From: Methanobacteriota archaeon
GTDB lineage: Archaea > Thermoplasmatota > Poseidoniia > Poseidoniales > Thalassarchaeaceae
Assembly: GCA_011523055.1 (NCBI GenBank)
Contig: WTHQ01000020.1
Span: 80,114 to 144,113 of the forward strand
Direction: 5' to 3'
DNA length: 64,000 nt
In this document: one piece after another, positions 1-64,000 of the stretch
Layout: every line of letters begins with the position of its first letter
Numbering within the stretch: the first letter of the stretch is position 1
Made by a program: the position numbers and the translations under genes
The notes under the pieces: model-generated
What the model saw: only the letters and a program-made list of their open reading frames with translations
Databases searched by the model: none
What the model was told of the DNA's origin: nothing

Positions 1-165
<165 letters not shown>

Positions 166-175
166 AGTTGGTTCG

Positions 176-577
176 ATGGAGAGTATCTCATTCAGGAATG
201 ATGCTTCCTCAGCATCGGTCCCAAGGAGGATTGCAGCCTCATTCTTCTACCTCTCCCACATTTTCGTCACTATGCTCGTTGGATTAGGTTGGCTCGCTCC
301 GTGGGACATAGTTCTCTGGTCAGTGGTTGTAGTTTACTGTGCGACTGAGATACTCTGGCTCACCCGAGATGGCTATTGCATTCTAACCGATATTGAACGG
401 TGGCTTTTGGGTATCGAGAAACCGAAAAGCGCTCTCCAACAAAATTTCATCCAAAGACTGTTATTGTCATGGACGGGTAAATCTTTCACCCCGCAGAACT
501 CAAGGAATTTGACTGTCATCTGGGGTAGGTTGAGCCTCTCCATATGCATCGTCAGACTCTATTCCCCCTGGTTTTGA
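176..577 (+). CDS. Small hypothetical membrane protein (two predicted TM helices)
   Basis: ATG-initiated 133-aa ORF packed between trxB and the MoeZ-like gene, with a hydrophobic core FFYLSHIFVTMLVGLGWLAPWDIVLWSVVVVYCATEILWL. No recognisable family. Confidence 0.35.
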   Translation: MESISFRNDASSASVPRRIAASFFYLSHIFVTMLVGLGWLAPWDIVLWSVVVVYCATEILWLTRDGYCILTDIERWLLGIEKPKSALQQNFIQRLLLSWTGKSFTPQNSRNLTVIWGRLSLSICIVRLYSPWF

Positions 578-582
578 TAGAA

Positions 583-1665
583 ATGGATGAGAGGAGATTG
601 AATCGATTCGATAGGCATATTGTACTTGATCAAATTGGCTTGTCTGGCCAGATTAAGTTCTCAAAGTCGATCGTGACAGTAATCGGAGCGGGCGGCCTTG
701 GAAGTCCCGCTCTTTTGTACTTGGCAGCTGCTGGAATAGGTGAGATCAGGATTATTGATGATGATGTCGTCGACGTCTCCAACTTACAGAGGCAGGTTCT
801 ACACTCGGAAAGAACAATCGGGTTGAAAAAAGTGACATCAGCGACGGACAGGCTGAAGGAAATTGATTCAAATCTCATGATTAGATTTTTCGAATCCAGA
901 CTGACTCCAGAGAACGCAATTGATTTGATCACAGGATCTGATGTAGTCATAGATGGAACAGATAATTTCCAAGCAAGATACGCAATAAATGACGCCTGTG
1001 AGGAGCTAGGCGTTCCCTGGGTGTTTGCCAGTGTGCTGAGATTTGAGGGTCAAGTCTCAGTCTTCAATTATCAGGGCGGGCCGAATTATCGCGATTTATT
1101 CCCCAGTATACCCCCCCGTGAACTGGCCCCGAATTGTTCTGAGGCAGGAATATTGGGGTCAGTGACCGGAATTATCGGATCCATACAAGCCACTGAGGCA
1201 TTGAAAGTCTTACTGGAAAAGAAGGATGTCCTATCCGGAAGACTATTAATTTTTGATGCCCTCAAAATGGAATCTCGGATTCTGAGGTTCGGTGGGGAAC
1301 AAAGGGGCCCTCCCAGGATCGTTGCAAGTCCGATAATGAACAAGAAAATTACTCCAAAGGAGCTTGAAAGAATGATGCGAGAGGGGGAAGATTTGTTTTT
1401 ATTGGACGTCAGGAGAGAATTCGAGGAGTCAATAGCAAGTATTGAAGGAACATCGATTAGGATCGAGCACCTACAAATCCCCGCAAGAATAGATGAACTA
1501 CCGCGAAATTTACCGATAATAGTGTATTGCCATTCTGGAGTTAGATCTGCTGCGGTGGTCGAATATCTTTCAAAACTTGATGATTTTAGTGGAAGCGTAT
1601 CAAACCTGGAGGGCGGGATCGATAGATGGTCTATCGAAATAGATTCGAATATTCCAAGATATTGA
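583..1665 (+). CDS. ThiF/MoeB-family E1-like adenylyltransferase with C-terminal rhodanese domain (MoeZ/MoeB-like; sulfur-carrier or SAMP activation, molybdopterin/thiolation)
   Basis: Nucleotide-binding motif VIGAGGLGSPALLYLAAAGIGEIRIIDDDVVDVSNLQRQ. C-terminal rhodanese active-site loop YCHSGVRS. Start placed at the internal ATG (MDERRLNRFDRHIVLDQ) matching the usual MoeB N-terminus. Confidence 0.8.
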   Translation: MDERRLNRFDRHIVLDQIGLSGQIKFSKSIVTVIGAGGLGSPALLYLAAAGIGEIRIIDDDVVDVSNLQRQVLHSERTIGLKKVTSATDRLKEIDSNLMIRFFESRLTPENAIDLITGSDVVIDGTDNFQARYAINDACEELGVPWVFASVLRFEGQVSVFNYQGGPNYRDLFPSIPPRELAPNCSEAGILGSVTGIIGSIQATEALKVLLEKKDVLSGRLLIFDALKMESRILRFGGEQRGPPRIVASPIMNKKITPKELERMMREGEDLFLLDVRREFEESIASIEGTSIRIEHLQIPARIDELPRNLPIIVYCHSGVRSAAVVEYLSKLDDFSGSVSNLEGGIDRWSIEIDSNIPRY

Positions 1666-1846
1666 AAAATTATCTATTTATGTAAATAATTTTAATTTAA
1701 TTTTCATTTATTATGTAAAATAAATTTTTTTTTTTTCTTAAAATTATGTAAAATACATTTCAGTACAACATTTTATTAATGTATAAAATTTGTTTTAAAA
1801 TTTTTAATATAAGGTAAATAGAATTAATTTCATCAGAATAATTTAT
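1666..1846 (+). promoter_or_regulatory. Extremely AT-rich (about 85-90% AT) intergenic island with phased TTATGTAAA(A/T) repeats and a T13 tract. Likely terminator of the upstream gene plus promoter/operator array for the downstream fused E1 gene.
   Basis: Core ATGTAAA copies begin at about 1680, 1713 and 1747 (33-34 bp spacing, same helical face). Degenerate copies near 1789 (ATGTATAAAA) and 1845 (ATGTGC). Poly-T at about 1724-1737. Confidence 0.4.
1724..1737 (+). terminator. Oligo-T tract (13 T), candidate archaeal intrinsic terminator about 60 bp downstream of the MoeZ-like gene stop
   Basis: Uninterrupted T run. Archaeal RNAP terminates at oligo-T tracts. Confidence 0.3.
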
Positions 1847-1870
1847 GTGCTTTCTATCTATGCAGAGTTC

Positions 1871-4678
1871 ATGTCCTATGAAATATCAGGCATATGGAGA
1901 TGTCCCAATTGCAATCATCACCAACCTTGGAAATCTAGCAAAAGGGAGCTTAAGGCCTTGGATAGAAAATGCACAAAGTGTTCAGAAAGGACTAGGATAA
2001 TGATTCACAGGTCACCAACTGGCCAAGGCCGCACGTCCCATGCAAAAGTATGGATTAGGGAAAAACATAGTGACTCAGACCTTGAGAGTGAGGCGAGAAG
2101 CAGGAACAATCCATTGCATGAGGGACCCGATGAGTACAGCGGTGATCAATCTGACTTGCCAAAGATTTGGGGTCGAGGGTGGAAGCCCACGGAACATTTG
2201 ACCTTTGATAAGGCGATTAAACCGGATTACGTCATCAATGAAGTTCTGAGGTTCACAGCCGAAAGGTGGGATGGTTACCTGGAATTAATCAGAGATGCTC
2301 TCAAAGAATGCGTCGGTACAAAGTCAATGAACGGTGAGGAATTTCATGAGTGGTCAGAGCTGTTTTGCGATCACGTGCATGAATCATTCGATGACAGGCT
2401 TCATACACCAAAAATCAACAGTATCTTGCTGACTGAAATTATCCCGAAGAGGGATGGTAGACTCTATCTGTCAAGAAGAAGGGATAGGTTGCTGTTAGAC
2501 TTGCGCCTTCTTCTCAGAAGGCTTGCGCACTTGGCTTCAATCACCAAAGAAGAGCGTCTTCATTGGCATAGACTGATGTTGAGGACCAGAGTTTTGGACG
2601 GACATCTAAAGGAGCTTTTCGTTGAGGGAGTCGAAACTCCTGACGGGGGCAATTTTGGAGGGAAGGGTTTCAGATCGACCTGGCAAGAGCCTATCGCTGC
2701 ATGTGGCACAGCACTGCAACTGGGGAATGACGTGGCTGCTCCGATGATCAGGGATCTTGGGCTCGCACTCTCAATGGGGCAGACGCCACTATCAATCATG
2801 TCTGCACAGATGGGTAAGTCTGGATCGCAGATGAATGGCGGCCACCCTAACTTCGGGGGCAGAGACCTACATATCGGAGATTGGAATTATGGCATTCTTC
2901 CACCCACTGCCCCGTTACCCATTGCAAGTGCGACTGCTACGGGAATCGCTCTTGCATCATCAAGAAACGGGAACGGAGTGTTCACACTTGCTCCCGTTGG
3001 GGAGGGTTGCAGTAGCAGCGGGGAGTTTTGGGAAGCGATAAACTTCGCAGGCGCTAGGGGGCTCCCAATATGTTACATCATCCAAAACAATCAGATTGCA
3101 CTTGACACATTCTCAAACAAACAATCAGGGGCAGAGACATTCGGGGATAAGGGAGCTTCGGTTGGGCTTCCGGCTTGGAGCATAGATGGGTCTGACCCAG
3201 CGATCTACTATGCTTCGGTTGCAGTGGCCCGAGAGCTTTCTGTTTCTGGATTTGGGGGCTGCATCATACATGTCGAAACCATGAGGGGTTGTGGCCATGC
3301 GCATCATCACGATGACCTCTATCTTGGTGCAGAAAGTGGCAATCCACCAGGCTACGTCGGACAGGACTTAATCCAGTATTGGTCCAAAAAGGAACCAATC
3401 GAAAATCATGAACGGCTGCTGATAGGAATGGGTGTCAGTGCCAAATTACTGAAGTCAATTGTTGACGAAGAAGTCGCTCTTTGCGGGGAGGCGCGATTGG
3501 CCGTGGAGTCCATGGCTTGGCCCGAGCCGGAGACCGTGGCTGTCGGAACGACAAAGCTGACAGATGCAAGAACGCACGAGCAACAGATCAAGGATCTTGA
3601 GGGCGTCCAAAAACTGGTCGGCCATTCGGACCTGGGGCCAATGGAATTCGATGATGCGGTTAACTCGTGGAGTTTCAGTAGAGCAATTCAGAACGCAATG
3701 GTCAATATCGCGGATAATGATGGGGAAAACGTACTATTCATGGGCGAGGACATGGAAATTGCCGGGGCCTTCGGATTGAATCTCGCCCTCAAGGCCAAAG
3801 GGCACGGTGGGAAACTTCTCGACATGCCATTGTCTGAATCTATCATCATAAACGGAGCAACGGGAGCTGCCTTGGCCGGTCTTCGCCCGATCGCGGAGAT
3901 ACAATTCGGAGGGTTCGCCGCTCTGGCAATGAACGCTTTGGTGAACAATGCCGCTCAACTGAGATGGAGATGGGGGGCCAATGTCCCCCTCACAGTGAGA
4001 ATTCCGTTGGGCGGGAAAACGAGAAGTGGGCCGTATCATGCCAATGTGATAGAATCTTGGTTTCTGAATGACCCAGGGCTTTTGATTGGGTTCCCGTCAA
4101 ATCCCCAAGATGCCTATGATCTACTCATTGAGGGGCATTCGTTGGATGACCCTTTCGTACTCTTGGAACACATTGGATTGTACGGATTGCGTGGGGGCCT
4201 GACTGGTTGGGGAGATCGAATAAGCCAGCGCGTCGACACCGAATCGGTGAGGGAGAGACTGCGACAAGGCATGCACACCATTGGAAAAGCGAGAGTAGTG
4301 AAACGAGGTGGGGATGTCTCAGTGATAACTTGGGGTGCAATGGTTCACGTTGCCATGAATGCCGCCAGAGTGCTTTCCAAGGAGGGGATCGATGTAGAGG
4401 TAATTGACCTCAGGACCCTGAATCCACTGGATAGGGGCACATGCGTACAATCTGTCAAAAAGACCGGTCGCATGATCGTTCTACAAGAATCGCAATGGAC
4501 TGGCGGCTTCGGGCACACGATATCATCTGCAGTGCTCGAAGGGTCGTTTTGGTCACTAGAGGCCCCGCCGATTGTAATCGGGGCCCTCGACGTGCCGGTT
4601 CCTTTCTCCCCTCCTCTGGAGGACCACACCATACCTGATGTGGATCTCCTTTCCCAGCATGTCAGGAGATTGGTGTGA
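1871..4678 (+). CDS. Fused E1 alpha-beta component of a TPP-dependent 2-oxoacid (pyruvate/branched-chain/acetoin-type) dehydrogenase, with an approx. 230-aa N-terminal extension carrying a C4 zinc ribbon
   Basis: E1-alpha TPP motif GEGCSSSGEFWEAINFAGARGLPICYIIQNNQ (GDG-x-NN type). E1-beta transketolase-like region MEIAGAFGLNLALKAKG...AEIQFGGFAALAMNALVNNAAQLRWRWG. N-terminus MSYEISGIWRCPNCNHHQPWKSSKRELKALDRKCTKCSE. Open reading frame continuous from GTG 1847; first ATG at 1871. Confidence 0.75.
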   Translation: MSYEISGIWRCPNCNHHQPWKSSKRELKALDRKCTKCSERTRIMIHRSPTGQGRTSHAKVWIREKHSDSDLESEARSRNNPLHEGPDEYSGDQSDLPKIWGRGWKPTEHLTFDKAIKPDYVINEVLRFTAERWDGYLELIRDALKECVGTKSMNGEEFHEWSELFCDHVHESFDDRLHTPKINSILLTEIIPKRDGRLYLSRRRDRLLLDLRLLLRRLAHLASITKEERLHWHRLMLRTRVLDGHLKELFVEGVETPDGGNFGGKGFRSTWQEPIAACGTALQLGNDVAAPMIRDLGLALSMGQTPLSIMSAQMGKSGSQMNGGHPNFGGRDLHIGDWNYGILPPTAPLPIASATATGIALASSRNGNGVFTLAPVGEGCSSSGEFWEAINFAGARGLPICYIIQNNQIALDTFSNKQSGAETFGDKGASVGLPAWSIDGSDPAIYYASVAVARELSVSGFGGCIIHVETMRGCGHAHHHDDLYLGAESGNPPGYVGQDLIQYWSKKEPIENHERLLIGMGVSAKLLKSIVDEEVALCGEARLAVESMAWPEPETVAVGTTKLTDARTHEQQIKDLEGVQKLVGHSDLGPMEFDDAVNSWSFSRAIQNAMVNIADNDGENVLFMGEDMEIAGAFGLNLALKAKGHGGKLLDMPLSESIIINGATGAALAGLRPIAEIQFGGFAALAMNALVNNAAQLRWRWGANVPLTVRIPLGGKTRSGPYHANVIESWFLNDPGLLIGFPSNPQDAYDLLIEGHSLDDPFVLLEHIGLYGLRGGLTGWGDRISQRVDTESVRERLRQGMHTIGKARVVKRGGDVSVITWGAMVHVAMNAARVLSKEGIDVEVIDLRTLNPLDRGTCVQSVKKTGRMIVLQESQWTGGFGHTISSAVLEGSFWSLEAPPIVIGALDVPVPFSPPLEDHTIPDVDLLSQHVRRLV

Positions 4679-4709
4679 TCGGATAACTGTCGCTTCACCC
4701 GTTCCTTAT

Positions 4710-5687
4710 ATGACATCAGAACTACGGGGGGTCATGCTCGCAGGACTTCCTGATGGGGTCCTGTTGATAATCGGCTTGTTATTGCTGGTTTTGGGGGGCG
4801 AGCTGGTCGTTCAGGGCTCTATCAGGATTGCCGGCTTACTTGGGATGCCATCGTTCTTGGTGGGCTTCACCCTGGTTGCGATAGGGACGAGTCTACCTGA
4901 GCTCGGAGTCGTCTTGAACGCCATCAATCGTGAGAGTCTTGAGGCTGTGGACCTGGCTGTAGGGGGAGTCATAGGATCCAACATCGCCAACATCATGCTC
5001 GTGTTGGCAATCGCTATGTTGATCGGGGCAGCTTCTCAGCCAGACAAGGACCTCAAGCAGGATGCCTTGATGCTACTCATCGCTACTGCATTCATCGTGA
5101 TATCGGTCGTCATCGGGGAGTTCTCACTCTTGCTGGGAATTCTGTCGATCGCTACAATGGGAGGCTACTATGCCTACATCTTCAGGACAAGGGGGGGCGA
5201 AGATCAGGGAGAATTGGAGGACTCATGGGTGCCCCAAGGCTACTCCTACGCAATAATTTCATTTTTGCTTGGCCTTCTGTTGGTGAAATATGGGTCTGAC
5301 TTCCTGATCGAGGGAGGGGTCGGGCTGGCTGTGTCATTAGGTGTTTCAGAGGCCGTCATCGGGCTTACTCTCGTAGCATTTGGAACATCGTTGCCAGAAT
5401 TAGCGGTGACGTTGACGGCCTCGATTCGCGGGGTCCAGGGCGTAGCAATAGGGAACATACTAGGATCCAATGTTGCCAACGTGATGGCGGTACTGGGAAT
5501 CGGTTCAATCGTATCCCAGGGTTTGACTGTTTCGAGTTCTTTTCTGACATTGGACATCTGGGTGCTCCTGGGAAGCTCTGGATTAATCGGCCTCTCAATC
5601 CTTACAGGAAAGGGCATATCCAAGCCAATGGGCGCATTCTTGTTGGTTGGGTACCTAGTATACGTCGCTATGTTGTTCATAGGATAG
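4710..5687 (+). CDS. Ca2+/cation antiporter (CaCA/YrbG family) membrane protein
   Basis: Two alpha-repeat signatures GTSLPELGVVLNA and GTSLPELAVTLTAS, with GSNIANIMLVLAI/GSNVANVMAVLGI. About 10 TM helices. ORF opens at 4638 overlapping the E1 3' end; ATG 4710 chosen. Confidence 0.75.
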   Translation: MTSELRGVMLAGLPDGVLLIIGLLLLVLGGELVVQGSIRIAGLLGMPSFLVGFTLVAIGTSLPELGVVLNAINRESLEAVDLAVGGVIGSNIANIMLVLAIAMLIGAASQPDKDLKQDALMLLIATAFIVISVVIGEFSLLLGILSIATMGGYYAYIFRTRGGEDQGELEDSWVPQGYSYAIISFLLGLLLVKYGSDFLIEGGVGLAVSLGVSEAVIGLTLVAFGTSLPELAVTLTASIRGVQGVAIGNILGSNVANVMAVLGIGSIVSQGLTVSSSFLTLDIWVLLGSSGLIGLSILTGKGISKPMGAFLLVGYLVYVAMLFIG

Positions 5688-5694
5688 TTTTGGT

Positions 5695-6291
5695 ATGATC
5701 GACGAGGGCGTCCCAGACTGTCTGATACTTGCATCAGGCCTCAGCAGAAGACTAGGCTACGACAAAGCAACTATCCAATTGGGTGAAACGACACTCTTGT
5801 CAGCCATGATTGAAACCATGAAGGATCATGGAATGAAGACTTGCGTCGTGATTGGTCCGACTTCAGACGAAGCGGGGAGCAGTGACTCTGTGATTTTCGT
5901 CAGAAACGAGAATCCGGATCATGGGAGGACTGGGTCAATACAGGTTGGGTTAGAGGCTCTCGGTTGGCCCGAGAGGGTGATTGTGGCCCCGGTTGACAGA
6001 CCAGGATTTAGCTCAAGGACGCTAAAGAGGCTTTTTTCTGCCGATTCGAGTGCCAGCCCAGAGAAACAGGGCCGAGGGGGCCATCCGGTTTTTTTGGACG
6101 ATGAGGGAGTCATGGCCGTCAGGGATGCTCATCCAGACTCACCGTTGAATTCTCTCATTGACTTTTCCCGCTTCGAGGTCGATGATCCATATTTACACCT
6201 GAATGTGGACACCTCAGAGGACGTCATGTCCTTGAAGATGGCATGGGACGAAATATCAGACTCATGGAAAGTCAACCCCAACCCAGAGTAA
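5695..6291 (+). CDS. MobA/MocA-like molybdenum-cofactor nucleotidyltransferase (likely molybdopterin cytidylyltransferase for an MCD cofactor)
   Basis: N-terminal LILASGLSRRLGYDKA NTP-transferase motif, about 190 aa, sits next to XdhC and an XDH-family enzyme. Confidence 0.6.
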   Translation: MIDEGVPDCLILASGLSRRLGYDKATIQLGETTLLSAMIETMKDHGMKTCVVIGPTSDEAGSSDSVIFVRNENPDHGRTGSIQVGLEALGWPERVIVAPVDRPGFSSRTLKRLFSADSSASPEKQGRGGHPVFLDDEGVMAVRDAHPDSPLNSLIDFSRFEVDDPYLHLNVDTSEDVMSLKMAWDEISDSWKVNPNPE

Positions 6292-7467
6292 TAATAGCCC
6301 ACAAATAAGTCCGGGCAACAGGGTGTGAACAGTGGCCCATAGTGAGGCGGTGCGATGACGTACCAAAAGTGGGAACAGGGCATCTCCGTCCTGAGAGATG
6401 GCATTCGCAACCAATGCCGGGAAGGAAAGAATTCCTTCAACGTAGGCAGTTATTGCAATGATTTGGGGCCCACACCCTGGAATTAGGCCGATGGTTGCAG
6501 CTACTGCTATTGCCCCAGGCCCGTCTCCATTGGTGGCTAGGTCGGATTCAGTCGCCCCAGTTGAAAGCAATAATCCCTCAAAGACCAGGTAGGCTGCTAG
6601 GACCCACGTCGTGACAAAGGCCGTCTCCGATGCGGCGTGGGTCAGCGTTTCATCAAACGAGTGAAGCTTGTCCCCAATAGTTGCCTCAGTGTCATCTGCG
6701 ATGAAGCTCTTCCCTGCGATGTACAATACCAAAGACAGTATCGTGCCAGCCACCCCCACAACAGTGAGAATTCCATCTCTTGTGGACAAATCCCATGACA
6801 GCTCAGGATTGTAACTAGGTTCCCTGGCCAACCAAAATATGAGTAGTACCCCAAGGATGAAGCCGACCATAGTGACTAGCCACCATAACTTGTACCCACT
6901 ATGGACTATCTTGTAGGACAGAGTGCCTGGTTCCTCCCTCGGTAAATTGGAGATGATGTCAGTCATCTCCTTTTTCTCACTCCGGTCCTCTAATGTTTGA
7001 ATCGCCAGATTTCGTTGTGTAATTTTGGGCTTCATTCCGAAGGGGCTTTCAGGTGTGATCATCAACAAATCAGCCCCATAGCCCCAGATCACCCCAGCTA
7101 GGAATGAAATTAGGTGAACGAGGATCACTGGGGCGAGGAATTGATTGTCTTGAATCGCTGCCCCGAACAAAACAAAGGCAGAATCCCCCAGGGTGGCAAT
7201 CAGGGTCGCCAATACAGTCCCGTAGGTGACATAGCCCTTCGCGAACATCGGCATCATGATGATTGCTCCACCGCAACCGGGAATCACGCCCATTAGTGCT
7301 CCGATGAGTGGTTGCCATCTCTTACTCGACCTGATCCAATCAACGAACTTTCCAGCGGTAAGGTACTGTAGCCAGCTGAAGAGGAGGACCATGACGGCGA
7401 CGAACACCGTGACGGCAAGAAACGCATCACGCATTGCAACCAGAATCGTCTCCAGCAGTGGGTTCAC
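6262..7467 (-). CDS. Polytopic membrane protein with two internal repeats, each carrying a conserved IPGCG motif. Permease/transporter of unknown substrate.
   Basis: 401-aa ORF, about 10 TM helices. Motifs GVIPGCGGAIIMMPMF and GLIPGCGPQIIAITAYVEG sit in the N- and C-terminal halves. Located inside the Mo-cofactor/XDH locus. Confidence 0.55.
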   Translation of the reverse strand: MNPLLETILVAMRDAFLAVTVFVAVMVLLFSWLQYLTAGKFVDWIRSSKRWQPLIGALMGVIPGCGGAIIMMPMFAKGYVTYGTVLATLIATLGDSAFVLFGAAIQDNQFLAPVILVHLISFLAGVIWGYGADLLMITPESPFGMKPKITQRNLAIQTLEDRSEKKEMTDIISNLPREEPGTLSYKIVHSGYKLWWLVTMVGFILGVLLIFWLAREPSYNPELSWDLSTRDGILTVVGVAGTILSLVLYIAGKSFIADDTEATIGDKLHSFDETLTHAASETAFVTTWVLAAYLVFEGLLLSTGATESDLATNGDGPGAIAVAATIGLIPGCGPQIIAITAYVEGILSFPALVANAISQDGDALFPLLVRHRTASLWATVHTLLPGLICGLLLLWVGVDFP

Positions 7468-7493
7468 GGTTGTTACAAAAGGCTGGAAGACTT

Positions 7494-8360
7494 ATGACTT
7501 CCCAATGGCTGCAGGAGAAAAAGTGCAAGAGCACCGACGCGGAGATGTTTTTTTTGGGATCAATGACTCTGAGGTGGGCGTTGCACCAATTGGATTTATG
7601 CAATACCGTAGCCATGGCCTCAATAATTGACTCGGATGGTAGCGTCCCTGCCAAAGTGGGGGCGAAATTGGCATTTTCCACCTCTGGAGACAGACATGGC
7701 ACAGTCGGAGGAGCCGGTCTGGAACTCAAAATCGAACACAGACTGAGATCGATACTCAATGGTTCCGAGGGGGGAATTGAGACCTTCGTCCTCTCCAAGT
7801 CATCTAGTGATCCTTCCACCACCAACCTAAACAGCCTCTGTGGTGGCCGGGTGACTGTGGCATTCGAGAGGTTGGATCCAAGCCCCCATATTCTACTGAT
7901 GGGTGGCGGCCACGTTGCAAAAGCCATCAGCGAGGCATGTGAACTCTTGGGATGGCGACATAGCGTCTTTGATGAACGTGGGGAATACGCGTCCTCAGAG
8001 TCATTCCCCGCCTCAGTAGAAAGAATCCATGCCAGCGCAGATGAGTTCCTTGAAATTGAGACTGCCACGTCACTCTCACGGTTTTCCGATATTCTCCTGC
8101 TCGGCCATGACTGGGCGATAGATCAGAAGCTGTTGATTGGGCTGCTGTCATATTCCGAGGATATTCCATGTAGGATAGGGTGCATAGGATCAAAGACCAA
8201 GTGGAGAGAATTCACAAAGTCAGCGAAAGGAGAGGGAGTTTCAGACGATCGTTTGGGTTTGGTCAGATGCCCAATCGGCGCCCCGATAGGAGCTGTGACC
8301 GTGGAGGAGATAGCATTCGCTGTCTGTGGCGAGATCATCTCGCTCATCAGGACCTCGTGA
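7494..8360 (+). CDS. XdhC/CoxI-family accessory protein (Mo-cofactor insertion/maturation for XDH-family enzymes)
   Basis: N-terminal XdhC_CoxI-like segment VAMASIIDSDGSVPAKVGAKLAFSTSGDRHGTVGGAGLE. Rossmann-like XdhC_C LLMGGGHVAKAISEACELLGWRHSVFDER. First ATG at 7494; the listed ORF start 7434 is TTG. Confidence 0.7.
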   Translation: MTSQWLQEKKCKSTDAEMFFLGSMTLRWALHQLDLCNTVAMASIIDSDGSVPAKVGAKLAFSTSGDRHGTVGGAGLELKIEHRLRSILNGSEGGIETFVLSKSSSDPSTTNLNSLCGGRVTVAFERLDPSPHILLMGGGHVAKAISEACELLGWRHSVFDERGEYASSESFPASVERIHASADEFLEIETATSLSRFSDILLLGHDWAIDQKLLIGLLSYSEDIPCRIGCIGSKTKWREFTKSAKGEGVSDDRLGLVRCPIGAPIGAVTVEEIAFAVCGEIISLIRTS

Positions 8361-8398
8361 CTAATCCGCTTCAAGCGCCACCTTCAATTTCATAACCA

Positions 8399-9067
8399 AT
8401 GGCAATGCAACAAACACTCGTGCGTAGGGTTAGGCTTAGGTGGAGTCGCTCAGACTTAGAAGGGGTAGCAGAGTTCAAACAGTTGATGGATGCTGTAAGA
8501 AAATACGAGGTGCTTGCCCACATGAAGCTGGGTGAAGAGGGTATCGAGCATCTCGCTGAGATAATCCCTGTGAAAGGTGAGTTGAGCGCAATGGATGACA
8601 TTCCAACTTTCGATGTGCTGGAAGTCCATGAGAAGGATGATGACTCTGGCTCATACCTAGTCTCTGTGAATCTTACACATTCCCTCCCGATGATGATGTT
8701 AGACCTGGAAAAAATACACTTACATCCGCCATATGGTTTAGACGAAGATGGACTCGAATTGAATTTTACTGGCCGATCAGACTCAATGAAGCGTCTCATT
8801 GAATTGCTGAGGATGATGATGCCCTGGGATTCGATCAGCATACAATCCGTCAGGAGCAATGTAGGCGACATGTGGCGAGGGATATTGACCGACCGACAAA
8901 TAGAAGTTCTTCGCCAGGCTGTAAATCTAGGGTACTACTCAGACGAGAGAGGGATCAAGATAAAAGATCTCGCAGAAAGTATGGGGATGGCAAGGTCCAC
9001 GATGGGGGGGCATCTCAAACTGATAGAACAATCTGTGATGTCAAAGGTGGTTGACGACTTAGGCTGA
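8399..9067 (+). CDS. Archaeal transcription regulator with C-terminal bat-type HTH_10 domain
   Basis: C-terminal LTDRQIEVLRQAVNLGYYSDERGIKIKDLAESMGMARSTMGGHLKLIEQ matches the bacterio-opsin activator HTH_10 pattern. Immediately upstream of the CoxSLM-like genes. Confidence 0.7.
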   Translation: MAMQQTLVRRVRLRWSRSDLEGVAEFKQLMDAVRKYEVLAHMKLGEEGIEHLAEIIPVKGELSAMDDIPTFDVLEVHEKDDDSGSYLVSVNLTHSLPMMMLDLEKIHLHPPYGLDEDGLELNFTGRSDSMKRLIELLRMMMPWDSISIQSVRSNVGDMWRGILTDRQIEVLRQAVNLGYYSDERGIKIKDLAESMGMARSTMGGHLKLIEQSVMSKVVDDLG

Positions 9068-9108
9068 CTAGCCCTAAGTCTCTTACACCTAGCAACAAGT
9101 CGAGGAAC

Positions 9109-9675
9109 ATGGCCCCGCAACCTCTGCCTTTGGCGGACGACGCCCCAGTGGCTGTTTGGAGTGCGGTAGTGAACGGTAATCCTGTCCGTGCGATCATAAA
9201 GAGTCATGATGTTCTGCTCGATGTAATCAGAGACGGAATCGGGTCACTAGGGACCAAGAGAGGGTGCGACATGGGAACCTGTGGCTGCTGCACTGTTATG
9301 ATTGATGGCAAACCAAGACTATCTTGTCTGACTCTTGCGATGGAGGCAAAAAACCACCAAATCACCACGGTGGAGGGTCTCTCCGACGGACATTATCTAC
9401 ATCCAATCCAAGATATGTTTGCCGAATGTGGTGGAAGTCAATGTGGATTTTGTACTCCGGGGTTTCTCGTTGCCAGTGCAGCGTTGTTGGATGGAAACCC
9501 AACACCAACAAGAGAGGAGGCCATGCAAGCCATAGAGGGTAACCTATGCAGATGCACGGGATACCAGCAAATTATCGATTCAATAATGAGCGCATCCAAG
9601 ATACTTTCTGAGGGGTCGCAGATTCAGGCCACCACCGAGCCAGCTAGCGATCCCCACCCGAATTCCAGGGGCTGA
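9109..9675 (+). CDS. [2Fe-2S] small subunit of xanthine dehydrogenase/aldehyde oxidase/CoxS family
   Basis: Plant-type ferredoxin motif CDMGTCGCCTV and second cluster motif CGFCTPGF...NLCRCTGYQQI. Confidence 0.85.
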   Translation: MAPQPLPLADDAPVAVWSAVVNGNPVRAIIKSHDVLLDVIRDGIGSLGTKRGCDMGTCGCCTVMIDGKPRLSCLTLAMEAKNHQITTVEGLSDGHYLHPIQDMFAECGGSQCGFCTPGFLVASAALLDGNPTPTREEAMQAIEGNLCRCTGYQQIIDSIMSASKILSEGSQIQATTEPASDPHPNSRG

Positions 9676-9679
9676 GCTA

Positions 9680-12454
9680 ATGTCGAAGGACAAGGAGATA
9701 GTCGGATATCGCCAACAGCCAGGCAAACTTGACTTTACTAGGCCAGGATCGGGTGGTTCCTCCCCCCTCTCAGAGGACAGGGACCCGGAAATGATTCCTG
9801 CGAGCCAAGGGGGGGAATTAGAGCAACCATGGGGCGCCCATCGTCATGACAACCTGGTCACAGGCAGGGTTATTGGGAAGAGGACGCCCTTGATTGACGG
9901 CAAGTGGAAGGTGACGGGGCAGGCCATTTACGGTGACGATGTCAGATTGCCGGGCGAGATAATCGGCCGCTTGGTGAGGACTGATCGCCATTACGCAAAA
10001 GTTCTCTCGATTGATATGACTGAGGCCGAGTCCATTCCGGGCGTTATCGCAACGGCGACGGGGGTAGACGCCCCATCCGCCTTTGGAGTCTTACCTGTTA
10101 CTAAGGACGAGCATGCAATGGCACTGGAGAAAGTGAGGCATATTGGAGACATTGTTGCATGCGTGGCTGCAGTTGACGAAGAGACCGCCAGGCTAGCGGC
10201 CAGCAAGGTCCAAGTGGAATACGAAGGGCTTGAACCGATTTTCGACATGAGGGACGGGTTGAAGAATTCGACAGACCCGATCCACGATAGAGGAAAATAC
10301 CACATTGGGGAGTCCAATGTTCAGAAAAGAGTGTTCCAGAGGTTCGGAAGAATATCCGACTTGGAGAAATCAATGGCCTCGTATGATGATGATTGGACAT
10401 TTAAGGGCGTGAATCATGGGTTTACAGAGCCACATGCGGTGGTGGCCCACTGGGATCCTAGGGGCCGTCTCACCCTCTACACCCCTCAGCAAGTTCCACA
10501 TTACGTTCATAGGGCTCTAGCAGATGTTTTGGAAATTCCAATGCACCAGATAAACGTCCACAGGACCTATGTGGGAGGTGGCTTCGGAGGGAAGTCCGAC
10601 CCATTCCCTCACGAGATGTGCGCAGCTATACTAGCGAGGAAGAGCGGTAGACCCGTTAGAATCACGTTTGATAGGGAAGAGGTTTTCTGGACAAACAGAG
10701 GACGTCACCCTTCCAGGATTTCAATGTCGATCCATGCTGATGATAAAGGGAGATTAAGCGGGATAGAAACTGACGCGTTGATCGATGGAGGCGGTTTCGC
10801 CTCGTTCGGTCATGTGACCACTTACTACAACGGGGTTCTCCATACCGCACCCTACGAGATAGGGGCATTCCATTACACTGGAGCAAGGGTCTGGACAAAC
10901 AAACCCGCCAGCGGGGCCATGAGAGGGCATGGGGCAGTAAACTCAAGGTGTGCAGTGGAAGTTGGGATTGACCACATCTCCGAAGAGATGGACGTGGACC
11001 CAATTGATCTCAGGCTCGCAAACCTCCTTCCGCCCAATTCAGCAACGATAACCGGTTTCAGGATAACTTCAATCGGAATGAGAGAGTGTCTTGAGAAGGT
11101 TCGCAGACAATCTGGATGGGACGAAAAGTTCAGGAAAATGCCTCTAGGCAAGGGAATTGGGGTAGGCTGTGGCTTCTTTATTTCTGGTAGTGGCCTACCG
11201 ATACACTGGGATCCCAACAAGTTTCCTCATGCCACCGTCCATCTGAAGATTGACATGGATGGGGGGGTTACAGTTCATACCGGTGCGGCTGACATTGGGC
11301 AGGGCTCCGACACTGTTGTTGGACAAGCGGTGGCCGAGGTCCTTGGCCTTCCTATGGACATGATAAGGATCAGGTCGAAAGAGTCAGACACATCTCCGGT
11401 CGATCTTGGTTCTTACTCCAGCAGAGTCACCTTCATGAACGCAAATGCAGCTGTCTCCGCTGCCATGGAAATAAGGTCCAACCTTATCGATGCTGCGTCC
11501 GAACTGACAGGCGTGGAGAGGGCTGACCTGGTTCTCGGAGATAGGCGAATATTCAACAAGAAGGATCCGGGCGTGGGAGTTTCCTACCTCGAAGCATTGC
11601 ACAAGGCACAGGAAGACAAAGGTGCTCTGATAGCCTCTGGGTCTTACAGAACGCCGCCCATGGGGAAAATGCACAAGGGCGCTGCTGCCGGATTGGCTCC
11701 TGCCTACTCCTTCTCTGCTTATGTCGCAGAGGTGGATGTCGATGTCGAGACAGGGAAAATCAAGGTAGAAAAAGTATGGGCAGCACATGATTGCGGAAAG
11801 GCTCTGAACCCACTCTCAGTTGAAGGGCAGATTATCGGATCATGCCACATGGGGCTGGGACAAGTCATATCCGAGGAGATGAAATACGGAAGAACTGGGA
11901 ACCTTCTGAACCCAGACCTCCTCGGCTACAAGATCCCGACGGTCCATGAAATGCCGGAGGTCGTCCCTATAATCGTAGAGTCAAATGATCCAGAAGGGCC
12001 ATTTGGAGCCAAGGAGGCGGGCGAAGGGCCCCTGTTGCCAATCCTCCCCGCGGTTTGCAATGCTGTCTACGACGCCATTGGAGTGAGGGTAAATGAGTTG
12101 CCACTCACCCCTGACAGATTGCACAGGGCAATAGAAAGGACCTGTAAGCATAAGGGGGTCAAAGATCCACGAGATCTCCCCAATCCATCTCTTCAGAAGG
12201 GGGCTTTGTCCGATGTGCTGATTGCACGGGCCGAGGTTCACTCAGAGAGAGACAAACAGAGAAGATTGAATCCAAATCCAGAGGCATACTTCAACGGGCA
12301 ACTATTCAACCATCTTACTACAGGGCCCCCGGAAGAGCATGATCCTGAATGGACTATTCAGGTTCTGCCAGACGAGGAGTATCTGAACAACCCGAAACTG
12401 GCTGGCAGCGCTTGGCTTCACAAGGAAAGAAGGCACATGGAGGAGTCTGGATGA
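9680..12454 (+). CDS. Molybdopterin-binding large subunit of an XDH/CoxL-family hydroxylase (substrate unknown; not a canonical CO dehydrogenase), with N- and C-terminal extensions
   Basis: YVGGGFGGK Mo-binding signature. Active-site loop reads TNKPASGAMRGHGAVNSRC, which is A-x-R-G-x-G type and lacks the AYRCSFR Cys motif of form-I CODH. 924 aa versus about 780-800 typical; approx. 150-aa unique C-terminal tail. Confidence 0.85.
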   Translation: MSKDKEIVGYRQQPGKLDFTRPGSGGSSPLSEDRDPEMIPASQGGELEQPWGAHRHDNLVTGRVIGKRTPLIDGKWKVTGQAIYGDDVRLPGEIIGRLVRTDRHYAKVLSIDMTEAESIPGVIATATGVDAPSAFGVLPVTKDEHAMALEKVRHIGDIVACVAAVDEETARLAASKVQVEYEGLEPIFDMRDGLKNSTDPIHDRGKYHIGESNVQKRVFQRFGRISDLEKSMASYDDDWTFKGVNHGFTEPHAVVAHWDPRGRLTLYTPQQVPHYVHRALADVLEIPMHQINVHRTYVGGGFGGKSDPFPHEMCAAILARKSGRPVRITFDREEVFWTNRGRHPSRISMSIHADDKGRLSGIETDALIDGGGFASFGHVTTYYNGVLHTAPYEIGAFHYTGARVWTNKPASGAMRGHGAVNSRCAVEVGIDHISEEMDVDPIDLRLANLLPPNSATITGFRITSIGMRECLEKVRRQSGWDEKFRKMPLGKGIGVGCGFFISGSGLPIHWDPNKFPHATVHLKIDMDGGVTVHTGAADIGQGSDTVVGQAVAEVLGLPMDMIRIRSKESDTSPVDLGSYSSRVTFMNANAAVSAAMEIRSNLIDAASELTGVERADLVLGDRRIFNKKDPGVGVSYLEALHKAQEDKGALIASGSYRTPPMGKMHKGAAAGLAPAYSFSAYVAEVDVDVETGKIKVEKVWAAHDCGKALNPLSVEGQIIGSCHMGLGQVISEEMKYGRTGNLLNPDLLGYKIPTVHEMPEVVPIIVESNDPEGPFGAKEAGEGPLLPILPAVCNAVYDAIGVRVNELPLTPDRLHRAIERTCKHKGVKDPRDLPNPSLQKGALSDVLIARAEVHSERDKQRRLNPNPEAYFNGQLFNHLTTGPPEEHDPEWTIQVLPDEEYLNNPKLAGSAWLHKERRHMEESG

Positions 12455-13455
12455 AGACCCCGGCATTTGAACTCCACATACCCACCACTTTGAAGGAGGC
12501 CCTGGGCATAGCCAGAGAATTGCATGAAAGGGGGCATGACTTTGACTGGATATCCGGGGGGACTGACCTAATTCCAAATTACAAGTGGGGAATCAACCCT
12601 CGACCTCATGTCATATCAATTTCAGGAGTTGATGAACTCAAGGGAATCTCCCCCACCAGGATTGGGGCGATGGCGAGATTGCAGGATATCGTGGAATCAC
12701 CGGTTGCGCACCCACTGATTGTTGAGGCGGCTGGGACGATTGCGAGTATAATGATCCGCAGGTCAGGGACACTTGGAGGGAACCTTTGCCTAGATACTAG
12801 GTGCTTCTGGCTCAACCAATCAGAGACATGGAGGAAGTCGATAGATTACTGTCACAAATGCGATGCGGGGACGGGTGCGGATTGCAGAGTGATCCCAAAC
12901 CAGAATGAGCTCTGTGTTGCGACCTACCAGGGAGATCTAGCACCTGCACTGATGTGCCTGGACGCAAGTGTTCACCTAGCCTCCCATAGGGGTACTCGGA
13001 GCATGCCGCTTGAGGACTTCTTCCAAGAAGACGGCATCACAAGAAACGTACTACAACAGGGAGAGATAGTCACACACGTCGAGATTCCAAAGGGTTCTAC
13101 GAGCGTAGTCGGGTCCTACCAGAAACTTCGTCATCGAGAGGCGTGGGATTTCCCAGAGGGGGGTGTCGCCTTCTCGGTATCACTCTCTGATGACGGCACC
13201 CCTGTTTCATTCAACATGGCTAGCACAGGGTTTGAGAGCATTCCTCGCAAGCATCACGATTTGGTTGAAACTATCTCAAAGGGTCCTGATTGGGCCGTGG
13301 AAGCAGAACGACTTGGGGTAGAACTCAAGAGAGCGGTCCGGCCCGTGCTAAACACGTGGTTCCCCCCAGCATATCGAAAGAAAATGGCCTCAGTGTTGGC
13401 CAGAAGAGCCATGGAAGAAGCCTCAAAAAGACTTACTTCGGCTTGGCAGTCATAG
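12451..13455 (+). CDS. FAD-binding medium subunit (CoxM/XdhB-like) of the XDH-family enzyme
   Basis: MKTPAFELHIPTTLKEALGIARELHERGHDFDWISGGTDLIPNYKW is a FAD-binding molybdopterin-dehydrogenase signature. Its ATG overlaps the CoxL stop in an ATGA arrangement (12451-12454). Confidence 0.8.
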   Translation: MKTPAFELHIPTTLKEALGIARELHERGHDFDWISGGTDLIPNYKWGINPRPHVISISGVDELKGISPTRIGAMARLQDIVESPVAHPLIVEAAGTIASIMIRRSGTLGGNLCLDTRCFWLNQSETWRKSIDYCHKCDAGTGADCRVIPNQNELCVATYQGDLAPALMCLDASVHLASHRGTRSMPLEDFFQEDGITRNVLQQGEIVTHVEIPKGSTSVVGSYQKLRHREAWDFPEGGVAFSVSLSDDGTPVSFNMASTGFESIPRKHHDLVETISKGPDWAVEAERLGVELKRAVRPVLNTWFPPAYRKKMASVLARRAMEEASKRLTSAWQS

Positions 13456-14351
13456 GCTTCCACCTATTATTGAGCATGGGTATCGCCACTGGACAAGATG
13501 GCCCAGGGGGATGGTCGGTGTCCATTTCAGATGAAAACGGGGAGTCCCAGAAAATTACACTTTCACAAGGTGGTGGCTCCTCTATACCGATACTAGTCGA
13601 AAATAACGAAATATTCGGTACCATAACAGTCTCCCTGGACTGCACTGCCCCATTTGAGGCACAGGTATCCTGTCCAGCTGATGTGACGGTGACCTCAGGA
13701 GAGAACACCACAGTATACGGAGTGGTGAGCGATGTCGATGTTCAGAGTATCCCAGCTGGTACGAATGAGTTGTTCGAGGTAACTGGCACAGTCGTAGCCA
13801 GGAATGGAGTTCCGATCGTACTCCCCGGGGACACGGATTCTGACGACGTTCCAGTTGAAATCCCAGAGATTTACAACCTGGAAGTGACCATCGACGATCC
13901 AGTAGGCCCGATAAACGCTGGAGCCGATACAATCCTGAAGGTCTTCGTCAAAAACATGGGCAACATTGCGGATAGAGTCTCCGAAACTGATGTCTCAGTG
14001 GATTGTACGCTCATAACGGTAGGAGGGCAGACTTCTGAGATAACAAATACCGAAATTGCGATCGGTGCCTCAATTTCAACAAACCTCGTATTTGAGGCTG
14101 CACTTAGCCACCCATCTAGATCGTGCGACGTGGAAATCCAGATTATATCCCAGGGTTCTGGCGGTAGCCAAACATCAACCGACTCTACAAGAATTGAAGT
14201 GCAAGCCGCAACAGATGATAATGAAGAGAAGAAGCCGACTGAAGATGACACAGGGACTGTCGAGGTAGTTACCACTGGACTTCCCTCAATAGGAATTCTT
14301 GGATCTACAGCATCATTGTTGATCGCGGCCTTTTTGCGAAGGAAGTCCTGA
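13443..14351 (+). CDS. Secreted, C-terminally membrane-anchored surface protein with CARDB/Ig-like fold region
   Basis: Signal-like N-terminus (KKTYFGLAVIGFHLLLSMGIATG). Body VTIDDPVGPINAGADTILKVFVKNMGNIADRVSETDVSVDC. C-terminal TM plus basic tail LPSIGILGSTASLLIAAFLRRKS. No in-frame ATG before the signal; TTG 13443 is proposed and the start is uncertain (the listed ORF TTG 13290 overlaps coxM). Confidence 0.5.
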   Translation: MAVIGFHLLLSMGIATGQDGPGGWSVSISDENGESQKITLSQGGGSSIPILVENNEIFGTITVSLDCTAPFEAQVSCPADVTVTSGENTTVYGVVSDVDVQSIPAGTNELFEVTGTVVARNGVPIVLPGDTDSDDVPVEIPEIYNLEVTIDDPVGPINAGADTILKVFVKNMGNIADRVSETDVSVDCTLITVGGQTSEITNTEIAIGASISTNLVFEAALSHPSRSCDVEIQIISQGSGGSQTSTDSTRIEVQAATDDNEEKKPTEDDTGTVEVVTTGLPSIGILGSTASLLIAAFLRRKS

Positions 14352-14439
14352 ATTCTCCTGCGTTTTCTAAAATGTGATTTCAACCCTCCTTCAGCAACCT
14401 ATAACACCTCGGGAATGCCCCAGACTTCTGTCGGCCTCC

Positions 14440-16089
14440 ATGGGGGGGCCTCAGTGGGCGGGGAATATGGCCAAAACAGACTCTGATACCGAGCGGTTCA
14501 ACAGAATCGTTGTTTGGTCACTCGGAGCCACTGCGGTCTTGCTACTGATCCTGCCTATGTTCTTCGTGTTGTCCAATGTGACCTACTACTCTGCCTATGT
14601 GGATAGTGGTGACACTGACGAGGAGAAATTCGCTCAGCTCTCAACAATGAGGTCTACACTAATGGAAGATTTGGACAGGGGAAATGGGGATGTCTCATTG
14701 GGATATGACGTCGCCAATACCATCTCAACCCCGATGCTCGTCAATGACTGGAGGGACCCCCACAGAAGCATGCTAGTGATAGTGGGGCCCGAGAAGCCGA
14801 TTGACCAGACTGAGGCACGGTCTATCCATGACTTCGTAACTAAATCAGGTGGGAAGGTGATCGTCGCTGCCGAAAACTCGAATGCCAACGAGCTGGCTTC
14901 CCTATTCGGAGTGACTTTTTTTGATGACCCCCTACACGACGAAAACCAACATTTCCTGATATACAACGAAGATGGAGAGCCCTACGCCCCATCATGGAGG
15001 AACGTTTGGTCTGCTGCCTCAGTTAGCCAGGACGTTGAATCCATGCAGCCTGCTTACCTCAGCCAAGTATGCACAGACGATCAAATCAGGAACAACCTCA
15101 TGACAAATTGCAGGCTCCCCCTGATGTTCAGATCCCCGACAGGAATGAAGTTTGAACCGACCAACATGGACCAGTCAGACCCTGAACATAGAACCGTGAA
15201 GATACTAGCCAAAGCTTCCTCAGGAGCGTTCATCGACGTCGCAGGCACTGGCGACGCTGGTGACTACAGAAACCCTGCCCCCGGGGACTTGGCCCTTGTC
15301 ATACGTGTGGACTACCCTGTGAAAGCATATGACAAGCCGCAAGAAAGTCAAGGTGGTTTCGCCGGCACCTCGGAGGTTGCCGAGGTTGACGTCACTGGAA
15401 GCATTACGTTCGTTGCAGATGATGAGGCATTCTCGAACATGCTATGGGATCTGCAACAAGCCCAAACCCAAGGAATAAGGTCAAACTGCGATACTGTGAA
15501 CTCCTGTTGGCTGGACGTCCTGCCCGAGGGGCAGTGGAATGGAAACTCAATGTATTTTTCAGCTTTGATTTTCGATATGATGGAACACAGGAACCCTGAT
15601 CTCTCATCCACATTCAGGGACGATAAATCACAATATCAGGTTGTTTTTGATGAAAGCAGACACTCCACAGGAAGATTATCCGCGCCCTTTGTCGAGACGA
15701 TGGGGACCGTGGTTCTTCTGACCTCTAACCCATTCTTGAAATGGCTCGTGGTCCTAAATGTCGGATTATTGCTTCTGGTGTCTATGATGGTTGTGCCGCA
15801 GAAGGAGAATTGGAGGCACGTGTTTGACCTGACCAGGTTCAAAGAAAGGCCTGGAAAGCTAGATCCCTCGACCTACAGAGAAAGGGTCCAACAGGCATTG
15901 TTCACCAAGGTGAGGGTTCACTATGATTTGACAAGAGACCAGTTAGCCCTCAAGCCCCCGTCCGAGGTTCAGGACATGATCAATGACCCCAAGCTAGTAG
16001 AATTGGCATACAGCCAATCTCGCGTTTACCATTCCCAAGAATTGCGACAATTGATGATCGCTATTCGTAAATGGGGGAAGCAAAACTGA
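14440..16089 (+). CDS. Membrane-anchored protein of the MoxR/DUF58 module (N- and C-terminal TM helices, large extracytoplasmic domain)
   Basis: N-terminal TM IVVWSLGATAVLLLILPMFFVL and C-terminal TM VVLLTSNPFLKWLVVLNVGLLLLVSMMVV. Sits directly upstream of MoxR. Alternative ATG at 14467. Confidence 0.55.
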   Translation: MGGPQWAGNMAKTDSDTERFNRIVVWSLGATAVLLLILPMFFVLSNVTYYSAYVDSGDTDEEKFAQLSTMRSTLMEDLDRGNGDVSLGYDVANTISTPMLVNDWRDPHRSMLVIVGPEKPIDQTEARSIHDFVTKSGGKVIVAAENSNANELASLFGVTFFDDPLHDENQHFLIYNEDGEPYAPSWRNVWSAASVSQDVESMQPAYLSQVCTDDQIRNNLMTNCRLPLMFRSPTGMKFEPTNMDQSDPEHRTVKILAKASSGAFIDVAGTGDAGDYRNPAPGDLALVIRVDYPVKAYDKPQESQGGFAGTSEVAEVDVTGSITFVADDEAFSNMLWDLQQAQTQGIRSNCDTVNSCWLDVLPEGQWNGNSMYFSALIFDMMEHRNPDLSSTFRDDKSQYQVVFDESRHSTGRLSAPFVETMGTVVLLTSNPFLKWLVVLNVGLLLLVSMMVVPQKENWRHVFDLTRFKERPGKLDPSTYRERVQQALFTKVRVHYDLTRDQLALKPPSEVQDMINDPKLVELAYSQSRVYHSQELRQLMIAIRKWGKQN

Positions 16090-16107
16090 AAAACAGGAGC
16101 GAATGAA

Positions 16108-17172
16108 ATGTCAGACACACCACCGCCACCAGCCAGTAGTAAGAACAAATCGAAGAACGCAGATAAAATTGAGGAAGGCTATGCAAAGAAGGCAGCAGAG
16201 GCCCGTGGAGGAGAGAAGGTTAGCGATCGGCTTACAGCCGTAAGTGCAATTGCGAAGGCAATCTCCGGCGAAGTACAGAAGGTCATTATCGGGAAATCTC
16301 ACGTCATTGACAACGTCCTGATAAATATCCTATCCAACGGCAACCTACTTTTCGAGGATTATCCTGGATTGGCGAAGACCCTGATGACGAATACTTTCGC
16401 AGATGCATTGGGTTGCGACTTCAAGAGGGTTCAATTCACCCCTGACCTGCTTCCAGCGGATATCACTGGAACGAACATCTATGATGCCAAGAAGGGAGAG
16501 TTTACGTTCAAGCCTGGACCAATATTTTGCAACCTTCTCCTGTCTGACGAGATTAACCGAGCCCCGCCAAAGACGCAAGCTGCGTTGCTAGAGGCGATGC
16601 AAGAAAAGCAGGTCACCATAGGAACTGTGACGCACAAACTACCTGCACCTTTCTTGACGATGGCCACACAGAACCCCGTCGAGCAAGAAGGGACATACCC
16701 GCTCCCCGAGGCTCAACTTGACAGGTTCATGTTCAAGATGAGCGTCGGCTACCCCGACAGAGGAGACGAGGACGAGATACTCGCTCGTAGAATAGAGCGA
16801 AAGAAGGACGATGTAGATGTCGAAGTGATCACCGATCCGTCCCGAGTAGTGGCCATGCAAGAGGCAATAGAAGACGTGTATGTTGACCCCGCTGTCAGGA
16901 TGTACATGGTAGAAGTTGTTGCAAGGACCAGGGAAGACCCGCGTGTCCTAGTGGGGTCATCTCCCCGTGGCTCCCAGGCATTGCTGAAGACCTCTCGTGC
17001 TGCGGCTGCAATGCGCGGAAGAGATTTCGTAACACCTGATGACGTCAAGTCAGTCGCAACACTGGCTGTATCCCACAGACTGATTCTGAAGCCAGAACAT
17101 CAGATTAAGGGCCTAGAGACAGAGGAAGTTGTGCGAGACATATTGAATCAGGTTCCAGTACCAACTGTATGA
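16108..17172 (+). CDS. MoxR-family AAA+ ATPase
   Basis: AAA_3 signature VIIGKSHVIDNVLINILSNGNLLFEDYPGLAKTLMTNTFADALG and LLSDEINRAPPKTQAALLEAMQEKQVTIG. Has an approx. 50-aa Ala/Lys-rich N-terminal extension. Confidence 0.85.
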   Translation: MSDTPPPPASSKNKSKNADKIEEGYAKKAAEARGGEKVSDRLTAVSAIAKAISGEVQKVIIGKSHVIDNVLINILSNGNLLFEDYPGLAKTLMTNTFADALGCDFKRVQFTPDLLPADITGTNIYDAKKGEFTFKPGPIFCNLLLSDEINRAPPKTQAALLEAMQEKQVTIGTVTHKLPAPFLTMATQNPVEQEGTYPLPEAQLDRFMFKMSVGYPDRGDEDEILARRIERKKDDVDVEVITDPSRVVAMQEAIEDVYVDPAVRMYMVEVVARTREDPRVLVGSSPRGSQALLKTSRAAAAMRGRDFVTPDDVKSVATLAVSHRLILKPEHQIKGLETEEVVRDILNQVPVPTV

Positions 17173-17229
17173 ATTTCAACCTAATTGTGGACAGGAGGGA
17201 TTGCACTGGCGTGGAGCAGAAAGTCAGCG

Positions 17230-18525
17230 ATGTTCGCATCACTGGCAATCGGGCTCTATCTACTTGGACTTGTTTTGAGAAATCAGCAACTTGTTACAGT
17301 CGCAGTCGTTCTGCTCTCATTCCTGACCTATGCTGCATTCAGAACCACGCACGCCGACGTGGCCTCCGCTGGGAGAAGGCTTGAGGACAACGATTCGGAC
17401 GAGGGGATTCAACTCGGTGGAATTTCAGCTCTGAGGAAGGTGTCTTCCTCGAGGGTATTCGAGGATGGCGAGATTGACGTAATTCTCAGAATTCAAAACA
17501 GGACGCCCATGGCGAAAATAATCGAGGTCAGGGACAGGGTGCCAGAGGTCATGCGGATAAAGAAGGGGGCGAATTACGTACTGATGGAACTCGGAGGCAG
17601 AAGAGAGACTGAAATTTCCTACACCATAGAGGCCCCTCTCAGAGGTTTCTACACCATTGGCCCTGTTTGCGTAAGGATCCAGGACACCTTCGGCCTGTTC
17701 CACAATGAACGTGAGATACAGCTCTATGATGACTTCCTCGTATTCCCCAAGATGGAGGACATCAAGGACGCCATGATCAAGAGTAAAGTCCCCAAGATAT
17801 TCACAGGTGCGGTGAACATAAGAAACCCAGGAGAAGGGTCCAATTTCTACAACCTCAGGGAGTACATTCCTGGGGACCCCATGAAGAAAGTGAATTGGAA
17901 TGCTACTGCAAGGAGTGGCGGGAAGATGATGGTGAATGAATACGAGAGGGACGCAGTTAGCGATATCATCCTCATAGTAGACAGTCGTGCGATAAGCGAA
18001 ACAGGTCCTGTGAGCCGGAACTCGTTGGTATACAGTACTCGAGCAGCTGCCAGCCTAGCGCAACATTTCCTTGCGAGACGTGATTCGGTTGGTCTCGTGA
18101 CCTATGGGGATGAAATTGTGTCTGTTGACAGGGACACAGGAAAAAAGCAACTTTACGTAATCCTAACCAAGTTGGCTGGAGCGGTTGCCAAGGGCAATAC
18201 TCCCTTGAGGGTTGTAACGAATAGGCTGATGCCGCATATCAACAGAGGAAGCCCGATCATCATACTCAGCCCATTAGAAGACGATCCAACCATCATTGAT
18301 GCCGTAAGGGACCTCAGAGCTAGGAATTTCATGGTCACCATACTTTCCCCCAGTAGCATTGATTTCGAGTTCGATGCCAGGAGGTTAGACCCGGTGGGCT
18401 ATGAGCTCCTCAAGACCGAGAGGGACATTCTGATGTCTGAGATTAGGGGGCTAGGGGCCAACATCATGGATTGGGAACCAGAAATGCTGCTTGTTACTGC
18501 CCTAGCAGGGGCAAGAGGATACTGA
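17230..18525 (+). CDS. DUF58 protein with vWA-like domain (MoxR partner)
   Basis: Hallmark DUF58 motif LREYIPGDPMKKVNWNATARSG. vWA-like DVSDIILIVDSRAIS. Two N-terminal TM helices. ATG 17230; a TTG alternative lies at 17185. Confidence 0.8.
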   Translation: MFASLAIGLYLLGLVLRNQQLVTVAVVLLSFLTYAAFRTTHADVASAGRRLEDNDSDEGIQLGGISALRKVSSSRVFEDGEIDVILRIQNRTPMAKIIEVRDRVPEVMRIKKGANYVLMELGGRRETEISYTIEAPLRGFYTIGPVCVRIQDTFGLFHNEREIQLYDDFLVFPKMEDIKDAMIKSKVPKIFTGAVNIRNPGEGSNFYNLREYIPGDPMKKVNWNATARSGGKMMVNEYERDAVSDIILIVDSRAISETGPVSRNSLVYSTRAAASLAQHFLARRDSVGLVTYGDEIVSVDRDTGKKQLYVILTKLAGAVAKGNTPLRVVTNRLMPHINRGSPIIILSPLEDDPTIIDAVRDLRARNFMVTILSPSSIDFEFDARRLDPVGYELLKTERDILMSEIRGLGANIMDWEPEMLLVTALAGARGY

Positions 18526-18534
18526 GGTGCGAAT

Positions 18535-19461
18535 ATGTCAGACGAAACCAATACAGACACCTCACACCTGTATGAGGGCAAAAGCGTAAGATCCTCCGCG
18601 CCAAGCAGGAAAAAGGCAGCAGGTCGAGTTACACAGTCAACCTCCATACCGAAGGATGCCATTCCCGAAACGAAGATTCCGACATGGGTAGAGTCATTTT
18701 TCGGAGGCCCCCTGGTCCCCTCGGTCAAGTTCCTGAGTCCGAACAAAACAGTGGTCAGGCTACAAATGGCATCTGTCACCACATTGGTTATGCTTGGATT
18801 AGTAACATTCGTGATTACCCCCTCCTCCGGAACCGTCTGGTTCTGGCTCTCGAACGTTGTCGGAGTGCCTTTCTTCAGCGGGCTTATTCACTACCTCCTA
18901 TTGATCGGGGGGGTTGTCTTGGGAGCCTACGGCATCCTTCAAAGAGACCAGCGGATGATTCTGATATCACAGGTAGCAATGATTCTGATCACCATTCGAT
19001 TCGCAGGAAGCAAGGTAGAATTCGCTATGGCAGCATTGGATATTGACAATGAATTTATCCAGAAGTTATTGCTAATCTTCTACGCATTATTCCTGGTGAT
19101 GTACATTGAGCTTTCTTCAGGAGTTATTCGTTTTTCGATGCTTGACACATCAATCAGAACCCGTGAGGTCTACGTAATGGGGCAGGATAAAATTATCCAG
19201 AAATACAACAGGTCCTTGGGGACAACTCCGTTGATAGCAGGTTTCGTAGCACTGATCACCCTTCTCATAAATGTCATCATTCCTGCAATTATCGGAATTT
19301 TTGACGAGGTATCCTCAAACAGGCTGAGCGAAAGCGTCGAGTTGACGAGCGTGTATGGAGTCGCGCTAGGTACCGCGATGGTGTTCGGCCTGATTGCAAT
19401 ATCTTTCAGCGTGAACCTTCCAGCGAGAATACAGAAGTTCCAAGAAGGACGTTCGAGATAA
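18535..19461 (+). CDS. Polytopic membrane protein (last gene of the MoxR module)
   Basis: ATG start 5 bp after the DUF58 gene stop. Multiple hydrophobic helices; 308 aa. Confidence 0.55.
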   Translation: MSDETNTDTSHLYEGKSVRSSAPSRKKAAGRVTQSTSIPKDAIPETKIPTWVESFFGGPLVPSVKFLSPNKTVVRLQMASVTTLVMLGLVTFVITPSSGTVWFWLSNVVGVPFFSGLIHYLLLIGGVVLGAYGILQRDQRMILISQVAMILITIRFAGSKVEFAMAALDIDNEFIQKLLLIFYALFLVMYIELSSGVIRFSMLDTSIRTREVYVMGQDKIIQKYNRSLGTTPLIAGFVALITLLINVIIPAIIGIFDEVSSNRLSESVELTSVYGVALGTAMVFGLIAISFSVNLPARIQKFQEGRSR

Positions 19462-19480
19462 CCAGACTACTCATTTGAGC

Positions 19481-20572
19481 CTAATGCTCTTTTGCCATCT
19501 CAAGAAGATCCGCGATGACGAGGACTGCCGATGCTTCGACCACAGGAACCGCCCTAGGTCCGATGACTGGGTCATGCCTGCCCTTGATGTTGAGGGGGGC
19601 CTTCTCCCCACTTGGAAGGTGAAGTGTGCTCTGGGTCTTGGAGATGCTGCTTGGTGGTTTGAAATGAACAACAATGCGCAGGGGGGCCCCAGTCGACCTT
19701 CCGCCCAAGGCGCCATCGGGCATGTTACCTGACTCCGATTCTTGGGAAATCATCCCTTCATGGATGGCCCACGCGTCGTTGTGCTCAGATCCCTTCATGG
19801 TGGAGGATCGGAAACCTTTGCTGAACTCAACTGCCCTAGCACCGGGTATTGCCATCATGACCCTGGCTAATGCAGGTTCGATCCCATCAAACCATGGCTC
19901 TCCGATGCCCATTGGAAGACCCTCAATTAGACATTCCACAGCAGAGCCAATGGAGTCACCGGCTTTCCTGCTCGCTTCCACGTCAATCGAGAAAATTTTT
20001 GACATTTCAGGATCGCAACAATTCAACCTCTGCATCTCACTATTCTCAATGTCTGAGTCTGGTTCCAGATTTACGAGGGAGTTTGCAACCCTTTCTCCTA
20101 CGGCGTACAGTCCGGCCCTCACGGAGATATTCTCTGCGGACAGCAGTTGTCTCACCTGACTCGCTGCTGCCACCAATCCGAGAGTCAATCTAGCGGATTG
20201 TGAGCCTCCGCCCCTGAGATCCGTGAAACCCCCGGATCTTTCAATTTCCACCATGTCAGCGTGTCCTGGTCTCGGGTGGTCTGGTAGAAATCCATAATCT
20301 TTAGACCTGGCATCATTATTTCTCGCGAGGAGTAGGATTGGCCACCCCGTGGCCACACCATCGTGCACGCCAGACATGATCTCACATTCGTCAGATTCCA
20401 GTCGCCTACTCATTCCTTTTCTGCCAGGCTTCCGCCTCTCTATCTCTTCGATTAGCGTGTCATAGTCTATTGGGGTCCCAGGGGGGATGCCCTGAAGGAG
20501 TGCACCTACGCAGGCCCCATGACTCTCCCCGAAAAGGGTAATTCGGATTTTGTTGCCGAGTGTCATCCCCAT
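19481..20572 (-). CDS. aroC: Chorismate synthase
   Basis: N-terminus MGMTLGNKIRITLFGESHGACVGALLQGIPPG and GGGSQSARLT motifs are typical AroC. Confidence 0.85.
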   Translation of the reverse strand: MGMTLGNKIRITLFGESHGACVGALLQGIPPGTPIDYDTLIEEIERRKPGRKGMSRRLESDECEIMSGVHDGVATGWPILLLARNNDARSKDYGFLPDHPRPGHADMVEIERSGGFTDLRGGGSQSARLTLGLVAAASQVRQLLSAENISVRAGLYAVGERVANSLVNLEPDSDIENSEMQRLNCCDPEMSKIFSIDVEASRKAGDSIGSAVECLIEGLPMGIGEPWFDGIEPALARVMMAIPGARAVEFSKGFRSSTMKGSEHNDAWAIHEGMISQESESGNMPDGALGGRSTGAPLRIVVHFKPPSSISKTQSTLHLPSGEKAPLNIKGRHDPVIGPRAVPVVEASAVLVIADLLEMAKEH

Positions 20573-20574
20573 TG

Positions 20575-21417
20575 CTAACCAACCTCAGGAGGTTGTTGAA
20601 GGACCTTTGTAGTGATAACTCTGCCAAAAGATTGGCAGAAATCCGATACCAAATCAATCTGATCATCCTCATGTAGAATCGCGATACTTGGTCCGGAACC
20701 GGTGATCGTGGATGCCAAACCGACAGAATCGAGTGACTTCAGCAAGTCTTTGCCCTCGTAATCACGAGTTGCCTCTGCGACTGCCAGACCATTGAGTTTG
20801 AAGGCCTCGATTACGTCGCCTTTCATCAGCGTATTTTTCGCGACTTGAAATTGCTCGCTATGTTCTTCAAAGTCGGACTTCGTGGGTGGTGAACCCCTCA
20901 CTCCCCTATCTAGAATCGTGCAATTCAATTTGCGCAACCGGAAAAAACCCACAGGTGATGATGGTTTGCCAGAGTCAGTCCTCACGATCGCAGAATTGTA
21001 CCCTAGTGCAGCCCAATTGTCATCATAGGAACCTGTCATGGAACAACCGCTCCGGATTTGCATGTCTGCAGCAACTTCGACGATCTGTCTTGGGTCTAGA
21101 GAGAGGTTTGAATCACGTGTTACACATTTTATCGAGCTCACCGCTACTGCTGAAGATGACTTTAGGCCCATCGACGAGGGGACGTCACTAGTGATTGATA
21201 CCGAGATATCTTGATCGATTTTATGTCCTGTAAGTGAATATATTGATGAATGGATTCTGGTCAATAGGCCATCATCCTCTGGATTATGCTCATTTTCCTC
21301 CCTTTGTATTTCGGCAGTGCAAGAGAGCTCAACAGGCGTTGAGCAACCCCAGCCACACCCTGCTGCATGAAGGATGCTCACTCCGCCATATGCGACATCT
21401 GGGTTCTTCTGAGTCAT
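20575..21417 (-). CDS. aroK: Archaeal GHMP-family shikimate kinase
   Basis: GHMP motif region GLKSSSAVAVSSI, 280 aa. Sits between DHQ synthase II and aroC; 3-4 bp gene overlaps or spacers. Confidence 0.7.
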   Translation of the reverse strand: MTQKNPDVAYGGVSILHAAGCGWGCSTPVELSCTAEIQREENEHNPEDDGLLTRIHSSIYSLTGHKIDQDISVSITSDVPSSMGLKSSSAVAVSSIKCVTRDSNLSLDPRQIVEVAADMQIRSGCSMTGSYDDNWAALGYNSAIVRTDSGKPSSPVGFFRLRKLNCTILDRGVRGSPPTKSDFEEHSEQFQVAKNTLMKGDVIEAFKLNGLAVAEATRDYEGKDLLKSLDSVGLASTITGSGPSIAILHEDDQIDLVSDFCQSFGRVITTKVLQQPPEVG

Positions 21418-22367
21418 CTCTCATCCATCACTCCATCCAAACTTCTTCCGACATGCCGCATGCCTGAGGAAACTCTGGTCAGCACTCTGTCTCCAAGTTC
21501 GATGTCAGTCACGCTTATGAGCCCACCATCTCCAAGTAATCTGATTGTTTCCGCCTGTTGAAGTGCAGCCTGTCCGGATACACTGCCGTGGCCGTACTTC
21601 AATAGCAAAAATGGCCTTCTTTCAATCTTGACTCTTCCTACCGTAGAGCTTCGAATCCTACCTTCCTCGTTGATCACTGCAACCTTGTCCCCAGAGGTCA
21701 ATTCACTGAGGTATTTCGTGTTCTTGTCAGCCATGAGACAATATGAGTGCACAGCTCCTGCATTCACCCTAAATGGACGTGTTGGGACGTATTCGGACGG
21801 AACGGTCTCACCATGTACCAATATCATGGCGTTCGCCGTGGAACCCACTAGAACGCCCTCTCCCAACTCTAGCCTTTCAATGAGGTCCACGCAGACTCTA
21901 TCTCCGATTCCAATGGCCTCCAAGCCTGTGACCTCAGAATACTCCAAGATCGGATGCTCGTGAGTCCTATCTTGTTCTTTTTCTTCTGTTTGAGGTGAGA
22001 TTGAGACAGAATAGTTTAGCAAGTTAACGTCAGGGGGGATCATCACCGCGTCTACGCCATGTTCCAGAGAAAATCTCGCTCCTGATATGTCATCTTCAGA
22101 CATGGTTGCCACGGCAATCTTTGTTCCACTGCCTCTTGAAGCCGAAATTATGTTTTCCAATGGAATCATCTTCCAATCTGAACACCGTAGTAGAATCCAA
22201 TCAACCAATCCGACCAATGAAAGGGCCTCTTCCTGGCCCCTGAAACCGTCTATTTTCACTTCAATTACTTCTTTGGACTCCCCGCGCCATATCCTCTGAA
22301 CATTTTCAACCAAAGCTGGTTCAATACTTAGATCATCGCTAGACGTCATGTCAAGCCATATCTCCAT
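21414..22367 (-). CDS. 3-dehydroquinate synthase II (archaeal AroB')
   Basis: 317-aa protein in the archaeal shikimate operon immediately downstream of the ADH synthase. Size and context fit DHQ synthase II. Confidence 0.7.
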   Translation of the reverse strand: MEIWLDMTSSDDLSIEPALVENVQRIWRGESKEVIEVKIDGFRGQEEALSLVGLVDWILLRCSDWKMIPLENIISASRGSGTKIAVATMSEDDISGARFSLEHGVDAVMIPPDVNLLNYSVSISPQTEEKEQDRTHEHPILEYSEVTGLEAIGIGDRVCVDLIERLELGEGVLVGSTANAMILVHGETVPSEYVPTRPFRVNAGAVHSYCLMADKNTKYLSELTSGDKVAVINEEGRIRSSTVGRVKIERRPFLLLKYGHGSVSGQAALQQAETIRLLGDGGLISVTDIELGDRVLTRVSSGMRHVGRSLDGVMDER

Positions 22368-22373
22368 GGGCTA

Positions 22374-23165
22374 TCACCCCATCAATTCAATGGCTTCAGC
22401 CGAGGTCTTGCCCTCGTGAATTATTGCTCTTAGTGCCCTTATTCTTTGGATTCGATCGGGAGCAGAAAAAATCTGTCTGCCCATGCAGACCCCAGCCCCA
22501 CCAGCAGAAATTGCTGACTCTACAATGTCCAGTGTCTCGACGAATGGACCATTAGGCTTACCGCCTGCGATGAGAACAGGTATCGGGACAGAAGAGCAGA
22601 CATCATGGAAAGATTCCGCACTTCCAGTCCATGGGACTTTTGCTACCTGGCATCCAAGCTCCCATGCCAATCTAGCCGCATGAGCGACCCCTTTAGTCGC
22701 ATCTCCCTCTATATTCACAAGATTCTGGCCACGAGGATAAATCATACCGAGCACGGGCATTTCTGAAGGCAATGCCGACGTAGTTAGATGGCCTGCGTCC
22801 TTTACCATCTCAGCCTCTCCCTCAGAACCCAGATTGACCTGGCATGAGATCCCGATTGCCCCTCTCCTTACGGCCTCTTCAACAGTCCCAACTGGAACTT
22901 TTTTGTCTACATTTGCACCAGCATGAACAGTGGACGCGGAAACATGCATTATGAAATTCGGCCATGAAAGTCGTTTGGCTTGATGGCTCAGGACCCCCTT
23001 TTGCAGGACGATGGCGTCTACACCTGCCTCGATGCAATCGTCTATTGCCCCGTCAATTCTCTCAATGCCCTTCACTGGAAATGATGTGAGTCCATGATCC
23101 ATCGGCACCCAGACACCCTTGCCACCGGGAAGCAGCGATTCCAAGGCGCTCTTGAAGGGATCCAT
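22374..23165 (-). CDS. 2-amino-3,7-dideoxy-D-threo-hept-6-ulosonate synthase / class I aldolase DhnA family (archaeal AroA')
   Basis: DhnA-type class I aldolase fold (VPMDHGLT...AGVDAIVLQKG...KVPWTG). First gene of the aro operon. Confidence 0.7.
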   Translation of the reverse strand: MDPFKSALESLLPGGKGVWVPMDHGLTSFPVKGIERIDGAIDDCIEAGVDAIVLQKGVLSHQAKRLSWPNFIMHVSASTVHAGANVDKKVPVGTVEEAVRRGAIGISCQVNLGSEGEAEMVKDAGHLTTSALPSEMPVLGMIYPRGQNLVNIEGDATKGVAHAARLAWELGCQVAKVPWTGSAESFHDVCSSVPIPVLIAGGKPNGPFVETLDIVESAISAGGAGVCMGRQIFSAPDRIQRIRALRAIIHEGKTSAEAIELMG

Positions 23166-23194
23166 GGTTCTACGTGGTAGTGATTGCGTTTGAA

Positions 23195-23986
23195 TTAGTG
23201 CCCATCCTCAGAGAAATCAGCCATCACCGGAGCGTGGTCTGAAATGCTCAATCCTCCTTCCCTTACAACCTCGGCAGAGACAAATTGTTTGGACGCAGCT
23301 TGGTTGGCAAGGATGTAATCTATCCTCCAACCCCTATCTAACTCCCTGGCTCGACCACGGTTTGACCACCATGAGTATGGGCCCTTTCGCTCACCGTAAT
23401 GTGATCTGACGAGATCCTTCCAACCAGATTTGAGCAATCTGTCAAACCATTCGCGCTCGTGATCGAGAAAGCCCGAAGTGCCACGATTCCCAGTTGGGTT
23501 CCAGATATCGTTCTCATTGTGGGCGATGTTGAGGTCTCCACACAGCACGACTGGATTGGAATCCCTCAGGAAGTCTTGGCTCCACACCAACATGTCTTCT
23601 AGCCACCTGTCCTTGTAGTGTTGTCTCTGTGGGCTTGAGGACCCATTGGGCAGGTACATGTTTATGCATGTGAAATTTCCATGGCGTGTGACGAGCACCC
23701 TTCCCTCTGGATCGGGAGTCTCATCTAGGTCAGTGGCTATTCCCCTCCCGATCTCAATGATCTCATTTTTCGAACAAGTCATTACCCCCGAATACCCTTT
23801 TTTGATAGCTGGATGCCAAATGACTCTGTAGCCTGGCGGCTGTTTCCATTCACTAGGCATCTGCTCGGGAAGCGCCCTGACTTCTTGGAAAAGAAGCACA
23901 TCCGCATCCAATTTCCTGATAAAGGGGTCCAATCCCTTCTTGTATGCTGCCCTAATGCCATTTAGATTCCAAGATACTACCCTCAC
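23195..23986 (-). CDS. xth: Exodeoxyribonuclease III / AP endonuclease (Xth family)
   Basis: MRVVSWNLNGIRAAYKKGLDPFIRKLDADVLLFQEVRA together with the C-terminal SDHAPV motif. Confidence 0.8.
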   Translation of the reverse strand: MRVVSWNLNGIRAAYKKGLDPFIRKLDADVLLFQEVRALPEQMPSEWKQPPGYRVIWHPAIKKGYSGVMTCSKNEIIEIGRGIATDLDETPDPEGRVLVTRHGNFTCINMYLPNGSSSPQRQHYKDRWLEDMLVWSQDFLRDSNPVVLCGDLNIAHNENDIWNPTGNRGTSGFLDHEREWFDRLLKSGWKDLVRSHYGERKGPYSWWSNRGRARELDRGWRIDYILANQAASKQFVSAEVVREGGLSISDHAPVMADFSEDGH

Positions 23987-23995
23987 ACCAACGCC

Positions 23996-26443
23996 TCATT
24001 GAGTTAGGTTCTTCACTTTATCAACCAGATCCATCCGACGTAAGCGCCAGATCCCGATCGGAGTCATGCCAATAGCAATCACCACTACACCGGCCATAAG
24101 CTGGTAGGCAACGCTAGGCACGATTAGGATAGTCACGTAGAACTGCCATGAGGAGAATGACGCTGCCAGGCCCACTGCGCCACCGTAGGCAAATGCCACT
24201 CCTACTATTCCGCCGACGAAGCCGATTAGCAGGCTTTCGAACAGAAGCATGATACCGAGGCTTGCTGTTGATCCTCCGAGCACTCTCAGGGTAGCGAGTT
24301 CGAAATCTCGCTCTGCGACATTCATGATCATCGTGTTGAACATAACGGCTATGGTGAAAATTAGTCCCAAATACATCATGGCAGTAAAAATCTGAGTCTG
24401 TTGGTCAATGAGGCTGTTCATACCGTCAATGAGGGTCTTTCGCTCGACCACCCCAATTGAAATCTCCGCTAAGGTCGGGTCTACCTCGATTCCATCAGGA
24501 AGTTGGAGGTAGACAGAGGTAGCATTGATCCCCATCACACCAGCCAAATCCGCCCTCATGAAGTACATCGTTCGAGCTAATTCCCCCCTTGTCACACCTA
24601 CGATGACAACCTCTTGTTCAGCACCGTTCAACATGATTGAATGGCTTTCCCCTAGGCTCCATCCCAAAAGGGCCATCGAACCCTCATCCAGCATCACTTC
24701 TAATGTGCCGTCGCTTAAATCTGGCCTATCACCCTGGACAATGTTCACTCCTCGTAGTCCGCCATCGTAGCTCTCCAAGCCAACCACGGTGAATACACGT
24801 TCAATTCCCTCGTGGTCTTCCACACTCCCCAGAGGCAATTCGATGAGCTGTTCGTAAGGTGCGCCACGTTCTTCGGCCCATGCAATGACTTTGGCCTCTC
24901 CATCTTTGCCGATGTAGACTTGAGCATCCCATGATTGCCGCTCTTCAATCCCACCCACGATTGTGTTCTCCAGGCCAGCCGACATCATCTGTACTGACCC
25001 GAAAAGCATCAGGGAAATGCCAACTGCAAGAAATGTCATCATCAAACGAACTGGCTTGCGAACGCTTGAACGGATGGATAGGCCGAGTGTCGTTGGCATC
25101 CAAGAGGTAAGGCGACGAAGGGTGTTGGATCCAACTCGAATTTGGTTTTGGCCGCCGAGCACGCTGAGGGGGTCCAAACGGCTAGCCTTCCAAGCCGGGA
25201 AGGTTCCCGATAGGAACACCACAATCATGGTTGGAATAATTATTCTCGCGATCAGTGAGAAGGGGATCTCACGCTCGATGATCGGAAGGCCGACAATACC
25301 CTCGTAGAAGTCCAACATGCCATTTACACCCCATGGTCCAATAATGGCCCCTAGTCCACAGCCGACCGTACCAATGGCCAAGGGAGCGATTAGGTACCCA
25401 GTCATCAACGACCTCCTGCTTACCCCAAGGGTCCTCAGGGCGGCTATCTCTTTCTCTTGACTCTGTACCAACCGCTGAAGACTGAGCACAATGGTGATTG
25501 AGGCTATGGCAGCAATCATCAATGCAAATGGTATGCTCGTTCGCTTGGCGCCCTCAAGATCTTGTCGCATTATTTCGACGGGCTCGTTCTGACCCCTATC
25601 TCTTACCCGCCCCTCTAATTCAGTTGACTCAAGGGCGGATGAAACAAGATCCTTGACAACATCAATTTCACCGCCCTCGTATATCTTAGTGTCAGGGAAA
25701 TCGAATGATGGTGTGCCAGTTACGTCCAATAGTATCGTGTTACCTGAGCCCAAAGAGGTATTTGTCAGACGGGCCATCCCGGAGTCAGAAAGGTACCCCA
25801 CTACGTACTGTCCTGGCTCTGGTGGGAAGAGTGAGCCCTCGGGCGCCATGAAGACATGAAGGGGATGGTATCCTATGCCCACTACCTCAAACTCCGCGGA
25901 GTCGCTGCCAGCACCGATTTCTACTATATCGCCAAGTGAGATGTTTAGCGCCTCGACAACATGTGCGTCGATTACGATTTCATCGTCTCCTGAGGCTACC
26001 CTCCCTTCACTGTGCCCCTTGGGCATCCATATCCTGTCAGCATTGGCATCATCAGGTATTCCATGCCACAAGGAATTGATTATCCGTGTACGTCCCCCCT
26101 CATGATGGAACATTGTTCCCTGCATGATTTTTCGTCCCTCGCAGGAGTCTATTCCTGGCAAATCTACGGGCCATGATGATTCCAGATTATCGCAGAAGTT
26201 GTTAATTTCGTCTTGAGTCCATGAATTACTACGGTTGTCTATCCAAAGGTCAGCTAAGTTTGATCCTTCATCATCGTCTGCTTGTAGCGCCTCGTACATG
26301 CCGTCTAAATTGTGAGAATAACCACTGAATGTGATTCCTGCGAATATGCCAACTGAGACCATCATCACTACTGCCAACAATCGAAGCTTCGTTCGCCACA
26401 GGCTGCGAGCCAAACGCTTGTTCAGGAGAATTGACATCATCAC
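23996..26443 (-). CDS. ABC transporter permease with duplicated FtsX domains and large extracytoplasmic loops (MacB/YbbP-like)
   Basis: 815 aa. Two FtsX-type 4-TM bundles (LRTLGVSRRSLMTGYLIAPLAIG.. and LRVLGGSTASLGIMLLFESLLIG..). Adjacent to the cognate ATPase. Confidence 0.75.
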   Translation of the reverse strand: MMMSILLNKRLARSLWRTKLRLLAVVMMVSVGIFAGITFSGYSHNLDGMYEALQADDDEGSNLADLWIDNRSNSWTQDEINNFCDNLESSWPVDLPGIDSCEGRKIMQGTMFHHEGGRTRIINSLWHGIPDDANADRIWMPKGHSEGRVASGDDEIVIDAHVVEALNISLGDIVEIGAGSDSAEFEVVGIGYHPLHVFMAPEGSLFPPEPGQYVVGYLSDSGMARLTNTSLGSGNTILLDVTGTPSFDFPDTKIYEGGEIDVVKDLVSSALESTELEGRVRDRGQNEPVEIMRQDLEGAKRTSIPFALMIAAIASITIVLSLQRLVQSQEKEIAALRTLGVSRRSLMTGYLIAPLAIGTVGCGLGAIIGPWGVNGMLDFYEGIVGLPIIEREIPFSLIARIIIPTMIVVFLSGTFPAWKASRLDPLSVLGGQNQIRVGSNTLRRLTSWMPTTLGLSIRSSVRKPVRLMMTFLAVGISLMLFGSVQMMSAGLENTIVGGIEERQSWDAQVYIGKDGEAKVIAWAEERGAPYEQLIELPLGSVEDHEGIERVFTVVGLESYDGGLRGVNIVQGDRPDLSDGTLEVMLDEGSMALLGWSLGESHSIMLNGAEQEVVIVGVTRGELARTMYFMRADLAGVMGINATSVYLQLPDGIEVDPTLAEISIGVVERKTLIDGMNSLIDQQTQIFTAMMYLGLIFTIAVMFNTMIMNVAERDFELATLRVLGGSTASLGIMLLFESLLIGFVGGIVGVAFAYGGAVGLAASFSSWQFYVTILIVPSVAYQLMAGVVVIAIGMTPIGIWRLRRMDLVDKVKNLTQ

Positions 26444-26446
26444 TCC

Positions 26447-27148
26447 TCATTGTTCAATACTTTCGGGAATTTTTTCATCGGAAACTATCTTCCCGCTGTC
26501 TATTCGGATTACACGGCTTGCAAATCGTGTCAGGCCCTCGTCATGGGTGACGAAAACGGAAGTGATGTTCTCTTGCCTGCAGGCCTTCACCAGTGCTTCC
26601 ATGACCTTGTTCGAAGTCTCAGTGTCCAAGTTGCCGGTTAACTCATCCCCCAACAACAACTTGGGTCGCTTAGCGATGCTGCGGGCAATAGCCACACGTT
26701 GCTGTTGGCCCCCGCTTATCTCTCCCGGAAATCGATTTACCTCTAACTCCAATCCCACAAGTTCCAGGAGTTCTTTCGCACGAGAAGCGTTCTTTTTCCC
26801 GGAAAGCTCTTGGATAAGGAGTATGTTTTCAAGCACCGTTAAATCTTGGAGCAGATTGAAAAATTGGAATACATAACCTATGTTTTCCCTTCGAAATGAG
26901 GTCATTTTCTCAGAATGGTTCCGTGGGACTTCGCTCCCGAGGAAGCTGTATGACCCTCCTGATGGGCTATCTAGAGCAGACAAACAATTGAGCAAGGTTG
27001 TTTTTCCAGAGCCGGATGGGCCTAGTAGTACGACTCGCTCACCCTCCTCGATTTCGAAACTGACGCCATCCAACGCCCTCACAACGCCTGCGGGAGTCTC
27101 ATAGTGTCGCGTGATATTTTCCATTCTCAATAGGGGCATAGACATCAC
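26447..27148 (-). CDS. ABC transporter ATP-binding protein (MacB/LolD-type)
   Basis: Walker A GPSGSGKTT, signature LSGGQQQRVAIARS, Walker B LLLGDELTGNLD. Confidence 0.85.
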   Translation of the reverse strand: MMSMPLLRMENITRHYETPAGVVRALDGVSFEIEEGERVVLLGPSGSGKTTLLNCLSALDSPSGGSYSFLGSEVPRNHSEKMTSFRRENIGYVFQFFNLLQDLTVLENILLIQELSGKKNASRAKELLELVGLELEVNRFPGEISGGQQQRVAIARSIAKRPKLLLGDELTGNLDTETSNKVMEALVKACRQENITSVFVTHDEGLTRFASRVIRIDSGKIVSDEKIPESIEQ

Positions 27149-27374
27149 AATTTATTTTTTGAACGTCCATGGGGGTGGTATAAACGGTGCGCAACATTGG
27201 GGATTAGCGATATGTAGTCATGCTCTGAGGTTTTTGTGATCAAACGATGGCTGCAAAAACGTATTTGATGCTCACCCCGTAGATACTCTGAGTTTCCTAG
27301 TCCATCTGCATGAGCCAGTGGGAGGGTTTGGGCTGCCTGCTTCACACTGTCATGATTTGATCGCTCGTAAATGG

Positions 27375-29456
27375 TCAATCTAATGAGACCCTTGAGAAAA
27401 ACAACATCGACTCTCTGAAGAGTTCTTCCCTCCTGAGCCTCTTGTTTCGCCTCAGATGGAAGAATGTGAACAAGAAAACTAATCCAATTAAAAATGGTAT
27501 CAAGACTTCTGCCTGATACCTTTCCATGAACTCAATTATTCCCCGCGCCGTATATGCCCAGGTTATCGAAGCAGCGGTTCCACCCACAGTACAGGCCAAG
27601 AGAACCCTCTCAAACTTCATCCTTGCAACAAGACCAAGCATGGCTCCGACCAGTACACCGCTGGCCATGAATGGTATCCAAACAAAGACGATCAGGCCCC
27701 AGAATCCATATTTGTCTATCCTGTTCCTGTTTCTCTGTGCGACATACTCAACGCTAGAGAGGATGTCTCCCCCCACAGTTTGCAATAGTGTTCCAGTGAT
27801 GCCATGTTGTTTTGCAACCAGTGCCTCTCCGGCGAAATCTGATCCTCCCTGTTCTACTCTACCGGCCACAGCTTGATCCGCGAGGGTTCTTTTGAGATTC
27901 CTAGCGCTGACGATCACCTTTCGGTCCCCCAGGAGGTTCGATAGCCCATCCCTCAAGCGATCAGAAAGGCTCTCCTCTATCTCTAGGAAATTTCGTGGGA
28001 ATAGGAAATATCCAAATCTCATTTTTGGTCGATAGATCATTCTGACATAGATCGCCTTTTCATCTGCAGAAACAAGTGTGCCTTCATCCTCTAGGTCATA
28101 TTGGTTAAGCAGTTCTTGGATGACTGGCCTGGCTAGGTCCTCAATTGTCCCGATGATGGAGATGGACTCAAAGAATGGTCTGTAGTCATCATCCACGACT
28201 GAGGGGTCAAATCCATGCATCGTCAAATCATTGTCGAGCATTATCGTTTCTTCAGACAGACTTGCAGTCATTGATTGCACCCTCAACTGGAGGGGCCTCA
28301 TTTCTCCGAAGATCGAGAACTCAGAAAGAAGGTTGCGCAATAGAGTCGACCTAACGTCGGTGACAGTCATGATGCTCCTGCTCTGGGGAGCGTATGGCAC
28401 GAATACATCAATTGAAATGGCTCTCTCTTGCATTCTCAATAGTTCGAAGTCGATCTTTACAGAGACTTCCTCCTGTGAGTTTTCAAGAACCCTAGTTATC
28501 AACCTCTTCACCTGTTCTTTGTTTAGGGCTTCTTCACCCTCTCGGTGGTACATCTTGTGCATCAATGGGTACTGTATGCAGAGGAAGACGATCGACATCC
28601 CCAGGGATACGAAGGCCATCCACCAGGCAGGGACACCCCCACTCCCTCCTGTCAGCATGGCTGTCTCTCTTCCACCTGCCCATTCAGCTGCCATCAGAAG
28701 CCACCCCCACTCGCCGAGATCCTTGAAAGTCAAGCAAGCACGAGGTCCCGTTTCTCTGAGGTCAATGTCTATTACCTCTTCATCAGAAAACAGTCCAGAA
28801 AACAATCCGCCCCCAGCACGGCGCTCCACCCCAACAGAGGACGATTGAGAGAAAATTTCGCTCGATCCGAGAGTGATATTACTATCGTCTACCGAGGGGT
28901 CTGAGCTTAGGTTGTGCAGTGAAACGGTCAAAGTCTGATCGCCGACAAAGAGATCTTCCCCCTCTATCTCGATCGCAAGGTTGCCTGTCCCACGTTGGAA
29001 GATTTCAGTGAGGTTCCCATCGATATTTGTGTATGATACTACCATAGCTGTATTTATTTCAGGAACGTTGTACGATTTCACTTTGAGATCGTGATGATCT
29101 TCGTATATCGAAAGCCAGATCTGTCCCTGTTTATCGATGCATTCGCCACCGTTATCCAATGGGGTCTTGGAGAGAGTTTGGTCGATGGTCACAGAGTCGC
29201 CCGAAAGTAAACCCGTGCTGGCGGTGGCAATCAGTAAGAGGAAGAAGCCACCAAATGCAACCCCGAAGAGGAGGACATAGTCCTCAACTGCCCATCTAAA
29301 GAACCTCGTGTCCCCCAGTCTTCTCTCCCTGATTGAGTCTAATTCTCGGTCCAACTTGGCGCGCTCTGCCTCAGAGAAGATGTGAGATATGTCCCCCGCG
29401 TCAACTTTACCATCCTTGTTTAGGTCGAGAGAGTGGTGCTCGCCCCGCGATGGCAT
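27375..29456 (-). CDS. Membrane protein with N-terminal EF-hand/dockerin-like Ca-binding loop, large extracytoplasmic domain and C-terminal multi-TM domain
   Basis: Real start at the ATG MPSRGEHHSLDLNKDGKVDAGD. The listed ORF runs on to 29627 only by reading through the tRNA-Leu gene. Loop DLNKDGKVDAGD is D-x-N-x-D-G-x-x-D. C-terminus has 4 TM helices. Confidence 0.55.
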   Translation of the reverse strand: MPSRGEHHSLDLNKDGKVDAGDISHIFSEAERAKLDRELDSIRERRLGDTRFFRWAVEDYVLLFGVAFGGFFLLLIATASTGLLSGDSVTIDQTLSKTPLDNGGECIDKQGQIWLSIYEDHHDLKVKSYNVPEINTAMVVSYTNIDGNLTEIFQRGTGNLAIEIEGEDLFVGDQTLTVSLHNLSSDPSVDDSNITLGSSEIFSQSSSVGVERRAGGGLFSGLFSDEEVIDIDLRETGPRACLTFKDLGEWGWLLMAAEWAGGRETAMLTGGSGGVPAWWMAFVSLGMSIVFLCIQYPLMHKMYHREGEEALNKEQVKRLITRVLENSQEEVSVKIDFELLRMQERAISIDVFVPYAPQSRSIMTVTDVRSTLLRNLLSEFSIFGEMRPLQLRVQSMTASLSEETIMLDNDLTMHGFDPSVVDDDYRPFFESISIIGTIEDLARPVIQELLNQYDLEDEGTLVSADEKAIYVRMIYRPKMRFGYFLFPRNFLEIEESLSDRLRDGLSNLLGDRKVIVSARNLKRTLADQAVAGRVEQGGSDFAGEALVAKQHGITGTLLQTVGGDILSSVEYVAQRNRNRIDKYGFWGLIVFVWIPFMASGVLVGAMLGLVARMKFERVLLACTVGGTAASITWAYTARGIIEFMERYQAEVLIPFLIGLVFLFTFFHLRRNKRLRREELFRESMLFFSRVSLD

Positions 29457-29523
29457 AGTTTTCGAATTGGCAGGTACTTCATCAAACCGTTGGCTTATTT
29501 TTTGGAAACCCCGTTGAAGATAT

Positions 29524-29608
29524 TGGTGCAGGGGACAGGATTCGAACCTGCGAAGCACTACGCACTGGGACCTAAACCCAGCCCCTTTGACCGCTCGGGA
29601 ACCCCTGC
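29524..29608 (-). tRNA. tRNA-Leu (anticodon UAG), type II with long variable arm, CCA encoded
   Basis: Reverse complement GCAGGGGUUCCCGAGCGGUCAAAGGGGCUGGGUUUAGGUCCCAG...GCAGGUUCGAAUCCUGUCCCCUGCACCA. Acceptor GCAGGGG/CCCCUGC, anticodon loop UUUAGGU, T-loop UUCGAAU. Confidence 0.8.
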
Positions 29609-29828
29609 TTGAGCCATGGGGCGTCACCGTCTATATTTTACAATGCCGAGGGGTGAAATCTAGCACTATCCATACTTTTGGAGATTCAAACCTTGTCCTT
29701 TGCACTACCAGAGCGATTATTTTCACAACTTGGCACTTACGTCCAGCAGCTTTTCCGCCCCTGTAGTTGGAAATCTCCCATCAAGGTCATAACGGATTCG
29801 TGCCGGCGGGAGGAAATAGGGTGGTCCG

Positions 29829-30833
29829 ATGGCGCGCATAGGAATTTTTGGCATGGGCAACTGGGGAACCGCATTGGCGAAGGTATGGAGTGATGATGGC
29901 CATACTGTCACGGGGTGGACAATCGAGAGTGAAGTCTATGAGTCGCTAATGATTGAATCAACCAATCACAAATATCTTCCTGGAGTGAAGATGCCGAATC
30001 TCCAGGCGACGATGGCACACAGAGATATTCTCGATAGTTCAGAGATTCTCGTTTTTGCATTGCCCAGTAGTGTGATTCTTGACGTCATAGACCTAGTTCT
30101 ACCGGATTTAAAACCATCACACGTCATTCTCGACCTTGCCAAGGGTCTTGCCCCGGAAGAAGCGAGTGAGGATGGAATGATCTCAACTGCCATTGAACAC
30201 AAATTGAGGTCACAGGGCAAATCGAATCCTGTCCTTGTTCTTACCGGCCCCACTATTGCCCCAGAGGTGGCCAGGGGAGTTGTAACGAGTGCATTGGTTG
30301 CATGTGACGACGATTCAGTTGCCAAGAAAATAGCCCAGAGATTATCCACAAAAACTCTGATTCTCAGTTCAGCTGACGATCCTGTCGGAGCAGAGCTGTG
30401 GGGTGCCTACAAGAACACAGTAGCCCTAGCATGCGGAATAGTTGATGGCCTCAGGGACTCCATAGGGGGGGACAACCTCAAGGCTGCTCTTGTTCAATCA
30501 GGTTTCAATGAGGGGAGAGCGCTCCTATCGAAGATGGGAGCGAGCACGGATACTGCATTCGGTCCAGCAGGGTTGGGGGACTTGTATGTAACATCTACAA
30601 GCCCACGCAGCAGAAACAGAACGCTCGGAGAAAAACTAGGGGAAGGGAAAAGCCTGCAAGACGCTCTAGATGAAATGACGATGGTTGCCGAGGGGGTTCG
30701 AGCAACGAGAATGTTTAATCAAACGGCGATGAGGAATGGCTGGAATACACCCTTCTTGAATTCCCTATGTGATCTACTCGATGGGAAGATAACACCGGAT
30801 GAATCAGTCAGAAAGATGGTCGAGTCATTTTAG
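29829..30833 (+). CDS. gpsA: NAD(P)H-dependent glycerol-3-phosphate dehydrogenase (bacterial-type GpsA)
   Basis: MARIGIFGMGNWGTALAKVW Rossmann N-terminus. GpsA C-terminal domain GLGDLYVTSTSPRSRNRTLGEKLGEGKSLQDALDEM. Confidence 0.85.
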   Translation: MARIGIFGMGNWGTALAKVWSDDGHTVTGWTIESEVYESLMIESTNHKYLPGVKMPNLQATMAHRDILDSSEILVFALPSSVILDVIDLVLPDLKPSHVILDLAKGLAPEEASEDGMISTAIEHKLRSQGKSNPVLVLTGPTIAPEVARGVVTSALVACDDDSVAKKIAQRLSTKTLILSSADDPVGAELWGAYKNTVALACGIVDGLRDSIGGDNLKAALVQSGFNEGRALLSKMGASTDTAFGPAGLGDLYVTSTSPRSRNRTLGEKLGEGKSLQDALDEMTMVAEGVRATRMFNQTAMRNGWNTPFLNSLCDLLDGKITPDESVRKMVESF

Positions 30834-30848
30834 GAAGAAGAATCCATT

Positions 30849-31724
30849 TCACCCCCGCTTTGGGACGAGCACAGATTTCCACTTGGGCCTGTTTAATGGC
30901 CTCTCGTCTGTAAAAAACGATCGAATGAAAACAGAGATTGAATCAATAATTAGCACCATCAAGAATACCAGTATCAGATATGCGATTACCTTGTCATAGA
31001 CAAGGAATCCTAGATACAAATCAATGTAGTACCCAATTCCTCCCGCCCCGACGATCCCGATCACGGAACCATGCCTTACATTGTACTCGAACATGAATAT
31101 CGCTTGAGATATCAAGTCGTTAGCGGACTCTGGGATGACGATGTTGATGGCCTTCTCGATTGCCCCGAGGCCTGCAGCTTCCGCGGCTTCCAAGGGAAGG
31201 CTGCTCATCCCCTCTATTGCCTCATACTGTAGTTTTCCAAGATAGCCAACGGTGTAGACGGTCATTGCGAGGATGCCTGATATCGGTCCGAAGCCGATCA
31301 GGATAACAAAGAAGATAGCCCATATTAGCGCAGGGAGACTCCTCAAGGAAGCGAGTAAGATTCTGATTACGGAGGAAATTCCGGGTGTGCTAAGATTTCT
31401 CGCAGCCAGTAGAGAGAGGGGCAGGGATATTGTCATTCCAAAAACAGTGGATATGAACGCAATTTTCAACGTCTCTGACATACCGATCCAGGCTGTAGAG
31501 CAAGTGATTGAGAATCCGAGAGGTGCGTTGCATTCAGGGTAGAGTCTCGGTTCGAAGATACTCCAATCGGGAGGCCAAAGAGACTCAACAAAGAAGGTTT
31601 TCAAATTCGCGAACCCAGTTGATAGCCTTCCCCAGTCGTCAACTGCCCCCAGGGCCAAGTAGACAGAGGTAAAAAAACAGAAAACCGCGAACAAAGCGGG
31701 GTTGATTCGGATCTTTCTCGTCAC
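30849..31724 (-). CDS. ABC transporter permease, PhnE-like (phosphonate/phosphite-type importer)
   Basis: 6-TM permease with EAA-like loop LEAAEAAGLGAIEKAINIVIPES. Adjacent to a PhnC-like ATPase, with a 4-bp overlap. Confidence 0.65.
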   Translation of the reverse strand: MTRKIRINPALFAVFCFFTSVYLALGAVDDWGRLSTGFANLKTFFVESLWPPDWSIFEPRLYPECNAPLGFSITCSTAWIGMSETLKIAFISTVFGMTISLPLSLLAARNLSTPGISSVIRILLASLRSLPALIWAIFFVILIGFGPISGILAMTVYTVGYLGKLQYEAIEGMSSLPLEAAEAAGLGAIEKAINIVIPESANDLISQAIFMFEYNVRHGSVIGIVGAGGIGYYIDLYLGFLVYDKVIAYLILVFLMVLIIDSISVFIRSFFTDERPLNRPKWKSVLVPKRG

Positions 31725-32440
31725 ATCCTTACCTCCATAGTCTTCGTTTCAGACAAGAATGGGTTCAATCGTCCATCATCCATCACGACTAGCCTATCCG
31801 CGATCCTTCTTGCTCGGCCGATGTCGTGTTCAATTAGGACAATCGCTGCTGCTTCCTCGCGAGAATATTCTACAACAGCTTGTATAACATTCAACATGGT
31901 TTCCTCGTCTAACTCGCTAAGAAACTCATCAGCGAGGATTAAATTCGGCCTCTGAGCCAATGTCCTAGCCGTGGCGACTCTTCTTTGTTGGCCCCCTGAT
32001 AAACGTCTAATCGGTTCCCATGTCTTGTCCTCAAGTCCCATCTGGATGATTGACCTTTTTGCCCACTCTTTTGCTTCTTTTGAGGCAAAGAGGTCGATTG
32101 GGCCACAGAACCTCGCACGGGATCCGATCAATACGTTGTGGAACACGCTTGCATGTCGAATGAGCCCTAATCGCTGTGGAATGTAACCAAGTTGACCTCT
32201 GTATGGTTTTGAGGGGGCCCTTGCGCCGCAAACCTCAATTTTTCCGGCTAATGGTGGAACTAAGCCAGCAATTGTCTTCAGTAGTGTTGACTTGCCAATC
32301 CCAGATGGCCCGGCAATCGCTAAGATTTCCCCATTCTTTATTCGCAGGGATGGTATTTTGGCAAGGGGGGCCTTTTTGTCATATCCTATCGTTACACCCT
32401 CAAGGCTGACCGCTATGTCGCCAGTCACCTTTGTTGACAT
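31721..32440 (-). CDS. ABC transporter ATP-binding protein, PhnC-like
   Basis: Walker A GPSGIGKST, signature LSGGQQRRVATARTL, Walker B LILADEFLSELD. Confidence 0.75.
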   Translation of the reverse strand: MSTKVTGDIAVSLEGVTIGYDKKAPLAKIPSLRIKNGEILAIAGPSGIGKSTLLKTIAGLVPPLAGKIEVCGARAPSKPYRGQLGYIPQRLGLIRHASVFHNVLIGSRARFCGPIDLFASKEAKEWAKRSIIQMGLEDKTWEPIRRLSGGQQRRVATARTLAQRPNLILADEFLSELDEETMLNVIQAVVEYSREEAAAIVLIEHDIGRARRIADRLVVMDDGRLNPFLSETKTMEVRM

Positions 32441-32580
32441 TAATTTAGGCCAACCTAATCCTCTATTTGGACCTAGTGGGAGGTGCTTGATATTGGGTTT
32501 GGGAAAACGATATCAAACCTGTACGAATTTCCAATGTTGCAGACATAGAATGAAGTGTTGGGGCAATCCGTACTGCAGCC

Positions 32581-34629
32581 ATGAACAAGGTCCACGCACT
32601 TGTGTTCTCAATGATGATGCTGCTTGTTGGAGCATCAGGCTTGGTCGTCTCCGATACTCAGACACTGCCGCCTGATCAAGCGCCTATGAATCAATTTGGC
32701 GGAGACACCTCATTTGAGGCCCAGTGCTCAAAGAGTTCCTTCGAGGACGTATTCACATACACTTGGGCCAACTTCGACGTCACAGTTGCAGACAACTGGC
32801 GCACTGCACAAATTCAGGCCGTGGCGTGGATAAACGGGACCATGGCAGATGACTTCAGGGCATTCTTGGACGGCTTGTTGGATGGATTGATCCCGAGCGG
32901 CGGGGATGGGTGGCTTTCTTCTGATGAAAGAGAGGCTGTCCGAGCCGTAGCTGCTGATTGTGTCGAATACACGATGACTAGGGTAGGCGTCAGGGATGGG
33001 GAACATCATAGAGGCGGCCCTGCGGTTGATTGGCGGAATGCAACCTGGGTGGAAGACGGTGTTTCCATCGATGAATGGAACATGGTTCCAGAGCGGCACG
33101 AATCAGTCAGGTCTTGCACTAGCTTCGGTAGCAGCGATTGCTATGAGGTGCCTGTTTCCCCAGGGAATGCCCGAGATTGCGACACGGATGTGGTCAATGT
33201 CGATGAATGTAGGATCGAGTTGATGTTACTTGGAACGGTGGACCTCCACAATATACAGTCCCTGGAAACACTAACTCTGGCGATGAACACCTCAAACATC
33301 TCCAGAGCAACCTACACTGTCACCGCACCATATGTTGAGGGGATGAGGGTTTCTTTATTTGAGGAGTGCGAGGGAAGGGATTTACTTCACGGCGGCACGG
33401 CGACGCCCCTAAGAGGGTCTTGTATAGGCGATGGTTCCTCTGTAGCCACCTTCGCATACAACGAGCTAGGAGGGTTGGTTCTGACGATCATGCCAGATAG
33501 GCCAAATTCATTTTGGCCTGCGGGAGAAGACCTATTCTTTGATCTCACAACCATCCCGCCTTCTGTTGACGAGTTCCCAATTTGGACGCCGATCGCTCCT
33601 GAGAACGGCACCACATGGTTATTCAGCACGAAATTCTCCTCCTCTGACCCAACTTCGATTGTGATCGGGGAATGGAGCGAGGTCGCAGCATGGTTCTCAG
33701 ACGAGGATGCCGTCTCTACCTTGGATCTGTTTTGCTATGAGGAGGAGTCCGAGTCAAATCTTGTGACAGAGTCAAGATCAATTGTGATTACAATCGGTCG
33801 AGATGTGGATTTCACCACGGTTGCTTGCTCGGCTGTGGATGCAGCTGGCCAATCAACACCAACACGTCATTTTCACGTAATGAGGGGGTTCCTAGTCAAC
33901 ACTCCATCAAATTCCTCGGATGTTCATGACAACTTGGAGTTAGTGTTCACCAACATAACGACGACCCATCCCACAAACCAAGTCTTGCTTGATGTAGAGG
34001 TTGTTGTGGGGCTGGAGTGGGGTGGAGACGGCCCGACATACTATGATGAGGTCGTCACCTTGGGCCAAGTTAACCTAAGTCAGGAGATATTTTTTTCTGG
34101 TGACGCCCGCATTGCCACACCTGGGCCATTGAATGTCTGGTTCAAGTACTCAGGAACAGGGGTGTACGAACGCATCGAGAAAAGCGATATTTTTCTTCAG
34201 AAGATCGGGTCTCCCCCCATACTTAGCATTCTTGAATCCAGATGGACTGGAACAGAATGGGTAATGAACGGTATGTTCAGCGACCCAGATGGAGAGGATG
34301 TGACGTTTGCAATGTTCATCAATGGGGAAAATGTCGGATCTGTGCAGTCTACTGGGAACTCATGGTCGGTGGGGCCAATAGACTTCCAGTTGTTTGAGCC
34401 CGGAGCCTACACGGTTACCGTCCAAGGGTGTGACTCATCGGGAATGTGCTCAATTTCGGAAAGGAGTTTGAACTCCACATCTGCACTCTATCAACCGCCT
34501 CTCGGAGAGTCACCAGAGGATGGAGGAGACAGTGGGACGGGATTCGTTCCTTTCCCTCTTTACTCGTCCTTTATGGGAATTCTTGCTGCTGCATTCATGT
34601 ATGGTAGGGGTCACAGGAAGGAACAATGA
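32581..34629 (+). CDS. Large secreted surface protein with C-terminal TM anchor
   Basis: Signal peptide MNKVHALVFSMMMLLVGASGLVVS. 682 aa. C-terminal GTGFVPFPLYSSFMGILAAAFMYGRGHRKEQ (hydrophobic helix plus basic tail). Confidence 0.6.
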   Translation: MNKVHALVFSMMMLLVGASGLVVSDTQTLPPDQAPMNQFGGDTSFEAQCSKSSFEDVFTYTWANFDVTVADNWRTAQIQAVAWINGTMADDFRAFLDGLLDGLIPSGGDGWLSSDEREAVRAVAADCVEYTMTRVGVRDGEHHRGGPAVDWRNATWVEDGVSIDEWNMVPERHESVRSCTSFGSSDCYEVPVSPGNARDCDTDVVNVDECRIELMLLGTVDLHNIQSLETLTLAMNTSNISRATYTVTAPYVEGMRVSLFEECEGRDLLHGGTATPLRGSCIGDGSSVATFAYNELGGLVLTIMPDRPNSFWPAGEDLFFDLTTIPPSVDEFPIWTPIAPENGTTWLFSTKFSSSDPTSIVIGEWSEVAAWFSDEDAVSTLDLFCYEEESESNLVTESRSIVITIGRDVDFTTVACSAVDAAGQSTPTRHFHVMRGFLVNTPSNSSDVHDNLELVFTNITTTHPTNQVLLDVEVVVGLEWGGDGPTYYDEVVTLGQVNLSQEIFFSGDARIATPGPLNVWFKYSGTGVYERIEKSDIFLQKIGSPPILSILESRWTGTEWVMNGMFSDPDGEDVTFAMFINGENVGSVQSTGNSWSVGPIDFQLFEPGAYTVTVQGCDSSGMCSISERSLNSTSALYQPPLGESPEDGGDSGTGFVPFPLYSSFMGILAAAFMYGRGHRKEQ

Positions 34630-35240
34630 CAGTCAGGGGCCGCATAGTCTCAATGTCTCATCTCGGAGGTCTATTGGTCAAATTCGATGGAGTTGCGCCG
34701 GGTCTTGGTTGGGAGGTTCGGATCGAGGGAGGGCGAAGCGTCGGAAGGGTTGATTCAGTCATAGGCAGCGTCAACTCAGGCATAATTCACGTTACTCTGT
34801 CGGAGAGCATCGACCCTGCTTCCGCTACGGGTGCGCCCGTTGAAATTACCAGATCGGCCAATCGAAAGGGCCGGGTTCGTGAAAATCGACGAGGTGGCTC
34901 GAAAACTTCCATGGTAAGGCAGGCGAAAAATAGGGGGAAAAGACGAGAACGGTCTGACATGGCCCTTCCAACATGGGTCTGCAAAAAATGTAGAACATTG
35001 AACTCTAAAACCTGGAAGTGCACGAATTGCGGGGAGGGGCGGCCAGAAAGGCAGCGTTCGATTGGAAATCGAAGTTCTGACGGTCCGAAAAGGCCTAGGC
35101 GCCAGCAATCAGGACGACATGGGGGGAGAAGAGCCTCTAAGAGAGAAAGACCCATGTCAGGAGGATCGAAGTCGAAACAGAGATCATTCCCCCCAAGAGT
35201 AAGGGGCAGGGGAAAGCAGGGCAGGAAACCTCCGAGATAG
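34626..35240 (+). CDS. Gar1-like small barrel domain (H/ACA RNP subunit-like) fused to a RanBP2-like C4 zinc finger and an Arg/Gly/Lys-rich tail
   Basis: N-terminal GRIVSMSHLGGLLVKFDGVAPGLGWEVRIEGGRSVGRVDSVIGSVNSGIIHV resembles the archaeal Gar1 pattern (LG.V.H...G.L+V+...P.LG..V.D...+G.V.DV.G.V). Zinc finger WVCKKCRTLNSKTWKCTNCG. Basic tail RRQQSGRHGGRRASKRERP...RVRGRGKQGRKPPR. ATGA overlap with the preceding gene. Confidence 0.45.
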   Translation: MTVRGRIVSMSHLGGLLVKFDGVAPGLGWEVRIEGGRSVGRVDSVIGSVNSGIIHVTLSESIDPASATGAPVEITRSANRKGRVRENRRGGSKTSMVRQAKNRGKRRERSDMALPTWVCKKCRTLNSKTWKCTNCGEGRPERQRSIGNRSSDGPKRPRRQQSGRHGGRRASKRERPMSGGSKSKQRSFPPRVRGRGKQGRKPPR

Positions 35241-35275
35241 GAGCATTCATCGTTCAGTCTCGCCTCGCCGGCCCG

Positions 35276-36259
35276 ATGGATGGCGACAGGTATGACCTAG
35301 ATTGGATCAAGGAGGTCAAGGGGAGTCAGTCTCGAGAAGAGGCCCTGGATAGCATAAATTCCGCTTTGGAAGAAGAGCCTGGGAATGCGCTACTATGGGT
35401 AGAGGCAGCTGATCTCAATCTGCCGCCCAGAAGTCGTGGCAGGCCAATTGACCCGACTCTCATACAGTGTGCGAATGCGCTTAGGTGCCTTCGAAAGTCT
35501 GTTGAATGTGACCCTACGATGGATGAGGCATGGGCCCTAGGGGGCCTAATCCTGGTGGACCACCTTGGAATGATGGAGGATGCGCTCCAGTGGTGGTCAG
35601 ATTACAGCGCTGTAAATCAGGAGTCCATGGTCCCCCATATTGAACAAGCAGCAATTTTATTGAGATACGGAGAATATGACAAGGCTTCGATGGTGGCAGG
35701 CAAGATACCTCCGGATGAAGAGGGGAGCCTTTCAGCATCGCAGAAGAGGAGAGTTGAGGAACTCCGAAGAAATCTAAAGAGAGCCTCGAAGGAGAAGGAA
35801 GGTGATATTTTCAAGCCTCAGGACCCCAATCACCCAAGATGGGGAAAAATTGGGACATATCGTAACCAAAAGCCTGTTTCTCAGACCTATTTTCTGTTTT
35901 TCATAATCGCGCCATTCGTGTTCATGATAGGATTCATCGCGTCTGCTTCGCTCTCCTCCTATGGGGCCAGAGGGCAGGTAGCCACTTTCTTGACTATCCT
36001 AGTGGCCTTCTACACCCTGACACGTGCCTCAGAGCCTCTGTTCAGGTGGATGAACAGGAATGCAACTGATCTAGACAGGGCCCTGGACATAGAGATGGCC
36101 TCGGGGGGAACATGCATCCCCGAGAACGTCAGAAGTGGCAGGTTACACAAGAAGATGTTGACCTACAGGCCACCCGCATGGCTCGAGCGCCATGAGAGGA
36201 TCGTTGCCGATGGGCAACGAATCCCACGCAAATGGTCCACGGCATTTGAGCTTGATTAG
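35276..36259 (+). CDS. Hypothetical protein with N-terminal helical (TPR-like) domain and two TM helices
   Basis: 327-aa ORF. TM helices YFLFFIIAPFVFMIGFIASASL and VATFLTILVAFYTLT. No family recognised. Confidence 0.45.
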   Translation: MDGDRYDLDWIKEVKGSQSREEALDSINSALEEEPGNALLWVEAADLNLPPRSRGRPIDPTLIQCANALRCLRKSVECDPTMDEAWALGGLILVDHLGMMEDALQWWSDYSAVNQESMVPHIEQAAILLRYGEYDKASMVAGKIPPDEEGSLSASQKRRVEELRRNLKRASKEKEGDIFKPQDPNHPRWGKIGTYRNQKPVSQTYFLFFIIAPFVFMIGFIASASLSSYGARGQVATFLTILVAFYTLTRASEPLFRWMNRNATDLDRALDIEMASGGTCIPENVRSGRLHKKMLTYRPPAWLERHERIVADGQRIPRKWSTAFELD

Positions 36260-36263
36260 ACCC

Positions 36264-39200
36264 TCACTTCTTGTTCAAGTTGGCATAATAGTCCTTGGCA
36301 TATTGCCTTGCGTAGTCCTCTGGGTATCCTTGGCCGACCATTTGTTGGACGTAAGCTTCCACAGGATCCAGATCTTGGACCCCTTGGAATGACTGAATTT
36401 CGTCGCTGATCGCGCTCTTTCCTCTGCCCCTCATTGCTATGGTGACTCCTGCAATTGCTAGTATTAGCAGAAGGCCGCCCACGATTGGAATCACGAGGCC
36501 GATGCCCTGTCCCTCCGAGTCACAGCCGGCTGCGGATGGGTCCCTCACACATGGGTCGTTGCTCCTCTTGAGCAAGTAAATGTCCTCACTCGTTGTGGTC
36601 GTGTATCTCAGCCCATCCCCCTCGATAACACGTATGTACACCGTGGATAGGACCCCTTCGCTCTCTGAGTACAGGTCCGAGATGTCCAGGGTGATCGAGA
36701 ACGTTGATCCATCGCCTAATAGGCCAGTTTCGTTGTACTTGCCGATTTGCTTCTGTGTAGCCTTGGGCGTTGGGGATAGGTCCAGTATCAAGGCGTCCGC
36801 AAGCGCAACTTGTATTCTGACGTCTGAGTTCTCAGCCCCTGACACCACAGACCCGCTGATGGTGACTCGATCCTCTGTCTGTGAGTCATTCGGCTTCGGG
36901 GAGCTGAAGGTCACGACTGGTGGTTCGTCACCGAAATCCTCGCCTACCACAACGAAGTACATCCTCGCCTTGGGGGATGACTTCCCTGCCTTGTCGTAGA
37001 CAATCAGTTCCAGCCTGATCTGGTTCTCAAGGGTGCCGTCGCTCGTGATGTTCCTGAAGGTGTAGCTGAATGCGTCTCCGCCGGCAGTTGCGGGAATATC
37101 GAAGACATGGCCATCGAGGCTTGGTTGGGACGTGACTGGATAGTCGAAGTAGACTCTCCAGGAGTACATCTGAATGCCACTCTCTCCCTCGGGCGCATCG
37201 GCATCGCTGCTCTCTGCTCCTGAGAAAGACAGGGTTATGTCCCCAGTTGGGGTTTGTCGGACCCTGTAAACATCCCATTCTGTTCCTGCGACTGTCTTTG
37301 TACCGTCCTCTGACACGAACTCGTCAGTCAGGGAGTCCTCAACGAGGTCGATTGATGCTGTGGGGTCTGATTCATCAGCGAGTGTGTCATTGGTGATGAG
37401 TCGGACGTATGTCATCCTGGTGTGGCCCTCAGCGTCATGGAGATAGAGGGTCAACAGCCACTCGGCGCCGATAAAGCAGCCTGTGGAGGACAATGTGCTC
37501 TCGACGCAGAAGGACCCCAGGGTGGGTATCTCCGCTGAGGTCTGTGAGACGTGAGAGAACTCACCGGGATCGACTATCTCGTTGTTCCAACCGGTTACAG
37601 AGCCCTCCCCACCAGGTTCGAGTGTCCAGTCTGCGATGAGATCCGAAACGTCCGAGACATAACTGAACTGCAGTTCCGAGTTGGATTTGATGTAGACGGT
37701 GTTGTACGCCTTCGTTACAGTGTTGATCGAGGGGGAGATTCCGTTGATCGTGAGGTCGAACGTGTCGCCCGCAATTCCAAAGTCCATGGGGTATGGCGTG
37801 ACCGAGTACCCGAGCATGTTCGATAGAAGTGGCATTGTCTGCCCCCCATACGGCTCGGAGAAGCTTGGGTTCTCAACGTCCATCGTTGTGACAATCATGC
37901 CCCCGTTGCCTCTATTGCATAGGCTCAGGAGGGACTGTGAACCATATTCGACGCTTCCAAGGAGGCTGTGGAATGTGCCTAGCGGATCTGATATCCTGCC
38001 CCCGCATGCAGATGGGATCTGGTTGGGAAGGACCTGTGAGATGTCCAAGCCCGACATAGCAACATATTGTCCGCCATGCACGCCCTGCAGCGCAGTCAGG
38101 TCGACGCCCCCTAGGAGGGGGTGGTATCGGTCGATTACCCGCACGTCGTCATAGTCGAACCTTATCGAGGAGTTCGCGGGGTTTCTCTCCTGTATGTCCA
38201 TTCCGAACGGTAGGTTGTCGGGGACGTAGTCGTTCCTGTAAGGGCCAAGATGGACTTGGAGCGTGCCCCCGTTTACCATGAAGTCGTCAAGGACGTCTAT
38301 CACAGAGAGGCCGCTGGCTCGAACCTCGCTGAGCTTCTGGTAGTAGTCGCCGTAGGCAGCGTTGTAGTCGGTCTGCCATGGGAGCAGTACCTTCTGGTAG
38401 ACTCCTGTCCAATCCTCGGTGACGTAGGACTCCCATTCACTGGTTCTGAACTGGGTGTAAGTCATCCCCATTGCCTCTAGGTCGGATTTTACCCTCTGCA
38501 GCCGGTTCTGGTCGGTTGGGTTTGAGAGTATGGCTACGTCAATCTCGTCCATGAACGTGATTTCGAAGTATCTCTTGTTTCCGTTCTCTGAGCCGTCTGA
38601 TACCAACTGGGCCCCCCAACTCAGGTTGTAGGCCCTTCCGGGTTCCCAGGAATTGAACATTCCAGTGGACCCCACAAGGGCATTGCTACCGAGTGTCCAG
38701 TTTGCGAAGGATCTCTGGTGCGGGACCAGGTCGAAGGGTCCGTTGTCTGCTGTTGCCTGCCAGACCATCTGTCCCGTGGTCGTGTCGACGATTGACATGG
38801 TTACTTCATACACGCCTTCGATGACTCCGTTGAGGATAGGCAGTGAGAATGTGTGTGCCGTGGTGGAGCTGATTGGGTAGACGCACTCGTAGGTCACATC
38901 TCCGACGCAGTCCAGAACGTTTGGCTGCAGCAATGTGATTTCTGCGCTATCGATGCTGAACTGGACCTTTGAGAAGTTATTGCTGGGGTTGACTTCCTCT
39001 GCGAGGTACCATTTCTGGGCTGGGTCGTTGTTATCGAAGATAGTCCGCACATCGATCCTGTACAGCCCGGAGTCGAAGTTGTGGTTCCCTAGGCTCACGA
39101 TCTGACTTTGCTGGGAGTCCAGGCCGGTCACATCTGCGCTGTAGCTGCCATCGTCCTCGAATGTGAATTCCTCGAATCGAATGTTGTCTATGGCAAAGCC

Positions 39201-42200
39201 AGCCAGGCCCGCGTTGCCGTTTACACCATCCCCGTTGGATATGAATCTCCAAGTCAGGGTTACATCGGAGCCCCTCAGTGACGTGCATTCGTCCCTCCAG
39301 AACGCTGGCTCGTCGGATGTCCTGTTCTCCAAGATTATGTGAGTGAGGTCCAAGACCACTGACTTGACGATCTGTTCAGAGTCGAACCATGTGTAGTACC
39401 CTCGGTCTCCAAAGTCGCCAAAGTACTCAGCTTCATCGTAGTTTCCATCGTTGTCGAAGTCTTCGCATGCATGGAATTGGGGGTCCTCGGGGTTGGTCCT
39501 TTGGATGCCATTCTCATTGAGGTCTACCCATGAGCCTTGCACCAGGCCGTTGTATGACTGTCCGTTCTTCGTCCACTCTATGAACAGAGCCGCTTGGTCT
39601 CTAATTGCCTGGATATTCCCAAACTGGTCCACTAGGTAGTCGCCCTCGGCGTAGTAGTCCCAGGACACGTAGGTATAGTCGGAGTCGGTCTGACCGACTC
39701 CGACAGGCCCGACTGACATCGGTTCATTCCAATTGTCTCCATAACCGACATCCGGGTCTCCGAGCCAGTATGCGTAGTTCTTGAAGACCCCTTGGTTTTG
39801 TGGGAGAACCTGGTTTGAGGTGGTCGAATCGTCCAGCCTGCTTCCATTTTCGTTCCCGTCATCTGACCATATCGGGTTGACTCCCGAGAAGTCCTCGATG
39901 GCAGTTAGGTCGGGAAGTGCATTGAATATCTCTGCCTCCGTAGTCCAATTGGTGATGGTGTTGCCGAAGTTCTGTACCCTGATGTCTATCGGGTATTCCG
40001 CCGATGCATAACGAACCCCGGGCTCGAAGTCGATGAATGGATCAGCCGCCAGCCCTGGATCATAGAGGTTCTTGACGGTGGTCTGGAACTTCAAAGCGTC
40101 GTTTATTGGGTCCTGGTCGGTGAAGCCATTGAAGTTGGTCAGAGCGGCGCTGATGTAGTACGTGGTGTCGTCCAAAAAGTCCGCCGAGAGTGTGATCTCC
40201 CTCTCCTCTCCGGCCGCGAGTGGTTGGAAGCTCACCTGCTGGGTGACTGATTGCTCCAATCCGAAGACGGTGTTCCTTTTTCGGATTGTGATGTTGTCGA
40301 ACGCGAATCCGTCTAGGCCCGTGTCGTAGGAGGTGTCCGTTGTCCCGACTGACCCGTAGAGGCCGCTTCTGAATCGGAACCTTAGGTCAATTACCTCTCC
40401 GGCATATGGCGTGAGGTCAATGGACTCTTCAGTGTTCAGGTTCTCATCATCGGTGCCACCCTCTGAGTAGTTGGTCCAATCGGTTATGTATTGGGGGTAA
40501 ATGGCGAAGTTTTTGATTTCCAGCTCGGGGTCTTGGTTCAGTTGTAGGAGGTTGAAGTATCGATCGAGGTCATACCCCCCCTGGAACCAAACGCTTTCCC
40601 ATCCACGGCCCTCTGAGAATGCCTCGATTCCACAGGAGTCCTCGTAGAGCCACCTCTCTTGTACGACGTAGGGTTCCGCTAGGAAGAGGTTCGTGAAGGC
40701 AACGCTGCAAAGTATGGAGACGTCGAGGAACGCAGCGTCGGCTCCAGTGAGGTCAACACCCTGCAGTATGAACGCCTCGTCCATGTTGTTAAAGTACCCT
40801 GAGTTGTTCTCTGCAGTACCGTTGTAGTCGAGCCCTGCCCACATGTAGGTCGTTGGGTTGTGGTCGGCCTCATAGGTCGAGACGTTTTCCGAGGCGGCGG
40901 TGGAATTGGTTTCGGCATGCCAGGATGTCCCTGGAGCGAAGTCAGAGGTGTATGACGCCCCCACCCAATTGCACGCAGAGCAATTCGTGTTGTCGATGTT
41001 GCCATCGAAGTCGTTCGAGTAGACTACCGTGTCGACTCCGCCAGCGACCTCTTTCACCGAGAGGTCGAGGTCTACTGAACCACTGACTGGGTTCAACCCT
41101 GTGTTCATCAGTGTGACATTGACAAATCGTGTCCCCTCGCCGAGTTGGGCGTTTCCAGTCGCAGGATCTGTGGAGGCAGGGGCGATGGTCAAGCCATCGA
41201 TCGCGACGTCCTGATTGTCGAGGGTCAGGACAGATAGGAAATCCCCTGCCCCTGGCCAACCTAGGCTATCCATCCACATGGCGCCACTCCCGAACCGGTA
41301 GGAGTAGTCCCTCTGTCCGATTATGATCTCCTGAGCGGTTGTGTCGTCCCCCTTGAGTTGCGCTGGTTCAGCGACGGTTGGCCTTCTTCCGACATCGAAT
41401 GATATCGGAGATAGGTACCCTGTGCCCTGCCCGTTAGACAGAATGATCTCGACGCTGTTCAATTCTCTCAGATTCTCGACTGTCGTGTATGTCTGGTTCC
41501 TGGAGGATGAGTCCTGTAGTCTCGTTAGCGTCAGCTCCGTGGGTATGAAGAAATCCATGTTGCCATCTCCGTTGACATCGGAGATTGTGATGGAGGCGCC
41601 CTTGTAATTGCCAAGGGCGATATAATTCCTGGTGTCCCAGTTTGAACCCACTGAAGATCGGGTTGCGTAGCTGATTCTGCCTTCGATCCCATCAACTGCT
41701 GCGACCATGTCAACGATGCCATCGTCATCCGTATCCTCCACATCGATCTGCAGTTCGTACCCATGCTCGGCATCTAGGGTGAAGTCGTGGACGGCGGCAG
41801 CGGCGGATCCCCCGACGTTCGGATCAGCATACAGTCCTGTGACGCAATCGAACTCGAGCACTGTCATGTTATCGTAGTTGCCAACGGAGTAGCCGGCACC
41901 TGGATTGAACCTCGGGGTTCTCAGGACCCAGAGATCGAGATCCTCGCACTCACCGGGCAGGGTCTGTCCAGTGAATGGGTCCTGTGCCAAATCCTCGCCC
42001 CACTGGCCTAGTTCTATGTAGCTGTAGTGGCCATAGGTCGGGGCGGGAACCAGGATGGTCTGGTCTGCCTGAGGCCCGGGATCTGGCCCCTTGAAGACCT
42101 CGAGATAGGTCTGGCCGCCATCCGGGGTCATGGTTGCTAGAACGATATCGTCATCCCCATCGTCATCGATGTCGCCGATATCCATCCCTTGGCTGAACGG

Positions 42201-42683
42201 ATGAGAAGGTATCTCGATGATATCGCGGTCCCATTGGTGTGTATTCTTGTTGCACTCCCCCCACATAACCGTTAGGTTGGCGGGCCTGACGAAGGTCTCT
42301 CCAACGAATCTGACGTTCTCTTGGAAGTATACGATGTCTGGCATTTGGTCCCCGTCTATGTCTGCAATCTGGATTTGTTGGCTGTTGGCGGTTTGGAAGA
42401 TGTTTTGACGTTGTGAGTCGCCTACTCCGCCTGCGATGAATATGTCCTGCCTGTCAGGGAAGCCTCCTTGACCGTCATTGAACATTGAAGTGAGGTAGAA
42501 GCCCATGCTGCTGGACGCAACGATGTCATTGTCCCCGTCGCAGTCCAGGTCCCCTGTGTCGACATAGTGTGGGTCCCGCTGGACAGCATACTGCGTGATC
42601 TGTGAGGCACTGGCAGCTGGCACAAGGCTCAGCATGGTCATAGACACCATCATGGTCACAAGGGTGATTGCCTTGAACCTCAT
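36264..42683 (-). CDS. Giant (about 2140 aa) surface adhesin-like protein with FG-GAP/VCBS repeats, signal peptide and C-terminal TM anchor
   Basis: Signal MRFKAITLVTMMVSMTMLSLVPAASAS. Ca-binding FG-GAP-like repeats DLDCDGDNDIV, DIDGDQMPDIV, DIGDIDDDGDDDIV, DVNGDGNMDFF. C-terminal TM GLVIPIVGGLLLILAIAGVTIAM plus cytoplasmic tail. The ORF opens at 42809 but the signal peptide dictates start 42683. Confidence 0.8.
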   Translation of the reverse strand: MRFKAITLVTMMVSMTMLSLVPAASASQITQYAVQRDPHYVDTGDLDCDGDNDIVASSSMGFYLTSMFNDGQGGFPDRQDIFIAGGVGDSQRQNIFQTANSQQIQIADIDGDQMPDIVYFQENVRFVGETFVRPANLTVMWGECNKNTHQWDRDIIEIPSHPFSQGMDIGDIDDDGDDDIVLATMTPDGGQTYLEVFKGPDPGPQADQTILVPAPTYGHYSYIELGQWGEDLAQDPFTGQTLPGECEDLDLWVLRTPRFNPGAGYSVGNYDNMTVLEFDCVTGLYADPNVGGSAAAAVHDFTLDAEHGYELQIDVEDTDDDGIVDMVAAVDGIEGRISYATRSSVGSNWDTRNYIALGNYKGASITISDVNGDGNMDFFIPTELTLTRLQDSSSRNQTYTTVENLRELNSVEIILSNGQGTGYLSPISFDVGRRPTVAEPAQLKGDDTTAQEIIIGQRDYSYRFGSGAMWMDSLGWPGAGDFLSVLTLDNQDVAIDGLTIAPASTDPATGNAQLGEGTRFVNVTLMNTGLNPVSGSVDLDLSVKEVAGGVDTVVYSNDFDGNIDNTNCSACNWVGASYTSDFAPGTSWHAETNSTAASENVSTYEADHNPTTYMWAGLDYNGTAENNSGYFNNMDEAFILQGVDLTGADAAFLDVSILCSVAFTNLFLAEPYVVQERWLYEDSCGIEAFSEGRGWESVWFQGGYDLDRYFNLLQLNQDPELEIKNFAIYPQYITDWTNYSEGGTDDENLNTEESIDLTPYAGEVIDLRFRFRSGLYGSVGTTDTSYDTGLDGFAFDNITIRKRNTVFGLEQSVTQQVSFQPLAAGEEREITLSADFLDDTTYYISAALTNFNGFTDQDPINDALKFQTTVKNLYDPGLAADPFIDFEPGVRYASAEYPIDIRVQNFGNTITNWTTEAEIFNALPDLTAIEDFSGVNPIWSDDGNENGSRLDDSTTSNQVLPQNQGVFKNYAYWLGDPDVGYGDNWNEPMSVGPVGVGQTDSDYTYVSWDYYAEGDYLVDQFGNIQAIRDQAALFIEWTKNGQSYNGLVQGSWVDLNENGIQRTNPEDPQFHACEDFDNDGNYDEAEYFGDFGDRGYYTWFDSEQIVKSVVLDLTHIILENRTSDEPAFWRDECTSLRGSDVTLTWRFISNGDGVNGNAGLAGFAIDNIRFEEFTFEDDGSYSADVTGLDSQQSQIVSLGNHNFDSGLYRIDVRTIFDNNDPAQKWYLAEEVNPSNNFSKVQFSIDSAEITLLQPNVLDCVGDVTYECVYPISSTTAHTFSLPILNGVIEGVYEVTMSIVDTTTGQMVWQATADNGPFDLVPHQRSFANWTLGSNALVGSTGMFNSWEPGRAYNLSWGAQLVSDGSENGNKRYFEITFMDEIDVAILSNPTDQNRLQRVKSDLEAMGMTYTQFRTSEWESYVTEDWTGVYQKVLLPWQTDYNAAYGDYYQKLSEVRASGLSVIDVLDDFMVNGGTLQVHLGPYRNDYVPDNLPFGMDIQERNPANSSIRFDYDDVRVIDRYHPLLGGVDLTALQGVHGGQYVAMSGLDISQVLPNQIPSACGGRISDPLGTFHSLLGSVEYGSQSLLSLCNRGNGGMIVTTMDVENPSFSEPYGGQTMPLLSNMLGYSVTPYPMDFGIAGDTFDLTINGISPSINTVTKAYNTVYIKSNSELQFSYVSDVSDLIADWTLEPGGEGSVTGWNNEIVDPGEFSHVSQTSAEIPTLGSFCVESTLSSTGCFIGAEWLLTLYLHDAEGHTRMTYVRLITNDTLADESDPTASIDLVEDSLTDEFVSEDGTKTVAGTEWDVYRVRQTPTGDITLSFSGAESSDADAPEGESGIQMYSWRVYFDYPVTSQPSLDGHVFDIPATAGGDAFSYTFRNITSDGTLENQIRLELIVYDKAGKSSPKARMYFVVVGEDFGDEPPVVTFSSPKPNDSQTEDRVTISGSVVSGAENSDVRIQVALADALILDLSPTPKATQKQIGKYNETGLLGDGSTFSITLDISDLYSESEGVLSTVYIRVIEGDGLRYTTTTSEDIYLLKRSNDPCVRDPSAAGCDSEGQGIGLVIPIVGGLLLILAIAGVTIAMRGRGKSAISDEIQSFQGVQDLDPVEAYVQQMVGQGYPEDYARQYAKDYYANLNKK

Positions 42684-42784
42684 ATCTCTATTTCTCCTAG
42701 CCTGGGCTGCGCTGCGCATGGCTTGGGGGAGTAGCAATGGTCTCTTATTATTTGCCGCCGGATGGACGTTGAAACGGCCTGACG

Positions 42785-43387
42785 TCAGTCCCTGTAGACC
42801 TGTATCCAAGACGGTGAAGGTGCGTACTCGTCACCAGTATCTGTTAGGATTCTGTCCACCTTCCCTGAAGCCCATAGGCGCTTCAATGCTAGGCTAATCG
42901 CGATTTCGTCGAGCGTTGTTCTCTCAGAAAGCAAGTCAGCCAGACTCTGAGGTGACGTGGACGAGAGACCGTGCTCTGTCACAAGAATGGCCATCACAAG
43001 CCTGAGCCACTCCTCCGTGAGTGGGTCCATCGATATCGAGTCAGGGGGGATCTGTGGCTCTGGCATCTCAGAAATGAAGGTCCTGAGTTCATCCTTATCA
43101 AGGTCCGGGGGGGCCTTGGAATCGAGTTCATCAGTAGGGTCAAACGACCCTATTTCCCTGATCACCGATGGAATTTTCGAGGGATCCGGTGTTGGCCCAG
43201 GGAGAGTATATTGCTCCCCATTTCGCCCCTTTGGAGCTGATGTTCTACTCCCTGATAGTTCCATGAGCCAACCAGATTCAACGTCTAGGCCTATCTGGCC
43301 CGCGAAGTGTTTCACCCAGGCCTCAGGCCCTTCCACTACCGCTGTTATCTCGTAGCTGTCATTCCTAAAGACGAGTCTGGATTTCAA
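42785..43387 (-). CDS. Hypothetical protein, possible winged-helix C-terminal domain
   Basis: 200-aa ORF between aconitase and the giant adhesin. C-terminal SPQSLADLLSERTTLDEIAISLALKRLWASGKVDRIL is wHTH-like. Acidic/Pro-rich linker. Confidence 0.4.
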   Translation of the reverse strand: MKSRLVFRNDSYEITAVVEGPEAWVKHFAGQIGLDVESGWLMELSGSRTSAPKGRNGEQYTLPGPTPDPSKIPSVIREIGSFDPTDELDSKAPPDLDKDELRTFISEMPEPQIPPDSISMDPLTEEWLRLVMAILVTEHGLSSTSPQSLADLLSERTTLDEIAISLALKRLWASGKVDRILTDTGDEYAPSPSWIQVYRD

Positions 43388-43389
43388 TG

Positions 43390-46080
43390 CTACAACCCCT
43401 TTGCCAAGCCCCTCAGAACGGTTTGAAGGATTCCACCATTTTGAAAATATTCAACCTCAACGGGAGTGTCGAGCCTCACCTTGGCCTCGAAAGTGATTGG
43501 CTTTCCTTCCTCCTTAGTTGCAGTGATCGTGATGTTTTGGCCTGGCTTCGTGGCGAGGTTTGAAGGGATATCAAAGGATTCCGACCCATCAAGGCCTAGG
43601 ATTTCAGGGCCCTCTCCTTCAAGGAAAGTGAGGGGAAGGATGCCCATGCCCACCAAGTTGGACCTGTGGATGCGCTCGAAGGAGGTGGCGATTACTGCCT
43701 TTATGCCCAACAGGAGTGGTCCCTTCGCAGCCCAGTCCCTGCTGCTTCCAGTCCCATATTGACTCCCGGCGATCACAATGAGCGGGGTCGCCTCGGCTTT
43801 GTACCTCACACTAGCGTCAAAGACCGTTACAACCTCCTTTGATGGGATGTGTGTTGTATAGCCGCCTGTTGTGCCAGGAGCCAACTTGTTCCTGATCCTT
43901 ACATTGGCGAACGTCCCTCTCATCATGACCTCGTGGTTCCCGCGCCTGCTCCCATATGAGTTGAATTCAGCTGGACCTATCCCCTGTCGTTGAAGATACT
44001 CCCCCGCGGGGGATGATGCTGAGAACGCCCCAGCAGGGCTGATGTGATCCGTCGTAACACTGTCGCCAAGCACTAGCAGCGGACGGGCCCCGATGATTGG
44101 TCGAATGGGGGTGATTTCCTGTGGTATGTCGGTCAAGAAGGTTGGCCTTCTGACGTAGGTTGAATTTGGGTCCCAATCGTACAGCCCTGTGTCCGGTGCG
44201 GGGATCGCCTCCCACCGCGGCTCTGAAAGAACGTCTGAGTACCGCTCACGGTACATCTCTGGAGTAATTGCTTTCGCTACGACCTCTGAAATTTCTCTAT
44301 CTGATGGCCAAATGTCTGCCAGATACACCGGCTGACCACTCTTGTTTTGTCCAATTGGATCAGTGGTGAAGTCAATGTCGAGATGACCTGCGATCGCATA
44401 TGCGACGACTAATGGGGGGCTTGCGAGATAGTTCGCTTTCACTTTTGCATGGACCCTGCCTTCGAAGTTCCTGTTTCCAGAGAGTACACTAGCGACCACT
44501 AGATCCCCCGTGTCGATCGCAAGCTCCACGTCATCATCCAGGGGCCCAGAGTTTCCTATGCAGGTAGTGCATCCATAGCCCACTGTGCTGAATCCGAGCT
44601 TTGTGAGATCCTCGTCGAGGCCTGCAGCTTCAAGGTACTCCGTCACAACCCTAGAGCCTGGTGCGAGGCTCGGTTTGACCCACGGCTTGATAGAAAGGCC
44701 TGCTCTAACAGCGTTTCTTGCGAGCAAGCCTGCTCCGACCATCACAGATGGGTTGCTGGTATTCGTGCAGCTGGTTATCGCAGCGATCACCACAGACCCA
44801 TGGCTGAGAGATGATTCCCTATCGCTTAGGATTTGGGTTTTCGATGTGTCTGCAGGGTCTACCCCATGTCCAGAGTGGCCTAGTGGTGCTGTCAGTGAGT
44901 TCCTCCAATGTTCTCTCATGCCGTTTAGTTGAACCCTGTCTTGTGGTCGCTTCGGACCAGCCATTGAGGGCTCAACTGTTGACAGGTCGAGTTTCAATGA
45001 TGACGTGAATTTCGGGACAGGTGAGGTTTCCGCCCTAAACAGAGAGTTTGCCATTAGGTAGCGCCTAATGTCCTCAACCGTTGCATGGCCCCTCCCTGAA
45101 GATATCAGATAGTCCATCGTAACCTGGTCCGGAGGGAAGAATCCGCAGGTCGCGCCGTACTCCGGGGCCATATTTGCGATGGTGGCCCTATCAGGTAGGC
45201 TGAGGGAATCGAGACCCTCTCCGTAAAACTCAACGAAACGTCCAACGACCCCGTGCTGTCTAAGCATCTCTACGATTCTGAGAGCCATATCGGTAGCAGT
45301 AACACCTGGGCCCAATGTGCCAGTCAACTCCATTCCTACCACCTCAGGTAGGAGCATGTAGATTGGCTGTCCCAGCATGACTGCCTCCGCCTCAATTCCT
45401 CCGACTCCCCAGCCGAGTACCCCCAGTCCGTTGATCATCGTAGTATGGCTATCCGTGCCGACCAAAGAATCTGGTAACCAGAGGCCATTTTCCTCTCTAG
45501 CGACCGTTGCTATCCATTCAAGATTCACCTGGTGTACTATACCCCTTCCAGGGGGGACTGCCCGGAAATTTTTGAAGGAGGATTGTCCCCATTTCAGGAA
45601 TGAGTACCTCTCCATGTTCCTGTGATATTCATACTCGAGGTTGAGTTCCAGCGCATCAGGCACCAAACCAGATGCATCGACCTGTATGCTGTGGTCGATG
45701 ACGAGGTCGACGGGCACCTGGGGGTTCACCCTGTCTGGATCTCCCCCCATTTCTACCATCGAGTCCCGCATGGCGGCTATGTCAACCACTGCGGGAACGC
45801 CCGTGAAGTCTTGGAGCAGGACCCTGCTGGGCCTGTATGGTATTTCCCCCCTCTCGCAATCTGGCGCCCAAGACGCGATGTCTCTGATGTTGTCTTCATT
45901 GATCAGCCGGCCATCACACAGCCTCAATGCGGACTCTAGCAGGATTCGAATGGTGTATGGCATGTCCTGGATCCTACACAGCCCGGCTTCCTCGAGCGCC
46001 TGAATAGATGCGAAATGGGCGGTTGAGCCATCTGACTTTTCAAATTGTCTTCTAGAGTCAAACGGCAAAGTGTCGCCCAT
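43390..46080 (-). CDS. acnA: Aconitate hydratase A
   Basis: About 900-aa aconitase with typical N-terminus ...FASIQALEEAGLCRIQDMPYTIRILLES and a C-terminal swivel domain. Start taken at ATG MGDTLPFD (the ORF opens at 46131). Confidence 0.85.
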   Translation of the reverse strand: MGDTLPFDSRRQFEKSDGSTAHFASIQALEEAGLCRIQDMPYTIRILLESALRLCDGRLINEDNIRDIASWAPDCERGEIPYRPSRVLLQDFTGVPAVVDIAAMRDSMVEMGGDPDRVNPQVPVDLVIDHSIQVDASGLVPDALELNLEYEYHRNMERYSFLKWGQSSFKNFRAVPPGRGIVHQVNLEWIATVAREENGLWLPDSLVGTDSHTTMINGLGVLGWGVGGIEAEAVMLGQPIYMLLPEVVGMELTGTLGPGVTATDMALRIVEMLRQHGVVGRFVEFYGEGLDSLSLPDRATIANMAPEYGATCGFFPPDQVTMDYLISSGRGHATVEDIRRYLMANSLFRAETSPVPKFTSSLKLDLSTVEPSMAGPKRPQDRVQLNGMREHWRNSLTAPLGHSGHGVDPADTSKTQILSDRESSLSHGSVVIAAITSCTNTSNPSVMVGAGLLARNAVRAGLSIKPWVKPSLAPGSRVVTEYLEAAGLDEDLTKLGFSTVGYGCTTCIGNSGPLDDDVELAIDTGDLVVASVLSGNRNFEGRVHAKVKANYLASPPLVVAYAIAGHLDIDFTTDPIGQNKSGQPVYLADIWPSDREISEVVAKAITPEMYRERYSDVLSEPRWEAIPAPDTGLYDWDPNSTYVRRPTFLTDIPQEITPIRPIIGARPLLVLGDSVTTDHISPAGAFSASSPAGEYLQRQGIGPAEFNSYGSRRGNHEVMMRGTFANVRIRNKLAPGTTGGYTTHIPSKEVVTVFDASVRYKAEATPLIVIAGSQYGTGSSRDWAAKGPLLLGIKAVIATSFERIHRSNLVGMGILPLTFLEGEGPEILGLDGSESFDIPSNLATKPGQNITITATKEEGKPITFEAKVRLDTPVEVEYFQNGGILQTVLRGLAKGL

Positions 46081-46127
46081 CGTGGGCCCCTCCAGTGGGT
46101 GGCAATTGAAGATGCCGGGGGAATGGA

Positions 46128-47255
46128 TCAAAGCAGTACAGCTGATTCAAGATTGACTGGGTTTGTTGGGCGATCATTGCTGCCAGTTGGGACCTCGCTG
46201 ATGCTAGTAACTGCCTCGCACCCAGAGACTATTCTTCCGAAAACGGTGTGTTGCCCGTCGAGCCAGCTTGGAGTGCTGTCCTCTGGGATCAAGAAGAACT
46301 GGCTTCCGCCCGTGTTGGGCGAGCTGGTTTTTGCCATCGAAATTGTGCATGGCTCGTGCTTAAGTCCGTTGTCAGCTTCATCCGGGAGGGTGTACTGAGT
46401 GTAAGAGCAAGCCGCTGCATTCGACTCCTGATCACCGTTGCAGTAGCCATAGAAACTGGCAGCATAACCGCCTGTACCGTCGGAGTTCTCGAAGTCTCCG
46501 CCTTGGATCATGAAATCGTCTATGATCCGATGGAAGATTGTCTGGTCGTACGCCCCATCGCTTACATGTTTGACGAAGCTGGAAACATGTGATGGCGCTA
46601 GTTCGGGGTAGAGTAGTATGTCAATCTCGCTGGTGACCTTCTGACTGCCCAATTGGGGGTAGTAACTCACAGTTAGCCTAACGCTGTCTCCCTCTACAAT
46701 CTGGGAGTTGTCGTCATCATCGAAACCCGATATCAGCTCTCTACCTTGGCCGATAACTACCAACAGGACAATTCCAGATAGGAACATAGCCAACAACCCG
46801 AAAGGAGTGGGCTCCCCATTTGCGAAAATTGAGAAACCCCTACCAACTTGCACGCCGGCTTCGTCCATCATGGACATCAGGGCATTCAACTGCCTTCTCG
46901 TTTCCTTATTTCCTGGGTCCATTTTCAGTGCGCGCTCAAGACTCTTTCTCGATTCCTTCCATGATGACCTTCGAGTCGTCTCGTCATTTTGTCCCCATGT
47001 CATGTGGACGATTCCTGCAGTTCTAACCAGAAGAACTCGGTCGCCCTTTCCTAGCTTCGGATCCCAGGAGGTCCGCAAAGTTGAGAGAGCTGCAATGTAG
47101 TCCCCATCTTCCATAAGAGCCTTTGACTTTGCGACTGAGTCCCTCACTGCGGCGGACGGCATGGCCCTTCGGCAAGTGTGGGAGATGAAAAGATGACGGG
47201 TGTCTGAATCGGATTTGAGATTGTAGGAGGTCGGGACTACGACAGCAATGCTCAA
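46128..47255 (-). CDS. Membrane-anchored cyclophilin-type peptidyl-prolyl cis-trans isomerase with N-terminal helical (TPR-like) cytoplasmic region
   Basis: Cyclophilin core FHRIIDDFMIQGGDF...GGSQFFL...HTVFGRIVSG preceded by TM FGLLAMFLSGIVLLVVIG. Listed start 47255 is TTG; first ATG at 47162. Confidence 0.7.
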   Translation of the reverse strand: MSIAVVVPTSYNLKSDSDTRHLFISHTCRRAMPSAAVRDSVAKSKALMEDGDYIAALSTLRTSWDPKLGKGDRVLLVRTAGIVHMTWGQNDETTRRSSWKESRKSLERALKMDPGNKETRRQLNALMSMMDEAGVQVGRGFSIFANGEPTPFGLLAMFLSGIVLLVVIGQGRELISGFDDDDNSQIVEGDSVRLTVSYYPQLGSQKVTSEIDILLYPELAPSHVSSFVKHVSDGAYDQTIFHRIIDDFMIQGGDFENSDGTGGYAASFYGYCNGDQESNAAACSYTQYTLPDEADNGLKHEPCTISMAKTSSPNTGGSQFFLIPEDSTPSWLDGQHTVFGRIVSGCEAVTSISEVPTGSNDRPTNPVNLESAVLL

Positions 47256-47323
47256 GTCCCTTGCACATCACCGCGGCTCGCTCGTGCTGCACGTGTGCGC
47301 TTGCAAGGATGTGTATTCCCGAA

Positions 47324-49111
47324 ATGGACGTATCAATAAATGACTTCGTGATCAATGTCGCAACCGCCAACGGGACTGGTTCTCAGTCCTCGAACCTTAT
47401 TCTCCTCAACGCGCTGTTTGAGATGGGCGTTCCGGTGAGCGGAAAGAACTTATTCCCAAGCAACATATCCGGCCTTCCGACTTGGTTCATCATACGTGCA
47501 TCAGACAGAGGATACCAAGCGCCGGGGGACAAGACCGACATACAGGTCCTGATGAACCCCGACACCTGGTACAAGGACATCGAGAAGGTTGAATCCGGTT
47601 CTATAATCATCTTCAACGAGAACGTGAAGTTGCCAGTCGATCGTGATGATTGTCTAGTGTTTGGACTTCCGATGACCAAGCTAGCACGGTCCATAAGCCC
47701 GAAAATGGCGAAGATGATCGCGAACATGTATTATGTGGGCGTAATCCAGCACCTCGTTGGAATCGACCAAAGTGCTCTCGAAACGGCTGTGAATCGGCAA
47801 TTCAAAGGAAAGGCATCGGCTGTGGAGGTCAATCTGAGAGCAATAGATGAAGGCAGGAAGATTGCTCAGGAGGGCATCGAATGGCAATGCCCACATGCGG
47901 TCGAGGGGCGAGAAAAGGAGGAGGGGACGTTCCTGATTGAGGGAAACGAGGCTACTGCCCTAGGATCGATTTACGGAGGGATAAACATGCTCTCATGGTA
48001 CCCAATTACGCCTTCATCATCACTTGCGGAGGGCATCATCCACTGGCTTCCTGAGTTGAGGGGGACTGAGGACGGGAAGTCCACTTGCGCCGTGGTACAG
48101 GCCGAGGATGAGTTGGCGGCCGCTGGAATGGTGGTCGGTGCCGGATGGGCCGGTGGCAGGGGCATGACCTGTACCTCGGGCCCGGGCATCTCATTGATGT
48201 CGGAATTCATTGGTTTGGCATACTTCGCAGAGGTCCCAGGGGTGATCTGGGACGTAAACAGGGTCGGCCCGTCTACGGGGCTTCCAACAAGAACCCAACA
48301 AGGGGACTTGAACCTACTCAGAGAAGCGAGCCACGGGGACACGGAACACATCGTGTTGATTCCCGGCACAGTGGAGGAATGCTTTGAATTTGGGTGGAGG
48401 GCCTTCGACTATGCTGAGAGGTTCCAAACACTAGTGTTTGGCTTCTCGGACCTAGACCTGGGGATGAACAACTGGGTGTGCAGAGGTTTTGATTATCCTG
48501 ATGAGCAAATCGACCGGGGCAAGGTGGTAAGATCGGCCGAACAGATGGCCGCGATTGAGAACTATGGCAGATACAGGGACATCGATGGTGATGGGATTCC
48601 CTACAGAACCCTCCCCGGATCGGGCTTGGACCCGATCTTGTACAGAGGAACTGGGCATGACGAGGACGGGATCTACAGCGAGGACCCGGAAGTTTACAGA
48701 AAACTCATGATGCGGCTAAAGACTAAATTGTTCAATGCTAGGAAGGTGCTTCCTGCACCTGTGATCCGCGAGGAGCCCGAGGAGGATGTTGGCATAATCT
48801 ACATGGGGTCTATGGAGAACACTATCCAAGAGATTGACGACATGATCGAGGAAACAGGGCTGAAGGTGAGTCAATGTAGAGTCAGGGCACTGCCCCTTCA
48901 CCCAGACGTAGAGAAATTCATAGACAGCCACAACAAGGTGGTCGTTCTCGAGATAAACAGGGATGGGCAATTGTATGGTGTGCTGAGGAAGGAGCTCCCC
49001 ATAAATCTGGTACCAAAGATAACCAGCGTTGCATTTTCCGACGGGATGCCCCCGAGGGCCAGGATCTATTCGGACCTGATACTCGACGCACTTGTGGAGG
49101 TGGAATCATGA
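47324..49111 (+). CDS. korA: 2-oxoacid:ferredoxin oxidoreductase, alpha subunit (fused gamma-alpha type; KorA/OFOR)
   Basis: N-terminus DFVINVATANGTGSQSSNLILLNALFEMGVPVSGKNLFPSNISG. Domain I LIEGNEATALGSIYGGINMLSWYPITPSS. About 595 aa. Confidence 0.8.
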   Translation: MDVSINDFVINVATANGTGSQSSNLILLNALFEMGVPVSGKNLFPSNISGLPTWFIIRASDRGYQAPGDKTDIQVLMNPDTWYKDIEKVESGSIIIFNENVKLPVDRDDCLVFGLPMTKLARSISPKMAKMIANMYYVGVIQHLVGIDQSALETAVNRQFKGKASAVEVNLRAIDEGRKIAQEGIEWQCPHAVEGREKEEGTFLIEGNEATALGSIYGGINMLSWYPITPSSSLAEGIIHWLPELRGTEDGKSTCAVVQAEDELAAAGMVVGAGWAGGRGMTCTSGPGISLMSEFIGLAYFAEVPGVIWDVNRVGPSTGLPTRTQQGDLNLLREASHGDTEHIVLIPGTVEECFEFGWRAFDYAERFQTLVFGFSDLDLGMNNWVCRGFDYPDEQIDRGKVVRSAEQMAAIENYGRYRDIDGDGIPYRTLPGSGLDPILYRGTGHDEDGIYSEDPEVYRKLMMRLKTKLFNARKVLPAPVIREEPEEDVGIIYMGSMENTIQEIDDMIEETGLKVSQCRVRALPLHPDVEKFIDSHNKVVVLEINRDGQLYGVLRKELPINLVPKITSVAFSDGMPPRARIYSDLILDALVEVES

Positions 49112-50142
49112 GCAAAGTGATCAAACTCAACGTTATTGAAAGACCGAAGAGCGATTACACTGGAGGGGCTTCCTCCCTTTGCCCGGGCTGCGGTCACGAC
49201 CAGATCTCAGGGGTAATCATACAAGCGTGCTGGGAAAACGGCATAGAGCCTAGCAAAATAGCCAAGATGAGCGGCATCGGCTGTTCCTCCAAGACTCCGG
49301 CGTATTTCCTAGGGCAGTCACATGGATTCAACACAGTTCATGGCAGAATGCCATCGGTCACTACAGGTGCCAACATGGTCAACAAGGACCTAGTTTACCT
49401 CGGAGTGTCTGGAGACGGGGACTCCGCGAGCATCGGAATAGGGCAATTTATCCATGCCATCAGGAGGAACCTGAACATGGTCTACATCATCGAAAACAAT
49501 GGTGTATACGGCCTCACCAAGGGCCAGTATTCTGCCACGGTTGAGAAGGGCTCCAAGAAACGGAAAGGCTCGCCCAACGAGCAACCTCCAATTGACATGT
49601 GCAAATTGGCGATAAATCTTGGCTGCGGATTCGTTGCCCGCTCCTTCTCAGGGGCCAAGAAGCAGCTCACGGCACTGATGAAGGCCGCGCTCAGCCACAA
49701 CGGGATGGCAGTGATAGACGTCATCTCCCCCTGTGTTACATTCGCAAACAATGATGAGTCATACAAGTCATATGGATACGTCAAGGACCAAACTGAGGAG
49801 TTGCATGGTGTCGACTACATTCATCACTTCCAGCCCCTCAACGAAGTGGACATTCCAGAGGGGAGCTTCGAGGACGTCGAGTTGTTTGACGGCAGTGTAC
49901 TGAGGCTCGAGACCTTGTCCTCAGAATACGACCACAACGACCCGACTGCTGCAATAGTTGCCCTACATAGGGCCGAGATGGACAAGAAGCACATTACGGG
50001 ATTGCTCCATCACAATACGGACATGCCAACAGCGGACGAGGACCAGGGGCTTGTAGATACGCCTCTTTGTGACCTCAGTGAGGACATGCTGCGCCCAAGC
50101 AGGGCCAAGCATGAGGAACTGATGGCAAGGTTCCGGGCTTGA
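49108..50142 (+). CDS. korB: 2-oxoacid:ferredoxin oxidoreductase, beta subunit (TPP-binding; KorB)
   Basis: CPGCGHDQISG plus TPP-binding GIGCSSK...GDGDSASIG. ATGA start/stop overlap with korA. Confidence 0.8.
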   Translation: MSKVIKLNVIERPKSDYTGGASSLCPGCGHDQISGVIIQACWENGIEPSKIAKMSGIGCSSKTPAYFLGQSHGFNTVHGRMPSVTTGANMVNKDLVYLGVSGDGDSASIGIGQFIHAIRRNLNMVYIIENNGVYGLTKGQYSATVEKGSKKRKGSPNEQPPIDMCKLAINLGCGFVARSFSGAKKQLTALMKAALSHNGMAVIDVISPCVTFANNDESYKSYGYVKDQTEELHGVDYIHHFQPLNEVDIPEGSFEDVELFDGSVLRLETLSSEYDHNDPTAAIVALHRAEMDKKHITGLLHHNTDMPTADEDQGLVDTPLCDLSEDMLRPSRAKHEELMARFRA

Positions 50143-50190
50143 TTCCTCATGGGTTCGTTGAAATATGGAACCATCCACCGACACATCCGA

Positions 50191-50266
50191 AGTCCCGTAG
50201 TGTAGTGGTCCATCATATGGCACTCTGGATGCCATGACCCTGGTTCGAATCCGGGCGGGACTACCA
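50191..50266 (+). tRNA. tRNA-Gln (anticodon CUG), CCA encoded
   Basis: AGUCCCGUAGUGUAGUGGUCCAUCAUAUGGCACUCUGGAUGCCAUGACCCUGGUUCGAAUCCGGGCGGGACUACCA. Acceptor AGUCCCG/CGGGACU, anticodon stem UGGCA/UGCCA with loop CUCUGGA, T-loop UUCGAAU. Confidence 0.7.
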
Positions 50267-50466
50267 ACGCCTAGCTTGAATTCAAACTGCCCTGAAAAGA
50301 AACTGAGACACCCATGATACCATTATGATAATCATGAACCATCCCAACGCCGATCGCATCGATTGTTTTCTCTCGGGCCTGGGAGGAAAGGGGTCTATTC
50401 CCAGCCTCATAGCCTCGGCGATCAACTCGAGTTCCTCCTCGATCGTTTCTGGGTCCCCGTTGCTGT

Positions 50467-51324
50467 TCATGGCTCCACCGTGGGGTCCCATCCTGAGACA
50501 TGATTAGAATCTAATCGGTTCACTTCTTCCATTATTCCTGAGATGTCGATTTCCATGGATTGGATGTTCTCTAGCTGCCTCCCCGGGTGGCTAGACTTCG
50601 GAATTACCACGGCACCGTTGTCCAGGCACCACTTTATGGCAGCTTGTGGCGCGGTGAAACCTTGTCCCTCGCACAGTCTTTCCAACTGTTGGTCCCGAGC
50701 CTTCTGACCCCGCGCCAAAGGGGAATATGCCATGGTAAGAGCCCCGATACTCCTAGTGGCTTCATGCAATTTCGGCCTCTGTATCCAAGGGTTCAATTCG
50801 ACTTGGTTCACTGAGGGGAGGATGTTTGCATGGGTCCTTAGCTGGTCGAGGTGATGTATGCCATAGTTGCTTACTCCGATCGACCTTACGATTCCTTCGG
50901 ACAGAAGGTCCTCCATGGCCCTCCAAACTGGCTCTCGTGCAGTTTGATCCTCAGGGGGGGCATGTACAAGATACAGGTCGATGTATTCCAATCCCAACAG
51001 CTCCAAGCTTAATTTGCAGTTCTTGATTGTGGATTCATAACCCGTGGCATGTACCCTCCTCAACTTAGTGACGATGGTCAATTCCTCTCTTGGAACACCA
51101 CACCCCCTCACCGCGTCACCTACCTCTCGCTCATTGCCGTATGCCCTTGCTGTGTCGATTAACCTGTAGCCGATGGAGATCGCGTTTGACACAGATCGAT
51201 AGCACTCGCCAGGCTCATTCATCATCCAAACTCCGAGTCCAATCGCAGGCATATCGATGGCTGATTTTTCGCCTCCGGTGCTAACTTCGTGATTGATCGC
51301 TCTCAGCACGGCCACATCGCTCAC
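50467..51324 (-). CDS. Aldo/keto reductase (2,5-diketo-D-gluconate reductase-like)
   Basis: MPAIGLGVW...GYRLIDTARAYGNEREVG...IVRSIGVSNY...YSPL are AKR signatures. Confidence 0.8.
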   Translation of the reverse strand: MSDVAVLRAINHEVSTGGEKSAIDMPAIGLGVWMMNEPGECYRSVSNAISIGYRLIDTARAYGNEREVGDAVRGCGVPREELTIVTKLRRVHATGYESTIKNCKLSLELLGLEYIDLYLVHAPPEDQTAREPVWRAMEDLLSEGIVRSIGVSNYGIHHLDQLRTHANILPSVNQVELNPWIQRPKLHEATRSIGALTMAYSPLARGQKARDQQLERLCEGQGFTAPQAAIKWCLDNGAVVIPKSSHPGRQLENIQSMEIDISGIMEEVNRLDSNHVSGWDPTVEP

Positions 51325-51362
51325 ATTAAGCCGTCAGTATTCAGGTCTGCGGAATTTGGGGC

Positions 51363-51734
51363 TTAGTGTGATGCCAACGCGGATGCTAATCTCCAACCCC
51401 CCAGAGCCATAAATGGGCAGCCCAAGGCCGTAAAAGACATGTAAACCGCCATCGAAGCGATGCCAGTCGAGTTCCCGATCTCCAATGTTTGGAGCGCATA
51501 TGTGGACATTGTCGTGAATGACCCCAAGAGGCCGACTCCGATTAACTGAACAGATTCTTTTGAGGTGAGACCCAATGAGTAAGTCGCCATGATCGCACCC
51601 AACAGGAATGAGCCGATCAAATTGACAAATAACGTCGCAATGGGTGCCTGAGAGACAGGGGCGATCGAATCAGCGACCCACCTGAGGACGGCTCCGACGG
51701 ACCCTCCCAGAGCCACGAGGAAAACGCTATTCAC
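51363..51734 (-). CDS. crcB: Fluoride ion channel CrcB/Fluc
   Basis: 123 aa, 4 TM helices. Motifs GGSVGAVLRW and LGSFTTMSTY are typical of CrcB. Confidence 0.8.
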   Translation of the reverse strand: MNSVFLVALGGSVGAVLRWVADSIAPVSQAPIATLFVNLIGSFLLGAIMATYSLGLTSKESVQLIGVGLLGSFTTMSTYALQTLEIGNSTGIASMAVYMSFTALGCPFMALGGWRLASALASH

Positions 51735-51847
51735 AGATATAAAATGGGTGCGAGGAAAATAGAGGTTCCTGTTCTAGCCTTGTAGACAATTGGTCATGGA
51801 GGATTACAGCATTTCATTTGACAGGCGAATAACCCTTGACTGTGGAA

Positions 51848-53503
51848 ATGCACCCGAGGTTATCTGCCAGCCGGCAAGGAGGGGGGTTCCAATCCTTGCT
51901 TCGCGATGATGGAAGAGCCACCCCAAAAAGATGGGTATTCCTACTCTATGATCAGCTCAATCTGAACCTGCTACCCTTCGATGATTCTCCTCCTGAAGAG
52001 ACTGGGATACTCCTCATCGAGTCGACGGCCAAAGGCACTAGCCGGCCCTATCACAAGCAGAAGATAGCGATGCTGATATCCAACATGCGGCACTTCGCAA
52101 TCGAAGCGCAGAGCGAGGGTTACCCCGTTGCCTACCTCATGACCAAAGATTACTACTCTGTCGCGCTCGAAAAATTTGCCAGTGTTGGCAGCATCCATGT
52201 GATCAAGGCTGCAGAGAAGTCGACGCGTGATGAGTTGTCGCCTCTAATCGACTCTGGACTTCTCACGGTTCACCCACACAGGGGTTGGATTACCCCAATG
52301 AAATGGTTCATCGAGGCGGTAGGGGCAAAGCCACCCTACAGAATGGCGCCATTCTACCAGAAGTTCAGGCAAGAAACGGGTATATTGATGGATGGATCCA
52401 CCCCCATCGGAGGCAAATATTCGTTCGACTCAGAGAACAGGTCGCCCTGGGATGGAAAGCATGAGCTTCCAGAACCCCCTGTATATCCTAAGGATGACAT
52501 AGACCTGGAGGTGGAGTCCCTCATAGATTCGAAATTCTCAGGCCACCCTGGAAAGGCGGATCTCTCAGCCCTGCCAACAACGATTGATCAAGTCAATGCT
52601 GCCTTGGGGTACGCAATCTCAGTCCTACCCCTATTCGGAAGGTATGAGGATGCGATGACCGTGCACTCCAAGGGCCTGTTTCACAGCAGGTTGGCATCCC
52701 TGCTGAACCTAAGCAGACTACTCCCGAGGGATGTGCTCGATCGGGTGTTGAGTGCCGATGCACCTCTGAACAGCATCGAGGGGTTCGTGCGCCAGATTGT
52801 CTGGAGGGAATACGTCCACCACGTCCATGTAATCACCAATGGCTTTCAGGATATTGAGGTAAACAAGACACTCAACACAAGGAACGATGCCGGTTGGTGG
52901 GAATCCGACCACAACGGCAGTTACAGACGAAGCAGCCCGAACCACCTCAATCAGGACCGCTCACTACCGATGGCCTACTGGGGGGAGCAGTCCGGCCTGA
53001 ACTGCTTGGATCAGACCATCCAGTCTGTCATGGAGGACGGATGGACCCATCACATCCCTAGATTGATGGTGCAAAGCAACATTGCGAGTCTACTGGATGT
53101 TAATCCCAGGGAGCTCACTGATTGGTTCCACGCCTCTTTCATCGATGCATTTGACTGGGTTGTGGAGCCAAACGTTTTGGGGATGGGCACGTATGCATTA
53201 GGCGATGCCATGATGACTAAGCCATATGTCTCTGGAACGCCATACATAAATCGCATGGGGGATTATTGCAAATCCTGCTCCCTTGACCCGAGGAAAAGTT
53301 GCCCCATATCTTCGCTTTATTGGGCATACCTCGAACGCCATCGTAGCCATTTTGAAGGCAACTTCAGGATGTCAATGCCACTCAGAACGCTTTCAAAGCG
53401 ATCACACGACAAGAAATTCGAGGACCAAAGGGTGTTTGAGTCTGTTTACAGTAGTCTTCGTGCCGGCAAGGTTTGGAGACCTGAGGACCTCCCTCCCGTG
53501 TGA
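51848..53503 (+). CDS. Photolyase/cryptochrome-related protein of the FeS-BCP / DPRP type (possible (6-4) photolyase)
   Basis: Photolyase N-terminal fold KRWVFLLYDQLN. C-terminal Cys cluster YINRMGDYCKSCSLDPRKSCP resembles the [4Fe-4S] ligands of PhrB-like enzymes. First ATG at 51848 (the ORF TTG is at 51836). Confidence 0.55.
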   Translation: MHPRLSASRQGGGFQSLLRDDGRATPKRWVFLLYDQLNLNLLPFDDSPPEETGILLIESTAKGTSRPYHKQKIAMLISNMRHFAIEAQSEGYPVAYLMTKDYYSVALEKFASVGSIHVIKAAEKSTRDELSPLIDSGLLTVHPHRGWITPMKWFIEAVGAKPPYRMAPFYQKFRQETGILMDGSTPIGGKYSFDSENRSPWDGKHELPEPPVYPKDDIDLEVESLIDSKFSGHPGKADLSALPTTIDQVNAALGYAISVLPLFGRYEDAMTVHSKGLFHSRLASLLNLSRLLPRDVLDRVLSADAPLNSIEGFVRQIVWREYVHHVHVITNGFQDIEVNKTLNTRNDAGWWESDHNGSYRRSSPNHLNQDRSLPMAYWGEQSGLNCLDQTIQSVMEDGWTHHIPRLMVQSNIASLLDVNPRELTDWFHASFIDAFDWVVEPNVLGMGTYALGDAMMTKPYVSGTPYINRMGDYCKSCSLDPRKSCPISSLYWAYLERHRSHFEGNFRMSMPLRTLSKRSHDKKFEDQRVFESVYSSLRAGKVWRPEDLPPV

Positions 53504-53555
53504 GTCATTCGCGTGGACATAGTGGTTAGATACCACACATGAGGCCCATGGAGAC

Positions 53556-55061
53556 ATGCAGGGCTACTCCAGTCGCACCCCCAGGGAGCCGCGACTTGCC
53601 TCGAGTGCAGTGATAACAAGGCTAATTGAAGGGGAGGGCAGGATGCTGATGGGCCTTAGGCACCCCGAGGTACCAACATTCCCTGGTTTCTGGGCCTTTC
53701 CAGGCGGTGGTGTCTCACGGCATGACAGGGAATACGCAGAGGGGGAACATTCAGCAGTCAACGAGAAGGATGGTGCTTGGCTAGTCGCCCTATTCAGGGA
53801 GCTGACCGAGGAGACCGGGTTCGCCTTCGGAGCCGATGGGCAATGGGGTTTGGTGAGTGATGACCTGAGAGATGGTCTCTGCAATAAGGGTTTGATCTGG
53901 GCTCATGCGGTTGAACAGGGGTTGTTCAGCGTTGACTTTGGATTGGCCTCACTCGTTACCGAGCGGACCACGCCCCCTCTCGCTCCCGTTCGTTACACCA
54001 ACAGATTCTACCACATTGACTTCGGAAATTTCGCCTTAGAGCCCAAGCAACCCCCAGGGAGGAGTGAATTTACTCGATTCAAGTGGTGGGCCCCTGAAGA
54101 ATTGCTATCTGAGTGGGAAAAGGGGGAGGCGAAGATGGCCCCCCCGCAGGTCACCTTCGTCAGGGACATAATCAAGGGGATGGTCGAGGGAAAGGGTATG
54201 ATCGGATCATTATCCGAGATGTCTGAACTCCCTCCGAGGGGACCCCATAAAATCGAATTTGCACCGGGTGTAGAGTGCCTACCAATACCAACTGCCACAC
54301 TACCCCCAGCTACACACACCAATTGTTTCATTATCGGCAGGGGGGCGGAAGTTTTAGTCGTAGATCCAGCGGTTCAAAACCAAGAGGGCTTTGAAATTCT
54401 CGAGCGAAGATTGTCGGAACTTCGAGAGGACGGGAAGACTTTGCGAGGGGCACTTTACACCCACAGGCACCCTGACCACATAGGTGACCAAACTATGGTT
54501 CGTAGGTTGATAGATCAGCAGATTTTCGGGACTGCTGAAACAATTGAGGAGCTGGGGGCAGGGACCTTGATCAGGGATGGTCAGACCATCGACCTCTCAG
54601 ACGGGCATCCATGGACTGTGATTGAGACCCCTGGACACTGTCCTGGCATGGTCTCGCTTGCCTCAGGGGTTGGCACCATATCCGCTGACAACGTTACCAT
54701 GGTTGGAACGATTCTAGTTCCTTCGAAAGAAGGCTCAATGACTCAATACATGGAAAGTCTTCAGCGTCTGATGGCTATCGATCCAAAGCTGCTTTTTCCA
54801 AGCCATGGCCCTGTTTGCGCTTCGCCAAGGAGGTTGCTTGACAGGACTTACAAACATCGTCAACAACGGCATGAGAAAGTACTTGAAGCGATACAGGAAG
54901 GTAATACAAGGCTTGCAGACATCGCGAAAGAGGCCTACAAAGACGCACCAGATGCCCCAATTATGTTATCGGAAGACCAGACGCTGTCCCACATCATGGG
55001 CTTGATTGAGCAAGGTCTTGTGGCCAAATCAGCCGAGGGTTACCGCCCTACTAATCACTAA
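53556..55061 (+). CDS. Fusion protein: N-terminal NUDIX hydrolase domain plus C-terminal metallo-beta-lactamase-fold hydrolase domain
   Basis: Nudix box GGGVSRHDREYAEGEHSAVNEKDGAWLVALFRELTEETGF (REx2EExG). MBL motifs LYTHRHPDHIGD (HxHxDH), VIETPGHCPGMVS, LLFPSHGP. Confidence 0.7.
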   Translation: MQGYSSRTPREPRLASSAVITRLIEGEGRMLMGLRHPEVPTFPGFWAFPGGGVSRHDREYAEGEHSAVNEKDGAWLVALFRELTEETGFAFGADGQWGLVSDDLRDGLCNKGLIWAHAVEQGLFSVDFGLASLVTERTTPPLAPVRYTNRFYHIDFGNFALEPKQPPGRSEFTRFKWWAPEELLSEWEKGEAKMAPPQVTFVRDIIKGMVEGKGMIGSLSEMSELPPRGPHKIEFAPGVECLPIPTATLPPATHTNCFIIGRGAEVLVVDPAVQNQEGFEILERRLSELREDGKTLRGALYTHRHPDHIGDQTMVRRLIDQQIFGTAETIEELGAGTLIRDGQTIDLSDGHPWTVIETPGHCPGMVSLASGVGTISADNVTMVGTILVPSKEGSMTQYMESLQRLMAIDPKLLFPSHGPVCASPRRLLDRTYKHRQQRHEKVLEAIQEGNTRLADIAKEAYKDAPDAPIMLSEDQTLSHIMGLIEQGLVAKSAEGYRPTNH

Positions 55062-55155
55062 TGGACCAAGGTTCATCACTAATCCCCCCCTGCCGTACCC
55101 ATGGCAACCCCAACAATCACGATGATACCTGGTTCAGGTTGCTTTAGGATGGACA

Positions 55156-56079
55156 ATGTCGACCAAAGGCAATGGCTATCTCCGGATTTCAATTAATCGA
55201 TGTCTGATCACAAATACGGAGGCTAGTGAAATGGACGACCCTTGGAAGTCAATGCCAAACGACCGTGGCTTTGAATCAGAGTCCCGAATGGTGGAAGTTG
55301 AGGATGGATGGCGCCTACGAGTTATCACTTGCAAACCGCTCACCAAGCAAAACAACCCTCCAGTCGTAATGGTCCCGGGTTGGAACAGCGTTTTCGAAGG
55401 CTGGAGGGAAATCATTGAGGCATGGGCACCCTCGAGAATGATTATCTACATCGAGACCAGAGAAAAGGGGAGTGCAGAATCAACCAGGGAGTCGAGTAGG
55501 TCGACAATGTCCATAGGCCAGAGTGTCCAGGACCTCAAGACACTCGCCTCGAAACTACCTGAAATGAGTTCAGAGTGTGATTTTTTCGCCTCCTCGCTGG
55601 GTGCAACCGTACTTCTGGAGGCATTGGCCATGGGGGCTCTCAACGCCAGGAGCGTGTCCTTGTTGGCCCCGAACATAAGCTTCGACTTCCCGTTGTGGAG
55701 TAGGCCCCTCATTGCGATGCCCAGCTTCCTTTATCCTCCGCTCATTCGAGCAGCCATTCTCTACCTAAATCTGAGATTGAAGGATGATGGGCAAAAGATC
55801 CGGTATCGTAGAACGCTGCTCGCTTCCAACGTGAAGCGGCTTCGGCTGAGTGCCCTTTCGAATGGGTCCTACAAAATGAGTGTCGACCTAACCAGAATAA
55901 ATTCCAGAATAGCACTGATCACTGCGGAGTCGGACACGCTCCACGCAGGAAGTGCAGTAGGATTCTTGGCCGAGAAACTACCGAACGCAACTACAATAGA
56001 GGTTCCAAGCAACCAGTTCGCCCACGACAGGGAAATTATTCCGATTTTGGAGGCCTTCCAGGATGATCAGAGGTCCTAG
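55156..56079 (+). CDS. Alpha/beta-fold hydrolase
   Basis: VVMVPGWNSVFEGW plus nucleophile-elbow-like FASSLGATV. 307 aa. Confidence 0.5.
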   Translation: MSTKGNGYLRISINRCLITNTEASEMDDPWKSMPNDRGFESESRMVEVEDGWRLRVITCKPLTKQNNPPVVMVPGWNSVFEGWREIIEAWAPSRMIIYIETREKGSAESTRESSRSTMSIGQSVQDLKTLASKLPEMSSECDFFASSLGATVLLEALAMGALNARSVSLLAPNISFDFPLWSRPLIAMPSFLYPPLIRAAILYLNLRLKDDGQKIRYRRTLLASNVKRLRLSALSNGSYKMSVDLTRINSRIALITAESDTLHAGSAVGFLAEKLPNATTIEVPSNQFAHDREIIPILEAFQDDQRS

Positions 56080-56146
56080 AACCCCCCTTCATCGAAGCAT
56101 CCAGAAGTTGAGATTATACGGTGGCTGCTTCGAAGATCACACAGGC

Positions 56147-59100
56147 ATGAGACACAGCGGGGCGAAACAGGCGGTTTTTCTATCCCTCCTGATTATAATT
56201 ATGGACGCGTCTGCAGGAGCGTCGATTCTCACTGAGGATCTTTCGACACAAGACGATCAATGCGCCTCTTCCGATTGTAGCCCTGATTTCTTTAGCTCAT
56301 TCGAAATGCCCGTGGACGCTAGTGAGCCCGTCGAGGAGCCTGGTTGGTGGCTATCCTATGGCTATGACCACAACTCTGATGGGATGGATGATCGTCTGGA
56401 GAATATAATCAACGGCTCTTCAGAGTCAATCTCCCCAACTTCAGTTTTGGCCCCAGATGGCAGAATGACTGTCGCAATAGTCGTAAACTACGCTTGGCAC
56501 CCCGGAAACTCGGACACAGAGGCATTGAAATCGACCCTGCGAGGACATGGATGGATCTCAGAGGGATCCTTCTTCTTCAACGTGGACATCTTGGATTCGA
56601 TTCTCGTGGACAGAGTCCCAGTGTCAGCTTTGAATGACGTGCTTTCCCTTGATGGAGTGGTTCTGATCGAACAACAGAACGTACTGGAACCTTACCTGGA
56701 TATCGCAACCAAGGCCTCCAAAGTTCGAGTTAGTGATGTCTACCCGCAGTCATTCTGGAGCAATGGATACATGGGGGACGGTGTTGTGATCGCCATCTTG
56801 GATACGGGCGTGGACAACGAACACTTCTCACTGGATGACTTTTCAGACGCCAATCAAGACAATGAAAATGCCCCAAGCGACCTAAATGACCCAAAATGGG
56901 TGGCTGGATGTGACGCGACCTCGAGCAATCAAGTCGAATGCTCTGACGGGAATTTCGATCCTGACGACGGAGATGGCCACGGGACCCACGTGGCCGGGAT
57001 CGCATTGGGGACGGGCGACTCAGACCGCGAAAACATAGGTTATTCCCCTGGTTCATATCTAGTTGACGTTAAGGTCCTGAACGACATTGGGACCACAAAC
57101 TCCGGTGCGACCATCAAGGGAATAAATTGGGTTGCGAACAACGTCGACACCGACTGGGGCAACAATGAATCAAGCAGGGGGATCGATGTCATGTCCATGT
57201 CGTTTGGTTCCATAAATTCCCCCGGAGGCGACGGCCAAGGGGATGATGGGCAGAACGCAGATGCGCGAGCAGTTAACGCCGCAGTGGATGCCGGTGTCGT
57301 TGCTGTGGCGGCTATAGGCAACGACGGGCAAAACAGGGTAACGTCGGTCGGTGCTGCTGACAAGGCGATCACAGTGGGCTCTATTGATGATGATGACTCA
57401 ATCAGCAGGGAGGATGACAGTATAGCCTCCTATTCAAACTACGGTCCTCGAACAGACGATGGAGATAATGACTTCCAAGATGAGTTGAAGCCTGATGTCG
57501 TTGGACCAGGTAGCGGCATAATTTCTGCGGAGTACGCGCCACTAAACCCACTACCAGTTGGGGACCAACCCAGGGCCTCTGATGGCTATACGAGCAAAGA
57601 CGGAACGAGCATGGCCTGCCCTGCAGTCGCTGGCCTGGCAGCCCTCCTCCTCTCCTACGACGGTGACCTCACGCCAGAGGATGTGAAGAATATCATCAAA
57701 GAGACTGCTGAACAAAGGGGGGATGCCAGTGCCCCCTCGATAGACGATAGATGGAACAACCAGTATGGTTACGGCATAGTCGATGGCGAGGCTGCTTTTC
57801 GCTGTGTGATAGGTGGTGAATGCACCCAGATCACAGGCGGGGCAGAATGGGTCCATGTTCAATCCCCGTCAAGGGGGGATTGGTTGGTCCAGGGCAGAAA
57901 CTACTCATTCAGCGGCATACTGAATGAAAGCGACCCTGGTACTTTCGGAATTCAGGCGGTTGAGATAAGCGCAGAACTCAGCTACAAGAAACAGAAGCCG
58001 AATGGAAAGATCGAATCGATTAAGTCAATACTCGTAAACACAACGAACGTAACACTAGTCGAAGGCAGGTGGTCGACCATAGTACCAATTCCTGAGATAG
58101 ACGTTAATGACTACTACGGTGCCGATGTCAAGCTCAAGGCAACGGCCACAAATGAGTCTGGAAGAAGGAGTCAGACCAACGTGAGTTTGCACCCCATCGG
58201 CTTCCTTGACATTGGGATATCCGAGCCAGAGCAGGACTCAACTGCCTCAGGCTCGATGGCGGTCAGAGGATCCTACTCGACTGTCGATGGGGGGGTTATC
58301 AGATGGAAGATCGATGACGGGAGTTGGGTCGATGGGCCCACGCTCTCGGACCAGAATCTCAATCGGAGCGGATATACGGGTGAGTTCCAATTCTCAATTG
58401 ACTCCGAAGAGTACGAGGAGGGCGAGCACGACCTTTTCCTCCAGATTGTGTCCGGCGATGGGTTCCTAAGCCAAGTTGGACGGAGAACGATAGATATTGA
58501 CAACTACCCTCCTCGTCCGAACCTTATTTTGATGGATAGCGTTCAGGTTACCGACTATGGCATTCCGATAAGTGAATCCCGTGTCGGCTCTTACCTCGAG
58601 GTCAGGGGAGAGGTCAGAAACGAGGGAGACATCGGCGCGAATGACATCCTGGTATCACTCTATGAGAATGGACAACGGAGATTCGAGACCTCGATAGAGA
58701 AGATATCCGTAGGTGAACAAGTGCCCTTCATACTGTATTGGAGCCCGTCCATCCCTGGGACCAAGGACGTCAAGGTGGTAATCGACCACTTGAACTCCAT
58801 AGAGGAGCTCGACGAATCCGACAACACGATTTCTCTCGACTTCGAGATTATACCATTGGCAGATGGAGTAGACATCGATGTGTTGGACGGCGGGGTGTTC
58901 ACAACGCCCAGCATACCCACGCCGAGTGATCAGTTCATTCTCAGCACCATGATAAAAAATCAGGGCTCTGAAGACGCCGCCTCCATCGAAGTCACATTTT
59001 ACTCGATGGAGGAAGGTGGCATTGGATGGCTGCCCGTCGCGTCAAGGTCGCTTTCGATGCTCCCCTCCGGCCAGGCCGTGATAATTGAGTTCCCAGTCCC

Positions 59101-60763
59101 CGGTAACGGACCCGGTGTAATGAACTACAGATTCACTGCTTCGGGGCCGGAATTGGCTGACGAAGATTGGTCCAACAACGAGTTAGAGGGTTCCATCGTA
59201 ATCGAAGACTCCCAGGTGAATTCTAGACCAGCCCGAATTGCCCAACCTGAAACGCCACTTGCGGTGATGTCTTTTCGGGAAACTGGCGTAATTCTCGCCT
59301 CAGAGGGAACTCAGATAATCGTTTACAAAATCCAGGAGGATGGGGAAACAGTTCGATGCAGCACCCCTCTCGAAAGATTCTGGAGCGGGTCGATCTCAAC
59401 TACCGTGGATGATGGAGGCTTGGCACACGTTGTTTGGACGCGCAGGCTGGTCACGGGCACAGGGGTATTGAGCGAGACGGTCTCATACGCCACGATAGAC
59501 GACCAATGCTCCTCCACGGTTCCACAAGACCTCATGAATCCACTTCCAATGAATCTGGGGGACTACTTCGGGGTTGACCTAGATGAGGATGACGGGAGGA
59601 TCATCATAGCCGGATATCTCCGTGACATAGCGAGTGGATCACTTTTCGAACCCTCTGAGTCAATTTTCATCCTTGAGGGCAACGAGCCCCAATCAGCAAG
59701 TGAGTGGAGCCTCACCGAGAACGTAATTCAAGGAATTGACACCATGTCTCAAAGTGAAGCGCCAATAGAAGTTGAAATCGGGGATGAGTTGGTTCATCTC
59801 ATCTACATGTCTTCGAGGAACGACACCTCCTCAGTACCTGTCCTCGGCCTGTGGTACGCGCATGGGCTCGAGGGGGCAGGTTCCTGGAATTACAAACGGG
59901 CTATCGCCGTCCAAGGATCTTCGCCCTCAATGGCTGTGACCAATGTGGAGGGGGACGACAGGGTTTCCATCGTTTGGTTCGAAGGCGAGCCAGACAAATC
60001 TACGCTGAATGCAATGATAGTGGATGAGAGCTTCAACATCATCAACGGGGCTTCTGTCTCCATCATGGCACGAGGGGGGGAGTACGCAAAGATCTCTCAG
60101 CGAGGTGACATACTGTTTCTCACATACGACCATGTCACCCCCGTCGGACGCGTGGTAAGCCTGGGCGTGATCGATCCAAACGAGGGGTGGATCGGGATTG
60201 GGAACAGGGTGTCCACGGGGAGTGCCTTCGCTGCCTCTGCCGCTTCGGATGGCTTGGTATTTCCCTTCATGGTCCGAACCACCTCTGGCGATTGGGTCTC
60301 GATTGAAATTTCGAGTAACGGCAATTTGGATGACGGCCCGAGTAATATTTTTGAGAGTGCGAGGATGGCCCTTGGGCTGAACGAGAATGAATTCAACCTG
60401 CTTCTGATGGGGCTCGCAACCGCGCTGTTGATGATTTTGGTCTCCCTCTTGATCGGGACGGTGAGACAAGGGCTCTCTAACATGAGGGACAAAAGAAGGT
60501 CCGCCTCGGTTGTAATTGAGACTGATCCCGAGGATGCGCTGGATATCGATCAAGACGAAGTGGAGGAAGTTTCACCGACTTTAATCTCACCAACACTCGA
60601 GGGGGCGTTTACAGCCGAACCTTTGCCTCCTCCGCCTTTGGATCCGAGCGATCCCTACAGAACTGTGATTTGCGATGCCTGCGGTACGAGGTTCGAGCTG
60701 CTCAGGAAAATTATGAAGACGACGTGCCCATCCTGCGGTGAGCGGGTCGAGGACTTCCGATGA
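56147..60763 (+). CDS. Giant (about 1539 aa) membrane-anchored subtilisin-like serine protease (peptidase S8) with multiple beta-rich accessory domains, a C-terminal TM helix and a cytoplasmic C4 zinc-ribbon tail
   Basis: Signal MRHSGAKQAVFLSLLIIIMDASAGAS. Catalytic triad motifs AILDTGVD, HGTHVAGI, GTSMACPAVAGLAALL. TM LLLMGLATALLMILVSLLIG. Tail CDACGTRFELLRKIMKTTCPSCGERVEDFR. Confidence 0.8.
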   Translation: MRHSGAKQAVFLSLLIIIMDASAGASILTEDLSTQDDQCASSDCSPDFFSSFEMPVDASEPVEEPGWWLSYGYDHNSDGMDDRLENIINGSSESISPTSVLAPDGRMTVAIVVNYAWHPGNSDTEALKSTLRGHGWISEGSFFFNVDILDSILVDRVPVSALNDVLSLDGVVLIEQQNVLEPYLDIATKASKVRVSDVYPQSFWSNGYMGDGVVIAILDTGVDNEHFSLDDFSDANQDNENAPSDLNDPKWVAGCDATSSNQVECSDGNFDPDDGDGHGTHVAGIALGTGDSDRENIGYSPGSYLVDVKVLNDIGTTNSGATIKGINWVANNVDTDWGNNESSRGIDVMSMSFGSINSPGGDGQGDDGQNADARAVNAAVDAGVVAVAAIGNDGQNRVTSVGAADKAITVGSIDDDDSISREDDSIASYSNYGPRTDDGDNDFQDELKPDVVGPGSGIISAEYAPLNPLPVGDQPRASDGYTSKDGTSMACPAVAGLAALLLSYDGDLTPEDVKNIIKETAEQRGDASAPSIDDRWNNQYGYGIVDGEAAFRCVIGGECTQITGGAEWVHVQSPSRGDWLVQGRNYSFSGILNESDPGTFGIQAVEISAELSYKKQKPNGKIESIKSILVNTTNVTLVEGRWSTIVPIPEIDVNDYYGADVKLKATATNESGRRSQTNVSLHPIGFLDIGISEPEQDSTASGSMAVRGSYSTVDGGVIRWKIDDGSWVDGPTLSDQNLNRSGYTGEFQFSIDSEEYEEGEHDLFLQIVSGDGFLSQVGRRTIDIDNYPPRPNLILMDSVQVTDYGIPISESRVGSYLEVRGEVRNEGDIGANDILVSLYENGQRRFETSIEKISVGEQVPFILYWSPSIPGTKDVKVVIDHLNSIEELDESDNTISLDFEIIPLADGVDIDVLDGGVFTTPSIPTPSDQFILSTMIKNQGSEDAASIEVTFYSMEEGGIGWLPVASRSLSMLPSGQAVIIEFPVPGNGPGVMNYRFTASGPELADEDWSNNELEGSIVIEDSQVNSRPARIAQPETPLAVMSFRETGVILASEGTQIIVYKIQEDGETVRCSTPLERFWSGSISTTVDDGGLAHVVWTRRLVTGTGVLSETVSYATIDDQCSSTVPQDLMNPLPMNLGDYFGVDLDEDDGRIIIAGYLRDIASGSLFEPSESIFILEGNEPQSASEWSLTENVIQGIDTMSQSEAPIEVEIGDELVHLIYMSSRNDTSSVPVLGLWYAHGLEGAGSWNYKRAIAVQGSSPSMAVTNVEGDDRVSIVWFEGEPDKSTLNAMIVDESFNIINGASVSIMARGGEYAKISQRGDILFLTYDHVTPVGRVVSLGVIDPNEGWIGIGNRVSTGSAFAASAASDGLVFPFMVRTTSGDWVSIEISSNGNLDDGPSNIFESARMALGLNENEFNLLLMGLATALLMILVSLLIGTVRQGLSNMRDKRRSASVVIETDPEDALDIDQDEVEEVSPTLISPTLEGAFTAEPLPPPPLDPSDPYRTVICDACGTRFELLRKIMKTTCPSCGERVEDFR

Positions 60764-61401
60764 GGGTAATTTTAGCCTCGTCATCCTCCACGAGAAGGAT
60801 CTGGATGTCACAACAGAGTTGGATGGAGGGGCACCAGCTTGAAATCAGATCACTGGCTTATGACGAGTCAGTCCAATCAGTTGAGGGGGACGTGTCTGAC
60901 ACCGTCAGAGAGATCGCGATCGGTAAGGCCGATTTCGCTATACGTGCCCTAGCTGATCACCAAGGTGGTTGGGTTTCAGTAGTCTCTGACACCGTGATTG
61001 AAGACCCAGACACAGGATTGCCAATGGGTAAACCGCGCGACTCGATCGAAGCAGAGAGGATGCTGAGGAGGCTCTCCGGAAGAAGGCACCTTGTTCACAG
61101 TTGCACGGGAGTCATTACACCAAGTAACACGATGGGCAGGGAAATGTTCTCGGATCGATCCCAGGTGCTTTTGGGGCCCTTGTCTGAAGATGACCTCAGT
61201 GTACTGATCGAGACCGAGTCTTGGAGAGGGAAGGCAGGGGGATATGACATCAAGGGGCTGGCACGGAGGCATCTCAAGATCATTGATGGCGATGAGGTCA
61301 CTGTGCTGGGTTTCTCACCCAGAGGCATAGAGAGATTGAAGAGGGCTTTGGCAGAACCGAATAATCCACCATCAGGCGAAAGTGACACCACCGTGTTCTA
61401 G
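60760..61401 (+). CDS. maf: Maf-like nucleoside triphosphate pyrophosphatase
   Basis: MRVILASSSSTRR N-terminus and Maf-family length (213 aa). ATG overlaps the protease stop (ATGA). Confidence 0.65.
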   Translation: MRVILASSSSTRRIWMSQQSWMEGHQLEIRSLAYDESVQSVEGDVSDTVREIAIGKADFAIRALADHQGGWVSVVSDTVIEDPDTGLPMGKPRDSIEAERMLRRLSGRRHLVHSCTGVITPSNTMGREMFSDRSQVLLGPLSEDDLSVLIETESWRGKAGGYDIKGLARRHLKIIDGDEVTVLGFSPRGIERLKRALAEPNNPPSGESDTTVF

Positions 61402-61863
61402 GACGAAATCCCTCTGGATCTCAGTGAACCAATCGAGCATGCCACGATTGAACCTCACCCTGGAGATTTTCGGATCGGCCAACAGGTCGTCTTGAATTCC
61501 CTTCAGGGTTCCGGGGGCAGCCCCACAAGAAACACATGCTCCGTCTAAGTCGATGACCAATGATAGTGATTCGGCGCCCTCGCCGTCATTGGAAATTGAA
61601 TGGTCATGGATCACGAGTGCGCCACCATGGCCAATTAGCGCCGCTCTGACGTCCCCTAGTCTTGCCATAAGGGCAGGAACAGCATCCTCTGAGGAAGAGG
61701 TCACAATATCGATGATATCCAGATCAAGGAGCCTCCGATCTTCCCGGACATCAATGTTTTCGGCTATCCTCTTTTTTGCTTCTTGGCTCATCAACGACTC
61801 GATCTGAGTTCGATATCGAGCCGCAAGGTCGTCGACATCGGAGCGACTCCATGAGTCTGGCAT
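61372..61863 (-). CDS. Nfu/NifU C-terminal domain Fe-S cluster carrier protein
   Basis: LVIDLDGACVSCGAAPGTLKGIQDDL is a CxxC NifU-like domain. Adjacent to sufCB. Confidence 0.65.
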   Translation of the reverse strand: MPDSWSRSDVDDLAARYRTQIESLMSQEAKKRIAENIDVREDRRLLDLDIIDIVTSSSEDAVPALMARLGDVRAALIGHGGALVIHDHSISNDGEGAESLSLVIDLDGACVSCGAAPGTLKGIQDDLLADPKISRVRFNRGMLDWFTEIQRDFVLEHGGVTFA

Positions 61864-61965
61864 GAAACCCCCACGGGAACCAAGGATATGTTATGTTCTA
61901 TCTCGTGGGCTGATAAAGGGGTTGAAAAGCCGTGGCTTCAAGGATGGCTCACGAGAGTGATAGTG

Positions 61966-62736
61966 ATGCCTGAAAAAGAGCCCGTGCTGTCTATCAAAGA
62001 CCTTCGAGTTGGCATTGAAGGCAACGAAATACTCCATGGCATAAATCTCGATATCGCTCCGGGGGAAATACACGCGATAATGGGTAGGAACGGCAGCGGC
62101 AAGACCACAGCTGCAAGCACAATAATGGGCCATCCTGACTACGAAGTCAATTCTGGCTCCATTTCACTAAACGGGGAAGACCTTCTGGAGTTGGAAGCAT
62201 GGGAAAGAGCCAGAAAGGGGGTTTTCCTTTCATTTCAGTATCCCCAAGCGGTTCCAGGGCTCCAAGTTGGCCACTTCCTGAGGAAATCCGTCGCTTCCAT
62301 CAGAGGGGAGGATGCAGCTAAGGGGCCAGCGTTCAGGCAATCCCTCAAATCAGCGATGGAAGAGGTTTCTATCCCGAGAACATTCCTCTCCCGATACGTC
62401 AATGACGGTTTCAGCGGCGGTGAGAAAAAGCGGTTTGAAATCCTACAACTAATGTTACTTCAGCCAAAACTCGCTATCCTTGACGAGACTGATTCTGGAC
62501 TCGACATCGACGGCATCAGGGTCGTGTCCCGTGGCATTAACGCCGCAATAAGAGGATCTGACTCAGGGGCGCTCATCATTACGCACTACAGCAGGATCCT
62601 CGAACACGTCAAACCGGATCATGTTCATGTCCTGATAGAGGGGAAGATAGTCAAGAGCGGTGGGCCGGATCTTGCACTTGAGCTAGAGGAAAAGGGGTAT
62701 GAGTGGCTTGAGTCCGAAGCGGAGATAGGAGAGTGA
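61966..62736 (+). CDS. sufC: Fe-S cluster assembly ATPase SufC
   Basis: LSIKDLRVGIEGNEILHGINLDIAPGEIHAIMGRNGSGKTT, FSGGEKKRFEILQL and LAILDETDSGLD. Start placed at ATG MPEKEPV. Confidence 0.85.
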   Translation: MPEKEPVLSIKDLRVGIEGNEILHGINLDIAPGEIHAIMGRNGSGKTTAASTIMGHPDYEVNSGSISLNGEDLLELEAWERARKGVFLSFQYPQAVPGLQVGHFLRKSVASIRGEDAAKGPAFRQSLKSAMEEVSIPRTFLSRYVNDGFSGGEKKRFEILQLMLLQPKLAILDETDSGLDIDGIRVVSRGINAAIRGSDSGALIITHYSRILEHVKPDHVHVLIEGKIVKSGGPDLALELEEKGYEWLESEAEIGE

Positions 62737-62751
62737 GTCTATGGCCATGGA

Positions 62752-63999
62752 AGATGCAAGAGGGGCAGTTGGCGACTATGACATGGGATGGCACGATCCC
62801 GAACACTCCACGATTCGATTCGATTCCGGGCTGAGCGAAGAAGTTGTCAGGAACATATCTTCAATCAAAAACGAGCCTGCCTGGATGACGGAGGTACGCG
62901 TGAAGGCCTACCACCACTTCATCGAAAGGGCTATGCCAGGATTTGGGGACACTAAGGCCTTGGAGGGTATCAAATTTGACGAGGTTTGCTACTATCTCCG
63001 GTCTTCAGACGCCACGGAGAAGGACTGGGACGACGTTCCCGATGACATTCGAAACACCTTCGACCGGCTGGGCATACCAGACGCTGAGCAGAAATGGCTC
63101 TCTGGAGTGACTGCTCAATACGAATCCGAAGCAGTCTACCACAGCATCAGAGAAGACCTAGAGGCACAGGGTGTCATCTTCCTGGACATGGACAGCGGCC
63201 TTCGTGAGTTCCCGGATCTCGTGAAGGAGTACTTCTGCAGCGTGATCCCATACCAGGACAACAAGTTCTCCGCGTTGAACACCGCAGTCTGGTCTGGAGG
63301 GTCTTTCATCTACGTTCCCAAGGGAGTTAAGGTAGAGATGCCCGTGCAAGCATACTTCCGCATCAATGCCAAAAACATGGGCCAGTTTGAGAGGACGCTA
63401 ATAATTGCAGACGAGGGGTCGAGCATCCACTATGTCGAGGGCTGTACTGCGCCTACTTACTCCACAGACTCCCTGCACTCAGCAGTGGTTGAATTGATAG
63501 CCTTGGATGGGGCGCACATTCGTTACTCAACGATCCAGAACTGGTCTGCCAACGTCTACAACCTCGTGACCAAGAGAGGCATAGCACACAAAGACGCTTC
63601 CATAGAGTGGATTGATGGGAACATCGGGTCCAAACTCACCATGAAGTACCCATCCGTCATACTCAAGGGAGAGGGCTCACATGCCGAAGTGATATCCATC
63701 GCATACGCCGGGAAGGGGCAGCACCAAGATGCTGGCGCCAAAGTCCATCATCTGGCATCCAACACAACGAGCAAGATCCTATCCAAGTCAATATCTAAGG
63801 ACGGTGGGCGAGGATCTTACAGAGGCATGGTCACTGTCTCACCCAAAGCTGAAAACTGCAAATTGAACGTTGTTTGTGACGCACTGATCCTAGATGACCA
63901 GAGCCAAACCGACACCTACCCCACCATGGAGGTAGCGAACTCCTCAGCAAGATGCGAACATGAGGCCAGCGTTTCCAAGGTCAGTGACGACCAAGTTTT
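62752..63999 (+). CDS. sufB: Fe-S cluster assembly scaffold SufB (3' end outside window)
   Basis: Translation from ATG 62752 (MAMEDARG...) runs without a stop to the window edge. SufB motifs: ...ADEGSSIHYVEGCTAP...IQNWSANVYNLVTKRG... Confidence 0.8.
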
Positions 64000-64000
64000 C

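Follow-up and report, generated by a model that had tools for sequence, protein, structure and literature searches.

The window, a 64-kb stretch of DNA from a Marine Group II (MGII; order Poseidoniales) archaeon, carries an intact gene for bacterial-type glycerol-3-phosphate dehydrogenase (gpsA). We consider it probable that this gene encodes a functional sn-glycerol-3-phosphate (sn-G3P) dehydrogenase and is a vertically inherited MGII core gene, which would have been gained once by inter-domain exchange and is likely to feed membrane glycerolipids. The occurrence of gpsA in MGII has been published order-wide since 2016–2018, and the window is one more instance of this oddity. Added here are an order-wide tRNA-Leu–gpsA–phnEC synteny and a gammaproteobacterial sister clade of the archaeal enzyme.

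The gpsA open reading frame (positions 29829..30833, + strand) opens with an ATG (MARIGIFGMGNWGTALA) and encodes 334 amino acids, annotated from the reading frame, NCBIfam and Pfam as a predicted NAD(P)H-dependent sn-G3P dehydrogenase. Over residues 1–331 the product passes the NCBIfam GpsA subfamily model NF000942 (275 bits, cut-off 257) as well as NF000940 (223.7 bits, cut-off 202). It has a two-domain architecture consisting of an N-terminal Rossmann NAD(P)-binding domain (NAD_Gly3P_dh_N, PF01210, residues 4–164, 1e-35) and a C-terminal helical substrate domain (NAD_Gly3P_dh_C, PF07479, residues 184–327, 1e-39; GPD_NAD_C_bact, PF20618, residues 247–312, 7e-17), and a Pfam search of the reading frame gave no match to an Fe-ADH-type domain. 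Among solved structures, GpsA of the bacterium Coxiella (3K96, 142 bits) matches best. All cofactor and substrate motifs are intact, including the KG-motif lysine, the Lys-Asn pair, the Asp and Thr of GDLxxT and the Arg-Asn of SRNR. In an alignment of MGII, bacterial and Petalomonas homologues, the motif G8-x-G10-x-W12-G13-T14-A15-L16-A17 is invariant, as are K105, K195, N196, D251, T255, R262 and N263, which match the same motifs in 3K96, 1Z82 and 1EVY. Judging from the human GPD1 and Leishmania GPDH structures, we take these seven residues to be the contacts to dihydroxyacetone phosphate (DHAP) or G3P and to nicotinamide.

These results bear out the preliminary description, which had called the gene a bacterial-type GpsA in an otherwise archaeal gene set; the window also encodes DHQS-II, a GHMP-type shikimate kinase, a DeoC-type aldolase and an HTH_10 regulator, all of archaeal kind. 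The proposed MGII lineage was likewise correct, as the best 80 genomic loci for GpsA all belong to MGII/Poseidoniales/Thalassarchaeaceae MAGs or SAGs (90 to 65% identity). Marine metagenomes contain thousands of further homologues. In the window, which represents part of the genome, no domains of egsA, GGGPS, PlsC or PlsY products were found in open reading frames of at least 150 amino acids or at the window ends.

An earlier account of gpsA in MGII, by Villanueva et al. in 2017 (Environ Microbiol 19:54), reportedly includes a Gps tree. A survey of 270 Poseidoniales MAGs found egsA in none, and places gpsA in all genera but Q1 according to its main text and in all genera according to its supplement; the sister group MGIII lacks gpsA and mostly retains egsA (PMC6461757). 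The same MGII pattern of gpsA present and egsA absent appears in PMC7852524 and PMC6962369, and the gene described here fits it, as had been proposed. With gpsA already reported from every MGII genus or almost every one and egsA absent, the basic finding is thus a known one. Relative to the published MGII gpsA (K00057; Rinke et al. 2019, PMC6461757) we see no substantive difference: it is the same gene in the same order, with orthologues 65–99% identical in the same neighbourhood. The literature also records other archaeal lipid genes and PlsC/PlsY homologues in the order.

GpsA (EC 1.1.1.94) would reduce DHAP with NAD(P)H to sn-G3P, an activity and stereochemistry predicted from its family and motifs. 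The G1P dehydrogenase EgsA, of the Fe-ADH/DHQS-like superfamily, performs the analogous reaction of DHAP and NAD(P)H to glycerophosphate, but has an unrelated fold and the opposite stereochemistry. Because the order is without G1P dehydrogenase in published surveys, GpsA would be the sole recognised glycerophosphate route in MGII cells. Its G3P would most likely go to membrane glycerolipids, as backbone and/or headgroup. Two publications weigh against such a role: field lipidomics of MGII-dominated waters detected no intact polar lipids of known archaeal types and none of the hypothetical mixed lipids (PMC6962369), and Coleman et al. doubted a part in membrane synthesis for the bacterial-type lipid genes that occur patchily among archaea (PMC6431249).

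A functional GpsA whose G3P is not the membrane backbone, the backbone coming instead from an unrecognised G1P source, is an unlikely alternative but one with several points in its favour. G3P could be the polar-headgroup donor in archaetidylglycerol phosphate synthesis, and archaeal Ags is thought to take G3P in this way (PMC9385802, PMC6431249). The enzyme could also act in redox balance, or flux could run mainly in reverse, with G3P salvaged from the breakdown of bacterial or eukaryotic phospholipids entering glycolysis; genes for fatty-acid degradation are present in MGII (PMC6461757). In E. coli and Cloacimonetes, G1P appears to come from a source yet to be recognised (PMC6431249), GpsA homologues occur in some archaea with normal G1P lipids, such as Archaeoglobus (1TXG), and MGII-rich waters yielded no mixed G3P–isoprenoid lipids (PMC6962369). 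However, on the MGII stem the acquisition of gpsA goes together with the disappearance of egsA, and MGIII shows the opposite pattern, which looks like replacement and not addition. Moreover, glpK, glpD and ugp are absent from the conserved neighbourhood, and conservation of gpsA is very strong across the order.

The reading of gpsA as a gene gained once by the order draws on its phylogeny, for which all trees were built by neighbour joining with 50 bootstraps. Against 135 other GpsA representatives, the MGII sequences form a clade in 50/50 replicates. In a tree with 60 outgroups, MGII and gammaproteobacterial GpsA form a joint clade, again in 50/50 replicates, and support for MGII monophyly falls to 28/50 once this close bacterial sister group is added; the archaeal and bacterial groups are approximately reciprocally monophyletic with moderate MGII support. 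MGII and gammaproteobacterial sequences share 49–65% identity but no more than about 40% with other GpsA, and a search of 1.84 billion representatives gave a step from at least 51% directly to at most 39%. The joint subfamily sits on a long stem. Its nearest outgroups are mostly metagenomic singletons, and the nearest representative outside it that bears an organism name is from Anaerotignum (Firmicutes; 37% identity). Several seemingly intermediate representatives of 50% clusters proved to be frameshifted or adaptor-contaminated fragments, and one sequence (P0125) was rebuilt from two frames of locus L081 before use.

Members of the sister clade (P0288–P0413; loci L081, L084 and L085) come from uncultured marine Gammaproteobacteria/Pseudomonadales on contigs of up to 5.4 Mb that carry TonB-receptor, RND-efflux and fused-NuoCD contexts. 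Their GpsA is 49–55% identical to the MGII enzyme, has an NCBIfam score profile near-identical to that of MGII GpsA (about 275 for NF000942) and likewise passes none of the lineage-specific equivalog cut-offs. The bacterial gene differs in residing in a Gram-negative host with a 2–5 Mb genome, in having no tRNA-Leu neighbour and in its context, which comprises genes for glucokinase, YccA/Bax1-I, ABM, radical SAM and SSF proteins, or nuo. Full support for the joint clade points to one ancient inter-domain exchange. This transfer would have occurred at or before the origin of Poseidoniales, with a partner related to the gammaproteobacterial clade that holds the only close homologues, and its direction may have been into the archaea. 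We regard as evenly balanced the more specific proposal that the MGII and gammaproteobacterial enzymes form an exclusive divergent subfamily and that a single exchange between co-occurring marine plankton marks the order's swap from G1P to G3P dehydrogenase.

Canonical bacterial GpsA (Coxiella burnetii 3K96 and Thermotoga maritima 1Z82; NF000939/NF000941) shares with the MGII enzyme two domains, the GxGxWGTALA, KN, GDL..T and SRNR motifs and a length of about 330 amino acids, but MGII GpsA reaches at most 37–39% identity outside the sister clade, fails the equivalog cut-offs and has small insertions. For the window protein, none of the lineage-specific equivalogs (NF000939, NF000941, NF011211 and others) was passed, the best being NF000941 at 233 against a cut-off of 423, and this places it in a divergent subfamily. 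The Archaeoglobus fulgidus enzyme (1TXG) has the same family and fold and an archaeal host with normal G1P lipids, but is a weaker match to the window GpsA than bacterial enzymes are (98.7 versus 142 bits) and lies outside the MGII/gammaproteobacterial subfamily; MGII GpsA is therefore not among the widespread archaeal paralogues.

Such divergence could mean that the subfamily has changed function, using another substrate or making G1P from a GpsA fold, and the latter, if true, would explain how an archaeal lipid pathway that is otherwise complete can lack egsA. The long stem, the low identity to other GpsA and the failed cut-offs are in keeping with this idea, as are subfamily-specific insertions seen in the alignment near residues 107–131 and 209–213. 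The gammaproteobacterial copy is also unlike canonical class-level GpsA (165 bits to the Coxiella enzyme) and might thus represent an additional copy that serves a different role. Nevertheless, all DHAP/G3P- and nicotinamide-contact residues are invariant and we know of no GpsA-fold enzyme that produces G1P, making a change of function very unlikely. The fold fixes the face of the nicotinamide from which hydride is lost, and with it the stereochemistry (PMC12718374). Should the bacterial copy indeed be a second, non-canonical gpsA, the role of the subfamily may be specialised and common to both hosts, and transfer from archaeon to bacterium would be possible too.

Within MGII, gpsA is an old conserved core gene. 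A tRNA-Leu gene (anticodon TAG; 29524..29608, − strand; ARAGORN, and 51.6 bits to Rfam RF00005) lies 220 bp upstream in divergent orientation, and a PhnCE-like importer locus begins 15 bp past the gpsA stop. The preliminary description had noted both neighbours but saw in them a hint of horizontal acquisition, which comparison across the order does not support: these surroundings are ancestral. Of the 41 MGII loci scanned, 37 have tRNA-Leu(TAG) immediately upstream of gpsA, as does a deeper-branching relative among the archaea (L082/L083) whose GpsA is 61% identical; phnE–phnC lies downstream in most MGII loci, and the full tRNA-Leu(TAG)–gpsA–phnE–phnC order is kept across MGII genomes down to about 61–65% GpsA identity. 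Composition is ordinary, with a GC content of 0.495 (z −0.75; window mean 0.511), a GC3 of 0.487 (z −1.27; 0.46–0.48 in the archaeal shikimate genes) and a codon-usage fit at the low end of the window (z −1.30, rank 3 of 42). Of the two features that the preliminary description had named as counting against it, ordinary codon usage was found, but a deep archaeal phylogeny was not, since the clade is MGII-specific and has a bacterial sister.

Selection on gpsA is strongly purifying. Even comparisons with the nearest genomes (90% amino-acid identity) show saturation at synonymous sites (pS about 0.8), which rules out a numerical dN/dS, and genes were therefore compared by relative dN. In every comparison gpsA has the lowest dN among seven neighbouring genes, for example 0.073 against L001–L003, where its neighbours range from 0.08 to 0.22. 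The gene is probably inherited vertically as part of the MGII core.

Recent acquisition of gpsA on a small island at tRNA-Leu, in the source genome or its close relatives, is highly improbable. The adjoining tRNA gene, the low codon-fit rank and the GC3 value would suit such an event, but the tRNA–gpsA–phnEC order recurs in dozens of MGII genomes, GC, GC3 and codon fit deviate from the window mean by no more than 1.3 SD and resemble those of the archaeal shikimate genes, and the nearest bacterial homologues are just about 50% identical. A search for an att-like repeat of the tRNA end returned none, the single 15-nt repeat being a chance match unrelated to the tRNA, and Pfam detected no integrase or transposase domain in the gpsA flanks. 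With gpsA at the same site order-wide, we reject a tRNA-anchored genomic island: the tRNA gene is a conserved neighbour and not an integration site, and recent import is not supported. An assembly or binning artefact that put a bacterial gene or contig into an archaeal bin has nothing but the bacterial affinity of the family to recommend it and is scarcely credible, given archaeal genes on both sides within a contiguous 64 kb and the same junctions in independent assemblies, single-cell genomes (AG-422 SAGs) and contigs of up to 1.6 Mb.

Two short elements lie between the tRNA and gpsA. An A/T-rich element (29631..29648, reading CTATATTTTACAATGCCG on the + strand and assigned to the − strand), located 23–40 bp upstream of the tRNA 5′ end and kept in the window, L001, L004 and L005, is by its position a probable archaeal TATA-type tRNA promoter. 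The element CAAGGTCATAAC (29782..29793, + strand) lies 36–47 bp upstream of the gpsA ATG; its GT(C/G)(A/T)TAA core shows little or no variation across eight MGII loci spanning 64–90% GpsA identity, where the remaining spacer is unalignable, and it is possibly a promoter element. A scan of the gpsA region for sigma-70 promoters and terminators gave matches at chance level only.

Downstream, a PhnE-like ABC permease gene (30849..31724, − strand; Pfam BPD_transp_1; TIGR01097 211.8 bits, slightly below the 216.7 cut-off) is convergent with gpsA and does not form an operon with it. A PhnC-like ABC ATPase gene (31721..32440, − strand; Pfam ABC_tran; TIGR02315 134.8 bits, far below the 266 cut-off) is co-directional with phnE and overlaps it by 4 nt. 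In relatives, genes for a transferrin-like binding protein and an Fea1-like protein precede phnC; at the phnEC locus of the window these two genes are missing and no binding-protein gene was found. The top solved-structure matches of the relatives' binding protein are lactoferrin/transferrin (1e-20), with neither GpxB (9LF9) nor PhnD chains among the best 60 matches listed. GpxBCD is a glycerol-phosphate ABC importer of the PhnT family (PMC12718374), and a similar function for phnEC, which would explain G1P scavenging, was considered and rejected on the convergent orientation, the lack of a binding-protein gene and the transferrin/lactoferrin-like partner in relatives. Pairing with transferrin-like binding proteins makes a connection to glycerol phosphate improbable, and the transporter is probably unrelated to it; the transferrin/lactoferrin-like and Fea1-like partners in relatives suggest iron uptake.

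MGII are one of the most abundant groups of archaea in the plankton. The window establishes no new principle but supplies a clean, full-length and well-conserved GpsA representative, and the analysis reduces the evolutionary problem to a single ancient exchange whose gammaproteobacterial partner clade can be defined. Few natural cases challenge the ‘lipid divide’; the replacement of G1P dehydrogenase by a bacterial-type G3P dehydrogenase throughout an order is one of them, and it bears on models of membrane transition in eukaryogenesis and on archaeal lipid proxies (TEX86).

The gene at positions 29829–30833 (forward strand) starts with ATG and encodes a 334-aa protein that scores 275 bits against NCBIfam model NF000942 (NAD(P)H-dependent glycerol-3-phosphate dehydrogenase subfamily; curated cut-off 257) and 223.7 bits, end to end, against NF000940 (cut-off 202). 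Pfam matches comprise an N-terminal NAD-binding domain, a C-terminal substrate domain and a 'bacterial GPD C-terminal' module, and the top match among solved structures is bacterial Coxiella GpsA (3K96, 142 bits), followed by Thermotoga 1Z82, Leishmania GPDH 1EVY and Archaeoglobus 1TXG (98.7 bits). These results bear out the preliminary description of a bacterial-type gpsA, and we assign the enzyme with high confidence. In an alignment with homologues from Marine Group II (MGII), bacteria and Petalomonas, the GxGxWGTALA nucleotide-binding motif is invariant, as are K105, K195-N196, D251, T255 and S261-R262-N263-R264, and the invariant residues align with substrate and catalytic motifs of solved enzymes; we assign their individual roles by reference to the GPD1 and Leishmania GPDH structures. 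Synonymous sites are saturated between the window and the related loci L001–L010 (pS about 0.8), and in every one of these comparisons gpsA has the lowest dN of seven neighbourhood genes (0.073 against L001, versus 0.08–0.22 for the others). In more distant genomes GpsA keeps 65–70% identity, whereas most neighbours drop to 35–65%. From the invariant motifs and this strong constraint we infer that GpsA is very probably active and makes sn-glycerol-3-phosphate (G3P).

In the mechanism we favour, GpsA would reduce DHAP to sn-G3P, would be the only recognised source of glycerophosphate for the cell's membrane lipids and would have replaced the archaeal dehydrogenase G1PDH on the MGII stem. We consider this scheme likely, and lean modestly towards G3P serving as the membrane-lipid backbone. 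The main rival, in which the backbone is made some other way and G3P goes into headgroup synthesis or redox balance, or is scavenged and catabolised, seems unlikely to us; for headgroup synthesis, archaeal Ags is thought to use G3P (PMC9385802). Altered stereochemistry or substrate choice might be imagined in so divergent a subfamily, but the invariant active site makes this highly improbable.

The host is archaeal. The window encodes an archaeal shikimate route (DHQS-II, GHMP-type shikimate kinase and DeoC-type aldolase), an HTH_10 regulator, 2-oxoacid:ferredoxin oxidoreductase subunits, aconitase and SufBD. When one genome per species was scanned, the best 80 of 204 GpsA relatives, spanning 90% down to 65% amino-acid identity, all came from Marine Group II, Poseidoniales or Thalassarchaeaceae metagenome-assembled genomes (MAGs) or single-cell genomes, confirming the MGII lineage proposed earlier; GpsA also has a 99% identical counterpart deposited under the name 'Euryarchaeota archaeon'. 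Elsewhere in the window, a molybdopterin enzyme cluster of xanthine-dehydrogenase or CO-dehydrogenase type (7434–13455 and 5695–6291, both forward) comprises 2Fe-2S, large MoCo and FAD subunits, XdhC and MobA-like accessory genes and an HTH_10 regulator. A 1566-aa subtilase (56063–60763, forward; Peptidase_S8), which also contains a CARDB domain and has a zinc-ribbon at its C terminus, is in keeping with reports that MGII live by degrading proteins. The strongest codon-usage outlier is a 2181-aa ORF (36264–42809, reverse; GC3 0.676, fit z +8.1, a value that the size of the ORF itself inflates). Its sole Pfam match is an FG-GAP repeat, and it probably encodes a giant surface protein. Positions 1–3000 have a GC content of 0.43–0.44, markedly below the ~0.51–0.55 elsewhere, and a ThiF/MoeB-rhodanese gene at 544–1665 has GC 0.447 and poor codon fit (z −2.95).

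The neighbours of gpsA named in the preliminary description are real: a tRNA-Leu(TAG) gene lies 220 bp upstream on the reverse strand (29524–29608), and genes for a PhnE-like permease and a PhnC-like ATPase, convergent with gpsA, start 15 bp past its stop codon. The suggestion that this context may reflect horizontal acquisition does not survive comparison. A tblastn search of eleven window proteins against the 80 best loci showed that the order gpsA, convergent phnE–phnC and divergent 682-aa ORF recurs in most sufficiently long loci, and that the block upstream of gpsA recurs in closer relatives. In 37 of the 41 loci scanned, a tRNA-Leu(TAG) gene on the opposite strand precedes gpsA by 100–300 bp. 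The same tRNA gene is found ahead of gpsA in L082 and L083, which carry the deeper-branching archaeal homologue P0379 (61% identical). Composition is unremarkable: relative to window genes, gpsA has GC 0.495 (mean 0.511; z −0.75), GC3 0.487 (z −1.27) and codon-fit z −1.30, values resembling those of the archaeal shikimate genes. A search for an att-like repeat of the tRNA-Leu end found none, and the Pfam domains of the gpsA flanks include neither an integrase nor a transposase. Recent acquisition on an island is thus effectively refuted. An assembly artefact is effectively refuted as well. Within the tRNA–gpsA spacer there are two short conserved elements, one at either side; from their position they look like native promoter elements. 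Many MGIIb genomes (including loci L014, L020, L023, L024, L035, L042 and L043) have a second, tandem tRNA-Leu(CAG) about 150 bp beyond the TAG copy; the window and L001–L010 have the TAG copy only. A mechanically listed 750-aa ORF (27375–29627, reverse) runs through the tRNA gene, so its true start must lie downstream of it; its only domain match (Sm_multidrug_ex) is C-terminal, and its protein adjoins gpsA in relatives too (44–80% identity).

Because recent work established that GpxBCD, an ABC system of the PhnT family, takes up G1P as well as G3P (PMC12718374), we tested the conserved phnEC neighbour as a glycerol-phosphate importer. This candidate was rejected: gpsA and phnE are convergent, neither the window nor its closest relatives L001–L010 have a binding-protein gene at the locus, and the binding protein of other relatives is transferrin-like. 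Of the 80 MGII loci, 49 contain a homologue of one or more of the three genes that precede phnC in L016 (12990–15161 and 16005–16943, reverse; absent from window positions 32441–32580). The first of the three encodes the binding protein, which has 350 aa or a bilobed 700 aa and matches both Pfam Phosphonate-bd and Transferrin, with vertebrate lactoferrins and transferrins as best solved-structure relatives (E about 1e-20), and a Fea1-like 'low-iron-inducible' protein often follows it. Systems with this protein are more likely iron-uptake ABC systems, and a functional link between phnEC and gpsA is not supported. The sub-lineage of the window and L001–L010 has lost the binding-protein and Fea1-like genes at this locus. 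A bilobed transferrin-like protein is unusual in archaea.

A complete HMMER search of 1.84 billion cluster representatives revealed an identity cliff, with MGII-type sequences at 51% or more and all others at 39% or less, and the MGII-like set is monophyletic on a long stem in 50/50 neighbour-joining bootstraps. Two odd representatives are ~50% identical to the window protein; one, P0125, carries a frameshift and sits among bacterial-looking neighbours on a contig of 61% GC. Searching with the repaired P0125 sequence recovered a large family (58–99% identity). The few members with an organism name belong to MAGs labelled 'Gammaproteobacteria bacterium' or 'Pseudomonadales bacterium'; some of these derive from Tara samples, and their contigs reach 5.4 Mb. 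The gene contexts are clearly those of Gram-negative bacteria: a 4.77-Mb contig carries GltB, RND efflux and a TonB-dependent receptor, and a nuo operon with fused NuoCD also occurs. Among the bacterial loci L081, L084 and L085, the first and last share glucokinase, gpsA, YccA/Bax1-I, ABM, radical SAM and SSF genes. The bacterial group is 49–55% identical to window GpsA and up to 65% to the deepest archaeal members; each group is at most ~40% identical to any other GpsA sampled. The neighbour-joining tree unites the two as a clade in 50/50 bootstraps, with the archaeal group (including P0379 with its tRNA-Leu synteny) sister to the bacterial one, and a Petalomonas transcriptome sequence branches just outside. 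This sequence (P0122; EukProt EP01013, from the phagotrophic euglenid Petalomonas cantuscygni) is a full-length GpsA of the same subfamily, 47% identical to the window protein with a 29-aa Ala-rich insertion; contamination from prey or a symbiont could explain it, as could true acquisition by the eukaryote. The bacterial members fall below all canonical GpsA equivalog cut-offs, with a score profile nearly that of the MGII proteins, and their match to Coxiella GpsA is just modestly stronger (165 versus 142 bits).

By sequence, the identity gap, joint clade and failed equivalog cut-offs place MGII GpsA in a subfamily that it has in common with certain marine Gammaproteobacteria alone and that stands apart from canonical bacterial GpsA and from the scattered Archaeoglobus-type archaeal homologues. 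The preliminary interpretation is right in substance, except where it takes the local context as a hint of transfer. An ancient origin with vertical inheritance in MGII is very likely. Bacterium-to-archaeon transfer on the MGII stem would be more parsimonious because the sister group MGIII lacks gpsA and the family is otherwise overwhelmingly bacterial.

Villanueva et al. (2017), as cited in PMC7852524 and PMC6962369, described MGII as lacking G1PDH, able to make G3P and carrying bacterial-like ester-lipid genes. Rinke et al. (PMC6461757) found egsA, the G1PDH gene, in 0 of 270 Poseidoniales MAGs and gpsA in all genera but Q1 (main text) or in all genera (supplement); among MGIII MAGs, seven have no gpsA and most retain egsA. 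The core finding is therefore already published and the window is one more instance of it. In waters dominated by MGII, Besseling et al. (PMC6962369) detected no known archaeal intact polar lipids and none of the predicted chimeric lipids. Coleman et al. (PMC6431249) obtained poor resolution in the deep part of the GpsA tree and queried whether bacterial-type genes serve archaeal membranes. MGII are still listed with both gene sets in a 2026 review, which mentions no biochemical resolution. The gammaproteobacterial sister clade may be new or may have been reported previously. The remaining interest lies in this clade and in the biochemistry of MGII membranes.

Follow-up and report, generated by a model that had tools for sequence, protein, structure and literature searches.

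A NUDT19-type Nudix domain fused to a LACTB2-type metallo-beta-lactamase-fold domain in Marine Group II archaea and several bacterial phyla

One open reading frame in the window, the 64,000-nucleotide stretch of DNA analysed here, appears to encode two hydrolases in a single chain, raising the question of whether the halves truly belong together and, if so, on what they act. The initial annotation had proposed a single-chain enzyme made of a Nudix and a metallo-beta-lactamase (MBL) domain, and this is genuine. The archaeal gene is real and intact, joins a relative of NUDT19 to a relative of LACTB2, and encodes two conserved active sites (Table 1).

An intact and widespread two-domain gene

The ORF is unbroken from its ATG to its end, with zero internal stops over 501 aa, and is preceded by a GGAG Shine-Dalgarno-like motif 3-6 nt 5' of the ATG; 52 nt separate the ORF from the photolyase-like gene upstream. 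A database protein (P0001) is 99% identical to the window protein. A pseudogene, or two ordinary adjacent genes misread as one through an error of sequencing or assembly, could in principle give such a picture, and two metagenomic bacterial loci are indeed broken between the halves, L108 by an in-frame stop and L163 by a frameshift. However, when relatives were searched for a stop or frameshift parting the domains, the observation named beforehand as decisive, both halves were in one frame in 81 of 81 archaeal loci (Marine Group II, MGII; Poseidoniales) and 47 of 49 bacterial loci. Moreover, the 501-aa protein recurs at 99% identity on 6 independent contigs, the domain junction ranks among the best-conserved segments, and the full-length AF2 model is confident, compact and two-domain (pLDDT 86.7, pTM 0.85). 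An artefact is therefore effectively refuted, its probability being negligible.

The 31 archaeal homologues compared (40-69% identity) all keep the motifs of both domains unchanged, and the catalytic residues of both are invariant across these and 11 bacterial homologues. At the junction, G229, H231, E234, V239, E240, P245, T246, T248, P250, P251, T253, H254, T255 and C257 are invariant in archaea, and TLPPATHTN is conserved in bacterial members too. Relatives were found in 403 GTDB species genomes, the best 80 of the 403 all being Poseidoniales. In a 50%-identity library, 785 representative clusters matched at E<=1e-30; nearly all of the best 150 of these are about 500 aa long and align end to end, and hundreds of clusters at this identity level, among them ones from Acidobacteriota, Myxococcota and Calditrichota, have the fusion architecture. 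The Nudix plus MBL arrangement recurs in MGII archaea and several bacterial phyla. No separate Nudix gene was seen beside MBL-only homologues within the flanks examined. As the fusion has been kept very long in MGII and several bacterial phyla, a functional coupling of the two activities can be argued strongly.

Table 1. Features of the fusion gene and its conserved downstream neighbour (positions in the window)
Feature	Position	Strand	Remark
Two-domain hydrolase, 501 aa, full gene	53556..55061	+	from the ORF list; stop codon counted in
Nudix domain, NUDT19/3QSJ subfamily, residues ~12-226, accessory helices 100-130	53589..54233	+	
NuCoA-like segment 5' of the Nudix box, L31-MGLRHPEVPTFPGFWAFPG-G51	53646..53708	+	aligns with 21 residues of 1nqz
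Interrupted Nudix box, G51-x5-D57-(23 aa)-R81ELTEETGF89	53706..53822	+	catalytic core RELTEETG at 53796-53819
E171, downstream acidic Nudix residue	54066..54068	+	unvaried in all 18 N-domains compared, archaeal and bacterial
Domain junction and MBL N-terminal strand, GPHKIEFAPGVECLPIPTATLPPATHTNC	54240..54326	+	highly conserved
MBL-fold domain, LACTB2 type, residues ~232-421	54249..54818	+	
MBL motif 2, H303-R-H305-P-D307-H308, predicted metal ligands	54462..54479	+	invariant
MBL motif 3, G-H361-C362-P-G	54633..54647	+	Cys362 invariant in MGII, Ala in bacteria
MBL motif 4, D378, predicted bridging ligand	54687..54689	+	invariant; aligns with LACTB2 D164 (PMC4770246)
MBL motif 5, H417 of SHG	54804..54806	+	invariant
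C-terminal helical/winged-helix domain, residues ~424-498	54825..55049	+	aligns with LACTB2 ~205-277
H434-R435-x-x-R438 patch	54855-54869	+	invariant in archaeal and bacterial homologues
Divergent alpha/beta-hydrolase-like protein, 307 aa, conserved downstream neighbour	55156..56079	+	weak Abhydrolase_6 matches

Subfamilies of the two halves

The N-terminal half has the alpha/beta/alpha fold of the Nudix superfamily (PF00293) and, by profile comparison, belongs to the NUDT19/3QSJ subfamily. Its Pfam NUDIX match is short and borderline (residues 18-89; 23.4 bits, cutoff 21.1) because the Nudix box is a variant one. Where the canonical box reads GX5EX7REUXEEXGU, this one reads G51-x5-D57-x23-R81E82..E85E86.G88, with Glu replaced by Asp and about 16 residues inserted (5-35 aa across the family). 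The box had been called intact; RELTEETG is present at 81-88, but the box as a whole is non-canonical and interrupted. Its catalytic half, REUXEEXGU, occurs as R81-E82-L-T-E85-E86-T-G88-F89 without variation in the archaeal and the bacterial members, in which G50, G51, D57, R81, E82, E85, E86 and G88 never vary. Since NUDT19 is an active enzyme with Gx5D and an insertion at the same site of its Nudix box (PMC12894707), the variant box is compatible with catalysis. Farther downstream, E171 is a candidate catalytic base or metal ligand.

The NuCoA motif, LLTxR[SA]x3Rx3Gx3FPGG, stands upstream of the Nudix box. The corresponding segment here, L-M-G-L-R35-H-PEV-P40-TFP-G44-FWA-FPGG, conserves R35, P40, F48, P49, G50 and G51, with R35 and FPGG free of any variation. 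Pro40 takes the place of the motif's central R/K, which is likewise Pro in the D. radiodurans CoA pyrophosphatase 1nqz, and the G44 position is Asp or Glu in most MGII members. Against genuine orthologues of 'acyl-coenzyme A diphosphatase NUDT19', taken as database proteins named NUDT19, the N-domain aligned by hhalign over 192 columns (Prob 99.5, E 3.5e-22). As pairwise BLAST between them is marginal (E 0.003; identity about 22%), this kinship needed profile-profile comparison. The best PDB sequence match is 3qsj, followed at E ~1e-5 to 1e-4 by entries that include the CoA diphosphatases 1nqz, NUDT11 and NUDT7, aligned over the NuCoA-like segment, with MutT-type entries intermixed; by fold comparison alone the domain is no nearer to CoA diphosphatases than to other Nudix enzymes. 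A MutT/8-oxo-dGTPase identity was rejected, the MutT-type matches being limited to the generic Nudix box (E ~1e-5).

NUDT19 (RP2p), the vertebrate peroxisomal acyl-CoA/CoA diphosphatase, is homologous to the window domain over about 190 columns, and the two have in common Gx5D in place of Gx5E, the same-site box insertion, a helical insert, the TP..R(F/Y) and PPQ motifs and a NuCoA-like segment ending in FPGG. They differ in the length of the box insertion, about 16 aa here and 45-49 aa in NUDT19, and in context, as NUDT19 stands alone with a C-terminal extension and a PTS1 while the window domain forms one chain with an MBL. NUDT19 acts as a diphosphohydrolase on CoA and acyl-CoA (PMC12894707; PMC8919083). 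PDB 3QSJ, a structural genomics entry from Alicyclobacillus acidocaldarius, is a stand-alone, single-domain Nudix hydrolase of 232 aa, its function given as 'undetermined' by Srouji et al. 2017.

The second half matches Pfam Lactamase_B (PF00753) at residues 253-417 (E 6e-17). The MBL motif set claimed for it is indeed complete, HRHPDH (303-308), TPGHCPG (358-364) and SHG (416-418) all being present, and with D378 alongside these motifs the set of seven binuclear-metal ligands is complete as well (H303, H305, D307, H308, H361, D378 and H417, invariant in archaeal and bacterial homologues). This half is of the LACTB2 type, within the glyoxalase-II branch of the MBL superfamily (PMC4819959), and LACTB2 is its closest relative in sequence and structure. 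None of the subgroups suggested earlier (glyoxalase II proper, RNase Z/CPSF or alkylsulfatase) fits. GloB models score far under their cutoffs (TIGR03413, 45.5 bits against 200.8; PRK10241, 35.6 bits against 421), and LACTB2 and TTHA1429 are much nearer than any GloB. Neither a beta-CASP insert, an RNase Z exosite nor nuclease structures as nearest matches were found, and likewise neither the dimerisation and SCP2 domains of alkylsulfatases nor a close structural match to them.

Residues 424-498 align with the C-terminal domains of LACTB2 and TTHA1429 and are modelled by AF2 as helices and a hairpin; PF17778 is precomputed for bacterial homologues, and Pfam reports nothing there for the window protein at E<=0.01. 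The window protein shares with LACTB2 the di-zinc ligand set, the C-terminal helical/winged-helix extension, the HRxxR patch and a Y..P motif. By alignment H434, R435 and R438 are LACTB2 H216, R217 and R220, which are needed for RNA binding. In contrast, LACTB2 N116 is matched by Ala and E118 by a gap, MGII proteins have GHCPG for the GHTDD of LACTB2, and LACTB2 has no Nudix domain. Among close relatives of the MBL half only LACTB2 has been assayed, and it is reported as an endoribonuclease. The other near relatives, TTHA1429 (PDB 2ZO4), Burkholderia 5I0P/5U8O/6AO1 and the Bacillus 'paraoxonase' 8ZXG, are all single-domain proteins whose functions are at most nominal; our literature searches found no function for TTHA1429 and nothing relevant on the Bacillus S3wahi 'paraoxonase'.

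Gene neighbourhoods in archaea and bacteria

The initial annotation had taken a neighbouring FeS-BCP photolyase-like gene as a possible clue to a role in damaged-nucleotide sanitation. That gene is real (51836-53503; DPRP and FAD_binding_7 by Pfam), but it adjoins the fusion in only 3 of 80 related loci, along with an inserted CrcB gene. Being lineage-specific, it does not support a role in DNA damage, and its adjacency in this genome is incidental. More typical of MGII is an aldo-keto reductase (AKR) gene divergently adjacent to the fusion (60 of 80 loci), from which it is separated in this window by the inserted CrcB and DPRP genes. On the other side, the alpha/beta-hydrolase-like gene lies 3' of the fusion on the same strand in 69 of 80 MGII loci, at a spacing of 17-2300 bp, and in locus L084 it is 8 bp away. 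It may be co-transcribed with the fusion in many MGII genomes; whether it is part of the same system is uncertain. The gene stands in a syntenic housekeeping region and the window protein has no PADLOC match, and a defence system was accordingly set aside.

In bacteria, 9 of 37 loci have a gene for a SAMHD1/EF1143-like HD nucleotide hydrolase directly 5' of the fusion and on its strand, overlapping the fusion start in Myxococcota; MGII and most bacterial loci do not have this pairing. In Acidobacteriota a stand-alone homologue of the Pnkp polynucleotide-5'-kinase domain lies directly downstream (TIGR04075 E 4e-46; PDB 4gp6 E 2e-40), in 2 related loci of about 38 with enough downstream sequence, and as a general partner it was rejected. 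Together these HD and Pnkp-kinase-like operon partners are one independent hint of a link to nucleotides. Unbiased clustering of flanking ORFs found no CoA, pantothenate or lipid genes recurring beside bacterial fusions.

Possible substrates and their implications

From the above we infer, tentatively, substrates, an order of steps and a physiological role. The reading that we prefer, plausible while somewhat short of an even chance, is that the protein is a bifunctional hydrolase with two active sites, representing a widespread family, which would cleave CoA-type compounds at the pyrophosphate and then at the thioester. Its Nudix domain would cut the diphosphate bond of CoA or acyl-CoA to give 3',5'-ADP and (acyl-)4'-phosphopantetheine, as NUDT19 does, and its MBL domain would then hydrolyse another labile bond in that substrate or in a product, the likeliest being the thioester in acyl-CoA or S-acyl-phosphopantetheine. 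A substrate phosphate may be bound by the HRxxR patch, which is invariant and lies on the first C-terminal helix, and overall phosphopantetheine would be released for recycling. The glyoxalase-II-branch relatives GloB/HAGH, MBLAC2 and PqsE, whose chemistry is thioester hydrolysis, are precedents for thioester and acyl-CoA hydrolysis on the MBL fold (PMC7949124). These enzymes have the same metal ligands as the window MBL, and the TPGHAPGH of bacterial members resembles the TPGHTxGH of GloB; they are, however, more distant than LACTB2 and have no LACTB2-type winged-helix tail. A CoA- or thioester-linked substrate, one of the initial suggestions, thus gains real if partial support from the NUDT19-family Nudix and the glyoxalase-II-branch MBL. 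Both domains are net acidic, so a small-molecule substrate fits better than a long RNA, net charge being a crude proxy for electrostatics. A eukaryotic parallel exists, as NUDT19 is peroxisomal and LACTB2, with a predicted PTS1, is found in peroxisome proteomes (PMC8919083). Several observations speak against CoA-type substrates: the reported endoribonuclease activity of LACTB2 and the retention of its H216/R217/R220, the HD and Pnkp-type bacterial partners in place of recurrent CoA, pantothenate or lipid neighbours, a fold no nearer CoA diphosphatases than other Nudix enzymes, the altered NuCoA positions Pro40 and G44, and a score far below the GloB cutoff.

The main alternative, which we regard as possible yet on balance doubtful, is decay or processing of RNA dependent on its 5' end. 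The Nudix domain would remove a cap-like group, be it dephospho-CoA, NAD or triphosphate, so that a 5'-monophosphate remains, and the LACTB2-like MBL with its winged-helix tail and HRxxR patch would cut the RNA endonucleolytically. No other model accepts both homology-based annotations as they stand, and nucleic-acid binding is common among winged-helix domains. In vitro, NUDT19 strips RNA of dpCoA, m7G and G caps (PMC7337524), yet many Nudix proteins share this in-vitro activity. The conserved RNA-binding residues of LACTB2 speak for this model, whereas N116 and E118, on which its RNase activity also depends, are not conserved here. The acidobacterial Pnkp-kinase neighbour speaks for it too, but that pairing is rare; the net acidity of both domains also argues against RNA. 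The bacterial scheme of RppH or NudC followed by RNase E or J is a functional analogy only. There too a Nudix enzyme would ready the 5' end and RNase J is an MBL-fold nuclease, but these are separate proteins, the beta-CASP domain of RNase J is absent here, and homology to the window protein does not extend beyond the superfamily level. To our knowledge, the prokaryotic decapping Nudix enzymes RppH and NudC are not fused to RNases, which also counts against this model.

Two further explanations lean on neighbouring genes. Sanitation or catabolism of the nucleotide pool, with the Nudix acting on aberrant (d)NTPs or ADP-linked nucleotides and the MBL as a phosphodiesterase on products such as 3',5'-ADP or small oligonucleotides, alongside dNTP triphosphohydrolases, would suit the upstream HD gene of some bacteria, the photolyase-like gene of this window and the automated JGI names that include '8-oxo-dGTP pyrophosphatase'. 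We consider it improbable, given the sparse distribution of both neighbours and an N-domain that is specifically of NUDT19/3QSJ type; nor do we know of MBL enzymes that are phosphomonoesterases. Glyoxalase-II-type detoxification is more improbable again. Under that scenario, the MBL would hydrolyse S-lactoyl (2-hydroxyacyl) thioesters of a low-molecular-weight thiol, the Nudix would be auxiliary or regulatory, and the divergent AKR would belong to the same methylglyoxal pathway. GloB models are the best NCBIfam matches, GloB structures match well, the AKR is a frequent MGII neighbour, and one myxobacterial member is named 'hydroxyacylglutathione hydrolase' by NCBI. Nevertheless, the GloB equivalog score and the greater nearness of LACTB2 and TTHA1429 contradict it, the AKR is set apart by two genes in this window and is no partner in bacteria, and since its catalytic residues are invariant the Nudix is not a degenerate regulatory module.

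The fusion could serve as a 'Rosetta stone', indicating that NUDT19-type Nudix and LACTB2-type MBL enzymes act in one pathway, a proposal we hold as speculative and rather unlikely. Either LACTB2-type proteins would be the missing hydrolases that process what CoA diphosphatases such as NUDT19 and NUDT7 release, acyl-phosphopantetheine or 3',5'-ADP, or the fusion would be a machine dedicated to the decay of CoA-capped RNA. Were the former true, the physiological role of human LACTB2, which by its predicted PTS1 could meet NUDT19 in peroxisomes, would be reassigned or extended; were the latter, this would be the first such enzyme for CoA-capped RNA in archaea and bacteria. By analogy, the separate human NUDT19 and LACTB2 may also work together. 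Both halves have human counterparts, of which LACTB2 has only one in-vitro-defined activity, as an endoribonuclease, and the fusion offers one easily expressed protein for testing such coupling. MGII, in which it has been kept, ranks among the most abundant archaeal groups of surface seawater. In our literature searches no paper described a Nudix-MBL fusion family, and only a zebrafish peroxisome inventory mentioned both NUDT19 and LACTB2, treating them separately. Database annotation of the family is generic: names such as 'MBL fold metallo-hydrolase', 'hydroxyacylglutathione hydrolase' and '8-oxo-dGTP pyrophosphatase' either tell nothing useful about these proteins or are probably mistaken; in genome annotation the Nudix half should be placed in the NUDT19 family.

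A fusion of two hydrolase domains in one reading frame

The 501-aa protein is a NUDT19-like enzyme joined to a LACTB2-like enzyme and is not a new kind of system. As the initial annotation had proposed, a Nudix domain and a metallo-beta-lactamase-fold (MBL) domain lie in a single chain, encoded by one open reading frame with an ATG start; Pfam places NUDIX at residues 18-89, marginally over the cutoff (23.4 vs 21.1 bits), and Lactamase_B at residues 253-417 (E 6e-17). Every motif it had quoted was located (RELTEETG 81-88, HRHPDH 303-308, TPGHCPG 358-364, SHG 416-418), and D378 is the last member of the binuclear ligand set. The Nudix box it had called intact does contain RELTEETG but is non-canonical (G51-x5-D57-x23-R81E82xxE85E86xG88), with Asp where the first Glu would stand and an insertion of about 16 residues. 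The AlphaFold full-length model is compact and confident (pLDDT 86.7, pTM 0.85); among solved structures none spans both domains, with at most 271 residues aligned and TM(query) no higher than 0.48.

A 99%-identical 501-aa database protein ('Euryarchaeota archaeon' MAG) is present on six contigs, and the database search returned further hundreds of 470-530-aa homologues named Poseidoniales or Thalassarchaeaceae. Poseidoniales is an archaeal order within Thermoplasmatota and corresponds to Marine Group II (MGII); some matching genome records are titled 'Marine group II euryarchaeote'. Scanning one genome per GTDB species found a relative in 403 genomes, the best 80 of which are all Poseidoniales. 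A search with the family profile through 1.84 billion representatives at 50% identity gave 785 matches at E<=1e-30; of the 150 best, nearly all measure about 500 aa and align from end to end. Roughly ten MGII clusters exceed 440 bits. The long tail at 230-300 bits is bacterial and includes Calditrichota, 'Deltaproteobacteria', Eisenbacteria, Myxococcota and Acidobacteriota/Blastocatellia; the cultured Hyalangium gracile (Myxococcota) is among the carriers. For these bacterial members the precomputed Pfam architecture is NUDIX + Lactamase_B + PF17778 (winged helix).

A stop or frameshift between the domains in relatives, which the initial annotation had named as the sign of two ordinary genes, was seen in just two metagenomic contigs (L108 and L163), where it may reflect sequencing errors, pseudogenes or rare genuine splits. 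Nothing interrupts the frame shared by the two halves in 81/81 archaeal loci and in 47/49 from bacteria. Across 31 archaeal sequences (40-69% identity) and 11 bacterial ones neither catalytic centre varies, and the inter-domain junction (…IEF.PGV…P.PT.TLPPATHTN) is among the most conserved segments. Two homologues are longer. In P0229 (Eisenbacteria, 1149 aa, annotated 'aminopeptidase P family N-terminal domain-containing') the unit takes up the first ~500 residues and ~650 follow, and in P0145 (731 aa) it is preceded by a trypsin-like region.

Relatives of the two halves

With a NUDT19 query serving purely as bait, we collected genuine database entries that carry the name 'acyl-coenzyme A diphosphatase NUDT19' and aligned ten orthologues. 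Profile-profile comparison matched the N-terminal domain to NUDT19 over 192 columns (99.5% probability, E 3.5e-22). Both proteins have Gx5D, with D71 invariant in NUDT19 and D57 in the fusion, a helical insert, the TP..R(F/Y) and PPQ motifs, and a Nudix-box insertion at the identical site, although its length differs, 45-49 aa for NUDT19 (PMC12894707) against ~16 aa for the fusion.

The MBL half, whose subgroup the initial annotation had left to motif and phylogeny, proves to be of LACTB2 type and falls in the glyoxalase-II group of MBLs (PMC4819959), which holds thioesterases (HAGH and the acyl-CoA thioesterase MBLAC2) as well as RNases (LACTB2 and MBLAC1) (PMC7949124). Next among its relatives rank TTHA1429, three Burkholderia structural-genomics proteins and a Bacillus 'paraoxonase'; RNase J reaches just E 1e-8, confined to motif 2. 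Residues from LACTB2 mutagenesis (PMC4770246) were transferred by alignment. The RNA-binding patch H216/R217/R220 aligns with H434/R435/R438 of the fusion, which do not vary in archaea or bacteria. N116 and E118 lack conserved counterparts, and in place of H259/N260 stand D474/Q475, invariant in MGII proteins and R-S in bacterial members. Motif 3 reads GHCPG in MGII, with C362 (54633-54647) an invariant Cys adjoining the metal ligand, GHAPGH in bacterial members and GHTDD in LACTB2. C362 and D474/Q475 are clade-specific differences close to the active site.

Metagenomes also yield stand-alone homologues with MBL and winged helix only (LACTB2-like), which share 37-43% identity with the C-terminal half (L132, L135, L145, L156, L161, L164, L168), and no NUDT19-like Nudix gene was found within 6 kb of them. 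Automated database names for the fused architecture are generic and inconsistent ('MBL fold metallo-hydrolase', 'endoribonuclease LACTB2', 'glyoxylase-like…/8-oxo-dGTP pyrophosphatase', 'hydroxyacylglutathione hydrolase'), and a literature search on Nudix-MBL fusions and a NUDT19-LACTB2 link found no paper describing or assaying it. The fusion offers an annotation correction for Nudix-MBL proteins and a Rosetta-stone link between two poorly understood human enzymes.

Genomic neighbourhoods

The conserved MGII order is the 2-oxoacid:ferredoxin oxidoreductase (OFOR) beta gene, a divergent aldo-keto reductase (AKR) gene (60/80), the fusion and a divergent alpha/beta-hydrolase-like gene on the same strand (69/80), which lies 8-60 bp away in many Thalassarchaeaceae and in some loci 8-17 bp downstream. 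Its 307-aa product has an ASSLG nucleophile-elbow-like motif and marginal Abhydrolase_6 similarity (E 0.1), with no significant PDB or Pfam match. The subtilisin-like protein that follows, confined to the 10 closest related loci, has a predicted membrane segment and then a C-terminal CxxC…CxxC zinc-ribbon-like tail. The photolyase-like neighbour reported by the initial annotation is present, but this gene adjoins the fusion in only 3/80 MGII loci and CrcB in 9/80. Only in this lineage do the two stand between AKR and fusion, elsewhere ~140 bp apart, and the pair seems to have been inserted, in this lineage, into a conserved syntenic block. Several spurious ORFs overlap the tRNA gene.

Bacterial context was sampled from eight look-ups and 80 metagenomic loci by targeted tblastn and unbiased clustering of flanking ORFs. 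The commonest partner is a SAMHD1/EF1143-like HD protein of ~430 aa (PDB 2hek, E 3.5e-35; SAMHD1, ~3e-22), encoded directly upstream on the same strand in 9/37 bacterial loci (L081, L088, L100, L107, L111, L115, L117, L119 and L126). In Myxococcota it overlaps the fusion start codon by 4-8 bp, which suggests translational coupling. In two acidobacterial loci a stand-alone protein of ~170 aa, homologous to the polynucleotide 5'-kinase domain found in the RNA-repair enzyme Pnkp, is encoded directly downstream (TIGR04075, E 4e-46; PDB 4gp6, E 2e-40). Other recurring neighbours are generic (MoxR-like AAA+ with a vWA protein, Mo-oxidoreductase, methyltransferase); no CoA or lipid gene recurs there, and no defence-system signature was found.

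Features of the window and of related loci
Sequence	Feature	Position	Strand	Remark
Window	OFOR beta subunit gene	49108-50142		
Window	tRNA-Gln(CTG)	50191-50266		between OFOR beta and AKR genes
Window	CrcB fluoride-channel gene	51363-51734	-	
Window	photolyase-like gene (FeS-BCP/DPRP, FAD_binding_7)	51836-53503	+	upstream of fusion
Window	Nudix-MBL fusion	53556-55061	+	501 codons
Window	alpha/beta-hydrolase-like gene	55156-56079	+	most conserved same-strand neighbour in MGII
Window	subtilisin-like protein, 1566 aa	56063-60763		start overlaps preceding gene by 17 nt
L081	SAMHD1/EF1143-like HD gene	4715-6004		
L088	SAMHD1/EF1143-like HD gene	3716-5008		
L086	Pnkp-kinase-like gene	6479-6988		Acidobacteriota
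L082	AF2212-like/PIN toxin-antitoxin pair	7524-8091		between fusion and Pnkp-kinase-like gene
L082	Pnkp-kinase-like gene	8180-8722		Acidobacteriota
L108	break between halves	~6453-6499		in-frame stop
L163	break between halves	~1194-1316		frameshift

Candidate functions

It is secure that the gene is intact, that both active sites are under selection, that each half has a clear subfamily and that the fusion is ancient or repeatedly retained; an artefact is a negligible prospect. For function, we tentatively favour hydrolysis of CoA-type compounds in two steps. In the first, the Nudix domain would cut the diphosphate in the manner of NUDT19; in the second, the MBL domain would cut another labile bond, for which the thioester of an acyl-CoA or S-acyl-phosphopantetheine is the most plausible candidate, and recyclable phosphopantetheine would be released. 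Gene fusions generally tend to join consecutive metabolic steps, and both catalytic domains are net acidic; each of these points suits the proposal. This reading also draws on the validated physiological activity of NUDT19, the only characterised relative of the N-terminal domain, on the dominant chemistry of the glyoxalase-II branch and on the chance that NUDT19 and LACTB2 share a location in the peroxisomes of animals (PMC8919083).

The main rival, in which cap removal is coupled to endonucleolytic cleavage of RNA, ranks somewhat lower in probability. It accepts both homology-based annotations as they stand, and it gains from the conservation of the HRxxR patch, from the winged helix and from bacterial partners with links to nucleotides or RNA. 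NUDT19 strips dpCoA, m7G and G caps off RNA in vitro (PMC7337524). Nucleotide sanitation, for which the initial annotation had invoked the photolyase, is improbable; the HD partner leaves it some support and the photolyase, given its rare adjacency, lends none. A true glyoxalase II is very improbable, the GloB equivalog models scoring far under cutoff (45.5 vs 200.8 bits).

What the first reader, a model, noticed from the sequence alone, without database searches (positions are those of the whole stretch)
56147..60763. 1539-aa anchored S8 protease with a cytoplasmic zinc-ribbon tail, translationally coupled to maf
A subtilase catalytic domain (D/H/S motifs present) is followed by about 1000 aa of beta-rich accessory domains. 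A single TM helix follows. After the membrane comes a short cytoplasmic tail ending in C-x2-C-x17-C-x2-C. This topology could let an extracellular protease communicate with, or be regulated from, the cytoplasm. The Maf gene start overlaps its stop (ATGA). Three other proteins in the window also carry Zn ribbons on unrelated enzymes (E1 N-extension, Gar1-like, this tail), a recurring accretion.
Basis: seen in the sequence. Interest (0 to 1): 0.5.

Follow-up and report, generated by a model that had tools for sequence, protein, structure and literature searches.

The report
Anchored archaeal protease with zinc-ribbon tail
A very large protein-cutting enzyme on the cell surface of marine group II archaea is held in the membrane by one helix and ends, inside the cell, in a small zinc-binding knob kept by every relative found, so this outside enzyme is probably tied to an inside partner that nobody has yet identified.

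Summary
The gene (56147-60763, 1538 aa) encodes these parts in order:
- a signal peptide;
- a conserved N-terminal region;
- an intact S8A subtilase domain (D219/H278/N392/S488);
- four Ig-like/CARDB domains;
- a seven-bladed beta-propeller;
- one TM helix;
- a 100-aa cytoplasmic tail ending in C-x2-C-x14-C-x2-C (not x17).

The stop overlaps the Maf start (ATGA).

All 153 full-length relatives keep the TM helix and the terminal four-Cys motif. They share 36-77% identity or less. Every one that carries a source name is from Poseidoniales (marine group II archaea). The motif lies 6-8 residues from the C-terminus. The family was found in 143 species genomes.

The best reading is a surface-anchored proteinase. 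Its zinc ribbon sits on a disordered tether and most likely docks a cytoplasmic partner. It is unlikely to transmit a conformational signal.

In nearly all other Poseidoniales a rhomboid protease is encoded directly upstream, and it has its own conserved cytoplasmic zinc-binding-type (Cys3His) domain. In this window's clade that gene is not adjacent, and the tail has lost a basic segment. A rhomboid/substrate pair is therefore the most interesting open reading.

The Maf linkage is positional only. This is a new variant of a known kind.

The parts
56110..56119 (+). TATA-like promoter element (GAGATTATAC), about 33 nt upstream of the start codon
   Evidence: Sequence. The same GRGATTATAC element lies 33-37 nt upstream of the start in 69 of 76 related loci. 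The promoter function is inferred, not shown.
56147..60763 (+). Coding sequence of the anchored S8 protease (1538 aa plus stop)
   Evidence: ORF. Start confirmed by alignment of N-termini. A 100% identical protein, P0001, and 119 full-length relatives were found.
56147..56224 (+). Signal peptide (aa 1-26: basic n-region, hydrophobic core, DASAGAS)
   Evidence: Hydrophobic peak at aa 8-30. The pattern is conserved across the family. Cleavage is inferred.
56324..56746 (+). Conserved N-terminal region (aa 60-200), a probable pro-region; it includes a DxNxDGMDDRL motif
   Evidence: This is one of the better conserved stretches of the protein (mean identity to the query 0.53-0.63, above the whole accessory region; the S8 domain is higher). 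It has no Pfam match even at E 10. The pro-domain role is inferred.
56774..57775 (+). S8A subtilase catalytic domain (aa 210-543); D219, H278, oxyanion N392, S488
   Evidence: Pfam PF00082, E 6e-48. The triad and Asn are invariant. The closest solved relative is Tk-SP 3afg, E 7e-37.
57851..58498 (+). Two Ig-like beta-sandwich domains (aa 569-668 and 678-784)
   Evidence: AlphaFold2 model with pLDDT 87. Foldseek matches arrays of macroglobulin/Ig-like domains.
58523..59200 (+). Two CARDB domains (aa 793-893 and 894-1018)
   Evidence: Pfam PF07705, two stretches, 57.7 bits. Modelled as beta-sandwiches.
59210..60316 (+). Membrane-proximal seven-bladed beta-propeller (aa 1022-1390), with no Pfam family
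60347..60460 (+). Juxtamembrane helix and single TM helix (TM aa 1416-1438); conserved LGL(D/N)ExxFN(I/L)LLxGxA
   Evidence: Kyte-Doolittle 2.78. Modelled as helix 1413-1449. G1410, L1411, F1416 and G1422 are invariant.
60461..60655 (+). Cytoplasmic tether (aa 1439-1503): basic cluster RDKRR, acidic block, proline-rich stretch
   Evidence: pLDDT about 40. Net charge of the whole tail is -8, with 11 Pro. The VxLEEDVVD-type acidic block is conserved.
60656..60760 (+). C-terminal zinc ribbon (aa 1504-1538): C1509-x2-C1512-x14-C1527-P-x-C1530
   Evidence: Four Cys, F1516 and P1528 are invariant. Modelled as two beta-hairpins with pLDDT 81-89. Pfam Zn_ribbon_8, E 5e-7, is below the cut-off. Metal binding was not tested.
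60760..61401 (+). Maf-family nucleotide pyrophosphatase gene; its ATG overlaps the protease stop (ATGA)
   Evidence: Junction. Pfam Maf, E 3e-28. The junction is -1 to +18 nt in 71 of 80 related loci.
55156..56079 (+). Upstream neighbour: alpha/beta-hydrolase-like protein (true start probably M26). It occupies the position held by a rhomboid gene in other Poseidoniales.
   Evidence: No Pfam match. Weak NCBIfam alpha/beta-fold hits. 70% and 63% identical to the upstream ORFs of L004 and L005.

Best explanation
This is the order-wide, syntenic cell-surface subtilase of Poseidoniales, a type I membrane protein.

**Ectodomain.** A Sec-type signal peptide exports about 1390 residues: a conserved N-terminal region, a catalytically competent S8A domain, a stalk of four Ig-like/CARDB domains, and a membrane-proximal seven-bladed propeller. 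One TM helix holds the enzyme on the cell, where it most likely cuts extracellular proteins next to the cell's transporters.

**Tail.** The last 100 residues are cytoplasmic. A basic stop-transfer cluster is followed by an acidic, proline-rich tether and a terminal four-Cys zinc ribbon. Because much of the tether is modelled as disordered, the ribbon is unlikely to relay a conformational signal. It most likely acts as a docking knob that ties the enzyme to a cytoplasm-side partner, for placement, clustering, retention or controlled removal.

**Status of each step.**
- Shown by computation: gene integrity, catalytic residues, domain folds, topology signals, and conservation of the TM helix and ribbon.
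- Inferred: export, surface activity, zinc binding, and the existence and identity of a partner.
For: **Enzyme.**
- S8 domain at 164 bits.
- Invariant D219/H278/N392/S488.
- Closest solved structure is the archaeal subtilase Tk-SP.

**Topology.**
- Conserved signal peptide.
- A single TM helix with charge -3 before it and +3 after it.
- Confident models of the Ig-like/CARDB stalk and of the propeller.

**Tail conservation.**
- 119 of 119 full-length relatives in the first search keep it.
- 153 of 153 do so after adding divergent members. Spacing is x14 in 119 and x15 in 34, and the motif always lies 6-8 residues from the end.
- 79 of 80 species-level genome loci keep it.
- The ribbon is modelled as two hairpins with pLDDT 81-89, behind a stretch with pLDDT about 40.

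**Distribution.**
- A profile of propeller plus TM helix plus tail finds only 126 representatives among 1.84 billion. Nearly all are pieces or full copies of this family.
- 143 species genomes hold it. Titles of the 80 kept name Poseidoniales, Thalassarchaeaceae, Marine Group II or broader archaeal labels.
- Downstream synteny is fixed.
- Published surveys report an extracellular S8 in every MGII genome (PMC6864105).

**Specificity of the ribbon.** Another large surface protein in this window (FG-GAP, 2180 aa) has the same signal peptide plus C-terminal TM layout but a Cys-free tail. The ribbon is therefore specific to this protease and is not a general anchor feature.
Against: - No experiment exists for any member. 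The organisms are uncultured.
- The ribbon scores below the curated cut-offs of every zinc-ribbon family: Pfam 26-30 bits against 34.4, TIGR02605 23 bits against 31.3. It has no significant match to a solved structure.
- No partner has been identified.
- A single-copy, syntenic core gene could equally be a housekeeping maturation protease for the cell envelope rather than a feeding enzyme.
- Conservation of the TM and juxtamembrane residues (G1410, L1411, F1416, G1422) is more than a passive anchor needs. This hints at recognition inside the membrane, which fits the rhomboid rival better.
Confidence: 0.5

Rival explanations
1. Rhomboid-controlled processing. The conserved TM and juxtamembrane segment, together with the zinc-ribbon tail, forms the recognition module for a dedicated rhomboid protease that has its own cytoplasmic zinc-binding-type (Cys3His) domain. 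The rhomboid cuts in or near the TM helix. This sheds or re-anchors the protease, as rhombosortase does for VesB, and leaves a zinc-ribbon stub inside the cell.
For: **Adjacency.**
- A rhomboid gene lies directly upstream on the same strand in 62 of 80 genome loci. Eight further loci lack upstream sequence.
- The same holds in loci L001-L003, L006 and L007.
- It also holds in the most divergent members, where Maf is no longer adjacent.

**The rhomboid.**
- It keeps its catalytic GASGA and AHxxGG motifs.
- It has an invariant C-terminal domain, EGDExETRxAWLE...CPxC-x16-C-x5-H..WP. Standard rhomboid topology places this domain in the cytoplasm.
- Its best NCBIfam match is rhombosortase.

**Specificity.** In about 1.2 Mb of these loci, the only TM proteins with such Cys motifs are this protease and this rhomboid.

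**Co-loss.** The one clade without the adjacent rhomboid, which includes this window, also lacks the second basic segment of the tail (RRxRR) that all other clades keep.

**Precedent.** Rhombosortase processes the C-terminal anchor of the serine protease VesB (PMC3237569, PMC6219818).
Against: - The window has no rhomboid within 56 kb upstream or anywhere else in its 64 kb.
- In this clade a rearrangement breakpoint falls exactly between the two genes, so co-expression is dispensable.
- The whole upstream block (PGI, NMD3, CcmC-like, ABC, rhomboid) is syntenic in the other clades. Adjacency may therefore be plain synteny.
- The protease has its own conserved TATA-like element.
- The rhombosortase score is 38.6 bits against a cut-off of 84, and the tail is not a GlyGly-CTERM signal.
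- The co-loss is a single evolutionary event.
- The Cys-free FG-GAP protein has a TM helix with more helix-breaking residues.
Confidence: 0.2
2. Passive knob. The zinc ribbon has no partner. It is a small, stably folded plug that fixes the C-terminus on the cytoplasmic side and strengthens the anchoring of a very large ectodomain.
For: - The ribbon is tiny and terminal.
- No partner is known.
- The tether varies in length from 101 to 147 residues.
- A C-terminal TM anchor with a cytoplasmic tail is the general layout for surface proteins here.
Against: - The other surface protein manages with a Cys-free tail.
- Beyond the four Cys, F1516, P1528 and an (N)R-x-V and RFE context are conserved over identities down to about 30%. 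That is more than a plug needs.
- The acidic block of the tether is also conserved.
Confidence: 0.15
3. Envelope-maturation enzyme. The protease does not feed the cell. It is a housekeeping enzyme that processes the cell's own surface proteins, and the tail links it to envelope assembly inside the cell.
For: - It occurs at one fixed locus, next to housekeeping genes (Maf, Suf), in 143 species genomes.
- The catalytic region and N-terminal domain are very strongly conserved.
- In related clades a probable operator palindrome lies over the start site, which suggests specific regulation.
Against: - No substrate evidence exists.
- CARDB and Ig-like stalks plus a propeller are typical of substrate-capturing surface hydrolases.
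- Published work interprets MGII S8 enzymes as feeding enzymes, although also without experiments.
Confidence: 0.12
4. Functional unit with Maf. The overlap of stop and start reflects a shared function of the protease and the Maf nucleotide pyrophosphatase.
For: - ATGA overlap in the window.
- The junction is -1 to +18 nt in 71 of 80 loci.
Against: - In divergent members GlmS follows the protease, and Maf lies 2.6 kb away or out of range.
- The whole downstream region (Maf, NifU-like, SufCBD) is simply syntenic.
- No known biochemical link exists between Maf enzymes and surface proteolysis.
Confidence: 0.03

Closest known systems
Archaeal multidomain subtilases of the Tk-SP / pyrolysin type (MEROPS S8A)
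   Same: Same catalytic family and residue order. Tk-SP (PDB 3afg) is the best solved match, E 7e-37. Both have an N-terminal pro-region and C-terminal beta-sandwich domains.
   Different: Those enzymes are secreted or loosely cell-associated. They have no propeller, no TM helix and no cytoplasmic tail. This protein also has a conserved 30-residue insert with a Cys pair between the Asp and the His.
Cell-envelope proteinases of Gram-positive bacteria (lactocepin PrtP, C5a peptidase)
   Same: It works like them: a very large S8 enzyme on a stalk of Ig/Fn-like domains, fixed to the cell surface to cut external proteins for uptake.
   Different: They are anchored to the wall by LPXTG/sortase or S-layer-type domains, not by a TM helix. 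Nothing of them reaches the cytoplasm. This comparison rests on general knowledge. NCBIfam gives only weak S8-level matches.
Mycosins of type VII secretion systems
   Same: Best NCBIfam hit (TIGR03921, E 1e-24). Both are S8 proteases with a signal peptide and a C-terminal TM anchor.
   Different: The score of 87 bits is far below the cut-off of 279. There is no type VII secretion context. Mycosins are about 450 aa, with only a few residues after the TM helix.
Eukaryotic proprotein convertases (furin, kexin; S8B)
   Same: Type I membrane S8 proteases. Their cytoplasmic tail carries acidic clusters and directs where the enzyme goes through cytoplasmic partners.
   Different: They belong to a different subfamily, with a P-domain and DDG/HGTRC motifs, none of which was found here. 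Their tails act in vesicle traffic, which archaea lack, and they have no zinc ribbon.
GlyGly-CTERM proteins and rhombosortase (for example VesB of Vibrio cholerae)
   Same: A surface serine protease whose C-terminal TM anchor is processed by a dedicated rhomboid-family enzyme (PMC3237569, PMC6219818). In related Poseidoniales a rhomboid is encoded next to this gene, and its best NCBIfam match is rhombosortase.
   Different: There is no Gly/Ser-rich motif before the TM helix. The sequence continues for 100 residues after the helix and ends in a zinc ribbon. The rhomboid scores below the rhombosortase cut-off. The pairing is one-to-one rather than many-to-one. The window itself has no rhomboid.
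Small C(P)XCG zinc-finger proteins and zinc-ribbon-plus-TM proteins of archaea and bacteria
   Same: Same type of four-Cys ribbon, with a CPxC knuckle. The weak best PDB matches are small archaeal zinc-ribbon proteins (E 0.07 or more). Such ribbons are known protein or nucleic-acid docking modules (PMC11241148, listed).
   Different: Those are free-standing micro-proteins or N-terminal cytoplasmic domains. Here the ribbon is the C-terminal end of a 1538-aa exported enzyme. One rare unrelated family (P0218: PKD/Ig, TM helix, three ribbons) shares the layout, with only four relatives found.

Membership tests
Peptidase family S8, subfamily S8A (subtilisin type) | Match to the S8 profile above the curated cut-off | tested here: met
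   PF00082 at 164 bits against 21.8, covering profile positions 1-288 of 288.
Peptidase family S8, subfamily S8A (subtilisin type) | Catalytic Asp, His and Ser in that order, in DTG / HGTH / GTSM motifs, plus the oxyanion Asn | tested here: met
   D219 (ILDTG), H278 (GHGTHV), N392 (GNDG) and S488 (GTSMA) are invariant in 39 relatives.
Peptidase family S8, subfamily S8A (subtilisin type) | Proteolytic activity | not testable with these tools
   No member has been expressed or assayed.
Kexin/furin subfamily S8B | P-domain after the catalytic domain, and DDG/HGTRC motifs | tested here: not met
   No P-domain family appears in the Pfam scan at E up to 1. The motifs are of the S8A type.
CARDB domain | Match to PF07705 above the cut-off | tested here: met
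   57.7 bits against 22.7, in two stretches. Modelled as beta-sandwiches.
Zinc ribbon (generic fold) | Two CxxC knuckles on two beta-hairpins, with conserved ligands | tested here: met
   The four Cys are invariant in 153 members. The model shows strands 1504-1508, 1515-1519, 1524-1526 and 1533-1535 with pLDDT 81-89.
Zinc ribbon (generic fold) | Binds one zinc ion | not testable with these tools
   Needs metal analysis of the purified tail.
FmdB / Zn_ribbon_8 family (PF09723, TIGR02605) | Score above the curated cut-off | tested here: not met
   26.2-30.2 bits against 34.4. 23.1 bits against 31.3.
Type VII secretion mycosin (TIGR03921) | Score above the equivalog cut-off | tested here: not met
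   87.3 bits against 278.75.
GlyGly-CTERM sorting signal | Gly/Ser-rich motif, a TM helix, then a short basic cluster at the extreme C-terminus | tested here: not met
   The sequence before the TM helix is ALGLNENEF. 100 residues follow the helix.
GlyGly-CTERM sorting signal | A rhombosortase in the same genome | tested here: inconclusive
   There is no rhomboid in the 64-kb window. The rest of the genome is not available. The neighbouring rhomboid of related clades scores 38.6 bits against 84 for rhombosortase.
Type I (signal peptide plus C-terminal TM) surface protein | N-terminal signal peptide, a single C-terminal TM helix, and positive charge on the cytoplasmic side | tested here: met
   Hydropathy and charge counts. 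Both features are conserved. Dedicated predictors such as SignalP or TMHMM were not available.

The most novel reading that the evidence does not exclude
The protease and the zinc-domain rhomboid encoded next to it in almost all other Poseidoniales form a dedicated one-to-one enzyme/substrate pair. The conserved TM and juxtamembrane segment is the cleavage site. The two cytoplasmic domains, the protease's zinc ribbon (with its basic segment) and the rhomboid's acidic helix with its Cys3His domain, bring the pair together. This would control whether the most abundant planktonic archaea keep or shed their main surface protease. It would also give the first natural substrate of an archaeal rhomboid.
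Probability: 0.2. Interest if true: 0.75.

Novelty: new variant of a known kind. Interest (0 to 1): 0.55.

Why it matters
**Ecological context.** Marine group II archaea are among the most abundant archaea in surface oceans and are thought to live on dissolved and particulate protein. Their extracellular S8 protease is cited in genome surveys as a key feeding enzyme. It has been treated there as a generic 'subtilisin'.

**What this analysis adds.**
- The enzyme is membrane-tethered and built on a defined stalk and propeller.
- It is wired to the cytoplasm by an invariant zinc ribbon.
- This changes how its activity should be modelled: cell-bound rather than free enzyme.
- It also gives a concrete handle, the tail, for finding what controls the enzyme.

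**Link to an open question.** Natural substrates of archaeal rhomboids are still unknown (PMC11985538). The neighbouring zinc-domain rhomboid in related clades turns that question into a specific two-protein experiment.

Tried and rejected
1. **Alternative start at 56063 (1566 aa, as called for P0001).** Rejected. Relatives start at the Met equivalent to 56147. The apparent 'LGLYG/LRLYG' peptide upstream is the translated image of a conserved TATA-like DNA element.

2. **Twin-arginine export.** Rejected. Some relatives have RR in the signal peptide, but the window has KQ and others have none.

3. **The tail as a module shared with other protein families.**
   - A profile search over 1.84 billion representatives found only this family plus generic zinc-ribbon hits.
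   - One hit, P0218 (PKD/Ig, TM helix, three ribbons), was followed up and has only four relatives.

5. **Stalk identity.** Foldseek gives generic arrays of Ig/macroglobulin-like domains.

6. **Pro-domain.** No Inhibitor_I9 or other Pfam match for aa 1-210, even at E 10.

7. **Zinc ribbon against solved structures.** Nothing significant; the best E is 0.07.

8. **Locating the rhomboid elsewhere in the window's genome.**
   - tblastn over the window and over the flanks of L004 and L005 found none.
   - I also tried matching contig lengths of rhomboid homologues to contigs of the window's clade. That failed because only the 120 closest homologues are listed.

9. **Naming the genus of the window's clade from the literature.** Failed.

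10. **AlphaFold database fold search.** Not available on the machine.

Full report
**1. What is in the sequence**

An open reading frame runs from 56063 to 60763 on the + strand.
- Relatives begin at the equivalent Met, with the same signal peptide pattern: basic residues, a hydrophobic core and then (M/L)D(A/V)S(A/V)G.
- A TATA-like element, GAGATTATAC, lies at 56110-56119, 33 nt upstream.
- The same element lies 33-37 nt upstream of the start in 69 of 76 related loci.

The product has 1538 residues and is acidic (15.8% D+E against 6.0% K+R).

Pfam finds Peptidase_S8 at aa 210-543 (E 6e-48), two CARDB stretches, and a sub-threshold zinc ribbon at the very end.

Only two segments are strongly hydrophobic: aa 8-30 and aa 1416-1438. 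The 20 residues before the second segment have net charge -3. The 20 residues after it have net charge +3, with five K/R.

The last four cysteines are C1509, C1512, C1527 and C1530. The motif is therefore C-x2-C-x14-C-x2-C, not x17. Random placement of the protein's 13 Cys yields such a motif in 16 of 200,000 trials.

The TGA stop overlaps the ATG of the next gene (ATGA, 60760-60763). That gene is a Maf-family gene.

**2. Architecture**

The catalytic residues D219, H278 and S488 and the oxyanion N392 lie in S8A-type motifs. They are invariant in 39 diverse relatives. The closest solved relative is the archaeal subtilase Tk-SP (3afg, E 7e-37).

Two AlphaFold2 models built on the family alignment cover the remainder.
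- Residues 545-1019 form four beta-sandwich domains, two Ig-like and two CARDB (mean pLDDT 87). They resemble generic arrays of macroglobulin/Ig-like domains.
- After the propeller come a short helix, the TM helix (1413-1449), about 40 residues with pLDDT near 40, and two beta-hairpins that carry the four Cys (pLDDT 81-89).

Residues 60-200 are more conserved than the accessory domains but match no Pfam family. I read this region as a pro-region by position only.

**3. Conservation and distribution**

The first search returned 119 full-length relatives, 1527-1655 aa long and 36-77% identical. Those that carry names are from Poseidoniales or Thalassarchaeaceae. Every one has a C-terminal TM helix, a tail of 101-147 residues, and CxxC-x14-CPxC 6-8 residues from the end.

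A profile of propeller plus TM helix plus tail was searched over 1.84 billion cluster representatives.
- It found only 126 proteins.
- Nearly all are fragments or full-length members of the same family.
- The more divergent full-length members are also from Poseidoniales.
- They keep the same architecture, with spacing x15.

Across 153 full-length members the spacing between the two Cys pairs is 14 in 119 and 15 in 34; three of these have a CxC first knuckle. F1516 and P1528 are also conserved.

A scan of one genome per species found the family in 143 genomes, and 80 loci were kept. Their titles name Poseidoniales, Thalassarchaeaceae, Marine Group II or broader archaeal labels, and none names another order. 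Of the 80 loci, 79 keep the TM helix and the ribbon; the exception has a broken ORF.

**4. Gene neighbourhood**

Downstream, the order Maf, a NifU-like gene on the other strand, then SufC, SufB and SufD is conserved. The protease-Maf junction is -1 to +18 nt in 71 of 80 loci. In the most divergent members GlmS follows the protease, and Maf is 2.6 kb away or out of range. I therefore treat the Maf overlap as co-transcription within a syntenic block, not as evidence of a shared function.

Upstream, a rhomboid protease gene lies directly before the protease on the same strand.
- It is present in 62 of the 80 loci. Eight further loci end before that point.
- It is also present in the divergent members.
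- The ten loci of the window's own clade (L008-L017) lack it.
- The window has no rhomboid anywhere in its 64 kb.
- The window also lacks the other genes of the upstream block seen elsewhere: PGI, NMD3, a CcmC-like gene and an ABC ATPase.
- In this clade an alpha/beta-hydrolase-like gene takes the upstream position.

**5. The neighbouring rhomboid (not in the window)**

The rhomboid keeps its catalytic motifs. It also has an invariant C-terminal domain, EGDExETRxAWLE...CPxC-x16-C-x5-H..WP. This domain follows the sixth core helix, so standard rhomboid topology places it in the cytoplasm. That placement is an inference.

In about 1.2 Mb of Poseidoniales DNA around these loci, the only TM proteins with such Cys motifs are the protease and this rhomboid.

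Its best NCBIfam match is rhombosortase, at 38.6 bits against a cut-off of 84. Rhombosortase processes the C-terminal anchor of the surface serine protease VesB in Vibrio (PMC3237569, PMC6219818).

The window's clade differs in two ways at once. It has lost rhomboid adjacency, and its tail lacks about 33 residues, including the second basic segment (RRxRR) that all other clades keep. This is one evolutionary event, so it is a lead and not a proof.

Several facts count against a functional pair.
- The whole upstream block is syntenic.
- The protease has its own promoter-like element.
- The genes can be separated.
- The tail does not meet the definition of a GlyGly-CTERM signal.

**6. How it most likely works**

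The signal peptide, the exported-type domains, the single TM helix and the charge distribution together give a type I topology: enzyme outside, tail inside. Four reduced cysteines forming a zinc site also fit the cytoplasm.

The ectodomain resembles the cell-envelope proteinases of Gram-positive bacteria in layout: catalytic head, Ig-like stalk and cell anchor. Genome surveys already regard the MGII S8 enzymes as extracellular feeding proteases (PMC6864105).

The new element is the tail. Its tether is acidic and proline-rich, and a large part of it is modelled as disordered. Mechanical signalling through it is therefore unlikely. A small ribbon on a flexible tether is what one expects of a docking module.

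A second large surface protein in the window (FG-GAP repeats, 2180 aa) has the same signal peptide plus TM layout but a Cys-free tail. The ribbon is therefore specific to this protease.

I commit to the following reading: a surface-anchored proteinase whose zinc ribbon docks a cytoplasm-side partner (confidence 0.5). Rhomboid-controlled shedding or sorting is the main rival (0.2). A partner-less anchoring knob (0.15), an envelope-maturation role (0.12) and a Maf-linked function (0.03) follow.

**7. Comparison with known systems and novelty**

The protein is a member of peptidase family S8A and carries CARDB domains. Both memberships were tested and met.

It is not a mycosin, not a kexin-type convertase, not a curated FmdB-family ribbon and not a GlyGly-CTERM protein. 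Each of these was tested and not met.

I found no paper describing a cytoplasmic zinc ribbon on an exported subtilase. The search covers open-access text only.

One rare, unrelated family shares the layout of ectodomain, TM helix and C-terminal ribbons. It is P0218, with four relatives.

I rate the finding a new variant of a known kind.

**8. Limits**

- No dedicated signal-peptide or TM predictor was available, so topology rests on hydropathy, charge, modelling and conservation.
- Zinc binding, export, activity and any partner are all untested.
- The rest of the window's genome could not be searched.

Noticed in passing
L001:4989-5984, L006:4894-5931, L007:4814-5932, L088:3844-4887, L089:3917-4954 and about 60 further loci (not in the window): A rhomboid protease lies directly upstream of the protease gene in almost all other Poseidoniales. 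It has an invariant C-terminal cytoplasmic domain, EGDExETRxAWLE...CPxC-x16-C-x5-H..WP, which is a probable Cys3His zinc site. Its best NCBIfam match is rhombosortase, below the cut-off.
   Followed up: partly
61 related loci, immediately 5' of the protease ATG (for example L001 about 6033-6051); absent from the window: The palindrome GGCTCT(C/GC/AC)-N3-(G/GC/GT)AGAGCC abuts the start codon. It occurs exactly once per locus and is followed by ATG in 61 of 61 cases. Arm changes keep the symmetry. It lies between the TATA-like element and the ATG, so it is probably an operator over the transcription start.
   Followed up: partly
window 56110-56119 and the equivalent position in 69 of 76 loci: A conserved GGTTGRGATTATAC element lies 33-37 nt upstream of the protease start. 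Gene callers often translate it as a spurious 'LGLYG/LRLYG' N-terminal extension, as in the 1566-aa call for P0001.
   Followed up: yes
window 36264-42809 (-): A 2180-aa protein with FG-GAP repeats, a signal peptide, a C-terminal TM helix (about aa 2102-2125) and a 55-residue Cys-free cytoplasmic tail. It is a second giant type I surface protein.
   Followed up: partly
window 55156-56079 (+): An alpha/beta-hydrolase-like ORF with no Pfam match (true start probably M26). It is the conserved upstream neighbour of the protease in this clade (63-70% identity in L004 and L005). A LemA gene present further upstream in those loci is missing from the window.
   Followed up: partly
window 1847-4678 (+): A fused 2-oxoacid dehydrogenase E1 (E1_dh, Transket_pyr and Transketolase_C domains) with an N-terminal extension carrying CPNC-x19-CTKC.
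   Followed up: partly
window 34626-35237 (+): A 204-aa ORF with a small N-terminal beta-rich part, a W-x-C-x2-C-x9-C-x2-C zinc motif and a very basic tail. It has no Pfam or NCBIfam match. The 'Gar1-like' label could not be confirmed.
   Followed up: partly
window 53556-55061 (+): A fusion of a NUDIX domain and a metallo-beta-lactamase domain in one 501-aa protein. It is conserved at this position in the clade.
   Followed up: no
P0218 (JGI metagenome contig, 534 aa, N-terminally incomplete): An unrelated surface protein with a PKD domain and Ig-like domains, one TM helix and a cytoplasmic tail with three zinc ribbons separated by acidic linkers. Its source annotates it as 'ribosomal protein S27E'. 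Only four relatives were found.
   Followed up: partly
protease aa 39/44, 255/265 and 1071/1121 (window 56261-56278, 56909-56941, 59357-59509): Three conserved Cys pairs in the exported part are probable disulfides. The 255/265 pair sits in a conserved insert of about 30 residues between the catalytic Asp and His.
   Followed up: no
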